A stretch of 64,000 bases of DNA from Myxococcota bacterium (GTDB taxonomy: Bacteria > Myxococcota_A > JAVEVO01). Of this stretch, positions 1 through 64,000 are shown in pieces. Each line of letters begins with the position of its first letter. Positions within the stretch are counted from its first letter, which is position 1. Under the pieces are notes generated by a model. The model was not told the DNA's origin. It saw only the letters and a list, made by a program, of their open reading frames with translations, and ran no database searches. The translations under genes and the position numbers were made by a program. The stretch is from the NCBI GenBank assembly GCA_034005005.1, contig JAVEVO010000003.1, positions 25,493 through 89,492 of the forward strand, written 5' to 3'.

Positions 1-3000
1 CGTCTCTTCCGTCAGGCCCGTCGCTGGCCCGAGCTGGTCGCGGTGCTGCAGCTACGCGTCGAGGCCGAAGAGGACGCGGACCTGCTCGCGGTCCACTACA
101 ACACCATGGGCGAGATCCTCGAGGAGCAGCTACGGAGCACCGACAAGGCGGTCGAGGCCTATCGCCAGGTGCTCAAGCAGCGGGAGGACGACGAGACCGC
201 CCTGGGGGCCCTGGAGCGCATCTTCACCCGGGAGGGGCGGTGGCGCGAGCTCATCGACATCCTCTCCCGGCGAGCCACGGCGACCCTCGAGGCCGATCGG
301 GTGATCGCCTTCAAGACCCGGATCGGCGAGATCTGGGAGAACCAGCTCCAGGTCGCGGACCGCGCCATCGAGGCCTACCGCGAGATCCTCCGCCTCGACC
401 CGTTCAACGTCGACTCCTGCCGGGCCCTCGAGCGGCTGTACACGGCCCAGGACAAGTGGCGGGACCTGGTGGAGGTCTACGGGATCTGGCTCGCGGCCAC
501 GGACGACCCGCGCCAGCAGGCCGACCTGCTCACCAAGACCGCGGCGATCCACGAGGAGGAGTTCCACGACGCGCCGGCGGCGATCGAGGCCTTCGAGCAG
601 ATCCTGCAGGTCCAGCCCGACAGCGAGACCGCGATCCGCTCCCTGGAGCGGCTGTACCGGGACCAGAAGCGCTGGCCCGAGCTGATCGAGGTCTACCGGC
701 GACACCTCGACGTGGCCGGTGGCGACCGGGAGGTCAGCGTCTTCCTGCTCCTCGCCACGGGGGCGATCTTCGCGGACATGCTGGGCGACCGGGATCAGGC
801 CATCGACGCCTACCGGCGGATCCTCGACTTCGACCCGGCCCACCAGGAGGCCTTGCAGCGGCTCGCCGGGCTCTTCGAGCAGGCCGAGGAGTGGGACGCC
901 ACCGTCGGCATGCTGCAGCAACTGCGGGCGGTGATCGAGGACAAGACCCAGCGGGTCGCGCTCGGCTACCGCATCGGTCAGCTCCAGCTCCAGCAGATCC
1001 AGGACGCGGCCAAGGCCGAGGACTGGTTCTACCAGGTGCTCGAGGAGGACCCCCTCCATCTGCCGTCCATCGAGGCCTTGCGTGACATGGCCTACGGTCG
1101 GGAAGACTGGCGGGGCGCGGTCCTGCTCCTCAAGCGGCAGGAGGAGGCCACCCGTGACCTGACCGAGAAGGCGAAGACCCTGCTGGCCATCGGCAACATC
1201 TACCAGCAGCGCGAGAACGATCCCCTCGCGGCCAGCACCTACTTCGAGCGCTGCGTCGAGCTCGACCCCGAGAACGTCGAGGCGGCCTCGCCCCTGGTCG
1301 AGATGTACCTGCAGGAGCGCCGCTGGGAGCGGGCCGAGCCCTTGCTGGAGCTGCTCGTCCGCCGGCTGGGCAAGTCGCGCCACACCGACGGCATCCACCT
1401 GATCCACTACCAGGCGGGCCTCGTCTCGGAGAACCTCTTCAAGGACGAGAAGGCGCTGCGTCACTACCGCAACGCCTACGAGCTGGACGCGACCCATCTG
1501 CCCACCCTCGAGGGCCTGGGCCGGCTGCTCTACAAGCGGGAGGACTGGGACCGGGCCTTCAAGATCTACCAGACGATCCTGGTGCACCACCGGGAGCGGC
1601 AGACCGTGGCCCAGCAGGTCGAGATCTTCTACCGCCTGGGCGTGATCAAGCTGAAGGTGGGGGAGCGGGCGCGGGGCCGCCAGCTCTTCGAGAAGGCGCT
1701 GGAGCTCGATGCCCACCACCGGCCGAGCCTCGAGGCCTTGATCGACCTGCACGAGAAGCAGGGCGACTGGGAGCGGGTGATCGAGTGCAAGCGGGCCACC
1801 CTCGCGACCCTCGAGGGCGAGGACCTGAAGCGCTTCGACTTGCTCGTCGACATCGCCAACACCTGGCGCGAGAAGCTGCGCAACATCCCCAAGTCCATCG
1901 AGGCCTACAACGAGGCCCTGCGCATCGACCCGCAATCCCGTCAGGTGATGCACCACCTACTAAACCTCTACACGCAGGAGAAGCAGTGGCCGTACGCGGT
2001 GGAGATCCTGCTGCGCACGATCCAGCTCGAGGATCGTCCAGACAAGATCGCCCGCTACTGCTACACGGCCGGCGTCATCTACCGGGACGAGCTCAAGGAC
2101 GACGAGCACGCGGTGGAGCTCTTCAACCAGGCCCTCGATGCGGATCCGGGCCTGCTGCGGGCCTTCGAGGCCATCGATCGGATCCAGACCCGCAACAAGG
2201 CCTGGCCGCAGCTCGAGCGCAACTACCGCAAGATGATCAAGCGCGTCGGGGACACCGGCGTCGGCGGCGACGACCTCCAGGTGCTGCTCTGGCGCAACCT
2301 CGGCGAGATCTACCGCACCCGGATGGGCAAGCTCGACGAGGCCGCCACCGCCTTCACCATGGCGAGTCGCATCAAGCCCGCGGACATGCAGCTCCACGAG
2401 ATCATCGCCGAGCTCTACGGCCGGATGCCCGAGGCCAAGGAGAAGGCCCTGGCCGAGCACCGGCGGATGCTCGAGCTCGAGAAGTTCCGCTACTCCTCCT
2501 ACAAGGCCCTGCACCGGCTGTTCCTCGAGATCGGCCAGTACGACAAGGCCTGGTGCGTCAGCGCCGCGCTGAGCTTGGCCCGTCAGGCGAGCTCCGAGGA
2601 GGAGGAGTTCTATCAAAAGTACCGAAGTCCGACCATCAAGTATGCGAATCGTCCCATCGATCGGGAGATGTGGACCAACGCCCTCTATCACCCGATGGAG
2701 AACCTGCATCTCGGCGGGATCTTCGCGATCCTCGCCTCGTACAATCCGTTCCCCACGTCTCAGCTCAAGGACTGGGACCTGAAGAAGCGGGATCTGCACG
2801 ACCAGACCAAGCCCTTGCTCTTCAACAAGGTCTTCAAGTCGACGGTGCAGGCCCTGAACATGGCCACCGCGATCCCCAACCTGTACCTCAAGCGTGAGAA
2901 CCACGTCGGCCTGAAGAACGGCTACACGGAGCCCTGGTCGATGATCCTCGGGCCCGACATGCTCCAGGGGCGGCCGGATCGGGAGCTGGCCTTTTTGCTC

Positions 3001-3459
3001 GGCAAGTACCTGACCTACTACCGGCCGGAGCACTACCTGGCGACCGTGCTGCCGGTGACGCACCTCAAGGTGCTCTTCTTCGCGGCCTGGAAGCTGACCC
3101 ACCCCGAGGCCAACGTGCCGGCTCCGGCGGAGCAGGAGTCCTTCAACGAGATCCTGCGGTTGCTGCAGAAGTCGATCCCGCCGCCGATCCTCGTGGACCT
3201 GCACAAGCGGGTCAGCACCGTGATCCGCTTCCACCCGGAGCTGAACCTCTCCGAGTGGGTCGATGGCGTGGACGCCACCTCCAACCGGGTCGGGCTGCTG
3301 CTCTGTGGTGACCTCGAGACGGCCACCCGGCTGATCCAGTCGGAGCAGGGGGCGATCGGCAAGCTCGGAGCCCAGGAGCGGTCGGAGGACCTCTACCTCT
3401 GGTCGATCTCCGAGGACTACTTCGGCCTGCGCAAGGCGTTGGGCCTCACCATCGGGTGA
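1..3459 (+). CDS. TPR repeat protein, 5' partial; C-terminal ~330 aa is a non-TPR domain of unknown function
   Basis: Frame 1 is open from base 1 with no upstream stop, so the gene continues beyond the window. There are repeated TPR-like 34-residue units such as RWPELIEVYRRHL and AIEAYREILRLDP. The distal part (YSSYKALHRLF...EPWSMILGPDM...) is not TPR-like. Confidence 0.8.
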   Translation, partial: RLFRQARRWPELVAVLQLRVEAEEDADLLAVHYNTMGEILEEQLRSTDKAVEAYRQVLKQREDDETALGALERIFTREGRWRELIDILSRRATATLEADRVIAFKTRIGEIWENQLQVADRAIEAYREILRLDPFNVDSCRALERLYTAQDKWRDLVEVYGIWLAATDDPRQQADLLTKTAAIHEEEFHDAPAAIEAFEQILQVQPDSETAIRSLERLYRDQKRWPELIEVYRRHLDVAGGDREVSVFLLLATGAIFADMLGDRDQAIDAYRRILDFDPAHQEALQRLAGLFEQAEEWDATVGMLQQLRAVIEDKTQRVALGYRIGQLQLQQIQDAAKAEDWFYQVLEEDPLHLPSIEALRDMAYGREDWRGAVLLLKRQEEATRDLTEKAKTLLAIGNIYQQRENDPLAASTYFERCVELDPENVEAASPLVEMYLQERRWERAEPLLELLVRRLGKSRHTDGIHLIHYQAGLVSENLFKDEKALRHYRNAYELDATHLPTLEGLGRLLYKREDWDRAFKIYQTILVHHRERQTVAQQVEIFYRLGVIKLKVGERARGRQLFEKALELDAHHRPSLEALIDLHEKQGDWERVIECKRATLATLEGEDLKRFDLLVDIANTWREKLRNIPKSIEAYNEALRIDPQSRQVMHHLLNLYTQEKQWPYAVEILLRTIQLEDRPDKIARYCYTAGVIYRDELKDDEHAVELFNQALDADPGLLRAFEAIDRIQTRNKAWPQLERNYRKMIKRVGDTGVGGDDLQVLLWRNLGEIYRTRMGKLDEAATAFTMASRIKPADMQLHEIIAELYGRMPEAKEKALAEHRRMLELEKFRYSSYKALHRLFLEIGQYDKAWCVSAALSLARQASSEEEEFYQKYRSPTIKYANRPIDREMWTNALYHPMENLHLGGIFAILASYNPFPTSQLKDWDLKKRDLHDQTKPLLFNKVFKSTVQALNMATAIPNLYLKRENHVGLKNGYTEPWSMILGPDMLQGRPDRELAFLLGKYLTYYRPEHYLATVLPVTHLKVLFFAAWKLTHPEANVPAPAEQESFNEILRLLQKSIPPPILVDLHKRVSTVIRFHPELNLSEWVDGVDATSNRVGLLLCGDLETATRLIQSEQGAIGKLGAQERSEDLYLWSISEDYFGLRKALGLTIG

Positions 3460-3481
3460 GCGAGGAGTCCAGGAGCAGGCC

Positions 3482-4558
3482 ATGGGCAGGTCGCCTGAGG
3501 TGCGGGGGGAGCCAGACCCGGAGTCGGAGCCAGACCCGGAGTCGGAGCCAGACCCGGAATCGGAGCCAGACCCGGAATCGGAGCCAGACCCGGAGCTGGA
3601 CCCGGAGTCCGAGGAGGAGTCCGATCTGGCTGGCGACCAGGCCGGCGCGGGCACCTTGTACGTCGTCGCGACGCCCATCGGCAACCTCGAGGACATCACC
3701 CGGCGCGCGGTGCGGATCCTCGGGGAGGTCGACTGGGTCGCGTGCGAGGACACCCGGCGCTCCAGGCAGCTCCTGACCCACCTCGGCCTGCGGCAGCGGC
3801 TGATCTCCCTCTGGCAGGGGAACGAGGCCTCCCGCACGGGCGAGCTGGTGGAGCGCTTGCAGCGGGGGGAGCGTGGCGCCCTCATCAGCGACGGGGGCAC
3901 GCCCTTGGTCTCCGACCCGGGGTTCTTGCTCGTGCGGGCGGCCCGCCAGGCGGGAGTGGCGGTGGTGGCGGTGCCCGGCCCCTGCGCCGCGCTCGCCGCG
4001 CTCGCCAGCGCCGGGTTGCCCGCGGATCCCTTCCTCTTCGTGGGCTTCTTGCCGCGCAGCCCCGGCCGACTCCGCAAGCGCTTGCTCCTCTTCCGGGAGC
4101 TGCCGGCCACCCTGGTGATCTACGAGTCGCCCGAGCGGATCGCCGCGACCCTCCAGGCCACCGCCTCGATCCTCGGCGACCGACCCGCGGCCATCGCCCG
4201 GGAGCTCACGAAGCTCCACGAGGAGGTGCGCACCGGGACCCTCACGGAGCTGGCGGCCCACTACCACGGCCGGCGCGTCCGGGGAGAGGTGGTCCTGCTG
4301 GTCACCGGCGCGCCCGCGGCCGGGTCGGCCGAGGAGGAGGACGCCCGGCCGGCCGCTGCCGCATCCCTGGCCCGGCAGTTGCTCGGGGACGGGCACTCTC
4401 CCCGGGAGGCCACGCGGCGCGTCGCCGCGCAGCTCGGGCTGCCCCGCAAGGCCGCGTACGCCCTGGTCTTGCAGGTGGCGGCCGCGGCGGCGGACGAGCC
4501 GGCGGCGCCCGCGCCGCGCGCTCACGGGCCCGCCGGGCCACGAGAGGAGACCGAGTGA
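3482..4558 (+). CDS. rsmI: 16S rRNA (cytidine1402-2'-O)-methyltransferase RsmI with an unusual acidic repeat N-terminal extension
   Basis: Carries the TLYVVATPIGNLEDIT, VACEDTR, ALISDGGTPLVSDPG and FLFVGFLP motifs typical of RsmI (tetrapyrrole-methylase fold). A Shine-Dalgarno-like sequence lies upstream of the ATG at 3482. Confidence 0.85.
   Translation: MGRSPEVRGEPDPESEPDPESEPDPESEPDPESEPDPELDPESEEESDLAGDQAGAGTLYVVATPIGNLEDITRRAVRILGEVDWVACEDTRRSRQLLTHLGLRQRLISLWQGNEASRTGELVERLQRGERGALISDGGTPLVSDPGFLLVRAARQAGVAVVAVPGPCAALAALASAGLPADPFLFVGFLPRSPGRLRKRLLLFRELPATLVIYESPERIAATLQATASILGDRPAAIARELTKLHEEVRTGTLTELAAHYHGRRVRGEVVLLVTGAPAAGSAEEEDARPAAAASLARQLLGDGHSPREATRRVAAQLGLPRKAAYALVLQVAAAAADEPAAPAPRAHGPAGPREETE
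3508..3615 (+). repeat. 18-bp tandem repeat (gagccagacccggagtcg) x ~5-6, encoding (EPDPES)n at the RsmI N-terminus
   Basis: Directly visible perfect and near-perfect 18-bp tandem units. They lie in frame inside the rsmI ORF. Confidence 0.85.
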
Positions 4559-4893
4559 TGGATCCGCTGACGCTCGCGCACGGCAACATCTACCTCTTCA
4601 AGCTGCTCTTCTGTCTCGCCATGGTGGGCTGCTTCCTCCTCGCCGCGGTCCTCGGCTTCTTGCGCAGCAAGCACCTGCGTGGCCTGTCGCTGGTCGCGAC
4701 GGGGTTGCTCTTCCTCGCGTGCGGCTGGGGGTTCGATGCGGTCGCCTACTCGCCCCTGTACTCGCCCGAGACGCCCTTCGAGGGGAGCATCCCCCACATC
4801 GCGGGGGCCTGGGGCTGCGCGAGCCTCGGTGGCGGGCTCGTCCTGCTCGGGCTCTTCCTGGCCCGGCCACGTCCGGCCGCTTCCCGGCGCTAG
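4558..4893 (+). CDS. small integral membrane protein (3 predicted TM helices), hypothetical
   Basis: Hydrophobic ORF whose ATG overlaps the rsmI stop (TGATG). Its TAG stop falls inside the CTAG terminus of the 184-bp repeat. Confidence 0.55.
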   Translation: MDPLTLAHGNIYLFKLLFCLAMVGCFLLAAVLGFLRSKHLRGLSLVATGLLFLACGWGFDAVAYSPLYSPETPFEGSIPHIAGAWGCASLGGGLVLLGLFLARPRPAASRR

Positions 4894-5073
4894 GAGCGTG
4901 TTGCGCAAAGCGTTCTGCTGCGGCGGCCGATGCATCGGCGCATGGTGCGTCAGCACCGGCCGATCCGTCCTCGACGTACCTCGAGTACGCCTGCGGCGTC
5001 TCGGCTCGGTGCTTCCTTCCCTGCGCCGCGCCTCGACCGCCTCGCGACGGACTTTTCCGCAATACGCTCCTAG
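4890..5073 (+). repeat. 184-bp MITE-like element copy A with ~22-bp terminal inverted repeats (ctaggagcgtgttgcg...cgcaatacgctcctag)
   Basis: Near-identical to the reverse complement of 6288..6471. Each copy begins and ends with CTAG and contains the internal palindrome gccgatgcatcggc. Confidence 0.7.
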
Positions 5074-5208
5074 GCTGGCCCGGTCCCCTCGCCCCGGCGC
5101 CGCGGGGAGCACCGCGGGTTGCCCCGGTCCCTGCCCATGGTATAGTGGCCGGGTTCGGGCCGGGCGTGCTCCGGGGGGAGCGGCTCGGCCACACGGAGGG
5201 CAGCCACG

Positions 5209-5343
5209 ATGGATATGTCGTTCCTCTACTCGCTATTCGACTCCTTCTGGAACTTCTTCCGGGACCTGTTCAAGCCCGCGGGCAAGAAGAAGAAGAAGGA
5301 GACCAAGAAGGGCACCCGCAAGGGAGTCAAGAAGAAGGCTTGA
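5209..5343 (+). CDS. small (44 aa) amphipathic, Lys-rich peptide MDMSFLYSLFDSFWNFFRDLFKPAGKKKKKETKKGTRKGVKKKA
   Basis: GGAGGG lies 8 nt upstream of the ATG. The ORF is below the size cut-off of the six-frame track. An aromatic, hydrophobic N-terminal half is followed by a poly-Lys tail. It lies inside the IR-bounded cassette. Confidence 0.35.
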   Translation: MDMSFLYSLFDSFWNFFRDLFKPAGKKKKKETKKGTRKGVKKKA

Positions 5344-5420
5344 GCCGGCAGCAGGCTGTCCTCTCTCGCCGGGACGCTCTCCCCTCGTGCCCCCGGCAGC
5401 CTCCCGAGTCGCCGTGGTCC

Positions 5421-6209
5421 TTGTCGGTCCGGGCGTGGCTGGCGCTGTTGCTGGGGTTCGTGGTCCCTGCTTGCGGTGTCTCCGAGACGACCCACAACGC
5501 GGCCCTGCGTGACGTGGAGCGCCTGAAGGCGAGCCTCGCGGCGCAGCAGCAGGCCGTGGCCGGTCAGGCGGCCCAGCGCTCGGACAGCCTCGCGGCGCAG
5601 GCCCAGGAGCTCGAGCAGTGCCGCCAGGCGGCCGAGCAGGCTCGGGTCCGGCAGGAGGAGCTGCTCGCGGAGCGGACTCGCCTCGCCGCCCAGCTCGCGC
5701 AGAGCGAGGCGAGCTTCGCCAGCGTGCGGGAGCGCCTCGAAGGACTGGAAGTCACCCAGGACCGGTTCCACCGCAACCTCCAGCTCGAGCTGTTCCGGCT
5801 GCTGGAAGAGGACCGGCTGCAGCTCGAGCGGGTCGCGGGGCGGTCCGTGATCCGGCTGCCGGCCACGGCCTTCGTCCCCAAGAAGGTCGGGCTGAGCGCG
5901 GCCGGAGAGGGGCTGCTCATGGAGCTGGCCCGGGTGCTCGCGCCCCTGCCCGAGGCCCTCGTCCTGGTCGTCGGGCAGGCCCCCGGGCTCTCCCTGGCGA
6001 GCGGTCCCTGGCCCCGCTCCTGGCGTCTCGCCTGCTCCCGGGCCGGACGGGTCGCCCGGCGGCTCGGGACCAACGGGGTGCCGGCCGCGCACCTCGCGAC
6101 CTCGTGCCGGGCGCCGCTCGCCAGCGATCCGACCCCGGCCAAGGCCGGCCGGTCCTCCCCGGGTGAGCCCCGCGTGGAGCTGCACCTCACCTCGCAACCG
6201 GTCCCCTGA
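5421..6209 (+). CDS. lipoprotein with coiled-coil region and degenerate OmpA/MotB-like C-terminal domain
   Basis: Signal peptide with lipobox LLGFVVPAC. A long Gln/Ala-rich heptad region follows (LAAQQQAVAGQAAQ...). The C-terminal segment resembles an OmpA-like peptidoglycan-binding domain. The start is inferred as TTG at 5421, with no ATG or GTG in frame, so it is uncertain. Confidence 0.55.
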   Translation: MSVRAWLALLLGFVVPACGVSETTHNAALRDVERLKASLAAQQQAVAGQAAQRSDSLAAQAQELEQCRQAAEQARVRQEELLAERTRLAAQLAQSEASFASVRERLEGLEVTQDRFHRNLQLELFRLLEEDRLQLERVAGRSVIRLPATAFVPKKVGLSAAGEGLLMELARVLAPLPEALVLVVGQAPGLSLASGPWPRSWRLACSRAGRVARRLGTNGVPAAHLATSCRAPLASDPTPAKAGRSSPGEPRVELHLTSQPVP

Positions 6210-6287
6210 GCGATCACCCAGCACCTCACCGTCCGGGTTCGCTGGCGGCGAGCGGGCCGGGCCCAAACAGGACGAGCACTCCGTCGT

Positions 6288-6471
6288 CTAGGAGCGTGTT
6301 GCGGAAAAGTCCGTCGCGAGGCGGTCGAGGCGCGGCGCAGGGAAGGAAGCACCGAGCCGAGACGCCGCAGGCGTACTCGAGGTACGTCGAGGACGGATCG
6401 GCCGGTGCTGACGCACCATGCGCCGATGCATCGGCCGCCGCAGCAGAACGCTTTTCGCAACACGCTCCTAG
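6288..6471 (-). repeat. 184-bp MITE-like element copy B, inverted relative to copy A
   Basis: About 98% identical to the reverse complement of 4890..5073, with 3 mismatches by eye. Its terminal CTAG supplies the TAG stop of pcnB on the minus strand. Confidence 0.7.
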
Positions 6472-7844
6472 CGGTTCCGGGGGCCGTACCAGCGGCTGCG
6501 GCGGGGGCGCCGGCGGGGCCGAGCCGGGTCGTCTGGCTCCCCGGCGGGAGGGAGGGGGGCCGCGGGAGGAGGGGTGACCGGCTCCCCCTCACGGGGAGCG
6601 GGATGCTCGCCGCGTTGCTGGAGGTCTCGCCGCAACTGGAGGATCCGATCGAGGGGGTCGCCCTCCAGCCGGCGGCCGAGCTCGTGGAGGAAGAGCGCCT
6701 CGCCGAGGCCGGGGCGCCGGAGGAGCGCATCGCGGTGCCCCCCCGAGCGTCGGCGGCGGGCCGCGAGCCGGCGTTCGGTGATGAACACCTGCTTGAGCCG
6801 CTCCGTCTCCCGTCGCGGGAGCCTCATCCGGGTGGCGAACTCACCCACGATCTGGTCCACGGCCGCGCCGAGGTTCGTCGGGTTCTCGCGGGCCAGCCGG
6901 TGCAGGATCGGCAGATAGCCCACGACGGCGAGGAGGAGGGCGTCCTCGGGGACCCCCTGGCGGGCGGTGGTCTCGTCGAGCAGCTCGAGCAAGCGCCAGA
7001 AGCGGCCGGCCGTGGGCGGGACGGGGGCCTCGGGAGGCGGGGCCTCCGTCTCGCCGGTGGCGACGAGGTACTCCTGGACCTCCGGGAGCAGGATCGCGAG
7101 CTGTCCGGAGCGGAGCAGCAAGGTCAAGGTGGTGCGGGCGTGGGGGCCACGCAGCAGGCGGAAGATCTCCTCGAGCAAGCGTGGCGGGGCGGCGCGCCGG
7201 ATCTCCTCGCCATGGTGGAGCATCGCCGCCCAGAGCAGGGGATCGATGGTCAGGTCGAGGCGGCTGGCGAACTTGATCGCCCGGAGGATGCGGACCGGGT
7301 CCTCCTGGATGCGGATCTCGGGGTCACCGATGGCCCGGACGGTGCGGGCCGTGATATCGGGCAGCCCGTGGACGTGATCGAGGATCTCGCGGGTGTGCAG
7401 ATCGTAGAACAGCCCGTTGATCGTGAAGTCCCGACGGCGGGCATCCTCGGCGGGCGTGCCGAAGAGGTTGTCGTCCGTGATCAGCAGGTCCTCGTCCTCG
7501 GCGAGCTCCACCCCGTTGTCCAACCGCTCGGCCCAGGGGGCGCGGCGGAACGTGGCGACCTCGATGACCTTGCCGGCCCGGAAGAAGATGTGCGCCAGGC
7601 GGAAGCGCCGCCCGATGATCTTGGAGTTGCGGAAAATGCGACGAATTTCGCGTGGTTGCGCTGCGGTGGCGACGTCGAAATCCTTGGGGGTGACGCCGAG
7701 CAGCAGGTCCCGGACGCAGCCCCCGACGAGATAGGCCTCGAAGTGGTAGCGGCGGAGCCGTCGGACGACCGTGACCACGTCTTCGTCCAGCAGGCCGGGC
7801 GGGAGGGGATGATAGACACGGTGCGGAGGGCTGTCCCAGTCCAT
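6468..7844 (-). CDS. pcnB: poly(A) polymerase I / tRNA nucleotidyltransferase family protein
   Basis: Carries YLVGGCVRDLLLG, PKDFDVAT, IGRRFRLAHI and IEVATFR motifs, with an Arg-rich C-terminus. The start is assigned to the ATG encoding MDWDSPP (7844). The upstream part of the longer track ORF is Pro/Arg-rich, low-complexity and non-homologous. Confidence 0.85.
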   Translation of the reverse strand: MDWDSPPHRVYHPLPPGLLDEDVVTVVRRLRRYHFEAYLVGGCVRDLLLGVTPKDFDVATAAQPREIRRIFRNSKIIGRRFRLAHIFFRAGKVIEVATFRRAPWAERLDNGVELAEDEDLLITDDNLFGTPAEDARRRDFTINGLFYDLHTREILDHVHGLPDITARTVRAIGDPEIRIQEDPVRILRAIKFASRLDLTIDPLLWAAMLHHGEEIRRAAPPRLLEEIFRLLRGPHARTTLTLLLRSGQLAILLPEVQEYLVATGETEAPPPEAPVPPTAGRFWRLLELLDETTARQGVPEDALLLAVVGYLPILHRLARENPTNLGAAVDQIVGEFATRMRLPRRETERLKQVFITERRLAARRRRSGGHRDALLRRPGLGEALFLHELGRRLEGDPLDRILQLRRDLQQRGEHPAPREGEPVTPPPAAPLPPAGEPDDPARPRRRPRRSRWYGPRNR

Positions 7845-8019
7845 ACTTCCGCCATGCTCAGCAGGCCGACCCGCCGGTGGGGGGGGAGGTGCCCCCGATC
7901 GCGGTCCTGGGCCGAGCCAGGTGGCCGACTTATAGGCAGTCGCCACCCATCGCGCAACGGATTTCGCCACGGGAGGCCGTCGCGGCGGGCAGCGAAATCC
8001 TCGCTCCGCCGGGCCGGAT

Positions 8020-9378
8020 GTGCTAGGTGAGGAGGAGGAGCAGCAGGTGAATGGCCGAGGAGGAGCAGTGACTCCCAGGAAGGCGGAAGAGCGGTTGCCG
8101 GTCGCATCCCTCCTGGGCCGCCTGGTGGCTCTGGGAGCTGCGCTCGGCGTCGCGGACGGGCTGCTGCTGGGCCTGATCGGCCCCGTCGGGGAGGCCTCCA
8201 CCTGGGCCGCGGCGATCCACCTCGGCGTCCTCGCGGGGCTCGCCTCTCTGCTCCTGGCCATGGTCCTCGCGCCGCTCATGCTGGCCTTGCGACGCTTCAC
8301 CTTTTTGGTCCGGCACCTCTCGGATGCTCTCTTCTCCCTGCTCGGCCTGGCGGGGGTGGCGACGGCCGGCTACGTCCTGATCCGGCAGCCGAGCTGGTTC
8401 TCCTTCGACCTGCGCCTGCTCGTCCTCGCCGCGCTGCTGTTGCTCGGTCTGCTGCTGGTCCGCAGCTCCCTCGGCCAGCCGCGGCCGGCCCGGATCTTCG
8501 CCGGCCCGACGCTGCTCGCGGGCCTGGCGGTGGCCTTGCTCACGGGTGGGCTGTTGATGCTCCAGCAGCCCCTGGCCATCTCGACTCACGACGGCCTCGC
8601 CCGCAGCGTCAGCGGCTCCACCCTGCTGCGGCCTCTGCGGCATCTGGCCGACGAGGACCGGGATGGTGCCCCCCGCTGGCTCTGCAGCCTGGACTGCGAC
8701 TGCGACGATCACGACCCGACCCGGGCGCCGTGGGCGCTCGACCTCGCCGGGGATGGTCACGACGCCGACTGCGACGACCGGGACGGTCCGGCCACCCGCC
8801 TGCTCCCCGAGCCCGTGGACCTGCCGGAGCGGGTGCTGGTCTTCGAGCCCGACGAGCTCTCGGAGGCCCCGTCCGCGGCGCCTTCCCCGGCCCCGGCCGC
8901 GGCGCCTCCCCCGGCCCCGGCCGCGGCGCCTCCCCCGGCCCCGGTCGCAGCGCCTCCCCCGGCCCCGGTCGCGGCGCCTCCCCCGGCCCCGGCCGCGGCG
9001 CCTCCCCCGGCCGCCTCCCCGGCCCCGGCCCCCGCACCCCCGGGAGCCGGGAGCTCCCTGGGGGCCGCGGGGCCGAGCGATCAGCTCCTCGCAGCCTGCC
9101 GGCGGGGGCTCGGGCGGGAGTTCGGGGGCGCTCGCCCAGCCCGCGCGCTCGCCGGGGCGGTCGGCCGTTGGGCTCCGCAGCCCGGCGCGGCGCTGGTTCT
9201 TCCTGAAAGACATCCACTTTCGAGTGGTTGCGGACCTCTTCGGGGATGTCCGCTCCGGGATGAGCCGCGCCCGAGCGCTTTCCTGGGCTCCGGCGCTGGT
9301 TCCTCCTCCTCCCTCCCGGGCTCGCGCCCGGGCTCCGGCACGCTTCTTGCCGTTCACCGTCCCGAGGTGCTAGCATGA
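8020..9378 (+). CDS. polytopic membrane protein with MopE-like half motif (CDCDDHDP...DCDDRDG) and Pro/Ala-rich repeat tail; 3' end uncertain
   Basis: Several hydrophobic helices, then a Cys/Asp-rich motif, then an (APPPAPAAA)x5 repeat. GTG at 8020 or 8047 follows a GAGGAGGAGGAG stretch. The region after 9150 is low-complexity and may not be translated. Confidence 0.5.
   Translation: MLGEEEEQQVNGRGGAVTPRKAEERLPVASLLGRLVALGAALGVADGLLLGLIGPVGEASTWAAAIHLGVLAGLASLLLAMVLAPLMLALRRFTFLVRHLSDALFSLLGLAGVATAGYVLIRQPSWFSFDLRLLVLAALLLLGLLLVRSSLGQPRPARIFAGPTLLAGLAVALLTGGLLMLQQPLAISTHDGLARSVSGSTLLRPLRHLADEDRDGAPRWLCSLDCDCDDHDPTRAPWALDLAGDGHDADCDDRDGPATRLLPEPVDLPERVLVFEPDELSEAPSAAPSPAPAAAPPPAPAAAPPPAPVAAPPPAPVAAPPPAPAAAPPPAASPAPAPAPPGAGSSLGAAGPSDQLLAACRRGLGREFGGARPARALAGAVGRWAPQPGAALVLPERHPLSSGCGPLRGCPLRDEPRPSAFLGSGAGSSSSLPGSRPGSGTLLAVHRPEVLA
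8876..9012 (+). repeat. 27-bp tandem repeat x5 (gcgcctcccccggccccggccgcg...), encoding APPPAPAAA repeats
   Basis: Directly visible tandem units with single-base variants (gcc/gtc). Confidence 0.85.
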
Positions 9379-9406
9379 AGGGCTCGGGCCGGCGCGGCGG
9401 AGCGAG

Positions 9407-11050
9407 GTGACCGGGATGGCCAGGGGCAAAGGCATCTCCATCGGCCTCAAGCTGGCCGCGGTCAGCACGGGGGTGATCACGCTCCTGGTGGCGATGGTCG
9501 GCTACCTCAACTACTCGGAGGTCCGCCGCGCCTACGAGGACGCGGCCAGCCGGGACCAGCAGCGTCGCCTGCGCGCCCTGCGGGACAACGCCGTGGTCAC
9601 CGGGCGGCGGCTGGCGCACTCCGTCGGTCTCGCGCTCTCGGGCAACGACTACGCCGCCCTCGCCGAGCTGGTCTCCTCGGCGCAGCAAGACGATCCCCAG
9701 TGCCGCTACGGCCGGATCCTCGACCTCGACGGGCTGGTGATGGCCGACACCGATCCCGAGGTCCAGCGGAGCATCCACGAGGGCAAGCACCAGCGCCTGG
9801 AGGAGAAGCCCCCCGAGCAGGTGGCCATCCGGATCCGCTGTCCGGTGCAGGTCCCCGACTGCCCTACCGAGAAGCTGACCCCGGCCGCGGTCCTCGCGGA
9901 CGTGCGCGACGAGCTGACCTTCGAGGTCTCGGTGCCGGTGGCGCGAGGGGAGCAACGCTTCGGGACCATCGTCTTCGGTTACACCCTGAGCCAGCTCCGG
10001 CAGGAGCTCGGCGCCGCCCAGGAGCGGATGCAGCAGATGCTGGCCGCCAGTCTGCGGCGGGCCTTGCTCTTCGGCGCCCTGGCGATCCTCCTCGGCACCC
10101 TGGTGGCGGTCCTCCAGGGGATGGGCATGACCCGCACCCTGCAGAAGCTGGCCCATGCCGCGACCCGCATCGCCCACGGCGACTTCTCCAGCCGGGCCCC
10201 CATCGTGTCGCGCGACGAGATCGGCCAGCTCGCCGGCGCCTTCAACGACATGGCCGGCCGGCTGGAGGGGCTGATGGAGGAGCGGACCCGTCAGGCGACC
10301 CTCGAGAAGGAGATGGAGGTCGCCCGGGTGATCCAGGAGACGCTGATCCCGCCCCGGGACCTCGTCCGCCGCGGCTCGTTGCAGTTCGTCGGCGCGTTCG
10401 CCTCGGCGAGCATCTGCGGCGGCGACTGGTGGACCTACTCCGACCTGGCGGGGGGGCGGGTGCTCGTGGCTATCGGCGACGTCACCGGCCACGGGGTGCC
10501 CAGCGCGATGATCACCGCCGCGGCCAAGTCGGCCCTCGACACCCTGCGCCACACCACGGGCTCCGATCTCTCGGTCACCTACCTGCTCGAGGAGATGAAC
10601 AAGACGATCTACGCCGCCGCGCAGCGCAAGCTCGTCATGACCTTCTTCGCGTCGATCTACGACGAGTCGACGCGCACCTTGACCTTCTCCAACGCGGGCC
10701 ACAACTTCCCCTACCTGATCCATCCGGGGGGAGACGGCCGGCCACCACGCGTCGGTGTGCTCATGACCCGCGGCAATCGCCTGGGAGACGACTGGGAGTC
10801 CCACTTCATCGCGCGCACCGCCACACTCTCTCCCGGCGACGTCGTGGTCTGGTACACCGACGGCCTCATCGAGGGCACCAACCCCCAGGGCGAGGCGTTC
10901 GGCGACCGCCGCCTGCGCCGGGTGCTGACGGAGCTCTGCGAGCGCTCGCCCGAGGAGATCCTCGAGGCGACGCTGCGCGCCTTCCGGGAGCATCAGCAGG
11001 AGGCAGCCCTGCAGGACGACATCACCCTGGTCGTGGCCAGGGTCGGCTAG
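9407..11050 (+). CDS. membrane sensor with HAMP domain and PP2C-type (RsbU/SpoIIE-like) serine phosphatase domain
   Basis: N-terminal TM helix and periplasmic region, a second TM helix, then HAMP (IAHGDFSSRAPIVSRDEIGQLAGAFNDMAGRL). PPM motifs follow (GGDWWTY, IGDVTGHGVPSAM, NAGH, VVWYTDGLIE). Confidence 0.8.
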   Translation: MTGMARGKGISIGLKLAAVSTGVITLLVAMVGYLNYSEVRRAYEDAASRDQQRRLRALRDNAVVTGRRLAHSVGLALSGNDYAALAELVSSAQQDDPQCRYGRILDLDGLVMADTDPEVQRSIHEGKHQRLEEKPPEQVAIRIRCPVQVPDCPTEKLTPAAVLADVRDELTFEVSVPVARGEQRFGTIVFGYTLSQLRQELGAAQERMQQMLAASLRRALLFGALAILLGTLVAVLQGMGMTRTLQKLAHAATRIAHGDFSSRAPIVSRDEIGQLAGAFNDMAGRLEGLMEERTRQATLEKEMEVARVIQETLIPPRDLVRRGSLQFVGAFASASICGGDWWTYSDLAGGRVLVAIGDVTGHGVPSAMITAAAKSALDTLRHTTGSDLSVTYLLEEMNKTIYAAAQRKLVMTFFASIYDESTRTLTFSNAGHNFPYLIHPGGDGRPPRVGVLMTRGNRLGDDWESHFIARTATLSPGDVVVWYTDGLIEGTNPQGEAFGDRRLRRVLTELCERSPEEILEATLRAFREHQQEAALQDDITLVVARVG

Positions 11051-11058
11051 GCGAGACC

Positions 11059-13551
11059 ATGCGCAGGATCCTCGAGCAGCTCTGCCCCCCCGTCGCGGTC
11101 CCGCCCGGCGCCCGGCGCGGGGGAGCGATCCTGACCGCCCTGCTGACGGCGCTGCTGCTCGTCGGCCTCCCGCTCTCCCTGCCTGCACAGGGCCGCTTCG
11201 AGGAGTCGACGGAGGCCGAGAAGGCGTTTCTGGCCGGTCTCCGCTTCGAGGAAGAGGCCGTGGCGCTCCAGCGGCGCGAAGGGCTGGCGTCGGCCCGGAG
11301 CCTCTATCAGAAGGCCGAGGTGGAGTACCGCCGGGCCCTCACGCTGGATCCCCGCCTCGTCAAGGCCGCGGCGAAGGCCGGGTACGTCCTCTATATCCTG
11401 GACGAGCCCGATAAAGCCATCGGGATCCTCGAGAAGGCGCGCGCCGTCGACGCAAATGACCCTGATGTGAAGCATATTCTGGCCGTCAATTTGTTCAAAA
11501 AGCGTGACTACGCTCGCTCAATCCCGCTGCTCGAAGAAGTGGTCGCGAAAAATGCTGATCTGTACTATGGTGCCGCCTTCTTGTTAGGAAAGTACTATTA
11601 TGACTCCGCTAATCTTCAGAGAGCCGAGATCTACTTCCAAAAGTACCTATCTGTAAAGCCAGACGATCATAAAGTCCATGGTGTCGTGGGAAATATCTAC
11701 CTGAAGCAGCAGAAGTTCGATGAAGCCCTGCGCGAGTTCAAGAAAGTGATCGAACTCGACCCAGAAGACCTCAGAGCTCAAGTGAATGTCGGAAACATCG
11801 AATATCAAAAAGAGAATTTTGCTGAGGCTGCACGCCTCTTCGAAAAAATCCTCCAGAAAGATCCGACGAAGGCATCGATTCATTACAACCTGGCCAGCTC
11901 GTACTTCCAGATCCGCCGCTATCCAGAGGCCATCCGCTTCTATCGCTCCTTCTTGCGTCTCCGCCCGGGGAGCAGCAGCGGTCACTTCTACCTCGGTCAC
12001 GCGCACGCGGCCCTGGGCGAGCTGGTGCCAGCCGTGGAGCAGTACCAGCTCGCACGCCAGGTCCAGCCCGACCATCCGGGCATCGCCTACCGGCTGGGCC
12101 TGGTGCTCGCGCGGCTCGGGCGGGACGAGGAGGCCGCGCGGGAGCTGCGCCAGGCCGCCCGGCTCGCGCCCCAGGACCCCTGGCCCGTCGCCCAGCAGGC
12201 CAACCTGCTCCGCCGCACCGGTCGGCTCGACGAGGCCCTCGCGCTCCACCTGCGCCTCGTCCGCGAGCAGCCGGCGGAGCCTTTGTTCCGCGTCTTCGCG
12301 GCGGAGAGCTTGCTCGCCAAGGGGATGCTCGCCGAGGCGCGCGCCGAGGTGGCGGAGGGTCGCCGCCTGCTGCCCGATCACCCCGCGCTCGTCGAGGTGC
12401 AGGCGCGGCTGCTCGGCCAGGAAGCGCAGCACTTTCTCCGGGACGGCAAGCCGGAGCAGGCCGCCGCGCAGCTCACCGCCGCGCTCCGGCTCGCCCCCGA
12501 GGAGCCGACGCTCCTCTTCGGCCAGGCCCTGCTGCAGATCCGCCAGGGCCAGCTCGCGCAGGGCCAGCAACTCCTCGAGAAGATCGCCACGCGGATGAAG
12601 CCCGTCGACCCGGCGGTCGTCCTAGCTCATGGGGAGGCGCTCGCCTTGCTCGGGCGACCGGCCGAGGCCTCGCCCCTCCTCGATCGGGCCGCGTCCGCCC
12701 TCGGCGAAGGAGACTACCGGGTGGTCCACACCCGGGCCTTGCTGGCGGCCAGCCGCGGCGACGAGGAGGCGGCCCTCGACCTGCTGGCCACGCTCGACGG
12801 GCCGGCGGCCGAGGTGGCGGTGCGCAACCAGGCCCGGCTGCAGGTCCGCCTCGCGGGCGAGCAGCTCGCGGAGGGGCGGGGGAAGCAGGCCCGGCAGCTC
12901 CTCGCGCAGGCGGAGCGCACCGCCGATCGCCTGCCGGCGCCCCAGGCCCGGCAGCTCCGTCGCGTGCTCGTTACCGCCTTGCTCGAGGGCAAGGAGTACG
13001 GCCGGGCGCAGGAGGTGCTCAAGACCTTGCGCAAGGACCTCCCCGCCGACGAAGACCTGCTGTACCTGGAGGCCTACGCCGACTACCGGCGCTCCCAGCT
13101 CGACCGCGCCTGGGCCGAGATCAAGGACCGGCCCGGCCTGCGGCAGGCCGGGCGGCTGGCCGAGCTCGGGCGGCAGATCCTGCACCGGCAGGCCGCCGCG
13201 CAGCTCCGGCGGGGCAACGCGGGGGCGGCCGAGCGCCTGTTGCACCAGCTCCAGGGCCTCCCCGGGGGTGAGCTCGACGCGGTCCGGCACGACCTCGCCC
13301 TCGTCGACTGGCTGCGTGGCCGGGGCCCCGCGGCGACGGCCAAGCTCACCGCCCTGGCCGCCCGGGGCACCGTGCCCGAGGCCGAGCTGAACCTCGGCCT
13401 GCTCGCGGACCAGCGGGGCGAGAAGCGGCGTGCGTACGACCTGTATCGTCTCTACCTCGCCCGTGGCGGCGGCGAGCTGGCCGCGACCGTCCGGGAGCTG
13501 GTCGAGGCCAAGGAGCGGGTGTTCGGCTTCGGCCGGGAGGTGACACCATGA
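11059..13551 (+). CDS. secreted TPR repeat protein (~830 aa)
   Basis: ATG at 11059 followed by a signal-peptide-like segment (ILTALLTALLLVGLPLSLPAQG), then many TPR units. The 9700..13551 track ORF is a read-through artefact. The gene contains a ~460-bp low-GC segment (11440-11900). Confidence 0.8.
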   Translation: MRRILEQLCPPVAVPPGARRGGAILTALLTALLLVGLPLSLPAQGRFEESTEAEKAFLAGLRFEEEAVALQRREGLASARSLYQKAEVEYRRALTLDPRLVKAAAKAGYVLYILDEPDKAIGILEKARAVDANDPDVKHILAVNLFKKRDYARSIPLLEEVVAKNADLYYGAAFLLGKYYYDSANLQRAEIYFQKYLSVKPDDHKVHGVVGNIYLKQQKFDEALREFKKVIELDPEDLRAQVNVGNIEYQKENFAEAARLFEKILQKDPTKASIHYNLASSYFQIRRYPEAIRFYRSFLRLRPGSSSGHFYLGHAHAALGELVPAVEQYQLARQVQPDHPGIAYRLGLVLARLGRDEEAARELRQAARLAPQDPWPVAQQANLLRRTGRLDEALALHLRLVREQPAEPLFRVFAAESLLAKGMLAEARAEVAEGRRLLPDHPALVEVQARLLGQEAQHFLRDGKPEQAAAQLTAALRLAPEEPTLLFGQALLQIRQGQLAQGQQLLEKIATRMKPVDPAVVLAHGEALALLGRPAEASPLLDRAASALGEGDYRVVHTRALLAASRGDEEAALDLLATLDGPAAEVAVRNQARLQVRLAGEQLAEGRGKQARQLLAQAERTADRLPAPQARQLRRVLVTALLEGKEYGRAQEVLKTLRKDLPADEDLLYLEAYADYRRSQLDRAWAEIKDRPGLRQAGRLAELGRQILHRQAAAQLRRGNAGAAERLLHQLQGLPGGELDAVRHDLALVDWLRGRGPAATAKLTALAARGTVPEAELNLGLLADQRGEKRRAYDLYRLYLARGGGELAATVRELVEAKERVFGFGREVTP

Positions 13552-14648
13552 GGCCCCGCCGCACCAGCGTCGGGTGCGTGCTCCTCGCTCTCGGGCTGCT
13601 CGCGCTGCCGGCTCCCCTCGCGGCGCAGGCCGGGGCCGGGCCACAACCCGCGCCCCTCACCCTCGCCTTCTTCACCCCCCAGCTCGCCTTCCCCGGCGCG
13701 CTGGAGCGCAGCGGCTGGCAGAGCGCGGTGGCGGCCCACCTCTCGGCCGCGACCGGGCTCACCATCGAGGCCAAGGGCTTCGCCCGGGCCGGGGACTTCC
13801 GGACCTTCCTGCACCGGTCCCCCGGGGCGCTAGCGATCGCCGACGCCCAGCTCGCCCTCGCCGCCGGCTGGACGCCCCTGCTGCAGGCCGTCTCCGGTGA
13901 CGGGGTCGCGGTCCTGCCCATGGCCGTGGCCTCCCTGCAGCCAGGCACGCTCCCGGCCTTGCAGGGGCGCACGCTGATCCTCGCCGACAGTGGCGGTGGC
14001 GAGAAGGCCCTGGTGGGGGGGCTGGTGCTCGCGGGTGAGGTCCCGCCGGCGAAGTTCTTCGCCAAGCTGGCGGTCGCCCCCGACGCGCCCAGCGCGGCCG
14101 CCGCGGTCTCCCTGGGCAAGGCCGACGCCGCCCTGATCTACTCCTTCATCGCCCGGGAGCGGGGGCTGGCCCTGGTGCTGGAGACCGAGGGCGCCCCCCT
14201 GCCCCTGCTGGTCGCGGCGGGCAAGGAGCCGAGCCTCGAGGTGCGCAGCCGCGTCGCCGCCGCGCTCGCCGCGGCCCCCGCGGGCGGCGGCATCGGCGGC
14301 TGGCGGGCCGTGGATGGCGTCCTGCTGGCCCGCTTCCGCGGCCGCCTCGCACCCTCCACCACGCGCCCCCTGGTCCCCGCGTCCGTGCCCTGGCTGCCCT
14401 TGCGCGAGGTCGCGGGAGCGGCGACGGCCGCGGGGGAGCTGCCCCTCGAGCCCTTGCCCGCCCGGCAGCTCTTCGAGCTGCCGCCGCTCTCCGGGGTGGC
14501 CGATTTCCTGCCGCGCGGTCAACTCCAGGAGGGGAGCGACGAGCGTGCGACCGACACGGCGAACCCTGGACGCCCCGACCTCCCCGCCCCCGAGGGTGAG
14601 CCGGGGGAGCCGGCCCCGGGCGCCCTCCCGGAGGGAGCCGGCCCATGA
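13548..14648 (+). CDS. secreted hypothetical protein, weak resemblance to type-2 periplasmic binding protein fold
   Basis: ATGA overlap with the TPR gene stop. Signal peptide LLALGLLALPAPLAAQA. Ala/Leu-rich, with an acidic Pro-rich tail. Confidence 0.55.
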   Translation: MRPRRTSVGCVLLALGLLALPAPLAAQAGAGPQPAPLTLAFFTPQLAFPGALERSGWQSAVAAHLSAATGLTIEAKGFARAGDFRTFLHRSPGALAIADAQLALAAGWTPLLQAVSGDGVAVLPMAVASLQPGTLPALQGRTLILADSGGGEKALVGGLVLAGEVPPAKFFAKLAVAPDAPSAAAAVSLGKADAALIYSFIARERGLALVLETEGAPLPLLVAAGKEPSLEVRSRVAAALAAAPAGGGIGGWRAVDGVLLARFRGRLAPSTTRPLVPASVPWLPLREVAGAATAAGELPLEPLPARQLFELPPLSGVADFLPRGQLQEGSDERATDTANPGRPDLPAPEGEPGEPAPGALPEGAGP

Positions 14649-15616
14649 ACGGCCGGATCCTCGCGCTGGTCACCGACCCCCGCATCCGCCGGGGAGTGCT
14701 GCGCACCCTGGCCGCCACCCGCTCCACGGTAGTCGAGGCTCCCGATCTCGCCACCGCGGCGGCCTACCTGGGCCAGGCCTCCTACGACCTGTTGATCCTC
14801 GATCACGACGCCTGCCCGGGCGAGCACGTCGCGGCGTTCCTCGCGGAGGCCTACGCGCGGCTCTCGCCCCTGACGCCCGTGTTCCTGCTCGCCGACCGGC
14901 TGGCCGACGAGGAGCTGGCCCGGCTCTTCTCCAGCGGCATGCTGACCCACCTGCTGGCCAAGTCGGAGCCGTTCGATCCGCACGAGCTCCTCGTCTCGTG
15001 TGAGCGGGTGCTGCGGGGTGACATCTTCGGGCTCGAGAAGTACCTCGCCTGGGGGATCGAGCCGGAGACGTTGCTGGTGCGTGGCTCGGCCGACCGGGAG
15101 CACATCCTCGAGCGGCTGAATCGCTACCTCGACGAGCTCGCCATCCCCTCCCGGCTGGCAGGCTTCGCGCAGGGCGTGGCCGACGAGCTGCTGATGAACG
15201 CGGTCTACAACGCGCCGGTCGATGCGCAGGGGCGACGGCTCTTCGCCGGCCGCAGCCGGACCGAGAAGCTCGTGCTGCCGCCTGGTCAGGAGGCGCTCTT
15301 CCGCTACGCGTGCGATGGTCGCTGGCTCGCGCTCTCGGTGCGGGACTCGTTCGGCTCCCTCGAGCGCGACGTGCTCTTCGCCAACCTCGGCCGCTGCCTG
15401 CTGCACGGCCAGGACCAGATCTCCGACAAGCCGGGCGGGGCGGGGATGGGGCTGTTCGTGGTCCTGTCCTCCGTCAACAGCTTCGTGGTCAGCCTCGCTC
15501 CCGGTCGGGCCACCGAGATGATCGGCCTGCTCGACGTCACCGGCTCGTACAAGACCTTCGCGGCTCGGCCCAAGTCCTTCCACCTCTTCTTCGGCGAGAT
15601 GCGCCCGGGAGGTTGA
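14645..15616 (+). CDS. receiver (REC)-like domain protein with C-terminal GHKL/HATPase-like region (RsbW/anti-sigma-kinase-like)
   Basis: ATGA overlap with the previous gene. The N-terminus has a CheY-like pattern (ILALVTD...DLLILDHD). The C-terminus has ELLMNAVYNAP and GAGMGLFVV, resembling N and G boxes of HATPase_c. Confidence 0.55.
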   Translation: MNGRILALVTDPRIRRGVLRTLAATRSTVVEAPDLATAAAYLGQASYDLLILDHDACPGEHVAAFLAEAYARLSPLTPVFLLADRLADEELARLFSSGMLTHLLAKSEPFDPHELLVSCERVLRGDIFGLEKYLAWGIEPETLLVRGSADREHILERLNRYLDELAIPSRLAGFAQGVADELLMNAVYNAPVDAQGRRLFAGRSRTEKLVLPPGQEALFRYACDGRWLALSVRDSFGSLERDVLFANLGRCLLHGQDQISDKPGGAGMGLFVVLSSVNSFVVSLAPGRATEMIGLLDVTGSYKTFAARPKSFHLFFGEMRPGG

Positions 15617-15620
15617 AGCC

Positions 15621-17861
15621 GTGCCGTTGGTCTGTGCCACCTGCGAGCGGACGTTCGAGGAGGGGACCTACTGTCCCTTCGACGGCACCCGGCTGCACGA
15701 CCCGACGCTCGAGCAGAGCCTCCCGGATCCGCTGATCGGGCGGATCCTCGACGGGCGCTACCTGCTCGAGCAGCGGGTGGGTGCCGGGGGCATGGGCACC
15801 GTCTACCGGGCCCGCCACGTGCTGATGGAGAAGGCGGTAGCGGTCAAGGTGCTGCGGCCCGAGCTGGCCAACGACGCCTACGCCGCGGGACGCTTCCGGC
15901 GGGAAGCGCGCAGCGCCAGCCGGATCATGCACGAGAACTGCGTGGCGGTGACCGATTTCGGCCAGGAGCCGGACGGGACGCACTTCCTCGTGATGGAGTA
16001 CGTCGAGGGCGAGACGCTCTGGCACCTGCTGCGGGAAGGTGGGCCGCTGCCGGTCGGCCGCCTGCTCGACACCGCGATCCAGGTGGCCCGGGCCCTGAGC
16101 GCCGCCCACGAGCAGGGGGTGATCCACCGGGACCTCAAGCCCGAGAACGTCATGCTCGTCCTGCGGGACGAGCGTCGTAACCTTGTGAAAGTGCTCGATT
16201 TTGGCCTGGCCAAGGTGATCCAGGCTTCGGACGAGAACGCCTTCACCGCGATCACCCGGCACGGGATGATCTTCGGCACGCCGCGCTATATGGCCCCGGA
16301 GCAGATCGAGGGCCGCGACATCGATCCGCGGGCGGATCTGTACAGCTTCGGGGTCATGCTCTACGAGATGGCCTCCGGCAAGCTGCCCTTCGAGGACCGC
16401 TCGGTCGTGGCCTTGCTCAACAAGCACGTCCACGAGGAGCCGGTGCCGCCTTCCCTCCGGGTGCCCGAGCTCGAGATCCCGGTCGGTCTCGAGCAGCTCA
16501 TCCTCCTGCTGATGGCGAAGCAGCCGACCGATCGGCCAGCGAGCTCCCGCGAGGTGCTGCGGCGGCTGGAAGACCTCGATCAGGAGCTCCGGCAGCCCGT
16601 GGCCGCGGCCTCGCCCCTGCCCACGACCCCGGAGGCGGTCTCTCTCCTCCCGGCCCCGCGGCGCGGGAGCTGGCTGCTCCCCGCCTTGCTCGGCGCCGCG
16701 GTCGCCGCGGTGGCCATCTTCTTGCTCCTCTGGTTCACGGGCGGCCCGCCCCCCCGGCCGCCGCGCGCCGGCGCGGGGACCGCGGCCCCGGTCGACGGCT
16801 CGCTCCCGGGTACGGCCCCGCCGGCGGCCGGCTCGGCCCTGGCCACGCCGCCTCCCGTGGAGGTGGCGGCTGTCGCGGTCCCGGCACCCCGGTCGCCCGG
16901 TCCGGGGCCGGCCGCGGCCGGGACGGGATCTCCCCACGAGCCCCCGGCAACCGCCTCGCCCCGCGCGCTCGTGGCGGTCGTCCCCGGCGCGGCGGTCGTC
17001 CCCGGCGCGGCGCCTCCCGTGCTCTCGCCCACGCCGCCCGCGGCCGTCCCGGGCCGGGCCACGGTCACGGCTCCCCCGGCCTCGCCGGCCCCGCACGCGG
17101 CTCCCCTGGCCCCCAGCCCGACCCCGCGGCCCGGCCCGGCCGCGCGTCCGGCCGCGGGCCGTTCCCGCCCACTCCTCCCGGCCCCGGCGGCCTCCCCGGT
17201 CCCCGGTGCCGCCAGCCCTCGGGCCGCTCCGGATGTGCCGGTCGCCTCCCGGCCAGCCAGCCCCAGGCCGACCCCCGCGCCAGCCCCCGCGCCGGCCCCC
17301 GCGCCGGCCCCCGCGCCGGTCCCCGCGCCGGCCCCCGCGCCGGCCCCCGCGCCGGCCCCCGTGGCCGCGACCGTGGTCTCGCCGCCAGCCATCCCCTCGC
17401 CCTCGCTCCCGGTCCTGCCCGGCCCCTCCCGCTCGCCCGGCAGCGCCGGTGCCCCCGTCCTCCCCGTCACGGCCAGCCCTGCGGCGCCGGCCCCCGCGGC
17501 CGGCTCCTCGGAGGTGGCGGGGTTGCTCGGCCAGGCGCGCCAGGCGCTGGCTCGCCGGGACGAGGTCGCCGCGGCCAGTATCCTCCAGCGCGCCCTCTCC
17601 CTGGCCCCCAACGATCCCCGGGTCCACCTCGGCTTCGCCAACTTCCACTTCGAGCGCGGCAGCCTCGAGGCGGCCCAGCGGTCTGCGCAGCGGGCCGTGG
17701 CCCTCCGGCCGGGGGGCATCGCCGAGCTGTTGCTGCTCGGCCAGATCCACTACAAGCAGGGCGACCGCGACCTCGCCTGCACCACCTTCCTCGAGGTGCT
17801 CCGGCTGCAGCCCAATCAACAGAAGGCGCAGCACTACGTCAGCCTGGCCCGCTGCCGCTGA
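15621..17861 (+). CDS. Ser/Thr protein kinase with N-terminal zinc-ribbon-like CxxC...C motif, Pro/Ala-rich linker and C-terminal TPR
   Basis: GTG start 5 bp after the previous stop. Hanks motifs present (GAGGMGTVY, VAVK, HRDLKPENVML, DFGLA, APE). A (PAPAPA)n stretch is encoded by 12-bp tandem repeats near 17270-17370. TPR units at the C-terminus. Confidence 0.85.
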   Translation: MPLVCATCERTFEEGTYCPFDGTRLHDPTLEQSLPDPLIGRILDGRYLLEQRVGAGGMGTVYRARHVLMEKAVAVKVLRPELANDAYAAGRFRREARSASRIMHENCVAVTDFGQEPDGTHFLVMEYVEGETLWHLLREGGPLPVGRLLDTAIQVARALSAAHEQGVIHRDLKPENVMLVLRDERRNLVKVLDFGLAKVIQASDENAFTAITRHGMIFGTPRYMAPEQIEGRDIDPRADLYSFGVMLYEMASGKLPFEDRSVVALLNKHVHEEPVPPSLRVPELEIPVGLEQLILLLMAKQPTDRPASSREVLRRLEDLDQELRQPVAAASPLPTTPEAVSLLPAPRRGSWLLPALLGAAVAAVAIFLLLWFTGGPPPRPPRAGAGTAAPVDGSLPGTAPPAAGSALATPPPVEVAAVAVPAPRSPGPGPAAAGTGSPHEPPATASPRALVAVVPGAAVVPGAAPPVLSPTPPAAVPGRATVTAPPASPAPHAAPLAPSPTPRPGPAARPAAGRSRPLLPAPAASPVPGAASPRAAPDVPVASRPASPRPTPAPAPAPAPAPAPAPVPAPAPAPAPAPAPVAATVVSPPAIPSPSLPVLPGPSRSPGSAGAPVLPVTASPAAPAPAAGSSEVAGLLGQARQALARRDEVAAASILQRALSLAPNDPRVHLGFANFHFERGSLEAAQRSAQRAVALRPGGIAELLLLGQIHYKQGDRDLACTTFLEVLRLQPNQQKAQHYVSLARCR
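17270..17375 (+). repeat. 12-bp tandem repeat (gcgccggccccc)n encoding (PAPA)n linker of the kinase
   Basis: Directly visible tandem units. Confidence 0.8.
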
Positions 17862-17977
17862 GCCCCGCTTCCTGACCTGGGGCCCCCTCTCCCCGACCCT
17901 TGGAAGCGTTCCCCGGATCGGCTATACAGCCTCGACGGCGGGGGAGCTGCCCGGGAGCGACCCGGCCGAGGAGCAGC

Positions 17978-18841
17978 ATGTTCGACCCAGCAGCGACTTT
18001 CCCGCGGATCGCCCGCACCCTCCCCTGGAACGGCCGGGGCCACGCTCCGTGTCAGGAGATCCGGATCGGCACGGTAGGCCTCGGCGGCCCCGATCCGGTC
18101 ATCATCGGCGGCCCCTGCGCGGTGGAGAGCCGCGAGCAGCTCCTCGCCCTCGCCCGGGAGGTGAAGCAAGCCGGCGGCCAGATGCTGCGCGGCGGCGCGT
18201 TCAAGCCGCGCACCAGCCCCTACTCGTTCCAGGGGCTCGGCCTGCAGGGGCTGGACTTCCTGGCCGAGGCCCGGGCCGAGACGGGTCTGCCCATCGTCAC
18301 CGAGGTGATGGATCCCCGGCTCATCGAACGCGTCGGGGAGGTCGCGGACCTCCTCCAGGTGGGCTGTCGTTCCATGCAGAATTTTCCGCTGCTCATGGAA
18401 CTTGGCCGACAGCCGCGCCCCGTGCTGCTGAAGCGGGGGTTCTGCTCCACCCTCGAGGAGTGGCTCGGCGCGGCCGAGTACATCGCCAAGGGCGGCAACG
18501 ACCGGATCGTGCTCTGCGAGCGGGGGATCCGCAGCTTCACCGCGGGGGAGTATGCCCGGAATACGTCGGATATCAACGTCGTGCAGCCGGTCCTGGCGAG
18601 CACCCGGCTCCCCCTGATCTTCGACCCCAGCCACTCCACGGGGGACGCGGCGCTCGTGCCCTCGGTGGCCCGTGCGGCCCTGGCGGCCGGCGTGCACGGC
18701 CTGCTCGTCGAGGTGCGGACCCCGGCCACCCCGCCCGAGTCCTTGCTCTCGGATGGCCTCCAGGCCGTGACCCCCGGAACGCTCGCGGAGATCGTCCGCT
18801 TCGCCCGCTGGATCCGGGACTGGCGGGAGTCCGAGCAGTGA
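17978..18841 (+). CDS. 3-deoxy-D-arabino-heptulosonate 7-phosphate (DAHP) synthase, class I-beta (KDO8P-synthase-like)
   Basis: Motifs GPCAVES, GGAFKPRTSPYSFQGLG, PIVTEVMD, QVGCRSMQNF, PVLLKRG and LCERGIR are present. ATG at 17978 (MFDPAATFP) is preferred over the TTG at 17900. Confidence 0.85.
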   Translation: MFDPAATFPRIARTLPWNGRGHAPCQEIRIGTVGLGGPDPVIIGGPCAVESREQLLALAREVKQAGGQMLRGGAFKPRTSPYSFQGLGLQGLDFLAEARAETGLPIVTEVMDPRLIERVGEVADLLQVGCRSMQNFPLLMELGRQPRPVLLKRGFCSTLEEWLGAAEYIAKGGNDRIVLCERGIRSFTAGEYARNTSDINVVQPVLASTRLPLIFDPSHSTGDAALVPSVARAALAAGVHGLLVEVRTPATPPESLLSDGLQAVTPGTLAEIVRFARWIRDWRESEQ

Positions 18842-18858
18842 GCCGCGGCCGGGTCGAC

Positions 18859-20484
18859 ATGGCCCGGGCCGGCCGGGCCCGCCTGCTGCTGCTCGGCCTT
18901 CTGCTCCCGGCCTGCGCCTCCCCGGCCGCGACCCCGGCCGTCCCCCCGCTCGTCCTGGTCCAGGTGCCCGTCGGCTCGCCGGCGGCCGCCTGGTCCACCA
19001 CGGTCGAGCCCGCGTACCCCGCGGGGACCCGCCTGCTCCTCCTCGACCCCGCGGGCGGCCCGCCGCGCGTGCTCTCGCCGGGCCTGGACGTCGCCGCCTG
19101 GCCGGCGCCCAGCCCCGACGGCCGGCAGGTCCTCTTCGCCGGCCGGCGAGGGCCGGCGGATCCCTTCACCCTCTGGATCAGCGATCTCACCGGCGCGCCG
19201 CCGCAACCCTTCCCCGCGGGGCCCGGATCCTGCACGAACCCTCGCTGGATCGCCGCGGATCACGTCGTCATGCGCTGCGCGGCCAGCTTGCCGGCCCTCA
19301 CCGTGAGCAATCCCGGCGCCTTGTGGGTCGTCGGCCCGGGGAAACTCCCTCCCCGCCGCATCACCTTCGGCGTCCACCCGCAGTTCTCGCCCGAGGTGCT
19401 CCCCGACGGCCGGCTGGTCTATGGCGAGCGCGTCCTCGACCGGCCGCCACCGGAGGTCGATCCGGGCACGCTCCCCGGGGAGCGGATCGCCTTGCGGGCG
19501 GTCGACCCCGACGGGGCCGGGGCCGAGCGCTACCATGACCGCCTGCTCGAGCCGACCTACAAGCTGCGGGTGAAGCGCGGCGGCGAGGGCCGGTTGCTGA
19601 TCGTCGGTGGCCTCCCGGGCGAGACCCGGCCTGGCCCCGGGCGGCTGTTTCAGCTCGCGACCGGCTGGCCCGCGGTCCACGCCGAGCCGCTCCGCCCCGA
19701 CCTCGGCGGGCCGGTGGTCGGGGCCGCGGCCCTGCCCGGCGGCGGCCTGCTCCTCTGTCGGCAGGTCCCCGACGACCCGGTGTTCTCCCTGCAGTGGCTC
19801 CCGTCCGCGCTCGGCGGCGAGCCGCAGACCTGGCACCGCGACCCCGCCTTCCACGTGGCCGACGTCGAGCCGGTGCTCCCCTGGTCCCCCCCGTCGCTGC
19901 CGCTGTCCACCCTCGACGGGAGCGGCCGGGGCTGGCTCCTCCTCCTCGACCCCAGCGTCACCGAGCCGGGCTCCCTCGTCAGCGTGAGCCGCTATGGCCT
20001 CCACTCGGCGGTGCTGCTCGCCCCGGAGCCCGCCCCCGCCCCTCCCGAGGAAGGGCTCCCCGATCCCGATGACTTCCTGACCACGCGCCGGCTCCCGCCG
20101 CCGGCTGACCCCTACGCCGAGGCCGGGGGCTACACGCCCGAGACGCGGCGACGCCCCCTCGGTGAGTTCGCGGTGCAGCCCGACGGCTCGTTCCTGGTCG
20201 CGCTGCCGGCCGACACGCCCCTCACCCTGCGACTGCTCGGCGCCGGCGGCACCTACGCGGGTGACGTCCCGGGCTGGTTCTGGCTGCGGCCCGGCGAGAT
20301 CCGGAGCTGCCTGGGCTGCCACGAGGATCCCGGGCGGCTGCCGCCCAACGAGGTCTTCCTCGCCACGACCCGCCCGCCCTCCGTGCTGGGGCCGGTGATC
20401 CACGAGCCGCCCCCGCCGCCGGCCGTCGAGCTCCCCGTCGGCGCGCCCGGCGACGTCCCCCCGGACGCGGAGCTGCCGCGATGA
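18859..20484 (+). CDS. lipoprotein, hypothetical, with single CxxCH motif (CLGCH) near C-terminus
   Basis: ATG 18859 (an alternative GTG at 18838 overlaps the DAHP synthase stop). Lipobox LLLPAC. Pro/Gly-rich. The 17206..20484 track ORF is a read-through. Confidence 0.6.
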   Translation: MARAGRARLLLLGLLLPACASPAATPAVPPLVLVQVPVGSPAAAWSTTVEPAYPAGTRLLLLDPAGGPPRVLSPGLDVAAWPAPSPDGRQVLFAGRRGPADPFTLWISDLTGAPPQPFPAGPGSCTNPRWIAADHVVMRCAASLPALTVSNPGALWVVGPGKLPPRRITFGVHPQFSPEVLPDGRLVYGERVLDRPPPEVDPGTLPGERIALRAVDPDGAGAERYHDRLLEPTYKLRVKRGGEGRLLIVGGLPGETRPGPGRLFQLATGWPAVHAEPLRPDLGGPVVGAAALPGGGLLLCRQVPDDPVFSLQWLPSALGGEPQTWHRDPAFHVADVEPVLPWSPPSLPLSTLDGSGRGWLLLLDPSVTEPGSLVSVSRYGLHSAVLLAPEPAPAPPEEGLPDPDDFLTTRRLPPPADPYAEAGGYTPETRRRPLGEFAVQPDGSFLVALPADTPLTLRLLGAGGTYAGDVPGWFWLRPGEIRSCLGCHEDPGRLPPNEVFLATTRPPSVLGPVIHEPPPPPAVELPVGAPGDVPPDAELPR

Positions 20485-22475
20485 CCACCTCCTCCTCGTC
20501 CGGGCCGGCTCCCGCCCCGCCCCGCCCCGCCCCGCGGCGCCGGCGAGCGCTGTTGCTGCTGCTTTTCGGCGGCCTGCTGGTCGGCGGGCTGGTGCTCTGG
20601 TTGCGCCAGCAGGCGCAAGACCACCTCGCGATGACCCTGCGGGACCCGGCGGCCGGGTTCGGGGCCTGCTGGGACTGCCACGGCACCGGCCAGCCGCCGC
20701 GTCCCCTGCCGCGCCAGCCGCCCGCCCCCCTCGGGCTCGCGCTCCTCCCCGGGGGCGACCTGCTCGTCGGCGCCACCGGGGACGACAGCCTCTACCGCCT
20801 CGACCCCGCGCGGGCGCGCATCCGCTGGCGTCTGGACGTCGGCCCTCGTCCTCACGGGGTCGCGGTCGTCGACGGGGGAGCCCGCGCGCTCGTCGCGCTC
20901 CGGGACGCCGACGCCCTGGTCCCGGTGGATTTGGCGGCGCCGCGTCGCGAGGAGCCGATCCCCGTCGGGCGTGAGCCGACCGCGGTCGCGGTGGCCGCGC
21001 GCTGGGGGATCGCCCTGGTGACCAACAGCGGCTCCGACGACGTCTCGGTGGTCGATCTCCCGACGCGGCGCGAGCGCTACCGGCTGCCCGCGGGCCGTGA
21101 GCCCTACGCGGTCGCGATCGACCCGCAGGAGCGGCTGGCCGTGGTGGCCAACCGCCTGGTCTCCCCCCACGCCCCGCGCACCCCCCCCAGCAGCGAGGTG
21201 ACCGTCATCCTCCTCGGGAAGCGGCCCCGGGTCCTGGAGCGGCGGCAGTTGCCGTCGATCCACCTCGCCGAGAGCGTGGCGATCACCCCGGACGGCCAGC
21301 TCGCCCTGATCCCGGCCATGGTGACCCGCAACCTGCTCCCGACGACCCAGACCCGCCGCGGCTGGGTGGCGGCCAGCGTGCTCGTCGTCCTCGAGCTGGC
21401 CGAGCGCGGCCGGATCGTGCCGATCCTCCTCGACGGGCTCGATGACTACCACGCCGACCCCACGGCCGTCGCGCTCGAACCGGCGGGGCGGTTCGCGTAC
21501 CTGGCCAGCGGCGGGCGAGATCGGGTCCTCGAGCTCGACCTGGCGAAGCTCCGCCGTCTGCTCGAGGGGGAGGCGGCCGACGTCCTCCAGTCCCTCGGCA
21601 CCCGCCTCGGCCCGGGGACCTTGCTGCTCGCCCGTCGCTTCCCCACGGCGGCCAACCCCCGGGGGCTGGCCGTCGCCGAGGGGCGGCTGTACGTCAGCGA
21701 GCGACTCGCCGACGGCGTGGCGGTCTTCGACCTCGCCGCCGGCACGCTCCAGCACCGGTTCGCGCTCGGGCTGCTCGGGGGGCCCTCCCTGCAACAGCAG
21801 GGTGAGCAGCTCTTCTACCGCGCCTCGGCCTACCAGGGGCAGTTCTCCTGCCGCACGTGTCACCCCGACGGTCACCTCGACGGCCTGACCTACGACTTCG
21901 AGATCGACGGCCTCGGGGAGAACTTCGTCGACAACCGCAGCCTGCGCGGGCTCGTCGGCACGGCCCCCTTCAAGTGGACGGGGCTCAACCCGACCCTCGA
22001 CGTCCAGTGCGGTCCCCGCTTCTCCCGCATCCTCGGTCGCAGCCGTCCGTTCTCCGACGCCCAGAGCGCGGCCCTGCACGTCTTCGTCAACGCCCTGCCC
22101 ACGGCCAACGGTCGGCGTCCGCCCGTCGACACCCCGGAGGTCCGCCTCGGGCGGGAGGTGTTCTACCGGACCCGCACCCGCACCGGCGAGCTGATCCCGG
22201 TGCGTGACCGCTGTCCCTCCTGCCATCCGGCCCCGACCTTCACCAGCCAGACGCGCAGTCGCGTCGGCACGGGCGCACAGTCCGACTTCACCGACGTGTT
22301 CGACGCGCCCCACCTCCTCGACCTGCGCGACGGCCTCCCCTACCTGCACGACGGGCGCGCCGGGAGCCTGATGGAGCTGTTCGTGCGCGAGGACCCCGCG
22401 GAGCATCACGGCCGCACCCGCGACCTGGATCGGGTCGAGCTCAACGCGCTCGTCGAGTACCTGAGGACGCTGTGA
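20481..22475 (+). CDS. beta-propeller (YVTN/lactonase-like) repeat protein with three CxxCH haem-binding motifs (c-type cytochrome-like)
   Basis: ATGA overlap with the upstream gene. N-terminal TM/signal anchor. CWDCH, CRTCH and CPSCH motifs. The repeated DxxxxxxYVxxxxxxxVxVxD pattern is typical of YVTN propeller blades. Confidence 0.65.
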   Translation: MTTSSSSGPAPAPPRPAPRRRRALLLLLFGGLLVGGLVLWLRQQAQDHLAMTLRDPAAGFGACWDCHGTGQPPRPLPRQPPAPLGLALLPGGDLLVGATGDDSLYRLDPARARIRWRLDVGPRPHGVAVVDGGARALVALRDADALVPVDLAAPRREEPIPVGREPTAVAVAARWGIALVTNSGSDDVSVVDLPTRRERYRLPAGREPYAVAIDPQERLAVVANRLVSPHAPRTPPSSEVTVILLGKRPRVLERRQLPSIHLAESVAITPDGQLALIPAMVTRNLLPTTQTRRGWVAASVLVVLELAERGRIVPILLDGLDDYHADPTAVALEPAGRFAYLASGGRDRVLELDLAKLRRLLEGEAADVLQSLGTRLGPGTLLLARRFPTAANPRGLAVAEGRLYVSERLADGVAVFDLAAGTLQHRFALGLLGGPSLQQQGEQLFYRASAYQGQFSCRTCHPDGHLDGLTYDFEIDGLGENFVDNRSLRGLVGTAPFKWTGLNPTLDVQCGPRFSRILGRSRPFSDAQSAALHVFVNALPTANGRRPPVDTPEVRLGREVFYRTRTRTGELIPVRDRCPSCHPAPTFTSQTRSRVGTGAQSDFTDVFDAPHLLDLRDGLPYLHDGRAGSLMELFVREDPAEHHGRTRDLDRVELNALVEYLRTL

Positions 22476-24724
22476 ATCTTTTCACACGAATCGCCTTGCC
22501 GCTCGGCCTCTCCTTGCTCCTGGCCACTCCGGCCGTGGCTGCGCCCCCCGCGCTCTGCTCCCGCTGGACGATCCACGACCCCTCGCGCGGCTTCCCCTCT
22601 GGCCGGGTCTACGAGGTGGTGCTGGACGAGGGGCAGCCCTGGGTGGCCACGGACAACGGCCTGGCCACCCTCGAGGCGGACGCCTGGCGCGTGATCGGCC
22701 CGGACCAGGGGTTGCCCCATCCCGAGGTCTGGGGGGTCGCGGTCGCGCCGAACCGCGACGTCTGGGCGGCCACGGCCGGCGGCCTGGCTCGGCTCAGCGG
22801 CGGGCGCGTCGATGTCTTCCACACCCGCAACAGCGGCCTCCCGGCCGACCTCGTCTACGACGTCACCTTGCGGGACCGGGAGGTCTGGGTCGCCACGGCC
22901 GGCGGGTTGGCCCGGCTGGACACCGACACGGGGGCGTGGCAGGTCTGGACCCCCGCCAACTCCCCGCTCCCCGTCGGCACCCTCCAGCAGGTCCAGTGCC
23001 GGGGCCCGGAGGTCTGGGTCGCCACCTTCGGCGCGGGCCTCTGGCGGCTCGACGAGCAGGGCCGCTGGCAGGGGTTCGCGGACCCCGACGGGGACGCGCG
23101 CCTCGACCGGAAGCCGGCCGACGGCCTGCAGCACGACGCCCCCACCACCCTGCTCGTCCGGCCCGACGAGGTCCTCGTCGGCCAGGAGATCGGCCTGTCG
23201 GCCTTGCAGGGAGACCAGTTCTCCGAGCTGCTCCCCCTCTCTGCGGATCCGACCCCGGGGGGCGCCACCCTCCCGGCCCACGTGCTCTCCCTGGCCGCGG
23301 CCGGCCCCCGACTGTACGTCGGCACCGCGTCGGGCCTGCTGGTCCGGGAAGCCGGCGGCTGGCTCGTCTACCGGGAGCGACCGGGAGGCCTGCGCCAGGC
23401 CGTGGAGTACCCGGCCGCGGTCCCCGGTCGGGCCCCGCGCGCCCACGCCGTGGAGAGCCCGGCCCCCTGTGGGGCGATCCGCAGCCTCGCGGTGGGCCCG
23501 GACGAGCTCTGGCTCGCCTTCCCCGGCGGGCTGGCCCACTGCCGGGAGGAGGCGGAAGCCCCGGGCTGGCCGCCCGCGGCCCCGCCCGCAACCGTCACGG
23601 CCCCGGGGCTCCTCTTCCCCCGGGATCACGACAAGCTCTTCGCCGCGTCCGCCTCCCGGGACGACTCCCCGGCCTCCCCCGGGCTGGTCGCCGCGGCCCG
23701 GATCGGCCTCCTGCTGCCCCCGGACGGCCGCACGGTCGCGGCCACGAGCTTCGCCCGGGGCGCCCAGCGCTCGCTGGACGGCTATCCGGGCGGGGCGCGC
23801 TGGGGTCGGGAGCGGCTACCGATCCAGCTCGTCACGGGCCACGTCCCGGACCTCCCCTGGGAGGGGCTCGCCGCGCAGGCCGCGCTCGACCTCGCCCGAC
23901 GGCAGAAGATCCAGCTCCTGGTGGTCGTCGGGGGCGGGACCCCGGTGGCCCAGCTCGAGGTCGCCCAGCTCGCCCGGCAGATCGGGCTCCCCGTGCTGCT
24001 GCTCGGGAGCGACGAGCCCTTGCTGCCGCACGCCGGGAGCGGCTGGGTGACGACCCTCGGCTGGAGCGTCCGGGCGCAGCTCCGGGGTCTGATCCAGCGC
24101 CTGCGCACCGTCGGCCCCCGGCGGCTGGTCCTGCTGGTCGACGACTCCCGCTACGCGGCAGCGGGAGAGCAGGTGCTGGCCGCGGAGCTCGCGGCCCGCG
24201 GCCTGTCCCTGGCCGGGGTCGTCCGCCACCGCCGCGGTCAGCCCCTCCTCGCCACGGTCCAGGAGCTGAGCCTGCTCTCCCCCGACGCCCTGCTCTTGTG
24301 GGCCCCCGGCCCCGCGGCCGGGGAGCTGCTGCGGGCCTTGCGGGCGGCGGGGGTCGGCTGCCCCTGCTTCGGCCCCTCGGCCCTCGCCAGCGCCGAGTTC
24401 TTGGGGCCGGCCGCGGAGCTGGCCGGAGGCTGCACCGTCGGGCTGACCGTGCGCCGCCGGCCGGAGTTCGTCACGGTGGCCCCGGAGCCCTGGTCCGCTG
24501 CGTCGGGCGATCCCGCGGGGGTGTGGGAGCAGCTCGGTGAAGAGCTGCTCTACTGGCTCGTCGGCGCGCTCGTGGCCTCGCCCACCCTGAGCCGGAGCGA
24601 GGTGGCCGCGACCTTGCGGACGGTCTTGCCCGGCTGGTCGTTCGAGCGGTTGCTGCCAGCCGGCAACGGCATCGGCGGGGCGCCCTTCGGGGTCGTGCGG
24701 GGTGGGGTGGTGGTGCCGGAGTAG
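22472..24724 (+). CDS. secreted fusion: N-terminal two-component-regulator-propeller-like repeats plus C-terminal type-1 periplasmic binding protein (LivK-like) domain
   Basis: GTG overlaps the TGA of the upstream gene. Signal peptide. Repeated WVATxxGLARL units, then a C-terminal region resembling branched-chain amino-acid binding proteins. Confidence 0.6.
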   Translation: MNLFTRIALPLGLSLLLATPAVAAPPALCSRWTIHDPSRGFPSGRVYEVVLDEGQPWVATDNGLATLEADAWRVIGPDQGLPHPEVWGVAVAPNRDVWAATAGGLARLSGGRVDVFHTRNSGLPADLVYDVTLRDREVWVATAGGLARLDTDTGAWQVWTPANSPLPVGTLQQVQCRGPEVWVATFGAGLWRLDEQGRWQGFADPDGDARLDRKPADGLQHDAPTTLLVRPDEVLVGQEIGLSALQGDQFSELLPLSADPTPGGATLPAHVLSLAAAGPRLYVGTASGLLVREAGGWLVYRERPGGLRQAVEYPAAVPGRAPRAHAVESPAPCGAIRSLAVGPDELWLAFPGGLAHCREEAEAPGWPPAAPPATVTAPGLLFPRDHDKLFAASASRDDSPASPGLVAAARIGLLLPPDGRTVAATSFARGAQRSLDGYPGGARWGRERLPIQLVTGHVPDLPWEGLAAQAALDLARRQKIQLLVVVGGGTPVAQLEVAQLARQIGLPVLLLGSDEPLLPHAGSGWVTTLGWSVRAQLRGLIQRLRTVGPRRLVLLVDDSRYAAAGEQVLAAELAARGLSLAGVVRHRRGQPLLATVQELSLLSPDALLLWAPGPAAGELLRALRAAGVGCPCFGPSALASAEFLGPAAELAGGCTVGLTVRRRPEFVTVAPEPWSAASGDPAGVWEQLGEELLYWLVGALVASPTLSRSEVAATLRTVLPGWSFERLLPAGNGIGGAPFGVVRGGVVVPE

Positions 24725-24734
24725 CCTCCGGTGC

Positions 24735-26048
24735 TCAGGGCATCCGGTAGCGGTTCCCGCGCTGCTGCTCGGCCTTCGCCTCCTCCGCGATGGCCGCGTC
24801 GAGGTACTCGACCTGGGCCTCTCCGTACCAGCGCTGCTCCAGCTCCAGGAGCCGCTGCTGGTACGTTCGTCCCTGGAGCAGCTTGCGGATCTCGGCCTTC
24901 AGGCCCTCGTCGAGGGGCCGCTGGTGCCCGGCCCGCTCTTCCACCACCTGGATCAGGTGGAACCCCAGCTCGGTCTGCACCACGTCCGAGATCCCCCCGA
25001 CGGGCAGGCTGAAGGCCACCTGGTCGAAGGCGGCGGGCATCTGGCCCTTCTTCAGCAGGCCGAGGTCGCCCCCGCGCTCCCGGGTCGCGCCCTCGCTGCG
25101 GGTCCGGGCGACCTCCACGAAGTCCTTGCCGCTGCGCACCAGGCGCAGGGCGTCCTCGGCCTGGGAGCGGGCGACCTGCGCGGCCAGGGGGCCGGCGCCC
25201 TCGGGGATCTGGAAGAAGATCTGGCGCAGCCGGCGCTGCCGGGGCTTGTAGTAGTCGGCCTGCCGGGTCTGATAGTGCTCCGCGATCGCGGCGTCGGTGA
25301 TCGTCAGGTCGCCGAGGCCCTTGGCGATGAGGGCATCGTGGAGCACCTTGGCCGCCAGGTCGCCCTTCACGTCCTCCTCGGTGACGTGCATGTGGCCGAG
25401 GAAGCGGGGCCAGTTCGCCTGGCCGCCCCGGTCCTCGACGAACTTCTGGAAGTCCTTCTCCAGGGTCTCGGGGGAGATCACGACGCCGAGCTCGGCCGCC
25501 TTCTGCCGGTCGATGGTTCGGCGCACGAGCTGGTTCAAGGTGCCGCCGACGACCTGCTTCCAGACGCTCTGGGGCATGCTGCGGGTCAGGCCGAAGAAGG
25601 CATCCAGGGAGCGCTGCACGCGTTCGTTGTAGATCGCCCGGGGGATCTCCTCGCCGTTGACCCGGGCCACCGGGCCGGTGCCCTCGGGCGGGCGGCGGGG
25701 CACCTCGGGGTTGGTGGCGCTGGCGCGGGGGAGCCGGTTGACGTGCGCGCCCGGCGGGAGCTTCAGCCCCAGGTCGGGCTCGTCGGGGACGCCGCCGTCC
25801 GCGGTCGCGGCAGGAGGTGGCGTGTCGACCGGCGGGGTGGCGGTCGGGGTCTCGGGGGTGGGGGAGGGCTCGGCGCGGGGCCGCTGATCGGGGAAGGGGC
25901 TGGGCGCGTCGAGCCAGGGCGCGGCGTTCGGCGTGGTCCCCGGCGCGGCCGGGCCAGGGGCCTCCGGCGCGGGCGGACAGCCCGCGAGCAACGTCCCGAG
26001 AAGCAGCGTGGCGGCGGGCAGCAGTCGCCTGGTCGTTTCTGGCAGCAA
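24735..26048 (-). CDS. lipoprotein peptidyl-prolyl cis-trans isomerase, parvulin (PpiC/SurA-PrsA-like) family
   Basis: Parvulin signature GGDLGLLKKGQMPAAFDQVAFSL..GGISDVVQTELGFHLIQV. Lipobox LLAGC. The start is proposed as TTG at 26048 preceded by AGGAGGG. The track ORF extends to 26129 (ATG), which would put about 27 residues ahead of the signal peptide. Confidence 0.65.
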   Translation of the reverse strand: MLPETTRRLLPAATLLLGTLLAGCPPAPEAPGPAAPGTTPNAAPWLDAPSPFPDQRPRAEPSPTPETPTATPPVDTPPPAATADGGVPDEPDLGLKLPPGAHVNRLPRASATNPEVPRRPPEGTGPVARVNGEEIPRAIYNERVQRSLDAFFGLTRSMPQSVWKQVVGGTLNQLVRRTIDRQKAAELGVVISPETLEKDFQKFVEDRGGQANWPRFLGHMHVTEEDVKGDLAAKVLHDALIAKGLGDLTITDAAIAEHYQTRQADYYKPRQRRLRQIFFQIPEGAGPLAAQVARSQAEDALRLVRSGKDFVEVARTRSEGATRERGGDLGLLKKGQMPAAFDQVAFSLPVGGISDVVQTELGFHLIQVVEERAGHQRPLDEGLKAEIRKLLQGRTYQQRLLELEQRWYGEAQVEYLDAAIAEEAKAEQQRGNRYRMP

Positions 26049-26191
26049 GGGCTCCCTCCTGCCGGCGGTGCGCCGGCTGTCCAGATCCCCGGAGATCCCG
26101 GAGAGCAGGTTATACACCAACCCGTGCAATCCGGGAGGGGGGCAGCCCGTCGCGCGTCATCGCCTGCCGGGAGGCGTGTCCGGGCCGCTGG

Positions 26192-26219
26192 TTGACGGGT
26201 CGCGGCGGCCCGATATACT
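26192..26219 (+). promoter_or_regulatory. candidate sigma70-type promoter (TTGACG - 16 nt - TATACT) upstream of the 26343 gene
   Basis: Sequence match only. It lies ~124 bp upstream of the ATG, in a divergent intergenic region. Confidence 0.3.
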
Positions 26220-26342
26220 GCCCTGGCCCGCTCGGCCGGGCCCGCGACCGGGCGCGCCCCCGGTCCTGTCGTCGCGAGGTGCGCCAGCGGCGTCAGTCTC
26301 CCAGCACTCGCGCAAGGCTCGAGCCTCCAGGAGCGCCTCACC

Positions 26343-27518
26343 ATGGACCAGCAGCGACGTGGCGAGAACACTACCCAGCACGGTAGCCGTAGTGGTGGTC
26401 GGGCGTGGCCCTGGCTGTCGCTGCTGCTGCTCGGCGGGGTCGCGGCCTGCGACCGGCAGGCCGCGCCCGTCTTCGCGGTCGATCGCGTCGTCGAGCAGAG
26501 CGGCCTGCTCGATCCCCTGCTCCGGCAAGCCGGGGTCGCGGCGACGGTGGTGCCGGGCAGCACGGGTGATGCCTTGCTCCTGGCCGGGCAGGCGCGGGCC
26601 GACCTGATCCTGGTCGCCGCCCCCCAGGAGGTGGCGCGGCTGGTCGGCGAGGGGCGGGTCGCGCAGTCCGCCATCCTGATGCACAACGAGTACGTCCTCG
26701 TCGGTCGCGAGACCGATCCGGCCAACGTGCGGGCGGCGCGCGACGGCGCCCAGGCCTTGCGGACGATCAACCGCAGCGGCAGCAGCTTCATCGTCCCGGC
26801 GCGCGGCAGCGCGGCCCGCTTCAAGCTGGAGCAGGTCTGGAGCCTGCAGACCGACCAGCGCGCCTCGCCCGGCTTCACCGGGGCCGAGGGCGACGTGCGG
26901 GAGGCGGTGCTCGCGGCCCACGCCCAGGGCTCCTACACCCTCGTCGACCGCGCCACCCGGCTCACCTACCTCGAGGCCCGGGGGCTCAAGCCCCGGCTGC
27001 TGCTCACGGGCGGGCCGGAGATGGCCAACCCGTACCACCTCGTGCTGCTCAACCCCCTGCCCGGCGAGGAGAAGCGGGCCGCGGCCGCCCGCCAGCTCTT
27101 CACCGCGCTCACGAGCGAGGCTGCCCGGCGGGTCATCGCCGGCTTCGGCCTCACTCGTTACGGCGAGCGCCTGTTCGAGCCGGGGGAGCCGCCCCCGGGC
27201 GAGCCCGTCCAGTATCGCCAGCTCTCGTCGCCCCTGCTGCCCAGCGTCGCCCCGCTGCGACCGGGCGCCGAGGCGTTGCCCAACCCCCATGGAGCGGGAG
27301 GGCTGCCCATGCGCTCGCCCCACGGGGCGATGGGGGTCATGCCCGGGGCCGGGCCCTCCCCTCACGGGGAGCTGCCGGGCGGCCACTTCCCGGGCGAGCC
27401 CCCGCCGGGCGGCCCTCACCCGGGCGGCCCCCATCATCCGGGCGGCCCCCTGCCGGGGGAGGCGCCGGCCCTCCCGCCCGCTCCCGTCGCGCCCGGGCCG
27501 GCCGGGAGCGCTCCGTGA
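26343..27518 (+). CDS. lipoprotein, PBP-like (tungstate/phosphate-type) substrate-binding domain with His/Pro/Gly-rich C-terminal tail
   Basis: Lipobox GGVAAC. The body resembles the PBP_like_2 / TupA-type solute-binding fold. The tail contains repeated PHG/HPGG units (PNPHGAGG..SPHGAMG..SPHGELPGGHFPGEPPPGGPHPGGPHHPGGP). Confidence 0.6.
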   Translation: MDQQRRGENTTQHGSRSGGRAWPWLSLLLLGGVAACDRQAAPVFAVDRVVEQSGLLDPLLRQAGVAATVVPGSTGDALLLAGQARADLILVAAPQEVARLVGEGRVAQSAILMHNEYVLVGRETDPANVRAARDGAQALRTINRSGSSFIVPARGSAARFKLEQVWSLQTDQRASPGFTGAEGDVREAVLAAHAQGSYTLVDRATRLTYLEARGLKPRLLLTGGPEMANPYHLVLLNPLPGEEKRAAAARQLFTALTSEAARRVIAGFGLTRYGERLFEPGEPPPGEPVQYRQLSSPLLPSVAPLRPGAEALPNPHGAGGLPMRSPHGAMGVMPGAGPSPHGELPGGHFPGEPPPGGPHPGGPHHPGGPLPGEAPALPPAPVAPGPAGSAP

Positions 27519-29371
27519 TGACCCGGACCTGGCCTGCCGTCCTCGGCCTCTGCCTCCTCGGCGGGTGCGCCGAGTCCGCCCCCGGACTGGATCCCGGTCT
27601 CGATGCCGCGGTGTCCGAGGCGACTTGCGAGCTCCCCGAGGATTGCTCCCCGGGCGAGCTGTGCGTCGCGGGGGAGTGCGTGCTCCAGCCTCGCCCGGAG
27701 GGCGAGGGGGCCGAGGGCGAGGGCGAGGGCGCCGAGGGCGAGGGCGAGGGGGCCGAGGGCGAGGGCGAGGGCGCCGAGGGCGAGGGCGAGGGCGCCGAGG
27801 GCGAGGGCGAGGGGGCGTCCCCCGCGTGCGAGCCCGATGGGCTCGAGCCGGACGACCTCCCGTCGTCCGCGATCCTCCTGGACCGCGAGCTCCTGCGCGG
27901 CCTGAGCCTCTGCGAGGGGGACGAGGACTGGTTCCTGATCACCTTGCCGCAGGGCGCCGGGCTGCGGGCCACCGTCAGCGGTGGTCGCCCCCGGGTGGAG
28001 CTGCGCACCGCCGACGGCCGCACCCTGCTCGGCACCGGCGCAGCCCGGGAGGACGGCGTCGAGCTCCTGCTGGACGAGGCGCCCACGGACGGGCGCTACG
28101 CGCTCCGCATCTGGGGCCTCGTGCTGCTCTCCTATGATCTGCGGCTCGAGGTGCGGCCTCCTGCGCCGGTGTCCTGCGATCCCGACCGCCTGGAGCCCAA
28201 CGACTCGCCCGCGACCGCGCGCCCCTTCGGGGGCTTCGCCGCGGCGGGGCTGAGCCTGTGCGATGCGGACGAGGACTGGCTGCAGGTCGAGCTGCAGCGG
28301 GGCGAAGGCCTGATCGCCGCGGTCACCGGCGAGGGGCTGCAGGTCGAGCTCTGGGACGGACGCGGCGCCGCGCTGCAGGCCGGGTCCGTGGCGACCGGCC
28401 CGGGCGCCGCGGCGACCCTCGTGGCCGCCCCCGCGGACGGGCCGTACCTGGTGCGGGTCTTCGGGGCCGTGACCCCGCACTACGATCTGCAGCTCACCCT
28501 GTCGCCGCCGGCCAGCGAGGGCGAGGGGGAGGGCGAGGGGCTCGGCGAGGGGGAAGGGGAGGGCGAGGGCCTCGGCGAGGGCGAGGGCCTCGGCGAGGGC
28601 GAGGGGGAGGGCGAGGGCCTCGGCGAGGGGGAGGGCGAGGGGGCAGACCCGGACCCGGGCTGCGTCAATGATCGGTTCGAGCGCAACGACACGCCGGCCA
28701 CGGCGACCCCCCTGGCCGGCGACTTCGCTGGCGATCTGATGATCTGCGCGGCAGACGCGGACTACTTCCGCATCCCGCTGCTGGCCGGCGCCGAGCTGAC
28801 CGCGGACATCGACTTCGACCTCTTCCGCGACCTCGACCTGTACCTCGAGGACGCCCGCGGCAACCTGCTGGCCAGCAGCGACTCCATCGTCTGGCCCTGG
28901 GAGTCCCTCTCCTACACCGCGTCCCGCGCCGAGGAGGTCTTCCTCCTCGTGACCGGGGCCTGGGCCAACACCCGGTCCGGCTACCTCCTCACGGTGGGCG
29001 TGTTCGGGGGCACCCCGGTGGAGGACGCCTGCCGCGATCCCCTCGAGCCCAACGACGACCAGGACCACGCCTCCCCGCTGGAGGCGGGCCAGCACGACCT
29101 CGGGATCTGCGCCGGGGACGAGGACTGGTTCTCCGTGCCCCTCGCCGCCAGTGGATCGTTGGCGGTCACCTTGGTCCCGGCGGGCAGCGGCTACGACCTG
29201 GACCTGGCGCTGCTCGACGCGTCCGGCCGGGAGCTCGCCTCCTCCCGGCGGGCCGCGGGCGCCAGCGAGCAGATCGACTTCGTCGCCACGGACGCGCAGT
29301 CGCTGTCCCTGCGGGTCTTCGGCTACCGGCCGGACGATGAGGGGAGGTACACCCTGGAGGTCCAGTACTGA
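27515..29371 (+). CDS. lipoprotein with four pre-peptidase C-terminal (PPC)-like domains separated by (EGEG)n acidic linkers
   Basis: ATG overlaps the upstream stop (GTGATGA). Lipobox LLGGC. Four repeats of the pattern C.PD.LEPND....A..L......L..C.GDEDWF...L..G, ending YDL.L. Linkers are encoded by 24-bp tandem repeats. Confidence 0.7.
   Translation: MMTRTWPAVLGLCLLGGCAESAPGLDPGLDAAVSEATCELPEDCSPGELCVAGECVLQPRPEGEGAEGEGEGAEGEGEGAEGEGEGAEGEGEGAEGEGEGASPACEPDGLEPDDLPSSAILLDRELLRGLSLCEGDEDWFLITLPQGAGLRATVSGGRPRVELRTADGRTLLGTGAAREDGVELLLDEAPTDGRYALRIWGLVLLSYDLRLEVRPPAPVSCDPDRLEPNDSPATARPFGGFAAAGLSLCDADEDWLQVELQRGEGLIAAVTGEGLQVELWDGRGAALQAGSVATGPGAAATLVAAPADGPYLVRVFGAVTPHYDLQLTLSPPASEGEGEGEGLGEGEGEGEGLGEGEGLGEGEGEGEGLGEGEGEGADPDPGCVNDRFERNDTPATATPLAGDFAGDLMICAADADYFRIPLLAGAELTADIDFDLFRDLDLYLEDARGNLLASSDSIVWPWESLSYTASRAEEVFLLVTGAWANTRSGYLLTVGVFGGTPVEDACRDPLEPNDDQDHASPLEAGQHDLGICAGDEDWFSVPLAASGSLAVTLVPAGSGYDLDLALLDASGRELASSRRAAGASEQIDFVATDAQSLSLRVFGYRPDDEGRYTLEVQY
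27697..27822 (+). repeat. 24-bp tandem repeat x5 (ggcgagggcgagggcgccgagggc) encoding (EGEGEGAEG)n
   Basis: Directly visible. A second related array lies at ~28520-28650 and encodes (EGEGLG)n. Confidence 0.85.
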
Positions 29372-29396
29372 GGTACTGGGATTCCTGTCGTCTTTG

Positions 29397-30044
29397 CTAC
29401 TTCTTTCCTGGGGCGGCGCCACCTGCGGGGGCCATCGGACCTAGCTTCGCCTTGTACGGGGTCGGGTCGAACGAGATGAGCTGGTCCGTGTCGGTCCCGT
29501 AGTCGCCGGCGAGGCTCTGGTGGACGATGATCGCGGTCGCCTTGCCGTTGGCCGACCAGCGGATCTCCTTGATCTTCGCCTCGGCCACCAGGGAGCCGTC
29601 GGGGCTGGTGCCCAGCGGGATGCCGAACATCTGCTTCATCGTCTCGCCCCGGGCGATGAACAGCACGAGCTGCGCGCCCATCTTGTTGGACATGATCATC
29701 CCGGAGCCGTCGGGCGCGGCCTCGCCGACGACGCCGCCATCCATGAAGCCGTAGGCGTTGAAGGGCGGGTACGCGAGGTAGGCCGGGAGCTGCTCCGGCG
29801 TGACCTCCGGCGGCAGGTCGAGCTCGTAGACCGACTGCCCGTAGGTGCCGACCGCCTTGATCGCCAGGGTGCTCAGCCCCCGGGCCACGTCCTTGATCAC
29901 CACGAGCATCGCCCGGGCGTCACGGGAGAAGGCCCAGAACTGGATCTCCACCGCCGAGTCGTGGCCGGCCTGAGCCGGCCGGGCGGAGCAGAGCAGCAAG
30001 GCCGCCACCATGGGGACGAACAGCTTCGCGATCGATCTGCGCAT
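29397..30044 (-). CDS. secreted hypothetical protein
   Basis: ATG at 30044 followed by signal peptide MVAALLLCSARPAQA. GC is slightly lower than in flanking sequence. Confidence 0.55.
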   Translation of the reverse strand: MRRSIAKLFVPMVAALLLCSARPAQAGHDSAVEIQFWAFSRDARAMLVVIKDVARGLSTLAIKAVGTYGQSVYELDLPPEVTPEQLPAYLAYPPFNAYGFMDGGVVGEAAPDGSGMIMSNKMGAQLVLFIARGETMKQMFGIPLGTSPDGSLVAEAKIKEIRWSANGKATAIIVHQSLAGDYGTDTDQLISFDPTPYKAKLGPMAPAGGAAPGKK

Positions 30045-30136
30045 TCCTCACCTCCCTCCGGAGCGCCCGGAGACCCGGCATACCCACAGTTGGACCCGCG
30101 GCGCCCCCGTCCGATTCACCCGGACCGCAAGGCGGC

Positions 30137-30514
30137 TCACGGCCAGTTCAGCCAGACCTGGCCGGCGATGTGCACCGCCGCGGCGGTCACCGTCCAGGCG
30201 AGCAGCAGCCTGGCCGTGCGCCCCGTCAACCCGCGGCGGGCGAGCCCGCCGGCCGGCGCGCCCAGCAGCAGCCCGGCCAGCAGCGCCTCGGCGGTCTGTC
30301 CATAATAGCGCATCGGCTCCGCGCCGGCCGGCCCCACCCACTGGAATTCTTGCTCCCGGGGGAAGTAGGTCCACACCGGGAGCTGCAGCAAGGAGATCGC
30401 CGTGTAGCACAAGGAGAAGCCCACCAGCCCGAGGCAGACCGCGGCGAAGACGCCCGCCACGGGCGGGGGGAGCCGGTCGTCGGCCGGCGCGGGCGGGCGG
30501 GGCTCGCCGCTCAC
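30137..30514 (-). CDS. small membrane protein, hypothetical
   Basis: GTG overlaps the TGA of the upstream gene (GTGA). Three hydrophobic segments. Confidence 0.45.
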   Translation of the reverse strand: MSGEPRPPAPADDRLPPPVAGVFAAVCLGLVGFSLCYTAISLLQLPVWTYFPREQEFQWVGPAGAEPMRYYGQTAEALLAGLLLGAPAGGLARRGLTGRTARLLLAWTVTAAAVHIAGQVWLNWP

Positions 30515-30972
30515 AGGGGGAGGCCTTCGAAGGTGGCGGTGAGCAGGCCGATGGCCACGGCGACGATCACGAGGACGGCGCTGCCCGTGGACAGGCCGCA
30601 GTACAGGCCGATGAGCAGCCGCTGGCGGTGGCGGGCCGGGGGTGCGAAGCGGTCCAGCAGCAGCAGGGCGATGACGGTCGCCAGCACCCAGGCGAGCAGG
30701 TGCTCCTTGATGTCGAACAGCCGCGCGATGTCCGGCCGGTGGAGGTCGAGGTACGCGCCGCGCACGTAAACCTTGTAGGTCGGATACACGAGGCAGCCGA
30801 CGAGGAAGTTGACGAAGAACAGCCCGCCGCCCAGCCGCAGGAACCACCGCTCCCGCCGGGCGCTCGCGAAGCCTCCCCGCAGGTAGCGGCTGCTCCAGAC
30901 GGCCTCGTGGACGAGCACGCCCGCGAGCAGGGCCGCGACCAGGCCATGGGTGACGAGCAGGAAGCGATCCAC
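30511..30972 (-). CDS. small 4-TM membrane protein, hypothetical
   Basis: GTG at 30972 preceded by GGAGAGG. The longer track ORF (to 31236) would overlap the divergent kinase start. Confidence 0.5.
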   Translation of the reverse strand: MDRFLLVTHGLVAALLAGVLVHEAVWSSRYLRGGFASARRERWFLRLGGGLFFVNFLVGCLVYPTYKVYVRGAYLDLHRPDIARLFDIKEHLLAWVLATVIALLLLDRFAPPARHRQRLLIGLYCGLSTGSAVLVIVAVAIGLLTATFEGLPL

Positions 30973-31186
30973 GCGAGCCTCTCCACGGAGCGACGGTCTC
31001 CGCCCGACCCAGTGTTCCACGGTCGGGTGGTCGGCTGCAAGAGGTTGCCGGCGGCTGGCCCCCCGGTGTGAGGCGGATCGTGCCTCGGCCTTGAAAGGGA
31101 GGTCGGGCGCGTGGTATCTCGGGGGAGGAGGCCGGTGTGGCGCTCCCCGGCAAAGAGGATCCGTGAGCCCAGCTCCTGCCCGCACC

Positions 31187-32914
<1,728 letters not shown>

Positions 32915-32973
32915 GGGGGACGGCGGGCGGCGCCGGGGTCCTGGGGCTGCCGGGGGGCGGGGGCCCGCGGCGC

Positions 32974-33345
32974 TCAGCCCTGCACGAGCGCCAGGGGCAG
33001 CCAGAGGAGGTAGCTGACCGCGACCGCACCCCCGCCGGCGATGGCCAGCAGGGCGAGCAGGCCGACCTGTCGCTGCCCGGCCCAGCTCCGGGAGTAGCCG
33101 ATCGCCATCCCTCCCAGACAGACCGTCACCAGCGCGAGGGCGAAGGGGAGGATGAAGAGGAGGCGGTCGGCCGTGCCGGCGGCGGGAGCGAGCAGCAGCG
33201 CGTGGGTCGCGGCCAGCAGGCCGCCGAAGCGCTGCTGCAGCAGCAGCAGGGCGGCGGCGTCGAGGATCATCAGGCCGAGCCCGAGCCAGCGCAGCCAGGC
33301 CAGCCGCCCGGCGTGTTCGCCGGCGGCCGCGGTCGTCTCCGCCAT
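32974..33345 (-). CDS. small membrane protein (3-4 TM), hypothetical
   Basis: ATG 33345 preceded by GGAGGG. Hydrophobic Leu/Ala-rich ORF at the C-terminal end of a long track ORF. Confidence 0.45.
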   Translation of the reverse strand: MAETTAAAGEHAGRLAWLRWLGLGLMILDAAALLLLQQRFGGLLAATHALLLAPAAGTADRLLFILPFALALVTVCLGGMAIGYSRSWAGQRQVGLLALLAIAGGGAVAVSYLLWLPLALVQG

Positions 33346-33534
33346 GGTCGTCCCTCCGGGCCCCGGGCGGGGCCACCGGAGGCGCAGTATGGCGGGCTCG
33401 CCACCTCCCGGCAAGGGCCTTGTGGTGTTCTCTCCGCTTGACAACGGGCGGCGTCTATCCCAACTTGAGCCGATCCCATCCCCCGGTCTCCCGGTCCGCC
33501 GCTGGATGGTGTCCGGGACGACGGGGCCGGTGGG

Positions 33535-34797
33535 GTGTGGGCACCCATGTCGCTGCTGCTGTCGCTGCTGGTGCTGCTGGCCTTGCTGGTCGGGGCCGGC
33601 GCGTGGGAATACCTCGCCCACCGGCGCAACCTCCGCTCGATCCGCATCCGCATCCACGTCAACGGCACCCGGGGCAAGTCCTCCGTGACCCGCCTGGTGG
33701 CCGCGGGCCTGCGCGCCGGCGGCTTGCGGACCTTCGCCAAGACCACGGGGACCCTCCCGCGGATGATCATGCACGACGGGCGGGAGTACCCGGTGTTCCG
33801 GCCGGCCAAGGCGAACATCATCGAGCAGCTCCGCATCGTCTCCCTCGCCGCGTCGGAGCGGGCCGACGCCCTGATCATCGAGTGCATGGCCCTGCAGCCG
33901 GCCCTGCAGAGCCTGACCGAGCTGAAGATGGTGCGGGCGACCATCGGCGTGATCACCAACGCCCGCCCCGATCACCTCGACGTCATGGGCCCGAGCGAGG
34001 AGAATGTCGCCCTGGCCCTGCTCGGCTCGACGCCCGTCGGCGGCGTGCTCTGCACTGCGGAGCGTGACTACCTGCCCTTGTTCGCCCACGCCTGCGCGGA
34101 TCGGGGCAGCCGGCTCGCGGCGATCTCGGCCGCGCAGGCCGACGCGATCCCCGACGAGACCATGGCGCGCTTCTCCTACAAGGAGCACAAGGAGAACGTC
34201 GCCCTGGCCCTGCAGGTGTGCGCGGAGGCCGGCGTCCCGCGGGAGGTCGCGCTCGCGGGGATGATCCGCACGCCGCCCGACCCGGGGGCGATGCAGGCGT
34301 ACCCGGTCGAGTTCTTCGGCCGGGACATCGTCTTCTACAACGGCTTCGCGGCCAACGACCCGGAGTCCTCGGAGCGGATCTGGCAGATGGCCGTGGACCG
34401 GCACCCCGAGCACGCCACCCGGATCATGCTGCTCAACTGCCGCGCCGATCGCCCCGATCGGTCGCGCCAGCTCGGGGAGGCCGTGCCCTCCTGGACCCGG
34501 GCCGATCACTACGTCGTCATGGGGAGCGGGACCTACGTCTTCGTCAAGTACGCCGCCCTCGCCGGGCTCGATCCCACGAAGGCGGTCTACGCCGAGGGCT
34601 TCTCCACCGAGCGGATCTTCGAGACGATCGTCGGCCTGTGTCGTCACAAGACCCTGGTGATGGGCATCGGCAACATCGGCGGCGGAGGCCTCGAGCTCGT
34701 CGCCTACTTCCAGAACCGGACCTTGCTGCCGGAGATGTCCGCGCCGGAGGAGGAGCAGTTCGCCCTCCCGGCGTCGGCTCGGGTCGGAGGCCACTGA
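33535..34797 (+). CDS. pgsB: poly-gamma-glutamate synthase PgsB/CapB (Mur-ligase-like amide ligase)
   Basis: Close motif-level match to B. subtilis PgsB: IRIHVNGTRGKSSVTRL, KTTGT, IIECMALQP, ITNARPDHLDVMGP, PPDPGAM, NGFAANDPESS, LNCRADRPDRS, GIGNIGGGG. The likely start is ATG 33547; GTG 33535 is also possible. Confidence 0.85.
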   Translation: MWAPMSLLLSLLVLLALLVGAGAWEYLAHRRNLRSIRIRIHVNGTRGKSSVTRLVAAGLRAGGLRTFAKTTGTLPRMIMHDGREYPVFRPAKANIIEQLRIVSLAASERADALIIECMALQPALQSLTELKMVRATIGVITNARPDHLDVMGPSEENVALALLGSTPVGGVLCTAERDYLPLFAHACADRGSRLAAISAAQADAIPDETMARFSYKEHKENVALALQVCAEAGVPREVALAGMIRTPPDPGAMQAYPVEFFGRDIVFYNGFAANDPESSERIWQMAVDRHPEHATRIMLLNCRADRPDRSRQLGEAVPSWTRADHYVVMGSGTYVFVKYAALAGLDPTKAVYAEGFSTERIFETIVGLCRHKTLVMGIGNIGGGGLELVAYFQNRTLLPEMSAPEEEQFALPASARVGGH

Positions 34798-35252
34798 TGG
34801 AACTGATAACCCTGTCGGTGGGATTGGGGCTGGTGGTCAGCCTGGTCTTCTCCGAGCTGCTCGGCGCGGCCGCCGGCGGGATGGTCGTTCCGGGCTACAT
34901 CGCCCTCAGCCTCGACCGCCCCCTGACCGTGCTGCTGACGATCTTCGCTGCGGTGCTGACCTTTCTGCTGGTCCACGCCCTCGGGACGATCATGATCCTC
35001 TATGGTCGTCGGCGCACCGTGCTGATGATCCTCGTGGGCTTCATCATGGGTGCCTTGCTCCGGCAGGTCGGAAGCCTGCCCCTCAGCTACGGCTCCCTCG
35101 ACCTGAGCGTCGTCGGCTACATCATTCCGGGGCTCATCGCCATCTGGATCGATCGACAGGGGATGTGGGAAACCCTGGCCACCCTGGTCACGGCGAGCGT
35201 CGTGGTGAGGCTGGGATTGATCCTGATCACGGGCGGGGAGATGGCGCTGTGA
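34797..35252 (+). CDS. pgsC: poly-gamma-glutamate biosynthesis membrane protein PgsC/CapC
   Basis: ATG overlaps the pgsB stop (TGATG). Motifs GMVVPGYIAL, ILYGRRR and IIPGLIA match PgsC closely. Confidence 0.8.
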   Translation: MELITLSVGLGLVVSLVFSELLGAAAGGMVVPGYIALSLDRPLTVLLTIFAAVLTFLLVHALGTIMILYGRRRTVLMILVGFIMGALLRQVGSLPLSYGSLDLSVVGYIIPGLIAIWIDRQGMWETLATLVTASVVVRLGLILITGGEMAL

Positions 35253-36394
35253 AGAAGATCTACTGGCGACCGGGGAAGGTATCCCGGCGTATTCATCTAT
35301 TCGTTGCATTGATGGCGGCCTTGGGTCTTTTGACGGTCGAGACCGTCAAGACCCGGACCAAGCAGCCCCACTATGCCGAGAAGATGAAGGCTGCCCGGTT
35401 GATGCGCGACTCGATGACCGCGATCCGTGACTACCGGTTGAAGCGCCTCGGCCCCATCGATCGCGAGGCCGATCCCGCGGGCTCCGGGATGATCGGTACC
35501 CTGATGTCGCCGATCACCAGCAACACCGGCAACCTCGAGGCGAAGCAGACCACGGTCAACCCCAACTGGGCCGCGGTGCTGGTCGATCTGCTGAAGCGGG
35601 CCGGGGTCAAGAAGGGCGACTACATCGCGATCGGCTTCTCCGGCTCCTTCCCCGCGATGAACCTGGCGACCTACTGCGCGGCCGCGGCCCTCGAGCTGAA
35701 CCCGGTCGCGATCTCCGGGGCCTCGGCTTCCATGTGGGGGGCCAACGAGCCAGATCTCACCTGGCTAAAGATGGAAAAGCTGCTCTATGACCAAAAGATC
35801 CTTCCATTCCGTTCATCTGCGGCAACTCTTGGTGGACAAGGCGATAAAGCGCTCGGAATGAGCAAGAAGGGTCTCGAGCTTCTCCAGAAAGCGATCACGG
35901 AAAGCGGACTTCCGATGATCTATACCAGTGTTCCCAAAGAAAACATCGATATTCGCATGGAAACGTACAAGTCCATCGCAAAAGACAGCCCGATCGTTGT
36001 CTATGTCAACGTGGGTGGTGGGACGGTCTCCGTGGGCACGGCCGTCGGCAAGAAGCTGTTCAAGCCCGGCCTCAACCGGCGCCCTCCCGCCCGGGCCCTC
36101 TCCCTCGACTCGGTGATGACCCGCTTCGCGAAGGACGGCGTGCCCATCATCCACCTCAGCAACATCGTCGAGCTGGCCCGCCGCTACCAGTTGCCCCAGA
36201 CCCCGCAGAGCGTGCCGTCGCCGGGTGACGGGGTGATCTTCTGGCGGGAGGAGTACAACCTCTGGGCCGCCTCCGCGATCCTCGCCCTGCTCTGCGGCCT
36301 CCTCTTCGTGCTGATCCGCATGGACCTCGGGGCCCGGCTGTTCAGCGGTCCGAGCAAGAGCGCGGGCCCCCAGCAGCCGCAGCAGATGGTCTGA
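35249..36394 (+). CDS. membrane-anchored poly-gamma-glutamate system-associated protein (not CapA/PgsA metallophosphatase-like); possibly the PGA-system protein family seen next to pgsBC in Gram-negatives
   Basis: GTG overlaps the pgsC stop (GTGA). N-terminal TM helix (IHLFVALMAALGLLTV) and C-terminal TM helix (ILALLCGLLFVLI). It has no similarity to CapA motifs. It contains two low-GC stretches. Confidence 0.5.
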   Translation: MKKIYWRPGKVSRRIHLFVALMAALGLLTVETVKTRTKQPHYAEKMKAARLMRDSMTAIRDYRLKRLGPIDREADPAGSGMIGTLMSPITSNTGNLEAKQTTVNPNWAAVLVDLLKRAGVKKGDYIAIGFSGSFPAMNLATYCAAAALELNPVAISGASASMWGANEPDLTWLKMEKLLYDQKILPFRSSAATLGGQGDKALGMSKKGLELLQKAITESGLPMIYTSVPKENIDIRMETYKSIAKDSPIVVYVNVGGGTVSVGTAVGKKLFKPGLNRRPPARALSLDSVMTRFAKDGVPIIHLSNIVELARRYQLPQTPQSVPSPGDGVIFWREEYNLWAASAILALLCGLLFVLIRMDLGARLFSGPSKSAGPQQPQQMV

Positions 36395-36398
36395 GCCG

Positions 36399-36989
36399 GT
36401 GGCCCCCCCGCTCGTCCTCGCCAGCACCAGCGTTAGCCGCCAGCGCCTCCTCGCCCGGCTCGGGCTGCCCTTCGTCAGCGAGCGGCCCGCGGTCGACGAG
36501 ACCCGGCTGCCGGGGGAGTCGCCCGCGCAGCTCGTCCAGCGGCTCGCCCGGGCCAAGGCCGAGGCGGTGAGCCAGCGGCATCCCGCGGCCCTGGTGCTCG
36601 GCGGCGACCAGGTCGCGGTCCTCGATGACGAGATCCTCACCAAGCCCGGTACGCCCGCGCAGGCGGTCCGCCAGCTCTCCCTGCTCCAGGGTCGCACCCA
36701 CCAGCTCTTGACCGCGATCGCCCTGGTCCGGCGGGACGCCGGCTTTCTCCGGGAGGCGCTGGACGTCACGGAGCTCACCATGCGCCCCTGGCGCGAGGCG
36801 GAGCTGGCGGCCTACGTCCAGCACGATGCGCCCCTGGACTGCGCCGGCTCCTACCGGCTGGAAGGTCTCGGGATCGCTCTGTTCTCTCGGTGGCAGGGCG
36901 TGGACCCCAGCGCGGTGGAGGGGCTGCCGCTGACGATCCTGGCCGCCTGGTTCGCCGAGGGAGGCCTGCCGCTCTTCGGTCCGGGCTGA
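36399..36989 (+). CDS. maf: Maf-like nucleoside triphosphate pyrophosphatase (septum formation protein Maf)
   Basis: Motifs LVLASTSVSRQRLL, LVLGGDQV and KP match the Maf/YhdE family. Confidence 0.8.
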   Translation: MAPPLVLASTSVSRQRLLARLGLPFVSERPAVDETRLPGESPAQLVQRLARAKAEAVSQRHPAALVLGGDQVAVLDDEILTKPGTPAQAVRQLSLLQGRTHQLLTAIALVRRDAGFLREALDVTELTMRPWREAELAAYVQHDAPLDCAGSYRLEGLGIALFSRWQGVDPSAVEGLPLTILAAWFAEGGLPLFGPG

Positions 36990-36998
36990 GGAGCGACC

Positions 36999-38273
36999 AT
37001 GCGCCCGAAGGTCTTCCGGGATCCCGTGCACAACGCCATCGCCCTGGAGCGTGACGACCCGGGCGACCGGCTGCTGCTCGCCCTGATCGACACCCCCGAG
37101 CTGCAGCGGCTGCGCCGGATCCGGCAGCTCGGCCTGGCGGGGCTGGTCTTCCACGGTGCGGAGCACAGCCGCTTCACCCACTCCCTCGGGGCGATGCACC
37201 TCGCCCGACGGATCCTCGAGGCCGTGCGGGGGCAGCTCGAGCTCGGCCCGGACGAGCGGACCGCAGTGCTCGCGGCGGCCTTGCTGCACGACCTCGGCCA
37301 TGGCCCGCTCTCCCACAACGGCGAGGGGCTCTGGGGTGGGCGGCACGAGGAATGGAGCAGCCGCCTGGTGCTCGACCCGGGGACCGCGGTGCACCAGTTG
37401 CTCGCCGCGCACGAGCCGACCCTCCCCCGGCGGGTCGACGAGCTCGTGCGAGGGGTCGCCCGCCCGCGCACCCTGGGCAAGATCGTCTCCGGCCAGCTCG
37501 ACTGCGACCGTCTGGACTACATCCTGCGCGACGGCTGGGCCCTCGGCGTCTCTGTGACTTTCGACCTGACCAGGCTGCTCGGGATGGTCCTCATTGACCA
37601 GATCGAGGACCGGCTGGTGATCGATCGGCGGGGCCACGACGCGGTCGAGGCCTACCTGATCGCCCGCTACCATCTGTTCCGCAGCGTCTATCACCACAAG
37701 ACGGTGCGGGCCGCGGGCGCGATGCTCGGGGCCGCGGTCCGGCGCGCGTCCCTCCTCGTCGCCTCGGGGCGCCTCTCCCCGGGCGGGGTGGCCCCGGGCC
37801 TCGCCCGGGTCCTGGGCGGGGGCTCCCCCACCCTCGGCGAGTACCTCGCGCTCGACGACGGCGACCTCTGGAGCGCCCTGAAGGTCTGGGCCGGCGCGAC
37901 CGATCCCCTGCTCGCCCGGCTCGCGGGCGGGCTGCTGCACCGCCGGCTGTACAAGGGGCTGCAGGTGGTCCGGCAGGACCCGGCGGCGCAGGCCGCGCAG
38001 CTCGCCCGGGCGCGGGACCTGCTGCGGTGCGCAGGCCACGACCCGGATTTCGAGCTGCTCGTCGACACCGCCCGCGACCAGCCCTACCGTCCGTACTCGC
38101 CCGCGGAGCTCGGCCCGGAGGGCATCTTCGTCCGCTGGCCCGACGGCAACCGGGAGATCTCCGAGACCTCGGGGGTGGTCCGCAGCCTGCTCCAGGAGAC
38201 CACCGATACCCGCTGGTTCGTCCCGGAGGAGCTGCGGCCCGAGCTGCGTCGGCTGCTCGGCGCGACGGCCTGA
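36999..38273 (+). CDS. HD-domain metal-dependent phosphohydrolase (dGTPase-related family)
   Basis: VHNAIALE..LIDTPELQRLRRIRQLG..FHGAEHSRFTHSLGAMHLA, HD motif (LLHDLGHGPLSH), DCDRLDYILRD. Confidence 0.75.
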   Translation: MRPKVFRDPVHNAIALERDDPGDRLLLALIDTPELQRLRRIRQLGLAGLVFHGAEHSRFTHSLGAMHLARRILEAVRGQLELGPDERTAVLAAALLHDLGHGPLSHNGEGLWGGRHEEWSSRLVLDPGTAVHQLLAAHEPTLPRRVDELVRGVARPRTLGKIVSGQLDCDRLDYILRDGWALGVSVTFDLTRLLGMVLIDQIEDRLVIDRRGHDAVEAYLIARYHLFRSVYHHKTVRAAGAMLGAAVRRASLLVASGRLSPGGVAPGLARVLGGGSPTLGEYLALDDGDLWSALKVWAGATDPLLARLAGGLLHRRLYKGLQVVRQDPAAQAAQLARARDLLRCAGHDPDFELLVDTARDQPYRPYSPAELGPEGIFVRWPDGNREISETSGVVRSLLQETTDTRWFVPEELRPELRRLLGATA

Positions 38274-38321
38274 CCCCCGCCCCGGTGGCGGTCGTCGGTC
38301 CCGGGGGGGGGCGGCCGGAGG

Positions 38322-39221
38322 CTAGACCTGCAGCATCGCCAGCAGTTGCTGCTCTCGCTGCTCGAGCTGGGCTGCGGTCGGGCGCAGCAGCCCGCCGAGG
38401 GAGAAGTCCTCCACCGCGCAGGAGGCGAGCACCGTGCCGTGGATCATCGCCCGGCGCAGGCTCGCGGGCGAGAAGTCGCCCTCCCGGGCGAGGTACCCCA
38501 TGAAGCCGCCGGCGAAGCTGTCTCCCGCACCGGTCGGATCCTGGACGTCGGGGAGCAGCAACGCGGGCACCGCCAGCACGCCCTCCTCCCAGAAGAGCAG
38601 GGCGCCGTACTCGCCCCGCTTGATGACCAGGTAGCGCGGCCCGAGCTGCCGGATCTTCGCCGCGGCCTCGGCGAGGGGGCAGACCCCGGCGAGGGAGCGG
38701 GCCTCCTCCTCGTTGACGAGCGCGACGTCGACCCGGGCGAGCACCTGGGCGAGGAGCTCGGGGGTCCCCTCGATCCAGTAGTTCATGGTGTCGAGCCCGG
38801 CGAAGCGGACCCCCTGCGCCTCCGCGAGCACCTGCAACTGCAGGGCCGGGTGGATGTTGCCGAGGAAGAGGACCTCGCTCTGCCGGGCCGCGGCGTCGAG
38901 CTCGGGGCGGAAGCTCTCGAAGACGCCGAGCTCCGTGCTCAGGGTGTCCCGGCAGTTCATGTTCTGATGGTACCGGCCGCTCCAGCGAAAGGTCCGGCCC
39001 GGGACGACCTGCAGCCCGCTGATGTCGATGCCCTGCGCCGCCAGGAGCTCCCGGTGGGCGGGGGGAAAATCGTCGCCGACGACGGCGACGAGCCGGACGG
39101 GCGCGAAGCGCCGGGCCGCGGTGGAGATGAAGGAGGCCGAGCCTCCGAGGACCTCGGTGCGCTGCGCGCACGCAGTCTCGACGGTGTCCAGGGCGACGGA
39201 ACCGACGACCAGAAGCTCCAT
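38322..39221 (-). CDS. PfkB-family carbohydrate/nucleoside kinase (ribokinase-like)
   Basis: GG..N motif near the N-terminus and DPTGAGDSFAGGF near the C-terminus. Confidence 0.75.
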   Translation of the reverse strand: MELLVVGSVALDTVETACAQRTEVLGGSASFISTAARRFAPVRLVAVVGDDFPPAHRELLAAQGIDISGLQVVPGRTFRWSGRYHQNMNCRDTLSTELGVFESFRPELDAAARQSEVLFLGNIHPALQLQVLAEAQGVRFAGLDTMNYWIEGTPELLAQVLARVDVALVNEEEARSLAGVCPLAEAAAKIRQLGPRYLVIKRGEYGALLFWEEGVLAVPALLLPDVQDPTGAGDSFAGGFMGYLAREGDFSPASLRRAMIHGTVLASCAVEDFSLGGLLRPTAAQLEQREQQLLAMLQV

Positions 39222-39264
39222 GACGGTGTTCCTCCCGAGGGCCGGGTGGCCCTCGTCGCTGAGA

Positions 39265-40146
39265 TCAGGGGTGAGCCGGGAGCCGGTGCGCCACGAGCAG
39301 GCCCAGCTTGTCCCGCATGCCGGGATCGATGGCCGCCGGCTGCGTGAGGATCGCGTTGGCCAGGGCCTCTCCGCAGCCGCAATCCCGCTCGTCGCCGAGG
39401 GAGATCGCCAGCTCCCGGACGATCTGCTTGGCGGTGAGGCTGTTCTGGCGCAGGATCGCGACCACCGAGTCGACGGAGACGTCGGCCTCCGTCTCGTGCC
39501 AGCAGTCGTAGTCGGTGGCCAGCGCGAGGGTGGCGAAGCAGAGCTCCGCCTCCCGGGCGAGCTTGGCCTCGGGCAGGTTGGTCATGCCGATGACGTCCAT
39601 GCCCCAGGAGCGGTAGACGCGGGACTCGGCGCGGGTGGAGAAGGCTGGCCCCTCCATGCACAGGTAGGTGCCGCCGTCGTGCACCGTCGCACCGACCCGC
39701 CGGGCCGCGGCGGTGAGCTGCCCGCGCAGTCGTCCGCACACCGGGTCGGCGAAGCCGACGTGGGCCACCAGCCCGGTGCCGAAGAAGCTCCAGGGGCCCC
39801 GCTTCGTCCGGTCGAAGAAGCTGTCCACGGTGACCAGGTCGCCCGGCCGGATCTCCTCCCGCAGGGACCCGACGGCCGAGATGCTGAGCACCTGCTGGAC
39901 GCCGACCTGCTTGAGCGCCCAGATGTTGGCCAGAAACGGCACGTCGCTCGGGCTGAGCCGGTGGCCCCGGCCGTGGCGGGGGAGGAAGAACAGCTCGGTG
40001 GCGCCCCGCGGGCCGGGCAAGAACCCGTGGATCAAGGTGTCGGAGGGGCGGCCGAAGGGCGTGTCGACCCAGACCTCCTCCACCGACTCGATCCCCTCCA
40101 GCTCGTACAGGCCGCTCCCACCGATCACGCCGATGACTGGTCGCAT
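39265..40146 (-). CDS. mtnP: S-methyl-5'-thioadenosine phosphorylase
   Basis: IGVIGGSGLY, PRHGRGHRLSPSDVPFLANIWALK, GMTNLPEAKLAREAELCFATLALATDYDCWH. The start is assigned to ATG 40146. The track ORF upstream is Arg/Pro low-complexity. Confidence 0.85.
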   Translation of the reverse strand: MRPVIGVIGGSGLYELEGIESVEEVWVDTPFGRPSDTLIHGFLPGPRGATELFFLPRHGRGHRLSPSDVPFLANIWALKQVGVQQVLSISAVGSLREEIRPGDLVTVDSFFDRTKRGPWSFFGTGLVAHVGFADPVCGRLRGQLTAAARRVGATVHDGGTYLCMEGPAFSTRAESRVYRSWGMDVIGMTNLPEAKLAREAELCFATLALATDYDCWHETEADVSVDSVVAILRQNSLTAKQIVRELAISLGDERDCGCGEALANAILTQPAAIDPGMRDKLGLLVAHRLPAHP

Positions 40147-40238
40147 GGCACTCCTCGCGCTCGTCGAGCCGGGCCCGGATGCCGGGCCGCGCCCGCCGTC
40201 GCGCTGCGGGGGTTCCCCGGGCGTGGCCGGCCGCCCGC

Positions 40239-41933
40239 TCACTCCATGGGGATCGGCTTGAGCGTCACCCGGCCGTCCTTCTTCTGGATGCGGAAGCGGA
40301 CCATCCGGCAGCCGAGCTGCTCCTTGATGCCCGCCTCGGTGCTCCGGAGCTTGGCGACGAACTTGTCCAGGGTGACGCCCTGCACGCCCTCGCCCGTCTC
40401 CTGGCGGGCCGCGAGGTACTCGTCGAACAGGCGACGGAAGTAGCTCTCCTCCGTCTCGATGGCGAGCTCCTGGGTGAGCGCCCCGGCCTCGATGCGCTCG
40501 ACCCGCACGTCGCCGGAGCTGCCGAGGTTGTTGCTGTCGGCCTCGGCGAGGCCGCCGCTGGGCCGCCGCATCCCGCCCGCGCCCAGGGGGAGGCCGACCA
40601 GGTCGGGCCGCTTGCGGACCTGGCTCACCTCGTCGATGAACAGGGGATCCTTCCAGCTCCCGTCCCCGCGCGTCCGGCTCTCGCACTCCTCCTGGGTGGA
40701 GTCCTCGTCTTCGGGCAAGGGTTTGCCCAACAGCGTGCAGATCATCAGGTTGAGGCTGTTGCCGAGGTTGCCGACGAGGCTGTCCCGGCGGGAGCAGGGG
40801 AAGTTGTACTCGAAGTTGCCGTTGATGACCTCGTGGATGCCCTGGTCCAGCAGCTCGAGGGAGCGGATGAAGTGGCGGACGATGACCGCGCTGACGATGA
40901 GCAGGAAGAGGAAGACGCCCGCCCCCGCCAGGGGGATGTAGACGTTGAGCTCGTGGATCGGCTGGAGGCGCTTGCCCTGGTCCACGAGGACCAAGAACCC
41001 CCCGGTGGAGGCCGGCAGCAGGGAGCCGCTGGCGCGGAACTTGCGATCCCGCAGGAGGTAGACGGTGTCGACGCTCACCCGCCCGGTGGTGCTGGCCTCG
41101 GTCTGCTCGAGGATCTGCTTCTGGGCCTGCTCGATGATCTCCAGGGGCAGGGAGCCGGAGGCCGCCTCCTTGCCATAGTAGAAGATCACCTCGGCGCCGA
41201 AGCGCTTCTGGAGCCGGATCGCCTCGGCGTCGCTGCGGCGGAAGCCGAGGATCACCGCGCCTGCGAAGACCTCGGCGGGCGCGGCCGGCTGGACCGCGGG
41301 CTCGCCGGCCGGGAGCGCGGCCGGCGGGGCGGGGGGCTCCTCGGGCGGGGAGCCGAAGATCGGGGCGATCGCGACCTCCAGGGGTCCGCTGTTGGCCGGC
41401 CGCCAGCTCGTGTGGTCCGGCTGGCGGGTGCGGCCGACCTCGAGGACCTGCGGCAGCTCGGCCGCGACCGAGTTGCCCCAGGCCGCGTAGTCGGTGAAGC
41501 GGGCGACGACGGTGCCCGCGGCATCGACGACGTACATCTCGTCGGGGACGATCTGGCGGCGGTCCTCGAGCGCGTGCGCGGGGGACTCCTTGCCCTTGTC
41601 GGCCTCCCGGGCGGCCACCAGCTTGGCGTGCCAGACGTTCAGCTCCTCCCAGACCTGCTGGTGCCGCTCGTCGAGCCCCTCGATCCCCTCGGCGTAGGTC
41701 GTCAGCAGCTTCTCGCCGAGCATCGGCCAGGCCGCGACCTGGCTCGCCAGGGCCTCGTGCCCGTGGGCGTCGAGCGCGCCGGCGCGCAGCACTCCTTCGC
41801 GCGCGACGGTCAGGTCACCGACCGAGTCCTGCTCGAGGATGCCGACGAAGTACTCGTTGGTGACGACCAGGCTCCCGGCCGTGATCAAGGCGACTGCGGT
41901 AAGGAGGACCAGCGATATCTTGAGGTTGAACAT
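40239..41933 (-). CDS. membrane sensor protein with periplasmic domain, HAMP domain and conserved C-terminal domain of a myxobacterial family
   Basis: N-terminal signal anchor (LVLLTAVALITAGSLVV), periplasmic region, second TM (VFLFLLIVSAVIV) and a HAMP-like helix (RHFIRSLELLDQGIHEVINGNFEYNF). The conserved tail is ESYFRRLFDEYLAARQETGEGVQGVTLDKFVAKLR...RFRIQKKDGRVTLKP. Confidence 0.6.
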   Translation of the reverse strand: MFNLKISLVLLTAVALITAGSLVVTNEYFVGILEQDSVGDLTVAREGVLRAGALDAHGHEALASQVAAWPMLGEKLLTTYAEGIEGLDERHQQVWEELNVWHAKLVAAREADKGKESPAHALEDRRQIVPDEMYVVDAAGTVVARFTDYAAWGNSVAAELPQVLEVGRTRQPDHTSWRPANSGPLEVAIAPIFGSPPEEPPAPPAALPAGEPAVQPAAPAEVFAGAVILGFRRSDAEAIRLQKRFGAEVIFYYGKEAASGSLPLEIIEQAQKQILEQTEASTTGRVSVDTVYLLRDRKFRASGSLLPASTGGFLVLVDQGKRLQPIHELNVYIPLAGAGVFLFLLIVSAVIVRHFIRSLELLDQGIHEVINGNFEYNFPCSRRDSLVGNLGNSLNLMICTLLGKPLPEDEDSTQEECESRTRGDGSWKDPLFIDEVSQVRKRPDLVGLPLGAGGMRRPSGGLAEADSNNLGSSGDVRVERIEAGALTQELAIETEESYFRRLFDEYLAARQETGEGVQGVTLDKFVAKLRSTEAGIKEQLGCRMVRFRIQKKDGRVTLKPIPME

Positions 41934-42047
41934 CCCAGCCGTCTCCTCGATGATGCGGGGCGATTCTAAGAGAAGCCGGCGACGAGGTCAATTCGCTGGG
42001 CGCCGCTCGAGCTGGCTCGCGCGCCGCTTCTTCCCTACAATACACCC

Positions 42048-44114
42048 ATGATTGACCCCCGGCGATCACCTGCTCGGCTGCTCTGCTCCCTCCTGCTCGG
42101 GATCGGTGGGTGCACGGACGGCTGCGAGGGCCAGGGCGCCGGGGCGGGTGACCTCGCGGCCGCGGAGTGCCTCCGGGACGGAGACTGCCCCGAGGGCGCC
42201 GCGTGCGTGGACGGCCGCTGCACCTTGCTCTTCCTCCCCGACGGCGGGGAGGCCCTCCCCGACGGCGGTCTGGTGGACGCGGCCGGCGCGGCCGGCGACG
42301 GCGCCCGCCCCCTCGACGGGCCGGAACGGGATGGGGCGGCCACCGCCCCGCCCCTCGACCAGGACGGCGACGAGGTGCCCGACGTCCTGGACCTCTGCCC
42401 CACGGTGGCCGATCCCGCGCAGCGTGACGAGGACCAGGACGGCGTCGGGGACCTCTGCGACCTCTGCCCCGCGGTCCCCGATCACCTCCAGCGGGACCTG
42501 GACGGCGATCGGGTGGGCGACGGCTGCGACCGTTGCCCCCGCAGCCCGGGCCCGGGCACGGCCGACGGCTGCCCGCCCGATGCCGGCCCCTGGCTGGACG
42601 GCGACGGCGACGGGATCCCCGACGTCGACGACAACTGCCCGGTGAGCGACAACCCCGACCAGCGGGACACCGACGGGGACGGAGTCGGCAACCGCTGCGA
42701 CAACTGCCCGGCCCTCGCCAACTGGGACCAGGAGGACCGGGAGGGGGATGGCAAGGGCGACCGCTGCCAGACCTTCACGGGCTGGGACCGGGACGGCGAT
42801 CGGCTCCCCGACGACCGGGATCGCTGCCCCGAGGTCTGGGACCCGCAGCAGGGGGACGGCGACGCCGACGGGGTCGGCGACGCCTGCGACGTCTGCCCCA
42901 CGGTGGCCGACGCCGCGCAGGCCGACGCGGACGGGGACCGGATCGGGGACCGCTGCGATCCCGCGCGGCGCGACACGGACGGCGACGGGGTGCGGGATCG
43001 GGACGACCTCTGCCCGACCCTGGCCGCCTCCGGGCTGGAGAGCGACCTCGACGGGGACCGGATCGGGGATCGCTGCGATCCCCAGCGGTTCTTCGGGGAC
43101 ACGGACGGGGACGGCTTCGTCGACCTCGTCGATCCCTGCCCCACGGTCCCCGATCCCCCGGGGACCGCGCTGGCCGTGCGCATCTCGCCGAAGTGCCCGG
43201 GGGGGCCGGGGATCGATCGGGACCGCGACGGGCTCCCCGATGCCGTCGACACGTGTCCCCACCTCGCCAACCCCACCAACCACGACGGGGACGGGGATGG
43301 GTGGGGCGACCTGTGCGATCCCTGCCCCCTGCTGGGCCCGCGCTCGGCCGCGGACCCGCCCTGGGGGAGCTGCGCCGGCGACCTCGACGGCGACCTCCTG
43401 CCCGATGGGGCGGATCCTTGCCCCCTGGTGCCCGGCACCTTCGGCTGCGTCGACGATCGGGATGGGGACGGCTTGCCCGATGCGGTCGACCCTTGCCCCT
43501 TCTTGCCCTCGGCCGCGGACGTCGATCCCTGCCTCTCCGACGGGGACGGGGATGGGGTGGGCTTGTTCCAGGACAACTGCCCCGCCCTCGCCAATCCCGA
43601 TCAGCAGGATACGGACGGGGACGGGATCGGTGATCTCTGTGACCTCTGTCCCTTCGTCGCCCAGCATCCTGGTACGATCGTCTCTCCGTGCCTCGACGAC
43701 CAGGACGGCGACGGCCGCCCCGACGGGCTGGACCGCTGTCCGGCCGTGCCCGATCCGCTGCAGGGCGACCTCGACCACGATGGGGTGGGTGACCTCTGCG
43801 ACAACTGCCTGCTCGTCGCCAACGCCACCCAGGAGGACGTCGCGGGGGACGGGGTCGGCGACCGCTGCCAGGACGATTTCGACGGGGACGAGGTCGACGA
43901 TGGGCGCGACAACTGCATCCAGGTCGCCAACCCGGGCCAGGAGGACCGGGACGGGGACGGGACCGGCGACCGCTGCCAGGAGGATGCGGACGGCGACGGC
44001 ATCGGGGACTTCTGGGACCTCTGTCCTGGTCTCCCGGACCCCCTGCAGCTCGACCTCGACGGGGACGGGGTCGGCGACGCCTGCGCGCCTCCCCCGTTTC
44101 GCCGATCGCCCTGA
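42048..44114 (+). CDS. secreted thrombospondin type-3 repeat (calcium-binding) protein
   Basis: Signal peptide. About 25 repeats of DxDxDGxxDxxDxCP (for example DQDGDEVPDVLDLCP, DEDQDGVGDLCDLCP). Confidence 0.8.
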   Translation: MIDPRRSPARLLCSLLLGIGGCTDGCEGQGAGAGDLAAAECLRDGDCPEGAACVDGRCTLLFLPDGGEALPDGGLVDAAGAAGDGARPLDGPERDGAATAPPLDQDGDEVPDVLDLCPTVADPAQRDEDQDGVGDLCDLCPAVPDHLQRDLDGDRVGDGCDRCPRSPGPGTADGCPPDAGPWLDGDGDGIPDVDDNCPVSDNPDQRDTDGDGVGNRCDNCPALANWDQEDREGDGKGDRCQTFTGWDRDGDRLPDDRDRCPEVWDPQQGDGDADGVGDACDVCPTVADAAQADADGDRIGDRCDPARRDTDGDGVRDRDDLCPTLAASGLESDLDGDRIGDRCDPQRFFGDTDGDGFVDLVDPCPTVPDPPGTALAVRISPKCPGGPGIDRDRDGLPDAVDTCPHLANPTNHDGDGDGWGDLCDPCPLLGPRSAADPPWGSCAGDLDGDLLPDGADPCPLVPGTFGCVDDRDGDGLPDAVDPCPFLPSAADVDPCLSDGDGDGVGLFQDNCPALANPDQQDTDGDGIGDLCDLCPFVAQHPGTIVSPCLDDQDGDGRPDGLDRCPAVPDPLQGDLDHDGVGDLCDNCLLVANATQEDVAGDGVGDRCQDDFDGDEVDDGRDNCIQVANPGQEDRDGDGTGDRCQEDADGDGIGDFWDLCPGLPDPLQLDLDGDGVGDACAPPPFRRSP

Positions 44115-44141
44115 GCAGGGGCCGCCGAGCTGGAGCAAACA

Positions 44142-44170
44142 TTGACTCGTCGCCTGGCGGCTGGTAGAAC
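44142..44170 (+). promoter_or_regulatory. candidate sigma70-type promoter (TTGACT - 17 nt - TAGAAC) upstream of flp pilin
   Basis: Sequence match only. It lies ~75 bp upstream of the flp ATG. Confidence 0.3.
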
Positions 44171-44245
44171 CAGACCAGGCTCGAGGCGATTGCCCATGGC
44201 CCGAGCCCTGGCGTGAGGCCAATTGTGGGCGTGAGGAGCAGGCTG

Positions 44246-44413
44246 ATGGATACTCTCAAGCGACTATGGCAGGACGAAGAGGCAGCGACGGCCGTCGAGT
44301 ACGCCATCATCGCCGCCGTCGTCGGCGTTGCGCTCATTGGTACCCTCGTCCTCTTCCGGGAGAGCATCAAGGGGATGCTGACCAAGGCGGCCCAGACCAT
44401 CTCCAATCAGTGA
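44246..44413 (+). CDS. flp: Flp/Fap family type IVb pilin
   Basis: Classic Flp prepilin motif EEAATAVEYAIIAAVVGVALIG. ATG 44246 preceded by GAGGAG. 55 aa. Confidence 0.75.
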   Translation: MDTLKRLWQDEEAATAVEYAIIAAVVGVALIGTLVLFRESIKGMLTKAAQTISNQ

Positions 44414-44464
44414 GCCGCGGCCGGCCGGCCTCGCGCCGGCCCCTCCCTTGACGGTCGCCTCGGG

Positions 44465-44989
44465 ATGGGCTCGCTCGGAAACCAGTGGGGGTGGCAGCAG
44501 TGGCTGCTCTACGGTGGGCTGCTCGCGGCCGCCCTGCAGGATCTGTCCTGGCGACGGATCCCCAACTGGTTCTCCCTCCCTTTCCTCGCCGTCGGCCTCG
44601 TGGTCCAGGGGCTCACGGGCGGCGGCCGGGGTCTCCTCGTCGGCTTGCTCGGGGCCGCGGTCGGTCTGCTGCTGCTCTTGTTGCCCTTTTCCCTCCGGCT
44701 GCTCCGGGGAGGTGACGTGAAGCTGCTGGCCGCGATGGGGGCCTGGCTCGGCCCGCTGCCCGTCCTGGTGGCCACCCTGGTCGGGGCCGTCCTCGCCGGA
44801 GTGCTCGTCGCCGGGCTGCTGGTGGGCCGGCCGGCCTTGCGCCGGGAGGTCGTCGCCAACCTCCGGGGGCTCGTGCTGGGGCTCGGTCTGCCCCGGCCAC
44901 CCGTGCGCCCACCCCACCTCGCGGTCCCCCTGGGGACGGCCCTGGCTGCCGGTGGGGTGCTGACCCACCTCTTCGGCTGGGGGAGCTGA
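44465..44989 (+). CDS. cpaA: prepilin peptidase CpaA/TadV (A24 family)
   Basis: Polytopic membrane protein with DLSWRRIPN and GGDVKLLAAMGAWLG motifs. Lies directly downstream of flp. Confidence 0.75.
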   Translation: MGSLGNQWGWQQWLLYGGLLAAALQDLSWRRIPNWFSLPFLAVGLVVQGLTGGGRGLLVGLLGAAVGLLLLLLPFSLRLLRGGDVKLLAAMGAWLGPLPVLVATLVGAVLAGVLVAGLLVGRPALRREVVANLRGLVLGLGLPRPPVRPPHLAVPLGTALAAGGVLTHLFGWGS

Positions 44990-45447
44990 TGCCTCTGCCC
45001 GACACCCAAGGAGTCCCGCCGGTCCGGCGCTGGCGCTGGCCGTTGCGTGCCCGGACGCGGGGCGGGGCCGCGCTCGAGTTCATGCTCGTCTTGCCCATCG
45101 TCCTGCTGGTGCTGGTGGGGATGCTCGCCCTGAGCAACTTCCTCTCCACCCGCTACTTCCTCACCGCCAGCGCGATCCACGCCGCCCGGGTCTGCACCGT
45201 CGCCCGGATGACCAACCGGCCCTGCGCCGAGGCGGCCGTCAACCAGTACCTGCAGGGCCCGATCCGCAACCGCTGCGCGGCCCTGACGACGACCGCCGCG
45301 GTCACCCGCCTGCCCGGTACTTCGGTTGACGTCTTCGCGGTGAACGTGCAATGTACCTACAGCGTGGACATGGGCGGCACGCTCCTGACGAACCAGGGCA
45401 TCCAGCTCACGACCCTGCAGGGCAAGGGGAGTATGCCCGTCCAGTAG
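44989..45447 (+). CDS. tadE: TadE-like pilus assembly protein
   Basis: ATG overlaps the cpaA stop (TGATG). TadE-like N-terminal motif GGAALEFMLVLPIVLLVLVGM. Confidence 0.65.
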   Translation: MPLPDTQGVPPVRRWRWPLRARTRGGAALEFMLVLPIVLLVLVGMLALSNFLSTRYFLTASAIHAARVCTVARMTNRPCAEAAVNQYLQGPIRNRCAALTTTAAVTRLPGTSVDVFAVNVQCTYSVDMGGTLLTNQGIQLTTLQGKGSMPVQ

Positions 45448-45541
45448 GCCCCCGGCACGGTGATCCTCTGCGAGCTGTTCGGGCGCGATCCCCGTTCGTG
45501 TCGGTGATGAATGACGATATCCGTGGTGAGGTGAGATCGTC

Positions 45542-46426
45542 GTGGCGCAAGAAAAGGGTTCTTCCGGCATCGGAGTCCTCGTCTTCACGATCCTGGCTCT
45601 GCTGTTCACCGGTATTACCGCATGGCTGCTCGCCATGATGCTATCCGGGACCCAATACACCAAAGAACCGGTCAAGAATGTGGTCGTCGCCAAGGTGAAC
45701 ATCAGTCCGCTCACGCCGATCACCGAAGAAAACCTCAAGATCGTCAAGATGCCCGAGTCCTCCGTCCCGGCCAATCACTTCACCGACATCAAGGAGCTGG
45801 CGGTGGATCCCCCCTTCCTGCCGGCGGTCCAGCTCTACCCGGGCGAGGTGATCCTCCGGGAGAAGCTCGCGGATCCGAAGAGCGGGCGCGGGCTCTCCGT
45901 GCTGATCCCGCCGGGGATGCGGGCGATGGTCGTCCGGCTGGAGGACGCCGCGGTGCAGGCGCGGCTGTTCTACCCCGAGGCGACGGTGGACGTCATCGCC
46001 ACCGTCCGGCTGATCAAGGAGAGCACCGTGGTCAGCAAGATCATCGTCCAGAACGTGAGGGTGCTCGCCGTGGGGACCACGGTCGATCCCTCGCGCATGG
46101 CCGAGCCCGCGGGCGCCTCCGGTGGGCTCGGGAACAAGACCGAGGAGAAGGACTCCGTGGTCACCCTGCTGGTCACGCCCTTGCAGGCCGAGCAGTTGAT
46201 GCTCGCCCAGCGCGAGGGCAAGCTGGACCTGGTGCTGCGCAACCAGCAGGACGTCGAGGCGACCTCCTCCATGGGCGCCGAGCCCGAGGACCTCTTCCCC
46301 GAGCTCACCACCGGGGAGACCGAGGACAAGGACCGCGAGCGTCGGGAATCGGTCCAGCGCATCCTCAGCTCGCCGCGCTTCAAGAGAGACGGTGCGCCCG
46401 CGGGCGGCGGGATCCAGATCCAATGA
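45542..46426 (+). CDS. cpaB: Flp pilus assembly protein CpaB/RcpC
   Basis: GTG start. N-terminal TM helix, then a SAF/BON-like region (VVVAKVNISPLTPITEENLKIVKMP). The C-terminus (VTLLVTPLQAEQLMLAQREGKLDLVLR) is typical of CpaB. Confidence 0.75.
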   Translation: MAQEKGSSGIGVLVFTILALLFTGITAWLLAMMLSGTQYTKEPVKNVVVAKVNISPLTPITEENLKIVKMPESSVPANHFTDIKELAVDPPFLPAVQLYPGEVILREKLADPKSGRGLSVLIPPGMRAMVVRLEDAAVQARLFYPEATVDVIATVRLIKESTVVSKIIVQNVRVLAVGTTVDPSRMAEPAGASGGLGNKTEEKDSVVTLLVTPLQAEQLMLAQREGKLDLVLRNQQDVEATSSMGAEPEDLFPELTTGETEDKDRERRESVQRILSSPRFKRDGAPAGGGIQIQ

Positions 46427-46521
46427 CCGCCCCTGGCCTCCGGAGCCCCGAGGCGCCTCGGGTGCCTCGCTCCGTCCACGGCTCGCCGGCGCGGGCGAGC
46501 AGACCGTCGAGAGAGGGAGTC

Positions 46522-47934
46522 ATGAAGAAGCTGGGCTGTCGGGCGGTGCTGGCGCTGGTCCTCCTGCTGGGGCTCGCTGGCTCCCCGCCGGGCTGGGCGG
46601 CCGAGGGGGTCGTCCAGGTGCCCCTCGGCGGCGTCAAGCAGATCGCCTACCAGGCGCCGATCCTCCGGCTGTCCGTGGGCAACCCCGAGCTGGTCGAGGT
46701 CTCCTCCGTGTCCGGGAGTAGTACTGAAGTCCTGCTCAAGGGGCGGCAGATCGGCTCGACCAGCCTCGCGGTCTGGGGACGCGACGGCGGGCAGGCCTCC
46801 TTCGTCGTGCAGGTGGTCGCGGACGTCGACGCGCTCGGCAGCGCGATCAAGGACCTCTTCCCGGGGGAGCAGGTCGCGGTCCAGGTCGCGGGCGAGACGC
46901 TCCTGTTGAAGGGCACCGTCTCGGGGCCCGAGGCCTTGCAGGCCGTCTCCGACTGGGCCGAGGGCTACCGCTCCGGCCTGGGCAAGGAGGGGACCCGCCT
47001 GCGGGTGCTCAACCGCTTGCAGCTCGCGACCCCCCAGCAGGTGCAGCTCGAGGTGCGCTTCGCCGAGGTCTCCCGCACCTCCCTGCGGCGGCTCGGCCTC
47101 TCCCTGCTCGGCCACAAGGACGGCAACACCATGGGCGTCTTCTCCAGCACGGAGGAGTTCGGCATCCGCCCGAGCGGCGCGTTCAACGACACCCTGCCCC
47201 TGCCCGTGCCCTTCACCGAGGCGGCGAAGCTGGTCTTCATCACCAAGCCCGACGCCAGCTTCCCCTTCAGCGCGGTGCTCTCGGCCCTGTCCGCCAACGG
47301 CGTGGCCAAGACCCTGTCCGAGCCGACGCTGGTCGCGCTCTCCGGTCAGCAGGCGAGCCTGCTGGTGGGCGGGGAGCAGCCGTACCTCGTGCCCCTCGGC
47401 TCCCAGGGGCAGTACACGATGGAGTGGAAGACGTACGGCATCCAGCTCGACTTCCTGCCCATGGTGCTCGCGGACCAGACCATCCAGCTCAAGGTCAACA
47501 GCGTCGTCTCGGACCTCGACAAGTCCAACGCGATCAACCTGGCCGGGGTCGCGGTCGCGCCCCTGACCACCCGCTCCAGCAGCACCACGGTGCGGCTGCG
47601 CTCGGGGCAGGGCTTCGCGATCGCCGGCATGCTCTCCGACCGCCTGCGCAGCACCGTCGCCAAGGTGCCCCTGCTCGGCGACATCCCGATCATCGGGATG
47701 CTCTTCCGCACCACCCAGTCCCAGCGCGAGGAGACCGAGCTGGTGGTCGTCGTCACCGCCCGCCTGGTCCAGCCCGTGGACGGTGGCGAGCTCGGTCCCT
47801 TGCCCGGCGAGAGCGACCTGGCCGACCCCAACGGGGTGCAGCTCTTCCTCATGGGCTGGGGCGAGGTCGAGCCGAAGAAGGCGACCAGCGGGACCGGGCG
47901 TGGCCGGCCGGCTGGCCGGGGCGGCTATCGGTAA
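46522..47934 (+). CDS. cpaC: Flp pilus secretin CpaC/RcpA
   Basis: ATG 46522 after GAGAGGGAG. Signal peptide. The secretin C-terminal domain (LSEPTLVALSGQQASLLVGGEQPY, VPLLGDIPIIGMLFR) matches. The 45622.. track ORF is a read-through. Confidence 0.85.
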   Translation: MKKLGCRAVLALVLLLGLAGSPPGWAAEGVVQVPLGGVKQIAYQAPILRLSVGNPELVEVSSVSGSSTEVLLKGRQIGSTSLAVWGRDGGQASFVVQVVADVDALGSAIKDLFPGEQVAVQVAGETLLLKGTVSGPEALQAVSDWAEGYRSGLGKEGTRLRVLNRLQLATPQQVQLEVRFAEVSRTSLRRLGLSLLGHKDGNTMGVFSSTEEFGIRPSGAFNDTLPLPVPFTEAAKLVFITKPDASFPFSAVLSALSANGVAKTLSEPTLVALSGQQASLLVGGEQPYLVPLGSQGQYTMEWKTYGIQLDFLPMVLADQTIQLKVNSVVSDLDKSNAINLAGVAVAPLTTRSSSTTVRLRSGQGFAIAGMLSDRLRSTVAKVPLLGDIPIIGMLFRTTQSQREETELVVVVTARLVQPVDGGELGPLPGESDLADPNGVQLFLMGWGEVEPKKATSGTGRGRPAGRGGYR

Positions 47935-47940
47935 GACGGG

Positions 47941-49194
47941 GTGACGCTCGCCGGGGCTGCCCCGGGAGCCAGGGAGGTCGAGACGGTGACCGGAAGGGGA
48001 CCGCAACGAGACGGAGGGCCGGTCTTCACGGGCAGCCCTCTCGCCCCGCCGCCGGACAGCTACCAGGACCCGCGAGATCACTCGCAGTTCCACACCATCA
48101 TCCGCCGGATCACCGGCGAGGAGAGCTACGAGGGCCCCAAGCCACCCTTGCCGCCCGGACCCCGTCCGCCCTCGCCGAAGGTCCACGTCGGCGGGGGGCC
48201 CGCGCCCCCGGCGCCGCCCTCCTTCCCGGCCCCGGGCTTCGCGCCACCGCCGCCGCCGGTGAACGTCCCGGCGCCGCCGGGGTTCTCTAGTCCTTTCGTC
48301 TCGGCGCCGGCCATGGGCGTCCCAGCCGCCGGCGTCTCCCCCTTCATCGAGCAGCCGGCCGAGCCGGCCGCCCCCGCCGCGGCCGCCCCCGAGGCGGCAC
48401 GCCACGGTCGCCTGGTGGCCCTGTTCGGCTGCAAGGGCGGCGTCGGCAACACCTTCGTCGCGATCAACCTCGCGGCCGCGCTCGCCCGCACCGCCAACGT
48501 CTGCCTGGTCGACATGGACCTGCAGATGGGCGACATCCTCACGAGCCTGAACCTCGAGGGGCGCTGCGCGGTCTCCCACCTGATCCGGGAGGTGCGCACC
48601 GGCGGCGAGACCTTCAATCCCCGCACCGTGCTCGACCGTCACGAGGGGAGCGGCGTCTACGTCCTGTCCCAGGTGCACTGCCTCGAGGAGCTCGACCTGC
48701 TCAAGCCGAGCGAGCTGGTCAACCTGTTCGGCTTCCTCAAGACCCGCTTCCCCTACACGATCATCGACGGGCTGCGCGGCTTCGACGACAACTCCATGGT
48801 CCTGCTCGACGCGGCGGACATCATCTTGCTGGTCGTCAGCCAGGACGTGCCCTCCGTGCGGGCCGCGAGCCGGAGCATGGAGATCTTCCGGCGCATCGGC
48901 TACGACCCGGACAAGGTGCGCATCGTCGTCAATCGATACTACAAAAAGGCTCTGGTCACGCCGAGTTACATCGGTATGTCCCTGAAGACGCCCCACGTCG
49001 AGCTGGTCCGGCGCGACTTCCCCCTCGCGCTCAAGTCGCTCAACGAGGGGATCCCCCTGCACCTGATGGCGCCGCAGAGCAAGATCGCCCTCGATATCGA
49101 CAAGCTCGCCGACGCCTTGCGGGATCGGGACGGCCGGGCCGCGGCAGCCGAGCAGCCGGGCGGCCTGCTGCAGAAGCTCAGGTTCTGGAAGTAG
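47941..49194 (+). CDS. cpaE: CpaE/TadZ-like pilus assembly ATPase (MinD/ParA family) with Pro-rich N-terminus
   Basis: Deviant Walker A (LFGCKGGVGNTFVAINLAAAL) and MinD-like body. GTG start. Confidence 0.75.
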   Translation: MTLAGAAPGAREVETVTGRGPQRDGGPVFTGSPLAPPPDSYQDPRDHSQFHTIIRRITGEESYEGPKPPLPPGPRPPSPKVHVGGGPAPPAPPSFPAPGFAPPPPPVNVPAPPGFSSPFVSAPAMGVPAAGVSPFIEQPAEPAAPAAAAPEAARHGRLVALFGCKGGVGNTFVAINLAAALARTANVCLVDMDLQMGDILTSLNLEGRCAVSHLIREVRTGGETFNPRTVLDRHEGSGVYVLSQVHCLEELDLLKPSELVNLFGFLKTRFPYTIIDGLRGFDDNSMVLLDAADIILLVVSQDVPSVRAASRSMEIFRRIGYDPDKVRIVVNRYYKKALVTPSYIGMSLKTPHVELVRRDFPLALKSLNEGIPLHLMAPQSKIALDIDKLADALRDRDGRAAAAEQPGGLLQKLRFWK

Positions 49195-49196
49195 CC

Positions 49197-50504
49197 ATGA
49201 AGTTCACCGAGCGATACCAGCAAGGGGTCGAGAGCGGCGCTGGCGTCAAGGGCGGGCGCTCCCTCGAGGACATCAAGCGCGACCTGCACGGCAAGGTCAT
49301 CGACCGGATCGACGTCTCGGCGATCCAGAACATGAGCCGCGAGCAGCTCCGCACCCAGTTGCGCGGCGTCGTCGAGCAGCTCGTGGCCATGGAGCAGCTC
49401 CCGCTGAACCAGGCCGAGAAAGAGAAGATCGTCGTCTCCCTGCTCGACGACATCCTCGGGCTGGGGCCCCTGGAGATCCTGCTCGCCGATCCCGACGTCA
49501 GCGACGTGCTGGTCAACAACCACAAGTCGGTCTACGTCGAGAAGAAGGGGCGGCTGCAGCTCACCAGCGTGCGGTTCCGCGACGACCGCCAGCTCCTCAA
49601 CGTCATCAACCGCATCGTCAGCCGGATCGGCCGCCGCATCGACGAGTCCTCGCCCATGGTCGACGCACGGCTGCCCGACGGCTCCCGGGTCAACGCGATC
49701 ATCCCGCCCCTGGCCATCGACGGCCCGGTCCTCTCCATCCGCCGGTTCGGCTCCAACCCCTTGCGCCACGACGACCTCGTCCGCAACGGCAGCATCTCGC
49801 CGGCCATGATCAGCTACCTCCACGCCGCGGTGGCGGCGAAGAGCAACGTGCTGATCTCGGGGGGGACCGGGTCGGGCAAGACGACCCTGCTGAACATCCT
49901 CGCGAGCTTCATCCCGGTCGAGGAGCGGATCGTCACCATCGAGGACTCCGCCGAGCTGAAGCTGCAGCAGGAGCACGTCGTCCGGCTCGAGTCGCGGCCG
50001 CCCAACATCGAGGGGCGGGGCGCGGTGACGATCCACGACCTGGTGAAGAACTCCCTGCGGATGCGGCCCGACCGCATCGTCGTCGGCGAGATCCGGAGCG
50101 TCGAGGTGCTCGACATGCTCCAGGCCATGAACACCGGCCACGAGGGGTCCATGGCGACGATCCACGCCAACTCCTCGGCCGATGCCATGTCCCGGCTGAT
50201 GACGATGATCGCCATGGCCGGCACCAAGCTCTCCGAGGAGAGCATGGTCCAGATCATCGGCCGGGCCATCCACCTGGTGGTCCAGCTCAACCGGATGACC
50301 GACGGCGGCCGGCGGGTGGTCAGCATCTCCGAGGTCCTCGGCTTCGAGGGAGCCACGGTCCACACCCAGGACGTCTTCCTCTTCGAGCAGACCGGCTTCG
50401 ATCCCCAGGGGCGGATCCTCGGGGCGTACGTCAACCGGATCCCGTCGGCCATGGGGGCCCGGTTCCGCAAGTTCGGCGTCAACCCCGGGATCCCGGTGAG
50501 GTAG
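49197..50504 (+). CDS. cpaF: CpaF/TadA type IV pilus assembly ATPase
   Basis: Walker A ([14 protein letters not shown]), [10 protein letters not shown] and His box ([13 protein letters not shown]). Confidence 0.9.
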
Positions 50505-50508
50505 CGCC

Positions 50509-51468
50509 ATGGCTCCCTGGTTCATCCTCGCGGCGAGCCTCACCTGCTTCTTCGTCCTGATGACGGGGTATCTGCTCTGGCGACGGCGCAAGCTGAGGCT
50601 GGAGCACCTCGTCCGGGAGCGGCTGGCCATCGAGCGCTCCCACCCCGGGGCGGGAGCCGGCACTCTGATGCAGGAGGACCGTCGGCGCATCGCGGTCATC
50701 GACCGCCTGCTCCAGGAGACGGGCACCCAGCAGCGGCTGCAGGACCTCCTCGACCAGGCGGGCGAGCCGACCTCCCCGGGCAGCTTCGTGCTGCGCTCCT
50801 TGCTCTGGGGCCTGGGACCGGCCCTGGTCCTCGGCACCTTGACCCTCAGCCCGGGGGTCGCCCTGCTCTGCTGCCTCGGCGGGCTGCTCCCCCTCGTCCT
50901 GCTCCTGCAGCGGCGCGGCAAGCGGATGCAGAAGATCGACGCGCAGCTCCCCGTGGCCCTCGAGATCATGACCATCTCCCTGCGGGCCGGCCACTCCCTG
51001 GCGCAGACCATCGAGCTGTCGGCCAACGAGCTGCAGGCTCCCCTCGGCGACGAGCTGCGTCGCGCCGCGGAGGAGCACCGCCTGGGCCGCTCCCTGGAAG
51101 AGGTCCTGGTGAGCATGAGCCGCCGGCTCCCCGGCTGTCGGGCCCTGCGGACCTTCGTCGTCGCGGTGCTGGTGCTGCAGCAGACGGGCGGCAACCTCAT
51201 CGAGATCATCGAGAAGATCATCGAGACCTTGCGGATGCAGACCCAGTACGAGCGCAAGCTCGGCGCGATGACCGCCGAGGGCAAGAGCTCGGCGCGCATG
51301 CTCTCCGGGCTGCCCCTGGCCTTCATCGCCCTGGCGTATCTGGCCGATCCGGGCTACATCGGGATGCTCTTCACCGACCCCATCGGCCAGAAGCTGCTCA
51401 TCGTCAGCGTCACCCTCTGGTGCGTCGGGATCCTCTGGACCCGCAAGCTGATCAGCCCGGCCTCGTAG
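50509..51468 (+). CDS. tadB: TadB (T2SS-F-like inner membrane platform protein)
   Basis: GspF-like domain with TM segments. Sits in the tadB position after cpaF. Confidence 0.75.
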
Positions 51469-51483
51469 CAGGAGGAGGACTCG

Positions 51484-52398
51484 GTGCTCGCGACCTTGCT
51501 GCCCGTGCTGTTGCTCTTCTCCGGGCTCCTGACCGCCGCCGCGGTGGTCTTCGCGGTCCGGGGCTTCTTCCGCCTCCGCGCGCAGCGTCGGCCCGCCCCC
51601 GCCCCCCTGCCGGCCGACCTCGGCGGCTTCGAGGGTGCGGGCGCCCCGTCCTCCGCGCTCGCCCGGCGGCTGTTGCCCCTGGCCCGGCGCCTGCGCCCCC
51701 AGAACGAGGCCGAGCTGGCCGGGCTCCGGTTGAAGCTCGCCCAGGCCGGCCTGGCCGCGCAGGGCGCGGTCGATCAGTTCGTGCTCATCCAGTTGCTCTC
51801 CCTGTTCGCCGCCGGCCTGCTCGCCGTGCCCTGGTTCCTGATCGGCGAGCCGGGCCTGCTGCTCATCGGGCTGGCCGCCTGCGCCGCGGTTGGCTTCCTG
51901 CTGCCCCGGTTCTGGCTGTCCTTGCGCATCTCCAGCCGCCGGGAGCAGATCGGCGGCTCCCTCGCCTCGACCCTCGACCTGCTGGTGACCTGCATGGAGG
52001 CCGGGCTCGGGCTGGAGCAGGCCCTCGACCGGGTGGCCACGGAGCTGCAGCTCTCCGAGCGGGCGATGGCCGAGGAGCTCTTGCTGACCATCAACGAGAT
52101 GCGGGCCGGCATCCCCACGGCCGAGGCGTTCCGCAAGCTCTCCGCCCGGGTCGGGCTGGAAGAGATGCACATGCTCTGCTCGGTGATCATCCAGTCCTCG
52201 ACCCTCGGCGCGAGCATCGGCCAGATGCTGCGGCAGTACGCGGCGTCCTGGCGCCAGCAGCGGATGATGGACCTCGAGGAGAAGGCCGGGAAGATGACCG
52301 CCGCGCTCACCCTGCCCCTGACCCTCTGCCTGCTCCCCTCGGCGATCCTGGCGATGCTCGGGCCGGCGGTCATCGTCGTCATGCAGAACCTGGGCTAG
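51484..52398 (+). CDS. tadC: TadC (T2SS-F-like inner membrane platform protein)
   Basis: Second GspF-like paralogue, with a GTG start. Confidence 0.7.
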   Translation: MLATLLPVLLLFSGLLTAAAVVFAVRGFFRLRAQRRPAPAPLPADLGGFEGAGAPSSALARRLLPLARRLRPQNEAELAGLRLKLAQAGLAAQGAVDQFVLIQLLSLFAAGLLAVPWFLIGEPGLLLIGLAACAAVGFLLPRFWLSLRISSRREQIGGSLASTLDLLVTCMEAGLGLEQALDRVATELQLSERAMAEELLLTINEMRAGIPTAEAFRKLSARVGLEEMHMLCSVIIQSSTLGASIGQMLRQYAASWRQQRMMDLEEKAGKMTAALTLPLTLCLLPSAILAMLGPAVIVVMQNLG

Positions 52399-53283
52399 GT
52401 GCAGACCCTGGGGCCGAACCTGCCGCGGTGGCTGCTCGGGCTCGGCCTGCTGGTCGCGAGCTGCGCGCCGCTCGATCCGGCCCAGCGCGCGGACGGCCTG
52501 CCCCCGGAGACGGAGCCCAACAGCGTCCGGCTCGAGCTGGCGCACCACATGATCCAGGCGGGCAGCTACGACAACGCGGTCCCCCTGCTGCAGCGCGTCC
52601 TCCTCGACGAGCCGGGCAGCGCCCTGGCGCACTATTACCTCGGTTGCATCCTCGCGGCCCGGGATCAGCTCGCCGCGGCCGAGCAGGAGCTGACCGTCGC
52701 GCTCGGCCTGCGCGCCGACCTCGCGCCGGCCATGGACCGGCTCGCCACGGTGCTCGGCCGGGCCGGGCGGTACCCCGAGGCCCTGGACTGGCACCACCGG
52801 GCCGTCGCGGCGCAGCCGGGCAGCGCCGCGTTCCAGAACAACCTGGCGTACACGCTGCTGCTCGCCGGACGGGGCGACGAGGCCGTCCTGGCGTTCCAGC
52901 GAGCGGTGATCCTCGATCCGGCCGACAAGTCGACCTACAATAACCTCGGGTTCGCGCTCGGCCGGCTGGGCCGGTACGCGGAGGCCCGGCGGGCGTTCGT
53001 GCAGGCCGGGGGGGAGCCCCTGGCCCTGGTGAACCTGGGCGTCGTCTACGAGCACGCGGGCCGGGACGACGAGGCCCGCCAGAGCTACCAGGAGGCCCTG
53101 CAGCTCGCCCCGGGGCTCTCCCTGGCGCAGCGCAACCTGCGGGCCCTGGACGAGCGGCTCGGGGCCGCGGCACCCGCCAAGGAGCCGCCCCGCGCCCCGG
53201 CCACCACCGCCGAGCCGCCCGCCGTGCCGGCGAGCACGGATGTCGCGGGGGAGAGGCCCGCACCAGCGAAGGAGTCGCCATGA
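52399..53283 (+). CDS. tadD: TPR-repeat lipoprotein, TadD-like
   Basis: Lipobox LLVASC. TPR units. Sits in the tadD position. Confidence 0.6.
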   Translation: MQTLGPNLPRWLLGLGLLVASCAPLDPAQRADGLPPETEPNSVRLELAHHMIQAGSYDNAVPLLQRVLLDEPGSALAHYYLGCILAARDQLAAAEQELTVALGLRADLAPAMDRLATVLGRAGRYPEALDWHHRAVAAQPGSAAFQNNLAYTLLLAGRGDEAVLAFQRAVILDPADKSTYNNLGFALGRLGRYAEARRAFVQAGGEPLALVNLGVVYEHAGRDDEARQSYQEALQLAPGLSLAQRNLRALDERLGAAAPAKEPPRAPATTAEPPAVPASTDVAGERPAPAKESP

Positions 53284-53621
53284 GAGACCTCGGCCTGTTG
53301 ATCCTCGTCCCGCTCCTGCTGCTGCTCGGGGGCTGCACGCCGCGCGCCCACCTCGGCGACTCGGCGGGCAAGTCCCTCAAGGCGATGCAAGAGGTCCAGC
53401 GGGCGTCCCTGGAGCAGGGCAAGGCCCCCGCCCCCCTCGGGAGCCAGGAGGTCCTGCGGATCAACGAGCGTTACCTCACCAGCTTCTCGCCGCCCAGCCA
53501 GGGGGGCGGCAGCACCAGCATCGGCGGGGGCGCGAACCCGGCCTTCGACTTCGCCTCCCTGATGGGCGGCGGCGCGGGCGGGGGCGGGGGCGAGAAGCAG
53601 ATCACCCTGAGCGGCGAGTGA
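53280..53621 (+). CDS. small lipoprotein, hypothetical (Tad-locus associated)
   Basis: ATGA overlap with tadD. Lipobox LLLGGC. Gly-rich C-terminus. Confidence 0.45.
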   Translation: MRDLGLLILVPLLLLLGGCTPRAHLGDSAGKSLKAMQEVQRASLEQGKAPAPLGSQEVLRINERYLTSFSPPSQGGGSTSIGGGANPAFDFASLMGGGAGGGGGEKQITLSGE

Positions 53622-53645
53622 GCGCCGCCTAGGTCGGAGGCGAGC

Positions 53646-54935
53646 ATGGTCGGGACACCGCTCTGGTCCCTTGGTACCAAACGACCGGGCTGGCACCGGC
53701 AGCGAGGCGCGACCTCGATCATCGTCGTCGTCTTCCTCTCCCTGATCATCTCGGCCATGGCGCTGGCCTGGTTCGTGGGCCGGGCCGCGGTGCACAAGCA
53801 CGAGGTGCAGACCGCGGCCGACTCCGTCGCCCAGAGCGCCGCCCTGGTGCTGCAGCGGGACGGCATGGGCTTCGCCAACCGGATCGAGACCTACCGCCCG
53901 GCGTGGGAGGGCAACACCATCAGCCAGCTCCCCACCTTGCCGGCGCTCGACATGCGCTACGACGCGGCCACGAAGCTGCTGAACATCACCGCCACCGTCG
54001 ACCGCCCCCTGCAGGCCCAGGTGCCTGGTCTCGGGCAGCCGCCGGGGCTGCGGGTGCGCGGCGTGTCCCAGGTGCAGGTCCACCAGGAGGAGCTGACCGA
54101 CGTCAACCGCAACATCCCCAAGCTCGTGCTCGTGCTGGACTACTCCGGCTCCATGGACGCCAGCTTCGGGGGCGGGCAGACCCGCCTGCAGGCCCTGCGC
54201 TCGGCGGTCAACACCCTGCTCGACATGAACCTCGAGATCCACTACGGCCTGGTGCTCTACAGCGACGACGTCCTGGGCACGGTGGCGGTCTCCGACAACA
54301 GCGTCGCGGCGATCCGCGGCGCGATCGGTCGCGGCTCCGCCAACATGACCTGCAGCTCCTGCGGCCTGAACCGGGCGGGTGAGCTCTTGCGGGCCACGGA
54401 CGTGAAGGGGCGCCACGTGCTGATCGTCTCCGACGGTCTGCCCAACAACGGCGGCGGCACCGGCGGCATGACCACCGCGGCCGACCGGCTGCGGATGAAC
54501 GACGACACCACCGTGCTCTCCCTGGAGATCAAGTCCACCGGCGCCGGGCTCGAGGCGGTCATGAAGCGGGTCGCCGGTCCCAAGGGCGACCCCGACGGCA
54601 ACGATCCCGGGCACTACTTCGCGGCCAGCAACTCCGCGGCCCTGCGCGACACCTTCCGCGAGATCGTCGCCAACATCCTCTGCACCGCCGGCCCCCTCGC
54701 GCCCGCGCCGGTCCGGCAGCCCGACGGCTCCTATCTCATCTACACCTTCCTGCGGGACGCCGGCGGCGCCGAGTCGCCGGTCCACGACCAGCACGGCGTC
54801 TCCAACCCCCGGGCCGCCTCCTACGACCAGGCGACCCAGATGCTGCGCATCCCCTACGCACCCGACTGCGAGAAGATCCTCGACCGCGCCGCCTCCCTGG
54901 TGGTCCGGTACGATCAGCCCGCCTTCTCCCACTGA
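53646..54935 (+). CDS. tadG: TadG-like pseudopilin/anchor with von Willebrand factor A domain
   Basis: N-terminal TadE/G-like TM motif ([22 protein letters not shown]). vWA MIDAS motif ([12 protein letters not shown] ... SDG). Confidence 0.65.
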
Positions 54936-55060
54936 GCCCGCCCGCGCGGTGGTCGCCCTCCGGGTCGCGGCCGGGCTCGGCGCGCGGTGGGGGCTCGACC
55001 CGCCTCCCCAGACGGCGTAGACTGGAGCCGATCCGGCCACGCGCGCTGCGGGCCGACGAG

Positions 55061-55477
55061 GTGGGCATGGGCTACCGCAACCCCGTCCCGACGGTTGACG
55101 TCATCATCCGCTGTCCCGCAGGGATCGTGCTGATCCGGCGCAAGAACCCCCCGCTGGGCTGGGCCTTGCCCGGTGGCTTCGTCGACTACGGGGAGTCCCT
55201 CGAGGACGCCGCCCGCCGGGAGGCGGCCGAGGAGACCGGGCTGGCGGTGACCCTCCAGGAGCAGCTCCACACCTACTCGGATCCGACCCGTGACCCCCGG
55301 CAGCACACCATCAGCACCGTCTTCCTCGCGATGGCCGCAGGCGAGCCGGTGGGCCAGGACGATGCGGCCGAGGCCCGGGTCTTTCCCCTCGAGGAGCTGC
55401 CGGCCGAGCTCTGCTTCGATCACGGGACGATCCTCGACGACTACCAGCGCTACCTTGCACGCGGAGGGCGACCATGA
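55061..55477 (+). CDS. NUDIX hydrolase
   Basis: Nudix box ([24 protein letters not shown]). Confidence 0.7.
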
Positions 55478-56073
55478 GCGCGGCGATGCTGACCGAGCCG
55501 GAGCAGGAGGTCCTGCTCCGCTGGGCGCGAGAGGTGCTGGAAGGCCTGCTGCACGAGGGCGAGACGCCCGCGCTGGAGGGGCGGCGCTTTCCGCCGGCGC
55601 TGGTGCAGCCTGCTGGTGCTTTCGTCACCCTGCACCTCGGCGGCGAGCTGCGGGGCTGCATCGGCACCTTCTCCGCGGACCGCCCCCTGGTGGAGATCGT
55701 GCGGGAGATGGCCGTCGCCGCGGCGACCCAGGACCCCCGCTTCCGTCCCGTCCCCCGGGGGGAGCTGCCCCTGATCCAGCTCGAGATCTCGGTCCTCTCC
55801 CCCCGCTGGCCGAGCCGGGACCCCCTCGCCGAGCTCGAGATCGGCGTGCACGGGATCTACCTGACCCGGGGGTGGCACCGCGGCGTGCTGCTGCCCCAGG
55901 TCGCGTCCGAGCAGGGCTGGGATGCCGAGACCTTCCTCGCCCACACCTGCCGCAAGGCCGGGCTCGACGACGAGCAGGCCTGGCGCGCGCCCGACACCCG
56001 CATCGAGCTGTTCACCGCCCAGGTCTTCGGCGAGCCCGCGCGGCCGGACCCGGCCGGAGGAGGGGCGGTGTGA
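55474..56073 (+). CDS. AMMECR1 domain protein
   Basis: ATGA overlap with the NUDIX gene. Conserved LRGCIGTF and [12 protein letters not shown] motifs. Confidence 0.75.
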
Positions 56074-59000
56074 CGTCGCCGACGAGCTGCCGGCCCCGTG
56101 GGTTGCGCTGGTCAGGGGGATGGACCGGCGGGCTGCTGCTGCTCGGAGTGCTGGTCGCGTGCTCCCCGGCGGCGCGGGAGCGAGACGCCGGTCCCGAGAC
56201 GCCCCCGGATGCCAGCGTCGACGCCGGGCCGGAGGACGCCGGGCCGGAGGACCTGGGGCTGGGGCCCGATGGCTGCCGGCCGGTCGCCGAGCGCTGCAAC
56301 GGGCTCGACGACGATTGCGACGGCTACACCGACGAGGACTTCCTGCTGGCGCGCGACCCCCAGCACTGTGGCGCGTGCGACCACCGCTGCCAGTACGGCA
56401 ACGGCGCGGGGGGCTGCCGGGACTCCCTCTGCTACCTCGCCCGCTGCACCCCCGGCTACGCGAACCTCGACGGCCGGGAGGACAACGGCTGCGAGAGCCG
56501 CTGCACCCTCTCCAACGGCGGCATCGAGATCTGCGACGGTCAGGACAACGACTGCAACGGCCTCGTCGACGACGGCTACGACCTCGTCGGTGATCCGGCC
56601 AACTGCGGCGAGTGCGGCCACCGCTGCAGCCTGCGTCATGCGGAGGCGGTCTGTCGGGGCGGCGAGTGCCGGATCGGCCGCTGCGATCCGAGCTGGTACG
56701 ACGAGGACGACGACCCCCTGACCGGCTGCGAGGCCACCTGCGCGCAGAGCAACGGGGGCGTGGAGGGCTGCGACGGGGAGGACAACGACTGCGACGGCCG
56801 GACCGACGAGGACTTCGATCTCCGGGACGATCCGGAGCACTGCGGCCGCTGCGGGCGGGTCTGCAGCTTCCCCAACGCCGTCCCCCGCTGCCTCGAGGGG
56901 GAGTGCGTCATCGATCGCTGCCTCGAGGGCTGGTCCGACGACGGCGTGCCCGAGGACGGGTGCGAGACCCCCTGCGTGCTCTCCAACGGCGGCGTCGAGA
57001 TCTGCGACGACCGGGACAACGACTGCGACGGGACCACCGACGACGGCTTCGACCTCGCGACCAACGTCGACCACTGCGGCCAGTGCGGGCGGGAGTGCCG
57101 GATCCCCAACGGGGTCGCGGTCTGCGTCGACTCCGAGTGCCTCGTGGGGACCTGCGAGGCCGGGTACATCGACGGGGACGGGCGCTACGACAACGGCTGC
57201 GAGACCCCCTGCGTGCCGGACGTCGACCCCTACGAGCTCTGCGACGGCCGGGACAACGACTGCGACGGCCAGACCGACGAGCTGTACGACCTGCAGCAGG
57301 ACCCGCTGCACTGCGGGGGGTGCGAGCGACCGTGCCGGTTCGCCAACGCGGTCGCGGGGTGCCGTCTCGGGGGGTGCGTCATCGAGCGCTGCGAGGAGGG
57401 CTTCGCCGACATCGATCGGCGGCGTGACAACGGCTGCGAGGCCCTCTGTCAGGTCACCAACGGGGGCCTCGAAGGCTGCGACGAGGTCGACAACGACTGC
57501 AACGGCATCGTCGACGACGGCTACGACCTCAACCGGGATCCCGACAACTGCGGCCAGTGCGACCGGGTCTGCCCCGCGGTGCCCCGGGCGACGCGCGCCT
57601 GCCTCGGGGGCGAGTGCGCGGTGGGCGAGTGCGCGGCCGGGTGGGTCGATGCGGACCTGCGGGTCGACACCGGCTGCGAGTACCCGTGCCTGCCGACCAA
57701 CGACGGGGTCGAGATCTGCGACGAGCGGGACAACGACTGCGACGGGACCGTCGACGAGGGCTTCGACAAGCAGCACGGCCTCGAGCACTGCGGCGGCTGC
57801 GATCGGCCCTGCGCCCCGGCCAACGCCCTGCCCGTGTGCGACGAGGGCGTCTGCCGGATCGCCCAGTGCGACGACGGCTGGTACGACGCGCAAAACGGCG
57901 TCAGCGACGGCTGCGAGCTGGCGTGCCGGGTCAGCGAGGGCGGCATCGAGCTCTGCGACGACCGCGACAACGACTGCAACGGCGTCGTCGACGACGGCTT
58001 CGACAAGCTCACCGACGAGGCGAACTGCGGCGTCTGCGGCAACTCCTGCCTGCAGCCGCACCGCCGCGTCGCGTGCGTCCAGGGGAACTGCCGGCAGTAC
58101 GATTGCATCACCGGCTGGGTCGACCAGAACCAGGACGCCGCGGACGGCTGCGAGTACGCCTGTGTCCTCACGGGCGAGGAGGTCTGCGACTGGCAGGACA
58201 ACGACTGCGACGGCGAGACCGACGAGGGGTTCGACCTGCTCACGAGCCTCGACCACTGCGGGCAGTGCCAGCGGAGCTGCCGCTATCCGAGCACGGTCAC
58301 CCGGTGCCAGGAGGGCCAGTGCCTCGTGCTCGGCTGCGAGCCCGGCTTCTGGAACGCGGACCGCCGGCTCGCCAACGGGTGCGAGTACTTCTGCGGGGTC
58401 AGCGAGGGGGGCGAGGAGATCTGCGACGGCCGGGACAACGACTGCAACGGCACCATCGACGACGGCTTCGACCTGCAGAACGATCCCCGCAACTGCGGGC
58501 AGTGCGGGCGCCGGTGCGATCTCGCCGGGGCCACCGCGTTCTGCCTGGCCGGGGAGTGCGCGGTCCAGCGCTGCGACGAGGGCCGGCGGGACGTCAACGA
58601 GGACCCGGCCGATGGCTGCGAGTGCACCCTCACCAACGGCGGGGTCGAGATCTGCGACGGTCGGGACAACGACTGCAGCGGCGTCATCGACGACAACCTC
58701 GGCCTGCCGCCCATCGCCTGCCTGCGCCTCGGCGTCTGCGCCGGGGTCCTGCCCCGTTGCGACGGCCTCGCCGGCTGGACCTGCCCCTATCCGGCGAGCT
58801 ACCAGGCGCAGGAGGCGCGCTGCGACGACCTCGACAACGACTGCGACGGGCAGGTCGACGAGGAGTTCCCAGCCAAGGGGGCGCCCTGCGGCGATGGGGT
58901 CGGGGTCTGTCGGGGCGAGGGTCGGCTGCGCTGCGACGAGCTGACCGAGGACGCGCTCCTCTGTCCCGCCACGGCCCACCCGGAGCGCCAGACCGCCGAG

Positions 59001-59657
59001 AGCTGCGACGGCCTCGACAACGACTGCGATGGCGAGACGGACGAAGGGACCGACGAGCTGGTCCAGATCGGCGATCTGCTCGTCTACAAGTACGAGGCTT
59101 CACGCACCGATGGGACCGAAGTCCTGCAGGGCGGCTCCTTCGCCCGGGCCTGCTCCGTCGCGGGTCGGCTCCCCTGGACCGGGGTCGACTGGGACACGGC
59201 CCGGCTGGCCTGCGCGCGCGCCGAGGGCGCGTACCTCTGCCGCGAGGCCGAGTGGCAGGGGGTCTGTGCGGGCGAGGCGGGCTGGCTGTACCCCTACGAC
59301 GCGGACGAGTACCAGGCCGGCGCCTGCAACGGGCTCGACCAGGGTGCGGGCCGCGTCCTGCCCACCGGCAGCCTCCCGGGCTGCGTCACCCCGAGCGGGG
59401 TCGCCGACCTCTCGGGCAACGTCTGGGAGTGGGTCGACGTCGACAAGTCCGCGGCCGGGGACGGCTCCATCCGGGCGTTTCTCGGCGGCGGCTACGGCAA
59501 CGTGGCCCTGGGCCTGAGCTGCACCTTCGACGTGGCCGCGGATCCCGGCACCGCCCGCGACAACATCGGCTTTCGCTGCTGCACCGACATCCAGTGCCAG
59601 GAGGTGCGCTGCGCGGCGGGGCAGTACTGCCGGCGGGGGGTGTGCCACGATCTCTGA
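56070..59657 (+). CDS. giant lipoprotein with ~16 MopE-type putative metal-binding repeats (CDGxDNDCDGxxDE) and C-terminal FGE-sulfatase (formylglycine-generating-enzyme-like) domain
   Basis: GTG overlaps the AMMECR1 stop (GTGA). Lipobox LLGVLVACS. Repeats such as ICDGQDNDCNGLVDDG are visible. The C-terminus (YEASRTDG...GSFARAC..RLPWTGVDWDTARLACA..GAYLCREAEWQGVC...GNVWEWVD...FRCC) is characteristic of the FGE-sulfatase/SUMF1 fold. Confidence 0.75.
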   Translation: MTSPTSCRPRGLRWSGGWTGGLLLLGVLVACSPAARERDAGPETPPDASVDAGPEDAGPEDLGLGPDGCRPVAERCNGLDDDCDGYTDEDFLLARDPQHCGACDHRCQYGNGAGGCRDSLCYLARCTPGYANLDGREDNGCESRCTLSNGGIEICDGQDNDCNGLVDDGYDLVGDPANCGECGHRCSLRHAEAVCRGGECRIGRCDPSWYDEDDDPLTGCEATCAQSNGGVEGCDGEDNDCDGRTDEDFDLRDDPEHCGRCGRVCSFPNAVPRCLEGECVIDRCLEGWSDDGVPEDGCETPCVLSNGGVEICDDRDNDCDGTTDDGFDLATNVDHCGQCGRECRIPNGVAVCVDSECLVGTCEAGYIDGDGRYDNGCETPCVPDVDPYELCDGRDNDCDGQTDELYDLQQDPLHCGGCERPCRFANAVAGCRLGGCVIERCEEGFADIDRRRDNGCEALCQVTNGGLEGCDEVDNDCNGIVDDGYDLNRDPDNCGQCDRVCPAVPRATRACLGGECAVGECAAGWVDADLRVDTGCEYPCLPTNDGVEICDERDNDCDGTVDEGFDKQHGLEHCGGCDRPCAPANALPVCDEGVCRIAQCDDGWYDAQNGVSDGCELACRVSEGGIELCDDRDNDCNGVVDDGFDKLTDEANCGVCGNSCLQPHRRVACVQGNCRQYDCITGWVDQNQDAADGCEYACVLTGEEVCDWQDNDCDGETDEGFDLLTSLDHCGQCQRSCRYPSTVTRCQEGQCLVLGCEPGFWNADRRLANGCEYFCGVSEGGEEICDGRDNDCNGTIDDGFDLQNDPRNCGQCGRRCDLAGATAFCLAGECAVQRCDEGRRDVNEDPADGCECTLTNGGVEICDGRDNDCSGVIDDNLGLPPIACLRLGVCAGVLPRCDGLAGWTCPYPASYQAQEARCDDLDNDCDGQVDEEFPAKGAPCGDGVGVCRGEGRLRCDELTEDALLCPATAHPERQTAESCDGLDNDCDGETDEGTDELVQIGDLLVYKYEASRTDGTEVLQGGSFARACSVAGRLPWTGVDWDTARLACARAEGAYLCREAEWQGVCAGEAGWLYPYDADEYQAGACNGLDQGAGRVLPTGSLPGCVTPSGVADLSGNVWEWVDVDKSAAGDGSIRAFLGGGYGNVALGLSCTFDVAADPGTARDNIGFRCCTDIQCQEVRCAAGQYCRRGVCHDL

Positions 59658-59717
59658 GCGGCCGGCGCGCAGCGCTCCGCCCGCGACCGGCCGCCGCTCG
59701 CCAGCACCCTCGGCGGG

Positions 59718-63668
<3,951 letters not shown>

Positions 63669-63775
63669 CCCGTCGACCGCCGCGTGGGGGGGTCCGAATG
63701 GCCGAGGCGATCGCCAGGATCGCCCACCTCATCCTAGACGGGGAGCCGGTCGCGAGGCAAGGCTGGCCAGGGAGC

Positions 63776-64000
63776 TAGCGCAGGTGCCGCGTCCGGTAGC
63801 GGAGCTTGCCGCCGACCAGGGTGCCGAGCACCCGCAGGCGGTAGAGATCCTCGATGTCGGTGTACAGGATGTCGGTGCTGAGCACCGTCATGTCGGCGAG
63901 CTTGCCGGGCTGCAGCGAGCCCTTGAGCTGTTCCTCGAACGCGGCGTGGGCCGCGTTGAGGGTCAGCGCCGCGAGCGCGTCGGCCGCGGGGAGCCGCTGC
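63776..64000 (-). CDS. amidohydrolase-family protein, C-terminal fragment (gene continues beyond window end)
   Basis: The minus-strand frame ends ...GKLADMTVLSTDILYTDIEDLYRLRVLGTLVGGKLRYRTRHLR*, typical of the Amidohydro_3 C-terminus. Confidence 0.5.

Follow-up and report, generated by a model that had tools for sequence, protein, structure and literature searches.

IS630 (Tc1-mariner) elements insert at CTAG and duplicate the central TA. Insertion at CTAG or YTAA, with duplication of those 4 nt, has been described for MITEPsy1, an IS5-derived element of about 100 nt from Pseudomonas syringae (PMC3189936). In the IS1182 family, the excerpted description of MITEPye1 from Paracoccus yeei presents a non-coding, intergenic, IS1182-derived MITE whose 18-bp terminal inverted repeats (TIRs) match those of IS1182-family insertion sequences (ISs), with 4-bp direct repeats, a copy number of 1–3 per chromosome and, by prediction, a long RNA stem–loop; the same excerpt states neither the sequence of the direct repeats nor any link to stop codons (PMC11578231). 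Direct repeats of 4 bp and long stem–loops are also reported for ISMac2-type IS1182-derived MITEs (PMC3852290), and IS1272, a staphylococcal member of the IS1182 family, is reported to replace stem–loop targets without target duplication (PMC5678879). On target duplication by IS1182 elements, our literature search returned no statement beyond the remark that some members target palindromes.

Here we analysed a 64-kb stretch of Myxococcota DNA (the window), in which two inverted 184-bp repeats, copies A and B, lie between the convergent genes for a small membrane protein and poly(A) polymerase (pcnB). Taken together, the results favour, with a probability of about 0.85, a reading in which a young MITE family of low copy number, which targets CTAG and would be mobilised in trans by an IS1182-family transposase, inserted here twice independently.

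The repeats, their neighbours and the DNA between them

A repeat finder reported inverted-repeat arms at 4888–5073 and 6288–6473 (186 nt, 99% complementary, 1214 nt apart), and alignment of 4890–5073 with the reverse complement of 6288–6471 bore out the 184-bp unit proposed in an earlier, sequence-only reading of this DNA while reducing its count of about three mismatches to two (2/184), at element positions 17 and 174. CTAG stands at the start and end of both units (4/4 ends), as that reading had stated, leaving an element proper of 176 bp, GAGCGTGTTGCG...CGCAACACGCTC, which is non-coding and almost fully self-complementary. Each unit carries TIRs of 20 nt at 90–95% identity, slightly shorter than the 22 bp or so first suggested, with a 16-nt core matching at 15/16 or 16/16 positions, and the expected internal palindrome was found in both copies as the 14-nt GCCGATGCATCGGC. 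When the window was searched for the 16-mer CTAGGAGCGTGTTGCG with up to three mismatches, exactly four matches were obtained, all at the four unit ends (chance expectation 0.58), and none of 100 shuffles reached four. The unit is small and codes for no transposase, its sole internal ORF being 47 aa. The coordinates of all features are given in Table 1.

Table 1. Features of the locus, in window coordinates
Feature	Position	Strand	Remarks
111-aa small membrane protein gene	4558..4893	+	JGI gene call on identical locus L106, mapped to the window; GC3 0.91
MITE copy A	4890..5073	+	176-bp element 4894-5069 with CTAG on each side; inverted repeat with copy B
Copy A outer TIR	4890..4909	+	CTAG + GAGCGTGTTGCGCAAA; CTAG 4890-4893 contains the upstream gene's TAG
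Copy A inner TIR	5054..5073	-	One mismatch, T at 5062; final CTAG 5070-5073
Promoter-like site	5119..5146	+	TTGCCC-16-TATAGT with TG; outside the MITE, in native DNA separating copy A from the peptide gene
44-aa peptide gene	5209..5343	+	Lys-rich tail; GC3 0.89; in relative L111, a 45-aa homologue precedes the lipoprotein homologue
262-aa coiled-coil lipoprotein-like gene	5421..6209	+	Weak OmpA-like C-terminal half; GC3 0.93
MITE copy B	6288..6471	-	Orientation opposite to copy A; 2/184 mismatches
Copy B inner TIR	6288..6307	+	Initial CTAG 6288-6291
Copy B outer TIR	6452..6471	-	CTAG 6468-6471 contains the pcnB stop (minus strand, 6468-6470)
pcnB, poly(A) polymerase, 458 aa	6468..7844	-	PolyA_pol and PolyA_pol_RNAbd domains

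Both flanking genes had been said to stop inside the outer CTAGs, and the independent JGI call, made for the same locus, agrees precisely, the 111-aa gene and the 458-aa pcnB having their stops in these CTAGs; the frames that end at TAG 4891–4893 (+) and at 6468–6470 (−) are long and GC3-rich. The 111-aa membrane protein had no Pfam match. The pcnB product matched P0002 at 100%, and its C-terminus coincides with the ends of the proteins of relatives; it is neither truncated nor extended compared with its homologues.

Between the copies, the sequence-only reading had placed a Lys-rich peptide ORF and an OmpA-like lipoprotein; both ORFs are present on the plus strand, and only the OmpA assignment has to be softened (E 5e-4, 20.7 bits, below the Pfam cutoff of 27.2). 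Composition of the interior (GC 0.732, GC3 0.89–0.93) is the same as that of the flanks. In a distant relative, L111, whose pcnB is 52% identical to that of the window, homologues of the peptide and lipoprotein are also paired, at 3.4 kb from pcnB and convergent with it as in the window, with no matching terminal repeat, which answers the earlier suggestion to look in relatives for the interior free of repeats. The L111 lipoprotein, a 262-aa protein located through synteny, shares 38% identity over 93 aa with that of the window (E 4e-10); the homologue search itself returned one cluster at 99% identity, the coiled-coil composition having probably swamped the word index. We found no second location of the 1.58-kb segment, which was seen at this locus only. 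As previously noted, the 64-kb window contained no transposase homologue when searched by tblastn with the cognate transposase described below, and a scan of the genes between 43 and 18.8 kb detected no domain typical of a recombinase, integrase or transposase. By composition and gene order, the 1.2 kb between the copies is ordinary resident DNA, and the description of the locus as a 1.58-kb cassette was abandoned on account of this native composition, the linkage of the gene pair to pcnB in the MITE-free L111, the lack of a second site and the lack of a nearby recombinase.

The wider family, its IS1182 partners and the CTAG target

The sequence-only reading had called for a count of further copies and had held that a unit confined to these two positions would speak against a mobile element. 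Further copies were found at unrelated loci: L113 (1646–1829) and L114 (2694–2877) are 96.7–97.8% identical to the window copies and L095 (2791–2974) is 84% identical, all with unrelated flanks, so that A, B, L113, L114 and L095 together place the unit at several sites, as expected of a MITE. The metagenome scan gave at least three loci, a lower bound as it missed the pattern-bearing contigs L105 and L116, while scans of viral contigs, one with a terminal and one with an internal pattern, gave no match. Four near-identical copies are known (A, B, L113 and L114), the source organism of L113 and L114 possibly differing from that of the window, and the differences among copies are star-like, being mostly substitutions private to one copy. 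Every copy is bordered by CTAG, replaced once by TTAG at one side of the L114 copy. L113 and L114 each have a single copy between convergent genes, with the stops of both genes in the terminal (C/T)TAG. Across the four close copies, six of the eight ends abut stop codons, all six at convergent-gene junctions; the L095 copy lies 119 bp past the nearest stop. A match of 10/12 positions between the flank of the copy B inner end and the left flank of L113 did not extend further, was absent at the other ends and was taken as chance.

The 16-nt terminus CTAGGAGCGTGTTGCG also bounds full-length elements of 1.5–1.8 kb that encode IS1182-family transposases. An identical terminus encloses 1606-bp elements in L056 and L040, each with a 453-aa ORF that matches NCBIfam IS1182 (NF033551, E 2.8e-109, 366 bits against a cutoff of 270) as well as Pfam DDE_Tnp_1, DDE_Tnp_1_6 and DUF772; these are the full-length ISs with the same TIRs that the sequence-only reading had proposed to look for. 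Homologous transposases adjoin the terminus in L069, L011, L013, L029, L028, L060 and L098, and in L056, L040, L069, L011 and L013 the terminus surrounds the transposase gene, making these cognate autonomous ISs. At the right end of L011 the match to the MITE end covers about 21 nt. The closest annotated plasmid homologues of the transposase are all named 'IS1182 family transposase'. Only some 18–21 terminal nt are shared with the full-length elements, so that none of the ISs found here could have given rise to the window MITE by internal deletion alone.

A scan of genome contigs for the 16-mer gave at least 104 loci, with the host of the window not among the matches listed; by chance alone, 596 Gb should contain about 500 matches to the 16-mer (one R allowed for), and single unpaired matches were given no evidential value. 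At least about 25 further CTAG-bounded short elements with this terminus, of 46–270 bp and mostly 150–270 bp, were present among the matches listed, and MITE families bounded by it occur in at least five phyla (Myxococcota, Cyanobacteria, Acidobacteriota, Planctomycetota and Proteobacteria). The MITE-like architecture recognised at the outset is supported by the small size, the terminal repeats, the other copies and the cognate ISs, and the suspected kinship with CTAG-targeting IS5-group elements came close, the cognate elements carrying transposases of the IS5-related IS1182 family. Judged by the ends it shares with IS1182-transposase elements, the 184-bp unit is a MITE of this family, a kind of element already known, and this comparison suggests that an IS1182 transposase would mobilise the 184-bp family.

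Direct evidence on the target came from a sister element. In the Roseomonas mucosa plasmid NZ_CP025191, an IS1182 element with ends CTAGGAGC...GCTCCTAG has CTAG on both sides at the filled site, and the empty site reads GGAAT-CTAG-GCTCG; the CTAG target is duplicated in this element. The idea that the CTAG is entirely part of the element and undergoes no duplication was rejected, since the empty site keeps one CTAG. The IS of L013 lies at the centre of a longer palindrome, acggcaca-CTAG-tgtgccgt. Because a single pre-existing CTAG is duplicated in the sister element, the stop codons of the flanking genes would be the target of insertion and not a gift of the element, which reverses cause and effect in the earlier statement that the repeat termini supply the stops. 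For the window insertions themselves no empty site was found among L105, L106, L107 and L115, which are filled, N-gapped or end inside the MITE, with four assemblies of the locus breaking or having gaps within the elements; for pcnB, the nearest relatives show no more than 63% identity (BLASTP) and have different DNA downstream of the gene. No empty site was found for L113 either, the only other contig, L116, having the same 177-bp intergenic gap and being filled. By comparison with the Roseomonas element, copies A and B were probably moved by the same CTAG-duplicating mechanism.

CTAG is scarce in the window, with 16 sites against 159 expected, a depletion of about 10-fold, in a host genome of 72.5% GC. 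The other 12 CTAGs, outside the MITE ends, are found largely at gene boundaries, some 3–6 of them apparently being real stop codons. We propose the following scheme. An IS1182-family DDE transposase would recognise the shared termini and move the 176-bp element in trans, a compatible transposase presumably being present in the host genome now or having been so formerly; an IS1182 element matching the window MITE would end in CTAGGAGCGTGTTGCGGAAA. Insertion would occur at the palindrome CTAG (occasionally TTAG) and leave CTAG on both sides, junctions for which duplication of a 4-bp target and duplication of TA beside G...C ends are equally valid readings. In a GC-rich genome with little CTAG, C+TAG stop codons would make up a large share of the surviving sites and insertions within genes would be selected against, so that copies would accumulate exactly at stop codons, where target duplication would regenerate the stop and leave the flanking proteins unchanged. 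On this view, the membrane-protein gene would have received copy A at its stop codon, and pcnB would have received copy B at its own.

Alternative readings of the locus

A first alternative adds to the insertion of MITEs and is compatible with it: the hairpin, once inserted, could have been kept by the host because it terminates transcription in both directions or stabilises mRNA 3′ ends between convergent genes. RNA folding, run on copy A only and on both strands, gave one long hairpin of −102.6 kcal/mol (z −7.2) and, for the opposite strand, equivalent to the plus strand of copy B, −116.5 kcal/mol (z −9.8), placing a very stable stem of about 90 bp directly after the stops. The prevalence of convergent junctions among the ends of the four close copies points the same way, as does L095, in which five stem pairs are changed on both sides and still paired. 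However, about eight pairs are broken in L095 against these five compensated, so that this single divergent sequence offers weak covariation, and its copy is the one distant from a stop. No intrinsic-terminator-like site was found anywhere in 4700–6700, a point in favour of such a role, but the hairpin itself lacks a U-tract (no T-run follows it), and Rfam gave no match at E ≤ 1 in 4000–7500 on either strand. The placement at stops follows already from CTAG targeting and CTAG scarcity, and we regard adoption by the host as unlikely. A broader form of the idea, in which the family, and perhaps all CTAGGAGCGTGTTGCG-ended elements across phyla, would be preferentially inserted or retained at the shared or adjacent stops of convergent genes as a two-way terminator or insulator, is doubtful to a somewhat greater degree; if true, the ~90-bp stem would serve GC-rich genomes that do without U-tract terminators, and a selfish IS1182 derivative would be routine 3′-end architecture.

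The repeats might also act as crossover sites for a recombinase or RecA, flipping the peptide–lipoprotein operon. Inverted repeats that are 99% identical and 1.2 kb apart are good substrates for homologous recombination in principle, and assemblers break or leave N-gaps in both of them, but such breaks are expected at any repeat. The nearby recombinase and the two orientations typical of Hin/Fim/shufflon-type segments were not found: the gene scan reported above was negative, and in both assemblies that span the junctions, the window and L106 (a JGI scaffold), the interior has one orientation relative to the flanks. A variant specific to one copy, in the inner terminal repeat, does not change sides among L105, L106 and L115, and the orientation of the interior matches that in L111. 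The promoter-like site of Table 1, the sole one in 4700–6700 (shuffle mean 0), lies inside the segment, and flipping would therefore not switch the operon. The same repeat, moreover, occurs singly elsewhere, and we consider inversion very improbable.

Least probable of all is a composite non-autonomous transposon, in which both MITEs and the intervening 1.2 kb moved as one into a CTAG between the convergent genes and brought the peptide and lipoprotein genes with them: inverted copies do bracket two genes, the outermost ends are intact and CTAG-flanked and the lipoprotein is almost without detectable homologues, but the interior has the GC and GC3 of the flanking genes, the gene pair stands near pcnB in the same orientation in the repeat-free L111, the inner ends have CTAGs of their own, the MITE occurs singly at other loci, and the supposed unit was found nowhere else. 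Two independent insertions into CTAG sites, the first of the options listed by the sequence-only reading, are favoured by these same inner CTAGs, single copies elsewhere and native interior.

Significance and comparison with described elements

Annotations should mark both repeats as inserted MITEs and class the intervening genes as resident, not as cargo. The locus illustrates how a CTAG-specific transposon in a GC-rich genome would land on stop codons, with target duplication leaving the neighbouring proteins intact; L113 and L114 are the extreme case, in which one element lies between convergent genes with both stops preserved. That one 16-nt IS1182-type terminus is common to MITEs of at least five phyla should benefit repeat libraries and help to account for contig breaks in metagenome assemblies. 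The locus offers a neat but unexceptional example of a type of mobile element already known, and it calls for no new mechanism.

Among the systems described above, IS630 elements share the CTAG target, and their duplication of TA fits the window junctions equally well; the autonomous partners found here are of the IS1182 family, not of the IS630 family. MITEPsy1 and ISPsy2 follow the same target logic as the window family, including the TTAG on one side of L114, while differing in their transposase family, IS5 proper, and in their terminal repeat, GGAAGGTCTGAAAAAGCC, which is unrelated to that of the window MITE. IS1272 belongs to the same family as the cognate ISs, some members of which target palindromes or inverted repeats, whereas here a short CTAG is found on both sides instead. 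The IS1182 ISs with CTAGGAGC...GCTCCTAG ends (L056/L040/L069, L011, L013 and Roseomonas) have CTAG on both sides, as does the window MITE; they are 1.5–1.8 kb long and encode a transposase, in contrast to the 176 bp of the MITE, which lacks a transposase ORF and has no sequence in common with them beyond the ends. MITEPye1, likened here by its description, resembles the window MITE in size class, non-coding character, intergenic position, IS1182-type TIRs, 4-bp repeats, low copy number and stem–loop, its host belonging to the Alphaproteobacteria and that of the window MITE to the Myxococcota.

The two repeats and their relatives

We consider it highly probable (about 0.85) that the two 184-bp inverted repeats of the window, copies A and B, arose by two independent insertions of one MITE family mobilised by an IS1182-type transposase, at CTAG stops. 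A repeat finder gave one dominant inverted repeat (arms 4888-5073 and 6288-6473, 186 nt, 99% complementary, spacing 1214 nt), and alignment of copy A with the reverse complement of copy B gave 182/184 identities, the mismatches lying at element positions 17 and 174. All four ends carry CTAG. The sequence-only reading described the repeats accurately overall, but the mismatches are two rather than about three and the terminal repeats 16-20 nt rather than about 22. With up to three mismatches allowed, the 16-mer CTAGGAGCGTGTTGCG occurred in the 64-kb window at exactly four sites, these same ends, as compared with 0.58 expected by chance, and none of 100 shuffles reached four. Self-complementarity of each unit is near-total along its whole length, with predicted folds of -58 kcal/mol as DNA (z -6.2) and -103 and -117 kcal/mol as RNA of the two strands (z -7.2 and -9.8); no Rfam family matched the unit.

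Scanning one genome per species for CTAGGAGCGTRTTGCG gave at least 104 loci; by our own arithmetic chance alone should produce several hundred matches in 596 Gb, so a lone match means little. Among the matches listed, a second, inverted terminus lay within 2 kb at 31 loci, and most of these pairs enclosed short elements of 46-270 bp, mainly 150-270 bp, in MAGs of Myxococcota, Acidobacteriota, Cyanobacteria, Planctomycetota and Proteobacteria, often in multiple copies per MAG and with CTAG at both ends in essentially all. Four of the listed pairs enclosed longer elements (1519-1803 bp). L056 and L040 share one of 1606 bp, whose single 453-aa ORF matched NCBIfam 'IS1182 family transposase' (E 2.8e-109, 366 bits, cutoff 270) and Pfam DDE_Tnp_1, DDE_Tnp_1_6 and DUF772. 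When this transposase was used in tblastn, homologues adjoined the same terminus in L069, L011, L013, L029, L028, L060 and L098, and none was found in the window; its closest plasmid-borne relatives (45-49% identity) were all annotated as IS1182 family transposases. The window MITE has only its ends in common with the full-length elements, the best match being about 21 nt at the right end of the L011 element (Archangium-like MAG). Among the matches listed, the identical CTAGGAGCGTGTTGCG was common to distinct MITE families in five phyla (L001-L104; Cyanobacteria, Planctomycetota, Acidobacteriota, Proteobacteria, Myxococcota), while the transposases tied to it across those lineages were only 39-56% identical. 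Ends in common with IS1182 elements, together with the repeat anatomy, indicate from sequence that the unit shows the anatomy that defines a MITE, its predicted autonomous partners being elements of the IS1182 family, which is related to IS5.

Some of these loci carried further structures. The CTAG-bounded mini-elements of L045 and L024 contain hardly anything besides the two terminal repeats, set back to back; they may be minimal MITEs or what an internal deletion left behind. The 1803-bp IS1182 element of L013 lies centrally in a longer palindrome (acggcaca-CTAG ... CTAG-tgtgccgt), which fits the palindrome targeting reported for some IS1182 members (PMC5678879); other copies lack such a palindrome. 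In L056, ctaggagg directly adjoins the 1606-bp element on its right and resembles the start of a second, truncated terminal repeat.

The window family itself was recovered from an Archangium sp. MAG (L095) and, by an internal 23-mer search, as at least two further copies, in metagenome contigs L113 and L114, whose flanks are unrelated to the window. The unit therefore also occurs beyond its two window positions; the sequence-only reading had named confinement to these two as the result that would count against it. Most differences among the four close copies (A, B, L113, L114) were private to single copies, a pattern that a small, recent burst out of a single source would produce. In the L095 copy, 5 of 69 predicted stem pairs are changed on both sides with pairing kept and about 8 are broken, weakly suggesting that the palindromic shape may be maintained. 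Beside the inner end of copy B, window 6276-6287 equals L113 1634-1645 at 10 of 12 positions (gcactccgtcgt, gcgctccgacgt), probably by chance, as the match extends no further and the other ends lack it.

Positions of the repeats, their relatives and other features (window coordinates unless a locus is named)
Feature	Position	Strand	Remark
Membrane-protein gene, 111 aa	4558-4893	+	TAG stop 4891-4893, within outer CTAG of copy A
Copy A	4890-5073
Promoter-like site	5119-5146
Peptide-lipoprotein pair	5209-6209
Copy B	6288-6471
pcnB	6468-7844	-	stop 6468-6470, within outer CTAG of copy B
rsmI ORF, EPDPES repeat	3482-3650
Pro/Ala-rich stretch	8700-9250
MITE copy, L095	2791-2974		84% identity to window MITE across all 184 bp
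MITE copy, L113	1646-1829		4 differences from copy A and 4 from copy B
MITE copy, L114	2694-2877		6 differences from window copies
Mini-element, L045	52-104		53 bp
Mini-element, L024	4939-4984		46 bp
IS1182 element in palindrome, L013	3711-5529
ctaggagg, L056	2742-2753
IS1182 element, NZ_CP025191 (L118)	332-1815
Peptide-lipoprotein pair, L111	11044-11966

CTAG and the flanking stop codons

The outer CTAGs contain the stops of both flanking genes, an observation of the sequence-only reading with which the ORF table, codon-position GC and gene calls made independently by JGI on a scaffold of identical sequence agree. CTAG is under-represented approximately 10-fold in the window (72.5% GC), with 16 occurrences where base composition predicts 159, and is almost missing from gene interiors. 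Four of the 16 are MITE ends. Of the remaining 12, those at 11047, 38322 and 52395 clearly serve as stops of long, GC3-rich genes, two or three are further probable stops, and the remainder lie mostly at gene boundaries. In L113, a single MITE separates two convergent MFS-transporter genes whose stops (1647-1649, +; 1826-1828, -) are both within its terminal CTAGs. In L114, a + strand gene stops within the left TTAG, and a - strand frame, open for 150 codons up to the contig end, stops within the right CTAG. These placements imply that each gene pair shared one overlapping palindromic stop site before insertion. Stops coincide with six of the eight ends of the four close copies. When a crude coding test was applied across all elements with the terminus, among the matches listed, 18/64 element ends fell on a gene-like stop, as did at least one end in 15/32 elements, as compared with 23/121 other CTAG sites of the same loci, an enrichment compatible with loss of intragenic insertions. 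The placement of the MITEs at stops is explained by target specificity and scarcity, because CTAG is the target and is scarce, lying mostly at stops or gene boundaries.

The IS1182 element of Roseomonas mucosa plasmid NZ_CP025191 has the ends CTAGGAGCCCGTCC...GGGACGAGCTCCTAG. When both its flanks were joined and run against the plasmid collection, two Roseomonas plasmids matched across the junction with exactly four additional bases. The empty site (...CAGGAAT-CTAG-GCTCGCC...) has one CTAG and the filled site one on each side, indicating at the sequence level that elements of this subgroup insert into an existing CTAG and duplicate it. The event could be either a 4-bp duplication or a TA duplication beside G...C ends, which yield the same sequences; the TTAG/CTAG pair of L114 fits a TA duplication without need of mutation. 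By analogy with the Roseomonas pair, both the membrane-protein gene and pcnB would have had their stops before the insertions, which would have preserved them, reversing the earlier proposal that the element termini supply the stops. The pcnB C-terminus ends at the same point as in homologues, consistent with this order. No empty site of the window insertions was found, all other assemblies of the locus being filled, N-gapped inside both MITEs or ending within them, and pcnB of even the closest relatives showing no more than about 63% identity (BLASTP). The N-gaps of the JGI scaffold L106 (2474-2529, 3804-3841) and contig ends of L105, L107 and L115 fall exactly inside the MITEs, making the locus a practical example of hairpin repeats breaking up metagenome assemblies.

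Other readings of the locus

The MITE hairpin could possibly terminate transcription in both directions or stabilise 3' ends; no canonical terminators were detected in the repeat region. Occasional RecA-mediated inversion between copies A and B may also occur.

The sequence-only reading had taken 4890-6471 as a 1.58-kb cassette, but native composition, synteny and its single location speak against this, and the evidence says that the stretch is not a unit. The interior has a GC of 0.732 and a GC3 of 0.89-0.93, the same as the flanking genes. L111 is a distant relative whose pcnB is 52% identical. Convergent with this pcnB, like their window counterparts, and 3.4 kb away from it are genes for a Lys-rich peptide of 45 aa (MSTAIINAIFDSF...KKKKK) and a protein of 262 aa; nowhere in that locus was a matching terminal repeat found. 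The N-terminal lipoprotein/coiled-coil part of the L111 protein shares 38% identity with the window lipoprotein (E 4e-10). The interior has the same orientation in both, which also argues against an origin by an inversion-generating replicative event, and the cassette was seen at the window locus only, among the matches listed. Upstream of pcnB, synteny with relatives is partial; a HAMP/SpoIIE gene is common to both, and a counterpart of the relatives' sulfatase-family gene was not detected in the window.

The first gene of the conserved pair encodes a peptide of 44-45 aa whose N-terminus is hydrophobic or amphipathic (xxFDSFxxFFxDLFK) and whose tail is poly-Lys; the second encodes a 262-aa coiled-coil lipoprotein, and neither product matched a Pfam family above threshold. 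Elsewhere in the window, the rsmI ORF starts with about five copies of the acidic tandem repeat EPDPES, which causes a spurious Trypan_PARP Pfam match; such a beginning is atypical of RsmI, whose real start codon may be situated further downstream. The gene divergent from pcnB contains a highly repetitive Pro/Ala-rich coding stretch (APPPAPAAA-like) with long open frames on both strands.

That the 184-bp repeats are crossover sites of an inversion switch for the peptide-lipoprotein operon is very unlikely on the evidence, since recombinase, integrase and transposase domains are all missing from the genes scanned between position 43 and 18.8 kb, the two junction-bridging assemblies show equal orientation, and the only promoter-like site lies within the segment, so that flipping would not switch the operon.

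Comparison with described MITEs

IS1182-derived MITEs have already been described. MITEPye1 of Paracoccus yeei, which is present in few copies, has 18-bp terminal repeats like those of ISPye18, direct repeats of 4 bp and a predicted long stem-loop (PMC11578231). In Methanosarcina acetivorans, MITEs of the ISMac2 type measure 160-169 bp and have 4-bp direct repeats (PMC3852290), and CTAG/YTAA duplication is documented for the IS5-derived MITEPsy1 (PMC3189936). Taken together with the IS1182-type termini, these precedents place the two window repeats, from an uncultured lineage of Myxococcota, as copies of one new MITE family that belongs to a known kind, the IS1182-derived MITEs.

Follow-up and report, generated by a model that had tools for sequence, protein, structure and literature searches.

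A putative partner-switching-type operon in a Myxococcota bacterium, from a REC-GHKL family usually paired with a STAS/zinc-ribbon protein

In the partner-switching modules of Bacillus, RsbU-RsbV-RsbW and SpoIIE-SpoIIAA-SpoIIAB, the SpoIIE-type PP2C phosphatases (RsbU, SpoIIE) classically target STAS proteins, and RsbW is the precedent for the sequestering of a sigma factor. On the periplasmic side, AioX and ArrX are precedents for free binding proteins that feed a membrane sensor as co-sensors. In HsbR-HsbA of Pseudomonas and CrsR-CrsA of Shewanella, receiver, PP2C and RsbW-like kinase/anti-sigma activities act on a STAS antagonist (PMC6482189). LvrC of Leptospira interrogans (PDB entry 9qih) is a Rec-Bergerat protein, described as an anti-sigma factor under Rec regulation, for which sigma factor sequestering has been proposed and whose receiver is phosphorylated by the histidine kinase LvrB (PMC13269768).

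We analysed a 64-kb stretch of DNA from a Myxococcota bacterium, referred to here as the window, in which five open reading frames on the plus strand (g1-g5) span positions 9407-17861, with coordinates exactly as given in a first-pass annotation. Third-position GC is 0.86-0.95 across g1-g5, the coding signature for a genome of ~73% GC. The junctions proposed in that annotation are confirmed: a gap of 8 nt separates g1 from g2 (11050/11059), ATGA overlaps join g2 to g3 at 13548 and g3 to g4 at 14645, and a 4-nt gap precedes g5. Shine-Dalgarno motifs of the GGAGG type lie 7-8 nt 5' of the g3, g4 and g5 starts, within the preceding gene. As read from the sequence, the g2/g3 coupling site (13535-13551) consists of GGGAGG (13535-13540), 7 nt and an ATG overlapping the TGA stop, while the g3/g4 site (14630-14648) has GGAGGGAG (14630-14637), 7 nt and the same kind of overlap. 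At the g4/g5 junction (15607-15623) GGGAGG (15607-15612) falls within the end of g4, the TGA stop occupies 15614-15616 and g5 starts with GTG at 15621. Junctions that nowhere exceed 8 nt, two stop/start overlaps and internal Shine-Dalgarno motifs thus support the earlier claim of a single operon. One start is amended: that of g1 is more probably ATG 9416 than GTG 9407, because GAGG lies 8 nt upstream of the ATG. On balance, we favour the reading that g1-g5 form one operon for a partner-switching-type module that transduces an envelope signal, for which we infer the mechanism and output set out below.

The product of g1 (9407-11050) is a membrane sensor phosphatase. Pfam matches to HAMP (3.7e-15) and SpoIIE (1.3e-42) uphold its HAMP-PP2C assignment, and the PP2C metal-site motifs GGDWW, GDVTGHG, YTDG and DDITL are present in the translation. 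Two hydrophobic stretches, residues 16-34 and 219-237, flank a periplasmic domain of ~180 residues (approximately 36-215), ahead of the HAMP and SpoIIE/PP2C domains; the two membrane segments and the periplasmic domain were missing from the first-pass annotation. The Bacillus phosphatases differ from this membrane sensor with a HAMP domain. HsbR and CrsR carry their three domains on one cytoplasmic polypeptide, whereas the PP2C of this operon is a protein of its own and a membrane sensor. The layout of membrane anchor, HAMP and PP2C resembles that of SiaA from the SiaABCD system of Pseudomonas aeruginosa, which is the top NCBIfam match for g1 (3.9e-27), but its score, 95 bits where the cut-off is 700, led us to reject g1 as a SiaA orthologue. 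Genes for SiaC (DUF1987) and the diguanylate cyclase SiaD are absent here.

Two exported proteins follow, and the Bacillus modules have no counterpart of these or of the Hanks kinase at the end of the operon. The TPR protein encoded by g2 (11059-13551; 830 residues) matches many TPR families at about 1e-38 (TPR_19 at 6.8e-38, TPR_2 and others), as had been proposed. Residues 23-41 are hydrophobic and form a signal or anchor at the N-terminus that had gone unmentioned and that presumably places the protein in the periplasm. The g3 protein (13548-14648) has a signal-like segment (residues 8-26), a core at approximately 36-268 and a disordered C-terminal tail of ~100 residues. Its single Pfam match, Phosphonate-bd, is sub-threshold (0.0043; 16.9 versus 27 bits). 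Nevertheless, the core in the AlphaFold2 model, with pLDDT mostly above 90, is predicted to be a periplasmic binding protein of the PhnD type; Foldseek retrieved BstB (PDB entry 7t1m, 1.3e-13), ArrX (3.4e-13), PtxB, AioX and PhnD, with TM scores of ~0.71-0.74. The description of g3 as a secreted, binding-protein-like product holds on this model. The two-lobe fold is that of AioX, ArrX and BstB, members of the Pfam Phosphonate-bd family, from which g3 differs in its score below the family threshold and in its tail. The presumed receptor of g3 would also differ from that of AioX and ArrX, being a PP2C phosphatase and not a histidine kinase.

The cytoplasmic g4 protein (14645-15616) comprises a degenerate receiver (residues 1 to about 125), a conserved linker, DIFGLEKYL, and an RsbW/SpoIIAB-type GHKL domain, kinase- or anti-sigma-like (approximately 140-320). 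HMM detection of the GHKL domain, a check that the first-pass annotation had set, fails for g4 alone, which as a query has no Pfam match even at E<=10, and succeeds for its family: HATPase_c_2 is matched by 11 of 41 relatives (best 9.9e-7). The family profile also matches receiver domains in the PDB at 2.2e-6. In the AlphaFold2 model (pLDDT 91.9) the best Foldseek match is LvrC, full-length, at 2.1e-7, and the GHKL domain resembles SpoIIAB (1til_E, TM 0.78) and RsbW (6m37_C, TM 0.75). Family profiles and the match to LvrC therefore uphold the fusion of a receiver-like domain to an RsbW-like GHKL domain. The ATP-binding boxes (N, G1 and G2) are intact in g4 and invariant in the family, in which D180, E181, N185, A186, D234, G237, G265, G267, G269, T290 and E291 do not vary. 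The receiver-like domain retains the acceptor Asp, but the conserved Thr/Lys pocket is lost in much of the family, so that phosphorylation of the Asp is doubtful in many members.

LvrC shares with g4 the order of receiver and RsbW-like Bergerat fold, at a sequence identity of only 13-14%. Its receiver is canonical, in contrast to the degenerate pocket of the g4 family, and it works in a phosphorelay, whereas the links of the g4 family are to PP2C, STAS/zinc-ribbon and Hanks kinase proteins; a few family members are fused to histidine kinases (P0156) or have one next in line (L003, L004, L006). With the Bacillus modules the operon shares a SpoIIE-type PP2C and a GHKL protein of the RsbW/SpoIIAB fold with its N, G1 and G2 boxes, but the g4 kinase has an N-terminal receiver-like domain and no sigma factor gene is linked. 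The activities of HsbR-HsbA and CrsR-CrsA, whose output is not limited to one sigma factor, form the same set; here the REC-GHKL protein has two domains.

The operon module falls within a large and unnamed Myxococcota family, with 1,152 REC-GHKL representatives at E<=1e-30, whose usual small partner is missing from the window. That partner is a protein of ~150 residues with a STAS domain and a C-terminal zinc ribbon, a feature that separates it from the STAS proteins of Bacillus, Pseudomonas and Shewanella. Among the 80 loci with enough room to see the downstream gene, 42 have a STAS/zinc-ribbon gene in the same orientation no more than 400 nt downstream of the g4 homologue, and the gene is nearby in 51 of 85 loci. 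TM-HAMP-PP2C genes like g1 flank such pairs in other clades, and in three loci (L001, L051, L063) the order is STAS/zinc-ribbon, PP2C, TPR, binding protein, REC-GHKL, with the first gene immediately 5' of the second. In the PDB, a profile of the STAS domain alone matched STAS proteins and nothing else (TM1442, 2.2e-4; RsbV, 1.1e-3; SpoIIAA-like, 1.3e-3), and in the alignment its invariant Ser falls at the Ser of 'DSTG' in RsbV, the phospho-Ser position, and of 'DSAG' in TM1442. Fusions join the STAS/zinc-ribbon and REC-GHKL parts in either order (P0221, P0139); P0201 combines a pair of STAS-like domains, of which the first has the zinc ribbon, with a Pkinase domain and REC-GHKL, and Ser/Thr kinases directly 5' of g4 paralogues bear N-terminal STAS/zinc-ribbon domains. 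The existence in the family of such an antagonist, next to g4 homologues or fused to them, gives strong indirect support to the partner-switching interpretation of the first-pass annotation. Its statement that the window holds neither a STAS antagonist nor a sigma factor is also correct: an HMM for STAS/zinc-ribbon proteins found none in the six-frame translation of the 64 kb (best E = 3), and among the 34 ORFs scanned in the window no gene for a sigma factor or another output was found. The STAS/zinc-ribbon gene is likewise lacking from the contigs of the four closest relatives and from the surroundings of the loci in a low-GC clade. The key substrate of the window operon is therefore hypothetical.

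The last gene, g5 (15621-17861), encodes a Hanks-type Ser/Thr kinase, as Pkinase at 1.7e-49 and the motifs HRDLKPEN, DFG and APE attest. A zinc ribbon had been assigned to it; the motif CxxC-x9-(Y)CPxDG lies ahead of the kinase domain and is kept in four orthologues, but has no HMM support. Beyond the kinase domain, the protein has a membrane segment (residues 352-370), a Pro/Ala-rich linker of ~270 residues and a C-terminal TPR region (TPR_19, 8e-9), presumably periplasmic; these three parts were absent from the earlier description. Conservation of g5 is confined to the near clade, in which its orthologue lies directly 3' of g4 (L081, L083, L087, L088).

That the genes are co-conserved as a block had been set beforehand as a test, and they are. 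All five recur in L081 and L088, and in L083 and L087 as far as the contig extends, at a g4 identity of 54-61%. The order g1-g2-g3-g4 is found in distant lineages (L001, L008, L051, L063), where g4 is only 33-43% identical, and g2-g3-g4 in ~15 further loci. Conservation in near relatives is weak evidence alone, because the window shares synteny with L081, L083 and L087 over most of the wider region. Ser/Thr kinases also abound in Myxococcota genomes, with a second at 30950-32914, and g1-g5 could be separate signalling genes packed by chance, neighbours by descent without a common pathway. We regard this already disfavoured explanation as very improbable: the block is retained in L088 despite a different downstream flank and in distant lineages of very different GC content, two of its junctions are stop/start overlaps, and the same component types have been joined by independent gene fusions.

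Alternatively, with no STAS partner in this lineage, the g5 kinase could directly phosphorylate Ser/Thr residues of g4, for example in the pseudo-receiver, and the g1 PP2C dephosphorylate them, making g4 a regulated effector (for instance an anti-sigma factor or ATPase). The window clade is exactly the one with a Ser/Thr kinase after g4 and without a nearby STAS/zinc-ribbon gene, in sister clades the genes for kinase and REC-GHKL are neighbours or overlap translationally (8001/8004 in L086), in P0201 the two are fused, and the degenerate receiver pocket is in keeping with such a scheme. However, the sister-clade kinase carries its own STAS/zinc-ribbon domains, and its link to g4 may therefore still run via STAS. 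The classical targets of SpoIIE-type PP2Cs, the invariant ATP-binding boxes, which suggest that g4 has kinase activity and a substrate of its own, and a low-GC clade that has g2-g4 with neither kinase nor STAS nearby also count against direct action, which we consider possible though unlikely. It is improbable, in our judgement, that g2 and g3 carry a component of the envelope, hydrophobic or anionic, through the periplasm, with Omp85-type help in some lineages, while g1, g4 and g5 only regulate or report. BstB is the sole PDB protein that the g3 family profile matches significantly by sequence (5.4e-7), as well as the top fold match, and this sterol carrier is partnered by a TPR-like periplasmic protein, BstC (PMC10942540). 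In the low-GC clade g4 is directly followed by genes for an Omp85/POTRA protein and for a small secreted one, so that the periplasmic pair may serve an envelope process and not pure sensing. Yet the window clade lacks the Omp85 gene, neither the block nor its conserved flanks contain a transporter of the inner membrane (RND, ABC or TRAP), the sensor proteins ArrX and AioX fit the g3 fold as well as BstB does, and translational coupling links g3 to a signalling protein of the cytoplasm.

In the partner-switching reading that we favour, g3 would bind a periplasmic ligand and then set the phosphatase activity of g1, possibly while held by the g2 TPR protein through the conserved disordered tail. 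The periplasmic domain of g1 would signal via HAMP to the cytoplasmic PP2C. The invariant Ser of a STAS/zinc-ribbon protein, which in this genome must be encoded outside the window, would be phosphorylated by g4 and dephosphorylated by g1, and its phosphorylation state would decide the binding choice of g4 or the STAS protein. By analogy with RsbW and the proposal for LvrC, the output may be sequestration of a sigma factor. The g5 kinase would provide a second, lineage-specific input, most likely aimed at g4 or the STAS partner. What is new here for the REC-GHKL family is its normal pairing with a STAS and zinc-ribbon protein.

Five consecutive genes on the + strand, called g1–g5 here in order of transcription, encode a HAMP–PP2C phosphatase (g1, 9407–11050), a TPR protein (g2, 11059–13551), a PhnD-type binding protein (g3, 13548–14648), a protein that combines receiver and GHKL domains (REC-GHKL; g4, 14645–15616) and a Hanks-type Ser/Thr kinase (g5, 15621–17861). 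Their positions, as proposed in the first-pass annotation, are borne out by the GC content of third codon positions (GC3), which is 0.86–0.95 across the five genes in a window of about 73% GC, and by the junctions, which are in order an 8 nt gap, two ATGA stop/start overlaps and a 4 nt gap. GGAGG-type ribosome-binding motifs lie 7–8 nt 5′ of the starts of g3, g4 and g5, within the preceding gene. For g1 the ATG at 9416 is more probably the start than the GTG at 9407. A consensus scan of 7800–19000 gave no promoter-like site on the + strand, and its terminator-like matches fall within coding regions; for a genome of such high GC content the scan is uninformative. Rfam at gathering thresholds gave no match in the whole window.

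The block is conserved. Screening a single genome from each species identified 327 stretches that encode relatives, nearly all from Myxococcota or 'Deltaproteobacteria' MAGs, with a minority from Bdellovibrionota, SAR324 and Bradymonadia. All five genes are kept in the loci L081 and L088 and, to the limit of the contig, in L083 and L087; in these four near loci g4 is 54–61% identical and the junctions are overlapped as well. Two metagenome proteins, P0001 and P0121, reach 97–98% identity. Three of the four have the flanks of the window in common, with poly(A) polymerase upstream and DAHP synthase, an HZS_alpha protein and rotamase downstream, and are therefore weaker as independent evidence. 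L088 carries the full block, yet its downstream flank is different. Distant lineages, in which g4 is 33–43% identical and genomic GC ranges from 0.44 to 0.67, retain the order g1-g2-g3-g4 in L001, L008, L051 and L063 and the order g2-g3-g4 in about 15 further loci, while g5 is restricted to the clade of the window. The co-conservation test set in the earlier reading therefore does not refute it: all five genes stay together in L081 and L088, and g1–g4 in the four distant loci. In a neighbour-joining tree the clade of the window stands beside a group that mixes 'PBP-upstream' and 'STK-upstream' loci, that is, loci with a binding protein or a Ser/Thr kinase 5′ of the g4 homologue. A low-GC clade of Myxococcota/Bradymonadales MAGs (L007, L008, L010, L011, L013, L016, L018 and L020–L023) has the order TPR, binding protein, REC-GHKL and then, instead of the kinase, an Omp85/POTRA protein, of about 515–560 residues in most, and a small secreted protein of about 210–250 residues with a conserved Cys pattern.

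The assignment of g1 as a SpoIIE/PP2C-type phosphatase is confirmed by Pfam, with matches to HAMP (3.7e-15) and to SpoIIE/PP2C (1.3e-42; 146 bits, cut-off 25), and the PP2C metal-binding motifs are visible in the translation. A stretch of about 180 residues between two hydrophobic segments is predicted to be periplasmic; membrane and exported topologies throughout the block are predictions from hydropathy only. The best NCBIfam match of g1, prot_phos_SiaA, reaches 95.1 bits where the cut-off is 700. We reject g1 as an orthologue of SiaA, and since the score is so far below the cut-off only the layout is common to the two. The phosphatome study of 2010 (PMC2887360) notes a conserved HAMP–SpoIIE orthologue group that myxobacteria have in common, MXAN_4562, sce8427 and Adeh_0917, with no assigned function.

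The most informative member of the block is g4. Taken alone, it matched nothing significantly in Pfam or NCBIfam (Response_reg 0.03), and its C-terminal half gave no match even at E ≤ 10, so that a family alignment and structure prediction were required. HATPase_c_2, the model for RsbW-type kinases, is matched by 11 of 41 relatives; detection of the GHKL region by HMM thus fails for the single protein and succeeds at the level of the family. The alignment has the invariant residues D180-E181-x3-N185-A186, D234-x2-G237, G265-A-G-L/M-G269 and T290-E291, which make up the boxes N, G1 and G2 for binding of ATP. In the AF2 model (pLDDT 91.9) the first half resembles PhoB-type receivers and the second half SpoIIAB (TM 0.78) and RsbW (TM 0.75); the best full-length match that Foldseek returned from the PDB is Leptospira LvrC (9qih_B, 2.1e-7; 9qih_A, 8.8e-7). 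The family profile matches receiver domains in the PDB at 2.2e-6. The boxes and the model agree with the RsbW-like GHKL call, and profile and model with the receiver-like domain suggested to be fused to it. Judged from its residues, the receiver of this family appears to be degenerate. The acceptor Asp (equivalent to Asp57) is present in 38 of 41 members; the equivalent of Thr87 is Ser or Thr in only 15 of 41 and Ala in the g4 of the window, that of Lys109 is Lys or Arg in 20 of 41, and the first acidic residue of the pocket is not conserved.

Directly 3′ of the g4 homologue, most loci have a gene for a protein of about 150 residues, which we call STAS-ZnR. Of the 80 loci that extend far enough to show it, 42 have this gene on the same strand and no more than 400 nt downstream; one lies nearby in 51 of 85. 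The N-terminal half has weak Pfam STAS matches (3.1e-4), and a profile of this half retrieves only STAS proteins from the PDB: TM1442 (2.2e-4), RsbV (1.1e-3) and a SpoIIAA-like protein (1.3e-3), then the STAS domains of prestin and MlaB. An invariant Ser in the motif RINSxGVRxW aligns with the Ser of 'DSTG' in RsbV and of 'DSAG' in TM1442. The phosphorylated residue is Ser56 in RsbV and Ser58 in SpoIIAA, and we take the invariant Ser to be at that position. The C-terminal half forms a zinc ribbon of the pattern CxxC...CxxC. In L001, L051 and L063 the STAS-ZnR gene is directly 5′ of the g1-type phosphatase gene, and the order STAS-ZnR, PP2C, TPR, binding protein, REC-GHKL constitutes a complete switch.

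Across the family REC-GHKL is linked genetically, and by fusion, to STAS-ZnR, PP2C and Hanks kinases. Fusions join STAS-ZnR to REC-GHKL (P0221) and REC-GHKL to STAS-ZnR (P0139), and the protein P0201 contains two STAS-like domains, the first with a zinc ribbon, a Pkinase domain and REC-GHKL. Ser/Thr kinases with one or two N-terminal STAS-ZnR domains are encoded directly 5′ of g4 paralogues in L086 (5839–8004), L003, L004, L006, L014, L027, L028, L033, L036, L058 and L064, and in further clades g1-like TM-HAMP-PP2C genes flank the g4/STAS-ZnR pair. L036 has four copies of STAS-ZnR. STAS domains fused to kinases have been noted in Sorangium, again with no assigned function (PMC2887360). A PAS histidine kinase is encoded 3′ of the REC-GHKL/STAS-ZnR pair in L003, L004 and L006, together with a single-domain CheY-like receiver in L003 and L006, and in P0156 a HisKA–HATPase_c protein is fused to REC-GHKL. 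In some branches, therefore, the family is connected to two-component phosphotransfer. REC-GHKL proteins are about 320 residues long, and an exhaustive profile search, counted as representatives at 50% identity, returned 1,152 at E ≤ 1e-30 and 2,843 at E ≤ 1e-10. Despite more than 1,000 such clusters, neither Pfam nor NCBIfam has a model for the family.

The block in the window has no such partner beside it. A STAS-ZnR HMM built from 45 sequences found no match in the six-frame translation of the 64 kb window (best E = 3) and none in the contigs from the low-GC clade or the four nearest relatives, and Pfam gave neither a STAS domain nor a Sigma70-family sigma factor among 34 ORFs of the window. 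The earlier statement that a STAS antagonist and a sigma factor are missing from the window agrees with both searches.

The last gene of the block, g5, encodes a Hanks kinase (Pfam Pkinase, 1.7e-49) that looks active; AVAVK, HRDLKPEN, DFG and APE motifs can be read in its translation. The Ser/Thr kinase call holds, with the catalytic Lys in place. Of the zinc ribbon that was attributed to it, an N-terminal CxxC-x9-CPxDG pattern is conserved among orthologues, but zinc-ribbon HMMs do not match. The kinase domain is followed by a membrane segment, then a long linker rich in Pro and Ala, and finally a TPR domain at the C-terminus. The linker (16700–17450), of about 270 residues, is of low complexity with an (AP)n run, and local GC reaches 0.86–0.88. 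Orthology of g5 to the STAS-ZnR kinases of sister clades is unsupported, the kinase domains being only about 28–35% identical.

Between g1 and g4 lie the genes of a putative exported pair. The g2 product is a TPR protein of 830 residues with a predicted signal or anchor at its N-terminus. For g3 the Pfam match to Phosphonate-bd (PF12974) is below threshold (16.9 bits, cut-off 27); its relatives P0124, P0125 and P0131 have a precomputed match to the same model, and a profile of the relatives matches the sterol carrier BstB (PDB entry 7t1m) at 5.4e-7. The AF2 model of g3 has a confident core at about residues 36–268 (pLDDT mostly >90), after which about 100 residues form a disordered tail. Foldseek matched the core to BstB (7t1m, 1.3e-13) and also to ArrX and AioX, which are sensor binding proteins, and to PtxB and PhnD, with TM scores of about 0.71–0.74. 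This model, with a hydrophobic, signal-like segment at residues 8–26, points to a two-lobe type II binding-protein fold carrying a signal peptide. ABC permease or ATPase genes are absent from the five-gene block and its conserved flanks.

Inside g2 there is a lysine-rich patch of about 540 nt (11419–11958) with a GC content of 0.43–0.54 and a GC3 of 0.47–0.77, against 0.70–0.83 and 0.87–1.0 in the rest of g2 and the operon. At the same position the L081 orthologue has a GC3 of 0.87–0.97 and that of L088 a single 90 nt dip (0.5). A foreign source was considered, but none of the fetched loci matched at the DNA level, and within the patch the protein shows ordinary identity to its L081 orthologue. 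Mosaic recombination could have produced the patch, or it could be an AT-rich element with a function.

Other features of the window were noted. An ORF 28 nt 5′ of g1 (8020–9378, +) encodes about five N-terminal membrane segments, a MopE-like DCDCDDHD motif and a (P/A)-rich repeat, after which the coding signal fades. Its counterpart in L081 is a sulfatase of 710 residues with a weak MopE match; the ORF apparently lacks the sulfatase domain and so may be truncated or decayed. The region 17900–24724 encodes DAHP synthase, a protein with the hydrazine-synthase-alpha middle domain (HZS_alpha), a beta-propeller/NHL protein with a weak di-haem peroxidase match, a Peripla_BP_6 protein and then, on the − strand, rotamase, a set that is syntenic in L081, L083 and L087. 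A second Hanks kinase is encoded at 30950–32914, and a second dip in GC (0.649; 34001–36000) coincides with a segment that has no high-GC3 ORF (34797–36399). A Tad/Flp pilus cluster (44465–54935) comprises prepilin peptidase, TadE, RcpC/CpaB, ParA-like TadZ, a T2SSE ATPase, two T2SSF proteins, a TPR protein and a VWA/TadG-like protein. ARAGORN placed an 85 nt tRNA-Pro(cgg) at 48345–48429 (−), inside the TadZ-like ORF 47941–49194 on the + strand; it is probably a false positive because Rfam is silent there.

Our results support the earlier reading of the block as a partner-switching-type module. We lean, by a modest degree, towards a partner switch in which g4 would phosphorylate, and g1 dephosphorylate, a STAS-ZnR protein encoded elsewhere in the genome. 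The binding protein g3, perhaps docked on the TPR domains of g2 through its conserved disordered tail, would pass a periplasmic signal to g1, by analogy with AioX and ArrX and their histidine kinases, and g5 would provide a second input. By precedent, the output may be a sequestered sigma factor. Alternatively, g5 and g1 might act on g4 directly, with no STAS partner in this lineage; we judge this unlikely. The similarity of g3 to BstB and the Omp85 neighbours of the low-GC loci suggest a different idea, that g2 and g3 are primarily an envelope carrier system, which we regard as improbable. That g1–g5 are merely adjacent is hardly credible, with the order g1-g2-g3-g4 recurring in distant lineages.

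A partner switch of this kind would work like RsbU/V/W, with which the block has a SpoIIE-type PP2C and an RsbW/SpoIIAB-type GHKL protein in common, although here the genes for a STAS protein and a sigma factor are absent from the window; in the wider family the STAS gene adjoins in 42 of 80 loci. In LvrC, too, one protein of about 300 residues combines a receiver at the N-terminus with an RsbW-like Bergerat domain; its receiver pocket is canonical, whereas that of the g4 family appears degenerate, with the acceptor Asp kept in most members and Ser or Thr at the Thr87 position in a minority, and LvrC takes part in histidine-kinase phosphotransfer, whereas the g1–g5 operon has no histidine kinase. 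The module recalls HsbR/HsbA and SiaABCD but belongs to neither. HsbR/CrsR carries receiver, PP2C and GHKL in one polypeptide, whereas here the PP2C stands apart, in the membrane protein g1, and g4 has none; g1 is not SiaA, and neither DUF1987 (SiaC) nor GGDEF (SiaD) occurs among the scanned proteins. Our literature searches, on HATPase_c_2 with receivers, on partner switching and STAS in Myxococcus and on MXAN_4561–4566, found no description of the REC-GHKL/STAS-ZnR pairing or of its fusion to Hanks kinases.

A wider reading is possible, and taken as a whole we hold it only tentatively. REC-GHKL, STAS-ZnR, g1-type HAMP–PP2C sensors and Hanks kinases might form one large undescribed signalling family, a partner switch wired directly to eukaryotic-like Ser/Thr kinases. 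Some of the kinases themselves have the STAS-ZnR 'antagonist' at their N-terminus, and the three parts are united in P0201. In the lineage of the window the free STAS-ZnR would have been displaced or replaced, a membrane Hanks kinase, its TPR domain in the periplasm, would now be the second arm of the switch, and the whole unit would read a periplasmic ligand through the binding-protein/TPR pair.

Among bacteria, the largest sets of eukaryotic-like Ser/Thr kinases are those of Myxococcota and, to our knowledge, little has been established on how these kinases tie in with classical bacterial signalling. The joining of a receiver-like domain to an RsbW-type kinase is an architecture only recently characterized, in Leptospira LvrC, and its STAS and zinc-ribbon partner was previously unremarked. 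With membrane PP2C sensors and Hanks kinases joined genetically, and sometimes physically, to REC-GHKL and STAS-ZnR, the operon and its relatives offer a concrete, testable case of such kinases meeting classical signalling, one that would give partner switching a periplasmic binding-protein/TPR front end.

Follow-up and report, generated by a model that had tools for sequence, protein, structure and literature searches.

Homologues of hydrazine synthase (HZS) outside anammox bacteria were already reported between 2023 and 2025 (PMC10732223, PMC12758564, PMC11828985). Hagglund et al. 2025 describe among them 'clade III' homologues that carry 'one extra motif' and have no assigned function, and they judged the homologue clades not to be hydrazine synthases (PMC12758564). 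In contrast, a cold-seep study read similar clusters as hydrazine synthase and reports their transcription together with predicted heterotrimers (PMC11828985). In HZS itself the residue roles of the gamma site are described in PMC12758564 and PMC12607021, gammaCys165 providing the third covalent haem link, while the gammaII haem is a low-potential haem of about -330 mV (PMC12607021). For the Glu of the HZS-beta loop, the published record covers only its non-conservation in homologues (PMC12758564). The operon presented here, which belongs to an uncultured Myxococcota known as a MAG, matches on sequence the clade III homologues, and the products of its second and third genes very probably form a non-anammox HZS-family complex.

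Organisation of the operon

The operon lies within a window of 64 kb, which is the whole stretch of DNA analysed and to which all coordinates refer. It comprises four genes:

17978..18841, + strand: g1, type I-beta DAHP synthase (TIGR01361 303 bits, cut-off 268; PF00793 2.4e-63)
18859..20484 (alternative GTG start 18838), + strand: g2, HZS-alpha-like lipoprotein (PF18582 HZS_alpha 2.8e-15, above GA)
20481..22475, + strand: g3, HZS beta-gamma-like fusion (NCBIfam hydrazine_beta 3.4e-22, hydrazine_BC 4.6e-19, hydrazine_gamma 1e-9)
22472..24724, + strand: g4, secreted propeller/type-1 binding-domain fusion (Peripla_BP_6 3.5e-14, 53.7 bits vs GA 31.7)

Upstream of g1 there is a Shine-Dalgarno sequence, GAGGAG, and an intergenic gap of 116 nt. 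The TGA stop codon of g1 (18839-18841) is overlapped as GTGA by the alternative start of g2 at 18838, and the g2 ATG at 18859 is placed 17 nt downstream of the same stop. The g2/g3 junction is an ATGA overlap (20481-20484) and the g3/g4 junction a GTGA overlap (22472-22475); GC3 ranges from 0.90 to 0.95 in the four called frames. The overlapping stop and start codons support the prediction that g1-g4 form a translationally coupled operon, and thus the co-translation that a sequence-only reading had proposed from the same four genes and junctions, all of which were recovered. The products of g2, g3 and g4 are predicted to be exported or membrane-anchored, as supported by the lipobox of g2, the transmembrane anchor of g3 and the signal peptide of g4. 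The CxxCH counts of that reading also hold, with one motif in g2 (aa 484-488) and three in g3 (aa 63-67, 457-461 and 578-582); composition predicts 0.0014 such motifs per protein, and three motifs arose in 0/20000 shuffles of g3.

The HZS-alpha-like lipoprotein

20308..20322, + strand: haem-binding motif CLGCH of g2 (aa 484-488), aligned with CSGCH of HZS haem alphaI (5C2V_A)

The N-terminus of g2 ends in LLLPAC, in which Cys19 is the lipobox cysteine. The protein displays an N-terminal beta-propeller followed by a single-haem 'middle domain' of the haem-alphaI type. Its family profile (A3) matches 5C2V_A at 3.4e-77, and 5C2V_A is also the top Foldseek match of the AF2 model (pLDDT 82.6; E 1.6e-23, TMq 0.69). 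The CxxCH motif at the CLGCH position is invariant in 49/49 homologues. It is the only one in g2, which ends 53 aa later; no haem-alphaII domain was found in the protein and no Tyr in its 53-aa tail.

The HZS beta-gamma-like fusion

20547..20606, + strand: N-terminal transmembrane helix of g3 (aa 23-42; Kyte-Doolittle 19-residue mean 2.55; AF2 helix aa 19-52)
20667..20681, + strand: extra, membrane-proximal N-terminal haem motif CWDCH (aa 63-67), kept in ~73/81 family members
21330..21368, + strand: propeller-blade-6 loop NLLPTTQTRRGWV, from the alignment to 5C2V_B
21849..21863, + strand: haem motif CRTCH (aa 457-461), aligned with haem gammaI, the HZS-gamma catalytic haem (5C2V_C); invariant, 80/80
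21975..22010, + strand: stretch W499-C510, with W499 matching gammaHis144 and C510 matching gammaCys165 in the profile alignment
22212..22226, + strand: haem motif CPSCH (aa 578-582), aligned with haem gammaII (5C2V_C); invariant, 80/80

In g3 a transmembrane anchor and a monohaem segment come first; a YVTN propeller of seven blades follows, and a di-haem domain resembling CCP/MauG closes the protein. The three haems had been placed on a YVTN propeller; the propeller is present, but one haem motif precedes it and two reside in the C-terminal di-haem domain. For g3 the family profile (A1) gives E 4e-73 with 5C2V_B and 5e-45 with 5C2V_C, and the best Foldseek match of the AF2 model (pLDDT 82.2) is 5C2V_B (E 2e-25, TMt 0.90), although the NCBIfam scores of g3 are all far under their cut-offs. 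Thus, the trio, which the sequence-only reading could not assign to a characterised system, includes clear homologues of HZS alpha (g2) and of a fused HZS beta-gamma (g3).

In the N-terminal segment (alignment A2) His-48, Cys-63 and Cys-66 are nearly invariant and His-67 is invariant, His-48 being a candidate sixth ligand of this haem. In the alignment the loop NLLPTTQTRRGWV corresponds to the loop of HZS-beta by which the tunnel between subunits is gated; Pro-287 and Gly-294 are conserved within it, as are Gln-290 (75/80) and Trp-295 (73/80). Gln-290 would occupy the column of the Mg-binding Glu of HZS-beta, a mapping made through an inferred numbering offset. The gammaI-like site combines the HZS-type third Cys with a CCP/MauG-type Trp and an Arg. 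Trp-499 and Arg-513 are invariant (80/80), the latter located just downstream of Cys-510 and aligned with gammaAsp168, whereas position 510 varies between Cys (29 sequences) and Asp (51), the g3 of the window belonging to the Cys subgroup. The Asp of PMC12607021 is here presumed to be gammaAsp168. Since the C-terminal di-haem domain is modelled poorly (pLDDT 40-60), the equivalences of Cys-510 with gammaCys165 and of Arg-513 with gammaAsp168 come from the profile alignment only. His-623, Asp-624 and His-643 are invariant (80/80), and His-643 is a candidate distal ligand for the gammaII-like haem.

The propeller/binding-domain fusion and the DAHP synthase

aa 1-24 of g4, + strand: signal peptide
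22559-23551, + strand: Reg_prop propeller of g4, 'ligand-binding sensor' type (about aa 30-360; assigned via homologues)
23699-24706, + strand: type-1 periplasmic binding (PBP1) domain of g4 (about aa 410-745; Peripla_BP_6)

The N-terminal part of g4 is 33% identical (E 3e-43) to a separate propeller protein of locus L027 that matches Pfam Reg_prop, and homologues of the g4 propeller carry a ligand-binding sensor domain annotation. Together with the Peripla_BP_6 match this bears out the earlier description of g4 as regulator-propeller repeats joined to a ligand-binding domain. A sequence comparison of the PBP1 domain with solved binding proteins gave no match. In most other phyla the propeller and the PBP1 protein are encoded by separate adjacent genes, and their fusion in g4 therefore argues, in the manner of a Rosetta-stone comparison, for joint action. 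The trio had also been read as a periplasmic redox or ligand-sensing module; the redox part and the ligand-binding partner stand, but sensing in the sense of signalling is unsupported because no output domain was found in g4.

The assignment of g1 to the class I-beta DAHP synthases (DAHPS) is confirmed by TIGR01361, and its closest PDB match is 1VS1 (3e-79). The alignment recovers every one of the motifs GPC, KPRTSPYSFQG, KRG, ERGIR, DPSH, VEV and LSDG, whose catalytic roles are those known from the T. maritima enzyme, and the Cys/His/Glu/Asp metal-site motifs of solved enzymes are retained. Searches of g1 revealed neither an FXD domain nor a chorismate-mutase regulatory domain. Judged from its sequence, g1 is thus shown to be a bare catalytic barrel devoid of a ferredoxin-like or chorismate-mutase domain, with its catalytic motifs intact.

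Distribution and gene neighbours

Synteny of g2, g3 and the N-terminal part of g4 extends well beyond the genome of the window, to 77/80 loci from at least six phyla, including Gemmatimonadota, Verrucomicrobiota, Acidobacteriota, Bacteroidota, Phycisphaerae, Chlorobiota and Binatia, and three Myxococcota-type relatives (50-61% identity) have the same gene order as the window (3/3). Other phyla add genes of a cytoplasmic biosynthesis type, namely Rid/chorismatase-like (38/52 loci), AsnB-like and radical SAM genes; the 64-kb window contains no Rid-like, AsnB-like, radical SAM or FG-GAP gene. The HZS-like family is also present in cultured isolates of Maribacter and Lutimonas, which are aerobic marine flavobacteria.

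Proposed function and alternatives

The overall explanation preferred here, with a probability of roughly 0.55, is a non-anammox HZS-type periplasmic complex that acts with a binding partner and a feedback-free DAHPS. On the periplasmic side of the inner membrane, g2 and g3 would combine into a complex of the HZS type that has two haem-containing active sites. The first haem to receive electrons would be the additional N-terminal one of g3; from there they would flow via the gammaII-like haem to the catalytic haem of gammaI type, where a small oxidant (peroxide, NO and hydroxylamine are candidates) would be reduced or activated. In a second step the His-ligated alpha-like haem would act either on this product or on another substrate, and g4 would bind that other substrate or dock it to the complex. 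Upon expression of the operon, g1 would open the shikimate pathway free of feedback control and so supply an aromatic, chorismate-derived compound as ligand or co-substrate of the system. Hydrazine would not be made. Any specific chemistry read from the residues of the complex is unlikely to be the correct one.

The gammaI-like site and the domain order of g3 also invite an oxidant-defence or peroxide-respiration reading, which is unlikely. In this case g2 and g3 would be a membrane-anchored periplasmic peroxidase scavenging H2O2 or other reactive oxygen/nitrogen species with respiratory-chain electrons, as in the E. coli tri-haem YhjA/Ccp; g1 would be a back-up DAHPS, induced together with them because H2O2 and superoxide have the mononuclear-metal DAHPS among their main targets, and the Rid-like proteins found in other phyla would serve damage control. 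Trp-499 replaces the HZS His and the invariant Arg the HZS Asp, as this would have it, and the transmembrane helix, N-terminal haem and di-haem unit parallel YhjA (PMC10301912). Exposure to H2O2 disables the Fe(II) site of DAHPS and leads to aromatic auxotrophy, and under this stress E. coli induces its periplasm-facing Ccp (PMC8115020), which further favours defence. A cytoplasmic g1 co-transcribed with periplasmic proteins would be accounted for with no full pathway needed, and many hosts derive from groundwater, fen, bog or sediment (record titles) or belong to Bacteroidales, so that many may live at oxic-anoxic interfaces. However, the alpha-like second haem subunit, the tunnel loop and the binding proteins are superfluous for a peroxidase, and g1 bears no mark of oxidant resistance, since its metal-site motifs are the same as in solved enzymes. 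The gammaII-like haem is apparently bis-His (His-643) and its HZS counterpart is low-potential, whereas the electron-transfer haem of classical CCP is His/Met. The Rid-like protein has PAST in place of the PARV of aligned PH0854 and so lacks the catalytic Arg of RidA, and the Pfam CCP_MauG score of g3 is below GA (22.9 vs 25.6).

The DAHPS belongs to the cluster at 31 of the 52 loci with enough flank, in five phyla and in three or more different positions, a link of which the literature cited here on these homologues makes no mention. None of the 45 linked enzymes has the ferredoxin-like regulatory domain, which is found in 14/17 unlinked relatives (Fisher 2e-11), and the one unlinked copy with fully annotated neighbours sits in a canonical shikimate operon. 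The regulator-free type of the linked enzymes is as expected for a dedicated supply enzyme. DAHPS and HZS-like gene distances correlate (Spearman 0.88-0.89), which may mirror species phylogeny. Overall, g1 is probably coupled functionally to the HZS-like trio. That it is an ordinary housekeeping DAHPS adjoining the trio by chance is quite improbable: its catalytic motifs are wholly standard, unlinked relatives (52-57% identity) interleave in a rough NJ tree with the linked enzymes, which do not make up one clade to themselves, and clusters of Verrucomicrobiota (0/10) and Flavobacteriaceae (0/4) have no DAHPS, but the recurrence in five phyla at differing positions, the split in the regulatory domain and the shikimate context of the unlinked copy speak against chance, as does the g1 stop that overlaps or abuts the g2 start in the window. 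Those two groups do without a DAHPS, so the core function does not depend on it. Of the dedicated aromatic-precursor supply suggested by the sequence-only reading, the linkage and the regulator-free form are upheld, while the supply role itself, as opposed to a stress back-up, is tentative, with the odds somewhat against it.

A MauG/MbnH-like maturation system, in which the di-haem domain of g3 would oxidise a partner Trp/Tyr with peroxide or O2, is very improbable. The partner, which could be the PBP1 domain, the alpha-like subunit or the Reg_prop propeller, would thereby gain a protein-derived cofactor or metal site, and in its mature form it would be the working product of the system in place of the haem complex. 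The g3 family is weakly but consistently similar to MauG, MbnH and MauG-like models of the His-Xaa-Ser system, a conserved Trp lies between the haems, a feature shared with MauG, and the exported non-enzymatic proteins in tight synteny (propeller, PBP1, FG-GAP) are possible substrates. Nevertheless, similarity to HZS-gamma reaches 5e-45, against 1.4e-14 for 6E1C over aa 590-629 only, and the haem site conserved in the alpha-like subunit itself suggests that this subunit takes part in catalysis and is not a substrate; a conserved target Trp/Tyr motif was not found, and the DAHPS link would be left unexplained.

A genuine hydrazine synthase, implying cryptic anammox or hydrazine formation outside Brocadiia, is vanishingly improbable despite the homology to three HZS subunits in a Scalindua-like arrangement, the retained Cys-510 and tunnel loop and the transcription and predicted heterotrimers of such genes (PMC11828985), for by its residues the g2/g3 system is not a hydrazine synthase, key catalytic residues being absent, NCBIfam scores fall short of their cut-offs (19.7/800, 79/560, 68/1250 and 37.7/625), the 64 kb hold no hao/hdh, nir or further cytochrome genes, Maribacter and Lutimonas isolates carry the family, as does a Myxococcota MAG here, and Hagglund et al. 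reject this function for these clades (PMC12758564).

Comparison with known systems

The tri-haem quinol peroxidase YhjA, which receives electrons via its N-terminal haem, serves as a model for g3 (PMC10301912). With HZS alpha, g2 shares the propeller and the haem-alphaI domain but neither the haem-alphaII domain nor an analogue of alphaTyr591, and in comparison with HZS beta-gamma g3 has one additional N-terminal haem. The gamma site of HZS contains His144 and Asp168 where g3 has Trp and Arg, the third Cys being kept, and the Glu of the HZS-beta loop is replaced by Gln. Adjacent genes for alpha and a fused beta-gamma are an arrangement common to Scalindua and g2/g3. Compared with the clade III clusters the operon is reduced, with no FG-GAP gene and with the propeller and the binding protein fused into a single polypeptide.

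Organization of the operon

Lists of open reading frames in the window are full of shadow frames (GC ~73–75%), and genes were chosen by third-position GC. At ~11050–13400 (+), this calling selected three short minus-strand ORFs and missed an uninterrupted frame for a 783-aa TPR protein, so ORF choice at 75% GC needs care. The operon comprises the following genes.

Genes of the operon (window positions)
17978–18841, +, DAHP synthase (g1)
18859–20484, +, α-like subunit related to hydrazine synthase (g2)
20481–22475, +, β-γ-like fusion related to hydrazine synthase (g3)
22472–24724, +, propeller–PBP1 fusion (g4)

The junctions are those described in the sequence-only reading, which had proposed a coupled operon. 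The g1 stop, TGA at 18839–18841, is overlapped by a GTG at 18838 as GTGA; g2 and g3 share ATGA at 20481–20484 (a 4-nt overlap) and g3 and g4 share GTGA at 22472–22475. Two starts are possible for g2, ATG 18859 or the GTG 18838 that overlaps the g1 stop, and the database protein P0091 (548 aa, 100% identical to g2) agrees with the GTG. The g1 start has a GAGGAG Shine-Dalgarno sequence, a 116-nt gap separates g1 from the upstream kinase gene, and a PPIase gene on the opposite strand comes after g4. Promoter and terminator scans of the operon region gave no useful signal at 75% GC. The haem-motif counts of the same reading, one CxxCH in g2 and three in g3, are correct, and the g3 motifs are unlikely to be fortuitous: three were reached in 0/20000 shuffles, with an expectation of 0.0014. 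Localization signals comprise a lipobox-like LLLPAC in g2, a strong N-terminal transmembrane (TM) helix in g3 and a signal peptide in g4; g1 has none.

The window has further features outside the operon. A complete-looking Tad/Flp pilus cluster (44465–54935) encodes an A24 prepilin peptidase, RcpC/CpaB, a ParA-like CpaE, the CpaF ATPase, two T2SSF proteins, a TPR protein and a TadG-like VWA protein. Divergent genes at 55290–59657 (+) and 59718–63668 (−) encode giant proteins of 1455 and 1316 aa with MopE-type 'Cu-binding' Cys-rich repeats, one of which ends in an FGE-sulfatase-like domain. The sequence at 42048–44114 encodes a TSP type-3 repeat protein, and that at 3482–4558 a tetrapyrrole-methylase-family protein with an N-terminal run of acidic SEPDPE repeats.

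Relationship of g2 and g3 to hydrazine synthase

The g2 protein matches Pfam HZS_alpha, the middle domain of hydrazine synthase (HZS) α, above the gathering threshold, and its family profile (49 sequences) finds the Kuenenia HZS α chain, 5C2V_A, at 3.4e-77, covering the N-terminal propeller and the haem-αI middle domain. The same chain is the top Foldseek match of the g2 AlphaFold model (pLDDT 82.6; E 1.6e-23, TM 0.69), and TolB-type propellers follow as distant matches to the N-terminal part only. In HZS, haem αI is ligated by Tyr591 with its CxxCH His binding Zn together with Cys303, and haem αII is bis-His ligated in the C-terminal domain (PMC12758564, PMC12607021). The 541-aa g2 carries a single CxxCH and its alignment to 5C2V_A halts at residue 561 of 782; by both measures, the C-terminal haem αII domain is absent. 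An analogue of αTyr591 is likewise missing, with no Tyr among the 53 residues after CLGCH, as is one of αCys303, the g2 family consensus having no Cys at the column aligned with GNCDGE of HZS-α. A 2-residue gap at Ser590/Tyr591 has been described in the α homologues of clades I–III (Hagglund et al., PMC12758564).

The g3 protein matches the NCBIfam hydrazine_beta, hydrazine_gamma and β-γ-fusion models, its family profile reaches the β and γ chains 5C2V_B and 5C2V_C at 4e-73 and 5e-45, and its model (pLDDT 82.2) superposes on HZS-β with a target TM-score of 0.90 (Foldseek). Because model confidence is low in the di-haem part, sequence alone was used there and no structure-based statement is made on the haem pockets. 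The CxxCH motifs of this part lie at residues 457 and 578; an extra one at residue 63 marks an N-terminal haem, at which H48 and H67 are conserved. Across their families, g2 and g3 homologues conserve the haem motifs. In HZS, haem γI has a third covalent bond to Cys165, an Asp water-linked to the axial site and γHis144, and a loop of the β subunit places a Mg-binding Glu in the tunnel that connects the two active sites (PMC12758564, PMC12607021). In the profile alignment, γHis144 is matched by g3 W499 and γAsp168 by R513, Trp and Arg being invariant in 80/80 homologues; Q290 aligns with the Mg-binding Glu and is Gln in 75/80. The Asp168 and β-loop Glu columns depend on our own conversion of chain positions to the published numbering. 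The water-linked Asp is taken here to be the Asp168 of Dietl et al. 2015, whose account of the HZS structure is also part of the basis for this feature list.

The counterpart of γCys165 in the profile alignment is g3 C510 (22008–22010), at a point of low model confidence; across the 80 family loci L001–L080 this column holds Cys in 29, the window's lineage included, and Asp in 51. The Asp-bearing examples inspected are Bacteroidota with the motif KQDGMRF. Mammalian peroxidases have an ester-type covalent haem link, and it is pure speculation that the Cys/Asp alternation reflects covalent attachment of another kind, such as an ester. Opposite the His of HZS-γ 'DMHGRT', g3 has the invariant H643, and the alignment suggests that the second g3 haem is bis-His ligated with H643 as candidate ligand. 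In addition, blade 6 of the g3 propeller carries the loop NLLPTTQTRRGW, a conserved insertion with a counterpart in HZS-β. Pfam CCP_MauG (PF03150) scores 22.9 bits against g3, under the GA of 25.6, and 42.2 against a Bacteroidales homologue. A generic YVTN propeller or CCP was rejected as an identity for g3, the best PDB matches being the HZS β and γ chains by sequence and profile and, for β, also by fold.

The reading that g2 and g3 form a non-anammox complex of the HZS family is given a probability of about 0.9. The sequence-only reading had left the system unassigned, and its observation stands; the identity is now narrowed to the family of non-anammox HZS homologues.

Architecture of the propeller–PBP1 fusion

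The C-terminal part of g4 (aa 467–716) matches the type-1 periplasmic binding domain Peripla_BP_6 at 53.7 bits (GA 31.7). Over its N-terminal 350 residues, g4 shares 33% identity with a propeller protein that is secreted and separately encoded in other phyla and that itself matches Pfam Reg_prop; this part also resembles the 'ligand-binding sensor domains' found in many histidine kinases and diguanylate cyclases. By sequence, the g4 PBP1 domain has no match among solved binding proteins at E <= 0.01. The Bacteroidales PBP1 matches HAAT-family binding proteins, mostly annotated as branched-chain amino-acid or amide binders, and some of the entries matched are aromatic-acid binders. ABC permease and ATPase genes are absent both from the conserved neighbour families of the 80 loci and from the vicinity of g4 in the window.

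Conservation and variation of the gene cluster

Three relatives with 50–61% identity in g3 keep the window order from the SBP-like gene to the opposite-strand PPIase: SBP-like protein, 323-aa protein, Ser/Thr kinase, DAHP synthase, α-like, β-γ-like, Reg_prop(-PBP1) and PPIase. A family scan with a 12-sequence alignment, restricted to one genome per species, yielded 80 loci with 31–41% identity to g3. Their hosts belong to other phyla or classes, namely Gemmatimonadota, Verrucomicrobiota, Acidobacteriota, Bacteroidota, Phycisphaerae, Chlorobiota and Binatia. The family occurs both in MAGs and in cultured bacteria, the latter including the Bacteroidota isolates Maribacter polysiphoniae, M. arenosus and Lutimonas saemankumensis. 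The α-like gene lies immediately upstream of the β-γ-like gene in 77/80 loci and a g4-type propeller immediately downstream, also in 77/80. With the α-like profile, the family comprises 2,338 clusters at 50% identity with E <= 1e-30. Clustering of all ORFs and annotation of one Bacteroidales representative revealed a larger canonical cluster.

Canonical cluster (gene positions and products)
1–3, FG-GAP/ASPIC protein (CRTAC1-like); α-like; β-γ-like
4–6, Reg_prop propeller; Rid/L-PSP-like protein with weak chorismatase similarity; PBP1
7–9, DAHP synthase; PBP1; large TPR–FG-GAP protein

The window holds a reduced form consisting of the DAHP synthase, the α-like and β-γ-like genes and a propeller fused to a single PBP1 domain, where other phyla have two separate PBP1 genes. 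An FG-GAP/CRTAC1-family gene precedes the α homologue in 72/80 of the other loci; tblastn detected none in the whole 64-kb window, and the gene calls of the three close relatives include none either. Rid-like, AsnB-like, radical SAM and Tll0287-like genes are likewise absent within the 64 kb.

The Rid/L-PSP-like protein (L027:13268–13843 in one locus, with homologues, 38/52 loci) is cytoplasmic and ~194 aa long with an N-terminal extension of ~80 aa. It has PAST, with a Ser, opposite PARV of the aligned PH0854, whose Arg we take to be the catalytic Arg of RidA; with Ser at this position, a canonical RidA deaminase is doubtful. The protein is weakly similar to the FkbO/Hyg5 chorismatases (TIGR04444, 4e-6) and may act on a chorismate-derived compound instead of being an imine deaminase. 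An AsnB-like (asparagine-synthase-like PP-loop) enzyme at 10 loci and a RaSEA-like radical SAM protein at 5 occupy the outer cluster edge in Verrucomicrobiota, Chlorobiota and Bacteroidota (L056:17780–20366, L029:5719–6738, L024, L039, L058, L052, L061, L074, L076), the 10-kb flank limit probably hiding more. A Tll0287-like c-haem protein is present in Verrucomicrobiota loci (8).

Upstream of g1, at 13548–17861, lie three genes. The first product is SBP-like and weakly similar to Phosphonate-bd; the second, of 323 aa, matches no family and has an N-terminus that is receiver-like by eye; the third is a Ser/Thr kinase containing a TPR domain and a long Pro-rich linker. The genes occur in the same order in the close relatives L081 and L082 (44–67% identity) and may be lineage-specific regulators of the operon; Bacteroidales clusters have a histidine kinase and response regulator pair upstream instead. 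Downstream, at 24735–29371, three products are conserved in L081. They are a SurA-like PPIase (−), a TupA-like binding protein of the tungstate type whose tail is rich in Pro, Gly and His, and a lipoprotein that combines PPC domains with long (EGEG)n repeats. L082 and a third relative, L083, keep the PPIase too; being periplasmic, it could be a folding helper for the adjoining exported propeller proteins.

Linkage of a DAHP synthase without a regulatory domain

The first gene of the operon encodes a type Iβ DAHP synthase (TIGR01361, 303.1 bits against a cut-off of 267.75) whose closest structure is 1VS1 (276-aa chain, 3e-79). Its GPC, KPRTSPYSFQG, KRG, ERGIR, DPSH, VEV and LSDG motifs all align with 1VS1 and 3PG8, and are presumed to be the catalytic and metal-binding sites known from the T. 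maritima enzyme. Feedback-regulated members carry an allosteric domain, either ferredoxin-like (FXD) or a chorismate mutase. No such domain is evident in g1, where the sequence upstream of the barrel shows no FXD similarity; only ~25–30 residues precede the aligned barrel and the open frame reaches just 62 codons upstream of the match. At ~18720–18760 (aa ~248–262) g1 reads VEVRTPATPPESLLSDG, and solved type Iβ enzymes read (V/I)EVHP--(N/E)PE-ALSD. The EVH of the solved enzymes is thus EVR, a His to Arg change accompanied by a 3-residue insertion beside a Glu that is presumably a metal ligand. In the linked copy of Bacteroidales, EVH is retained.

The link between the DAHP synthase and the following trio, raised as a possibility from the sequence, extends to other genomes: the enzyme lies within the cluster at 31/52 loci having enough flank, and at 4/4 Myxococcota-type loci.

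DAHP synthase within the cluster, by host group
Bacteroidota outside Flavobacteriaceae, 26/28 loci
Gemmatimonadota, 2/3 loci
Acidobacteriota, 1/2 loci, plus one upstream copy by tblastn
Phycisphaerae, 2/3 loci
Verrucomicrobiota, 0/10 loci
Flavobacteriaceae, 0/4 loci

Its place varies, being between the two PBP1 genes, after both, or upstream of the α-like gene, and its retention in the cluster at varying positions argues for selection on the linkage. The closest relatives in the metagenome scan (47–57% identity) lie, where flank exists, away from HZS-like genes except in one contig, L103. The unlinked enzyme of the L097 locus carries FXD and belongs to a shikimate operon with EPSP synthase, shikimate dehydrogenase and chorismate synthase. 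Among the tests of linkage, that of the regulatory domain is the informative one. FXD is found in 0/45 linked DAHP synthases against 14/17 of the unlinked ones whose N-terminus is intact (Fisher 2e-11); with independent clades as the unit, the figures are 0/5 and 4/5 (p = 0.05). The sole exception is the metagenome contig L103 (3616–6968), where an FXD-bearing DAHP synthase stands directly upstream of a distant β-γ-like gene (23–28% identity). In a rough neighbour-joining tree, which is not decisive, the linked enzymes do not form one exclusive clade and fall into two groups with unlinked sequences interleaved. DAHP synthase distances co-vary with those of the HZS-like genes in a mirror-tree comparison (Spearman 0.88–0.89), a correlation confounded by species phylogeny.

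Work on the Thermotoga and Pyrococcus enzymes has reportedly established that a bare barrel is feedback-insensitive, and thus the linked enzyme is of the type that serves as a dedicated, unregulated entry to the shikimate pathway. A functional link between g1 and the HZS-like genes is probable on this evidence, and the narrower role of precursor supply is possible, at less than even odds. The main competing explanation, itself unlikely, is a module for oxidant defence or peroxide respiration with the DAHP synthase as back-up; it draws on DAHP synthase being a target of H2O2 and on the co-induction of a membrane-bound Ccp in E. coli (PMC8115020). That the adjacency is incidental has only a slim chance of being right, set against the selection for which the shifting positions of the gene argue.

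Proposed mechanism and significance

In the preferred reading, that of a non-anammox HZS-family complex, g2 and g3 would form an HZS-type assembly tethered to the periplasmic face of the inner membrane. Electrons would enter through the membrane-proximal N-terminal haem of g3, replacing the missing αII, and such a port has an analogue in the quinol peroxidase YhjA with its TM helix and N-terminal haem (PMC10301912). The γI-like haem may then activate or reduce a small oxidant, at a site which has the third Cys in the window's subgroup, the invariant Trp towards the second haem and the invariant Arg replacing the HZS Asp. The conserved blade-6 loop and an open, His-ligated α-like haem suggest a second step at a second site, which would be that α-like haem. 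The fused propeller–PBP1 protein may deliver or position a small-molecule partner, and g1 would supply a shikimate-derived compound, which Rid/chorismatase-like, AsnB-like and radical SAM proteins may tailor in other phyla.

No particular chemistry for the complex is given better than a small chance. At long odds, it could be an ancestral-type periplasmic reductase for NO→NH2OH→NH4+ (or peroxide), or a bond-forming enzyme with an aromatic or amine co-substrate. In the ancestral version, the anammox HZS would have arisen by re-ligating the α haem and losing the membrane anchor. In the bond-forming version, a reactive N/O intermediate from the γ-like haem would be coupled through an N–N, N–C or N–O bond to an aromatic or amine of shikimate origin that the PBP1/propeller protein holds, the co-substrate being fed by the regulator-free DAHP synthase and, in other phyla, the Rid/chorismatase-like, AsnB-like and radical SAM genes. 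Either version, if true, would mean a new, phylogenetically widespread periplasmic pathway and a first functional handle on the origin of anammox.

Two further explanations fare worse than the incidental adjacency of g1. A MauG-like maturation system, to which the CCP-type di-haem unit of g3 would lend itself, is still less probable. Genuine hydrazine synthesis is very unlikely, a true hydrazine synthase being rejected on residues, missing domains, scores and gene context.

To our knowledge, HZS was long held to be an enzyme without relatives, and hzsA is a diagnostic marker of anammox in metagenomes. The window locus displays residue by residue why an anammox reading is unsafe for this branch of the family, and the chemistry of the family is directly relevant to the origin of the anammox enzyme and to hzsA as a marker. 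As a new lead, a DAHP synthase without a regulatory domain is recurrently linked to these genes, and other phyla add Rid/chorismatase-like, orphan PBP1 and Reg_prop links. This linkage yields testable hypotheses for the haem complex, namely an aromatic co-substrate or an oxidant-stress module.

Comparison with known systems

Clusters for PQQ-dependent dehydrogenases resemble the window in encoding a periplasmic redox enzyme alongside a YVTN propeller and an orphan type-1 binding protein, and in lacking ABC permease or ATPase genes in the vicinity. In contrast, the window has no PQQ enzyme and its propeller is part of the haem protein itself; weak matches to TIGR03866 PQQ_ABC_repeats (50 vs 287) and TIGR03863 PQQ_ABC_bind (18.6 vs 414) fall far under the cut-offs.

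The unregulated type Iβ DAHP synthases 1VS1 and 1ZCO, which we take to be deposited for Aeropyrum pernix and Pyrococcus furiosus, share with g1 the bare (β/α)8 barrel, the standard catalytic and metal-site motifs and the lack of an allosteric domain. Similarly, the pathway-dedicated enzymes of natural-product clusters (BagF/FevY) are set in a non-shikimate gene cluster, as g1 is. However, g1 does not reach their model NF041229 (260 bits against a cut-off of 700), and its partners in the window are periplasmic haem and binding proteins that form no recognisable biosynthetic pathway.

Di-haem CCP/MauG proteins (PF03150) resemble g3 in carrying two c-haems within a CCP-type domain, in the conserved Trp that lies between these haems and in a PYxHDG motif, the column of g3 W499 being equivalent to the CCP/MauG inter-haem Trp (PMC12758564). 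The tri-haem quinol peroxidase YhjA of E. coli shares the TM helix and an additional N-terminal haem, a possible entry for electrons from the membrane pool. In contrast to all of these, g3 has a 350-residue propeller inserted between the N-terminal haem and the di-haem unit and an obligatory α-like partner that itself has a haem site. For the second g3 haem, the likely distal ligand is His, where CCP has Met and MauG has Tyr, and the third Cys, aligned with the haem-linking Cys of HZS-γ, is a further difference from CCP/MauG.

The fold and domain order of all three HZS subunits are kept in the window, together with the haem αI, γI and γII motifs, the Cys aligned with γCys165 and the insertion loop in propeller blade 6; the β-γ fusion is found as in Scalindua. 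In contrast to HZS, which is soluble in the anammoxosome, the window proteins have an extra N-terminal haem, a TM anchor and a lipoprotein anchor. The gene order is α then β-γ, the reverse of that in anammox bacteria, and the host is a Myxococcota MAG as opposed to the Brocadiia hosts of anammox. Scores against the NCBIfam equivalog models NF052339, NF052340, NF052341 and NF052342 lie 10- to 40-fold under the cut-offs (19.7/800, 79/560, 37.7/625 and 68/1250 bits). The 64-kb window has no hao/hdh-type octahaem enzyme, no nir gene and no other ORF with CxxCH.

The closest known systems are the HZS homologues outside anammox bacteria. Pairs of hzs-like α and fused β-γ genes were reported in 2023 from Phycisphaerae UBA1845 in a paper suggesting a broader enzyme family with other substrates (PMC10732223), and the L078 locus stems from that study. 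In a cold-seep study of 2025, genes of this kind were interpreted as a potential for anammox in ten further phyla (PMC11828985). Clades I–IV of co-localised homologues were defined by Hagglund et al. (Genome Biol Evol, December 2025), who found key HZS residues not conserved, rejected the anammox reading and proposed no function (PMC12758564). Clade III has an FG-GAP gene upstream, an α homologue without αII, a β-γ homologue with one extra haem motif and two substrate-binding-protein genes downstream (PMC12758564). The window shares with clade III the α homologue immediately upstream of a fused β-γ, the PBP1 module downstream, the α subunit without haem αII and approximately the last 100 residues, and exactly one extra N-terminal haem motif in β-γ, as well as the absence of the αTyr591/Zn site, the γHis144 to Trp change and the absence of the β-loop Glu. 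In contrast to clade III, the window has no FG-GAP/CRTAC1 gene in 64 kb, a DAHP synthase as the first operon gene, a Reg_prop propeller fused to one PBP1, which is the only PBP1, and a Myxococcota host. Maribacter and other Bacteroidota loci with clade III architecture are 31–35% identical to g3. By gene and motif architecture, the window locus fits clade III, save for the missing FG-GAP gene and the propeller–PBP1 fusion.

The text of PMC12758564 nowhere mentions DAHP synthase, shikimate or a RidA/Rid-like gene, nor do the excerpts available of PMC10732223 and PMC11828985 mention DAHP synthase, shikimate or RidA; the available portion of PMC12758564 also lacks mention of a Reg_prop gene. As far as these portions of the published descriptions extend, the recurrent regulator-free DAHP synthase and its Reg_prop, PBP1 and Rid-like context are not discussed. 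The locus is a Myxococcota member, in a compact four-gene form, of an already described family of non-anammox HZS homologues and is not categorically new.
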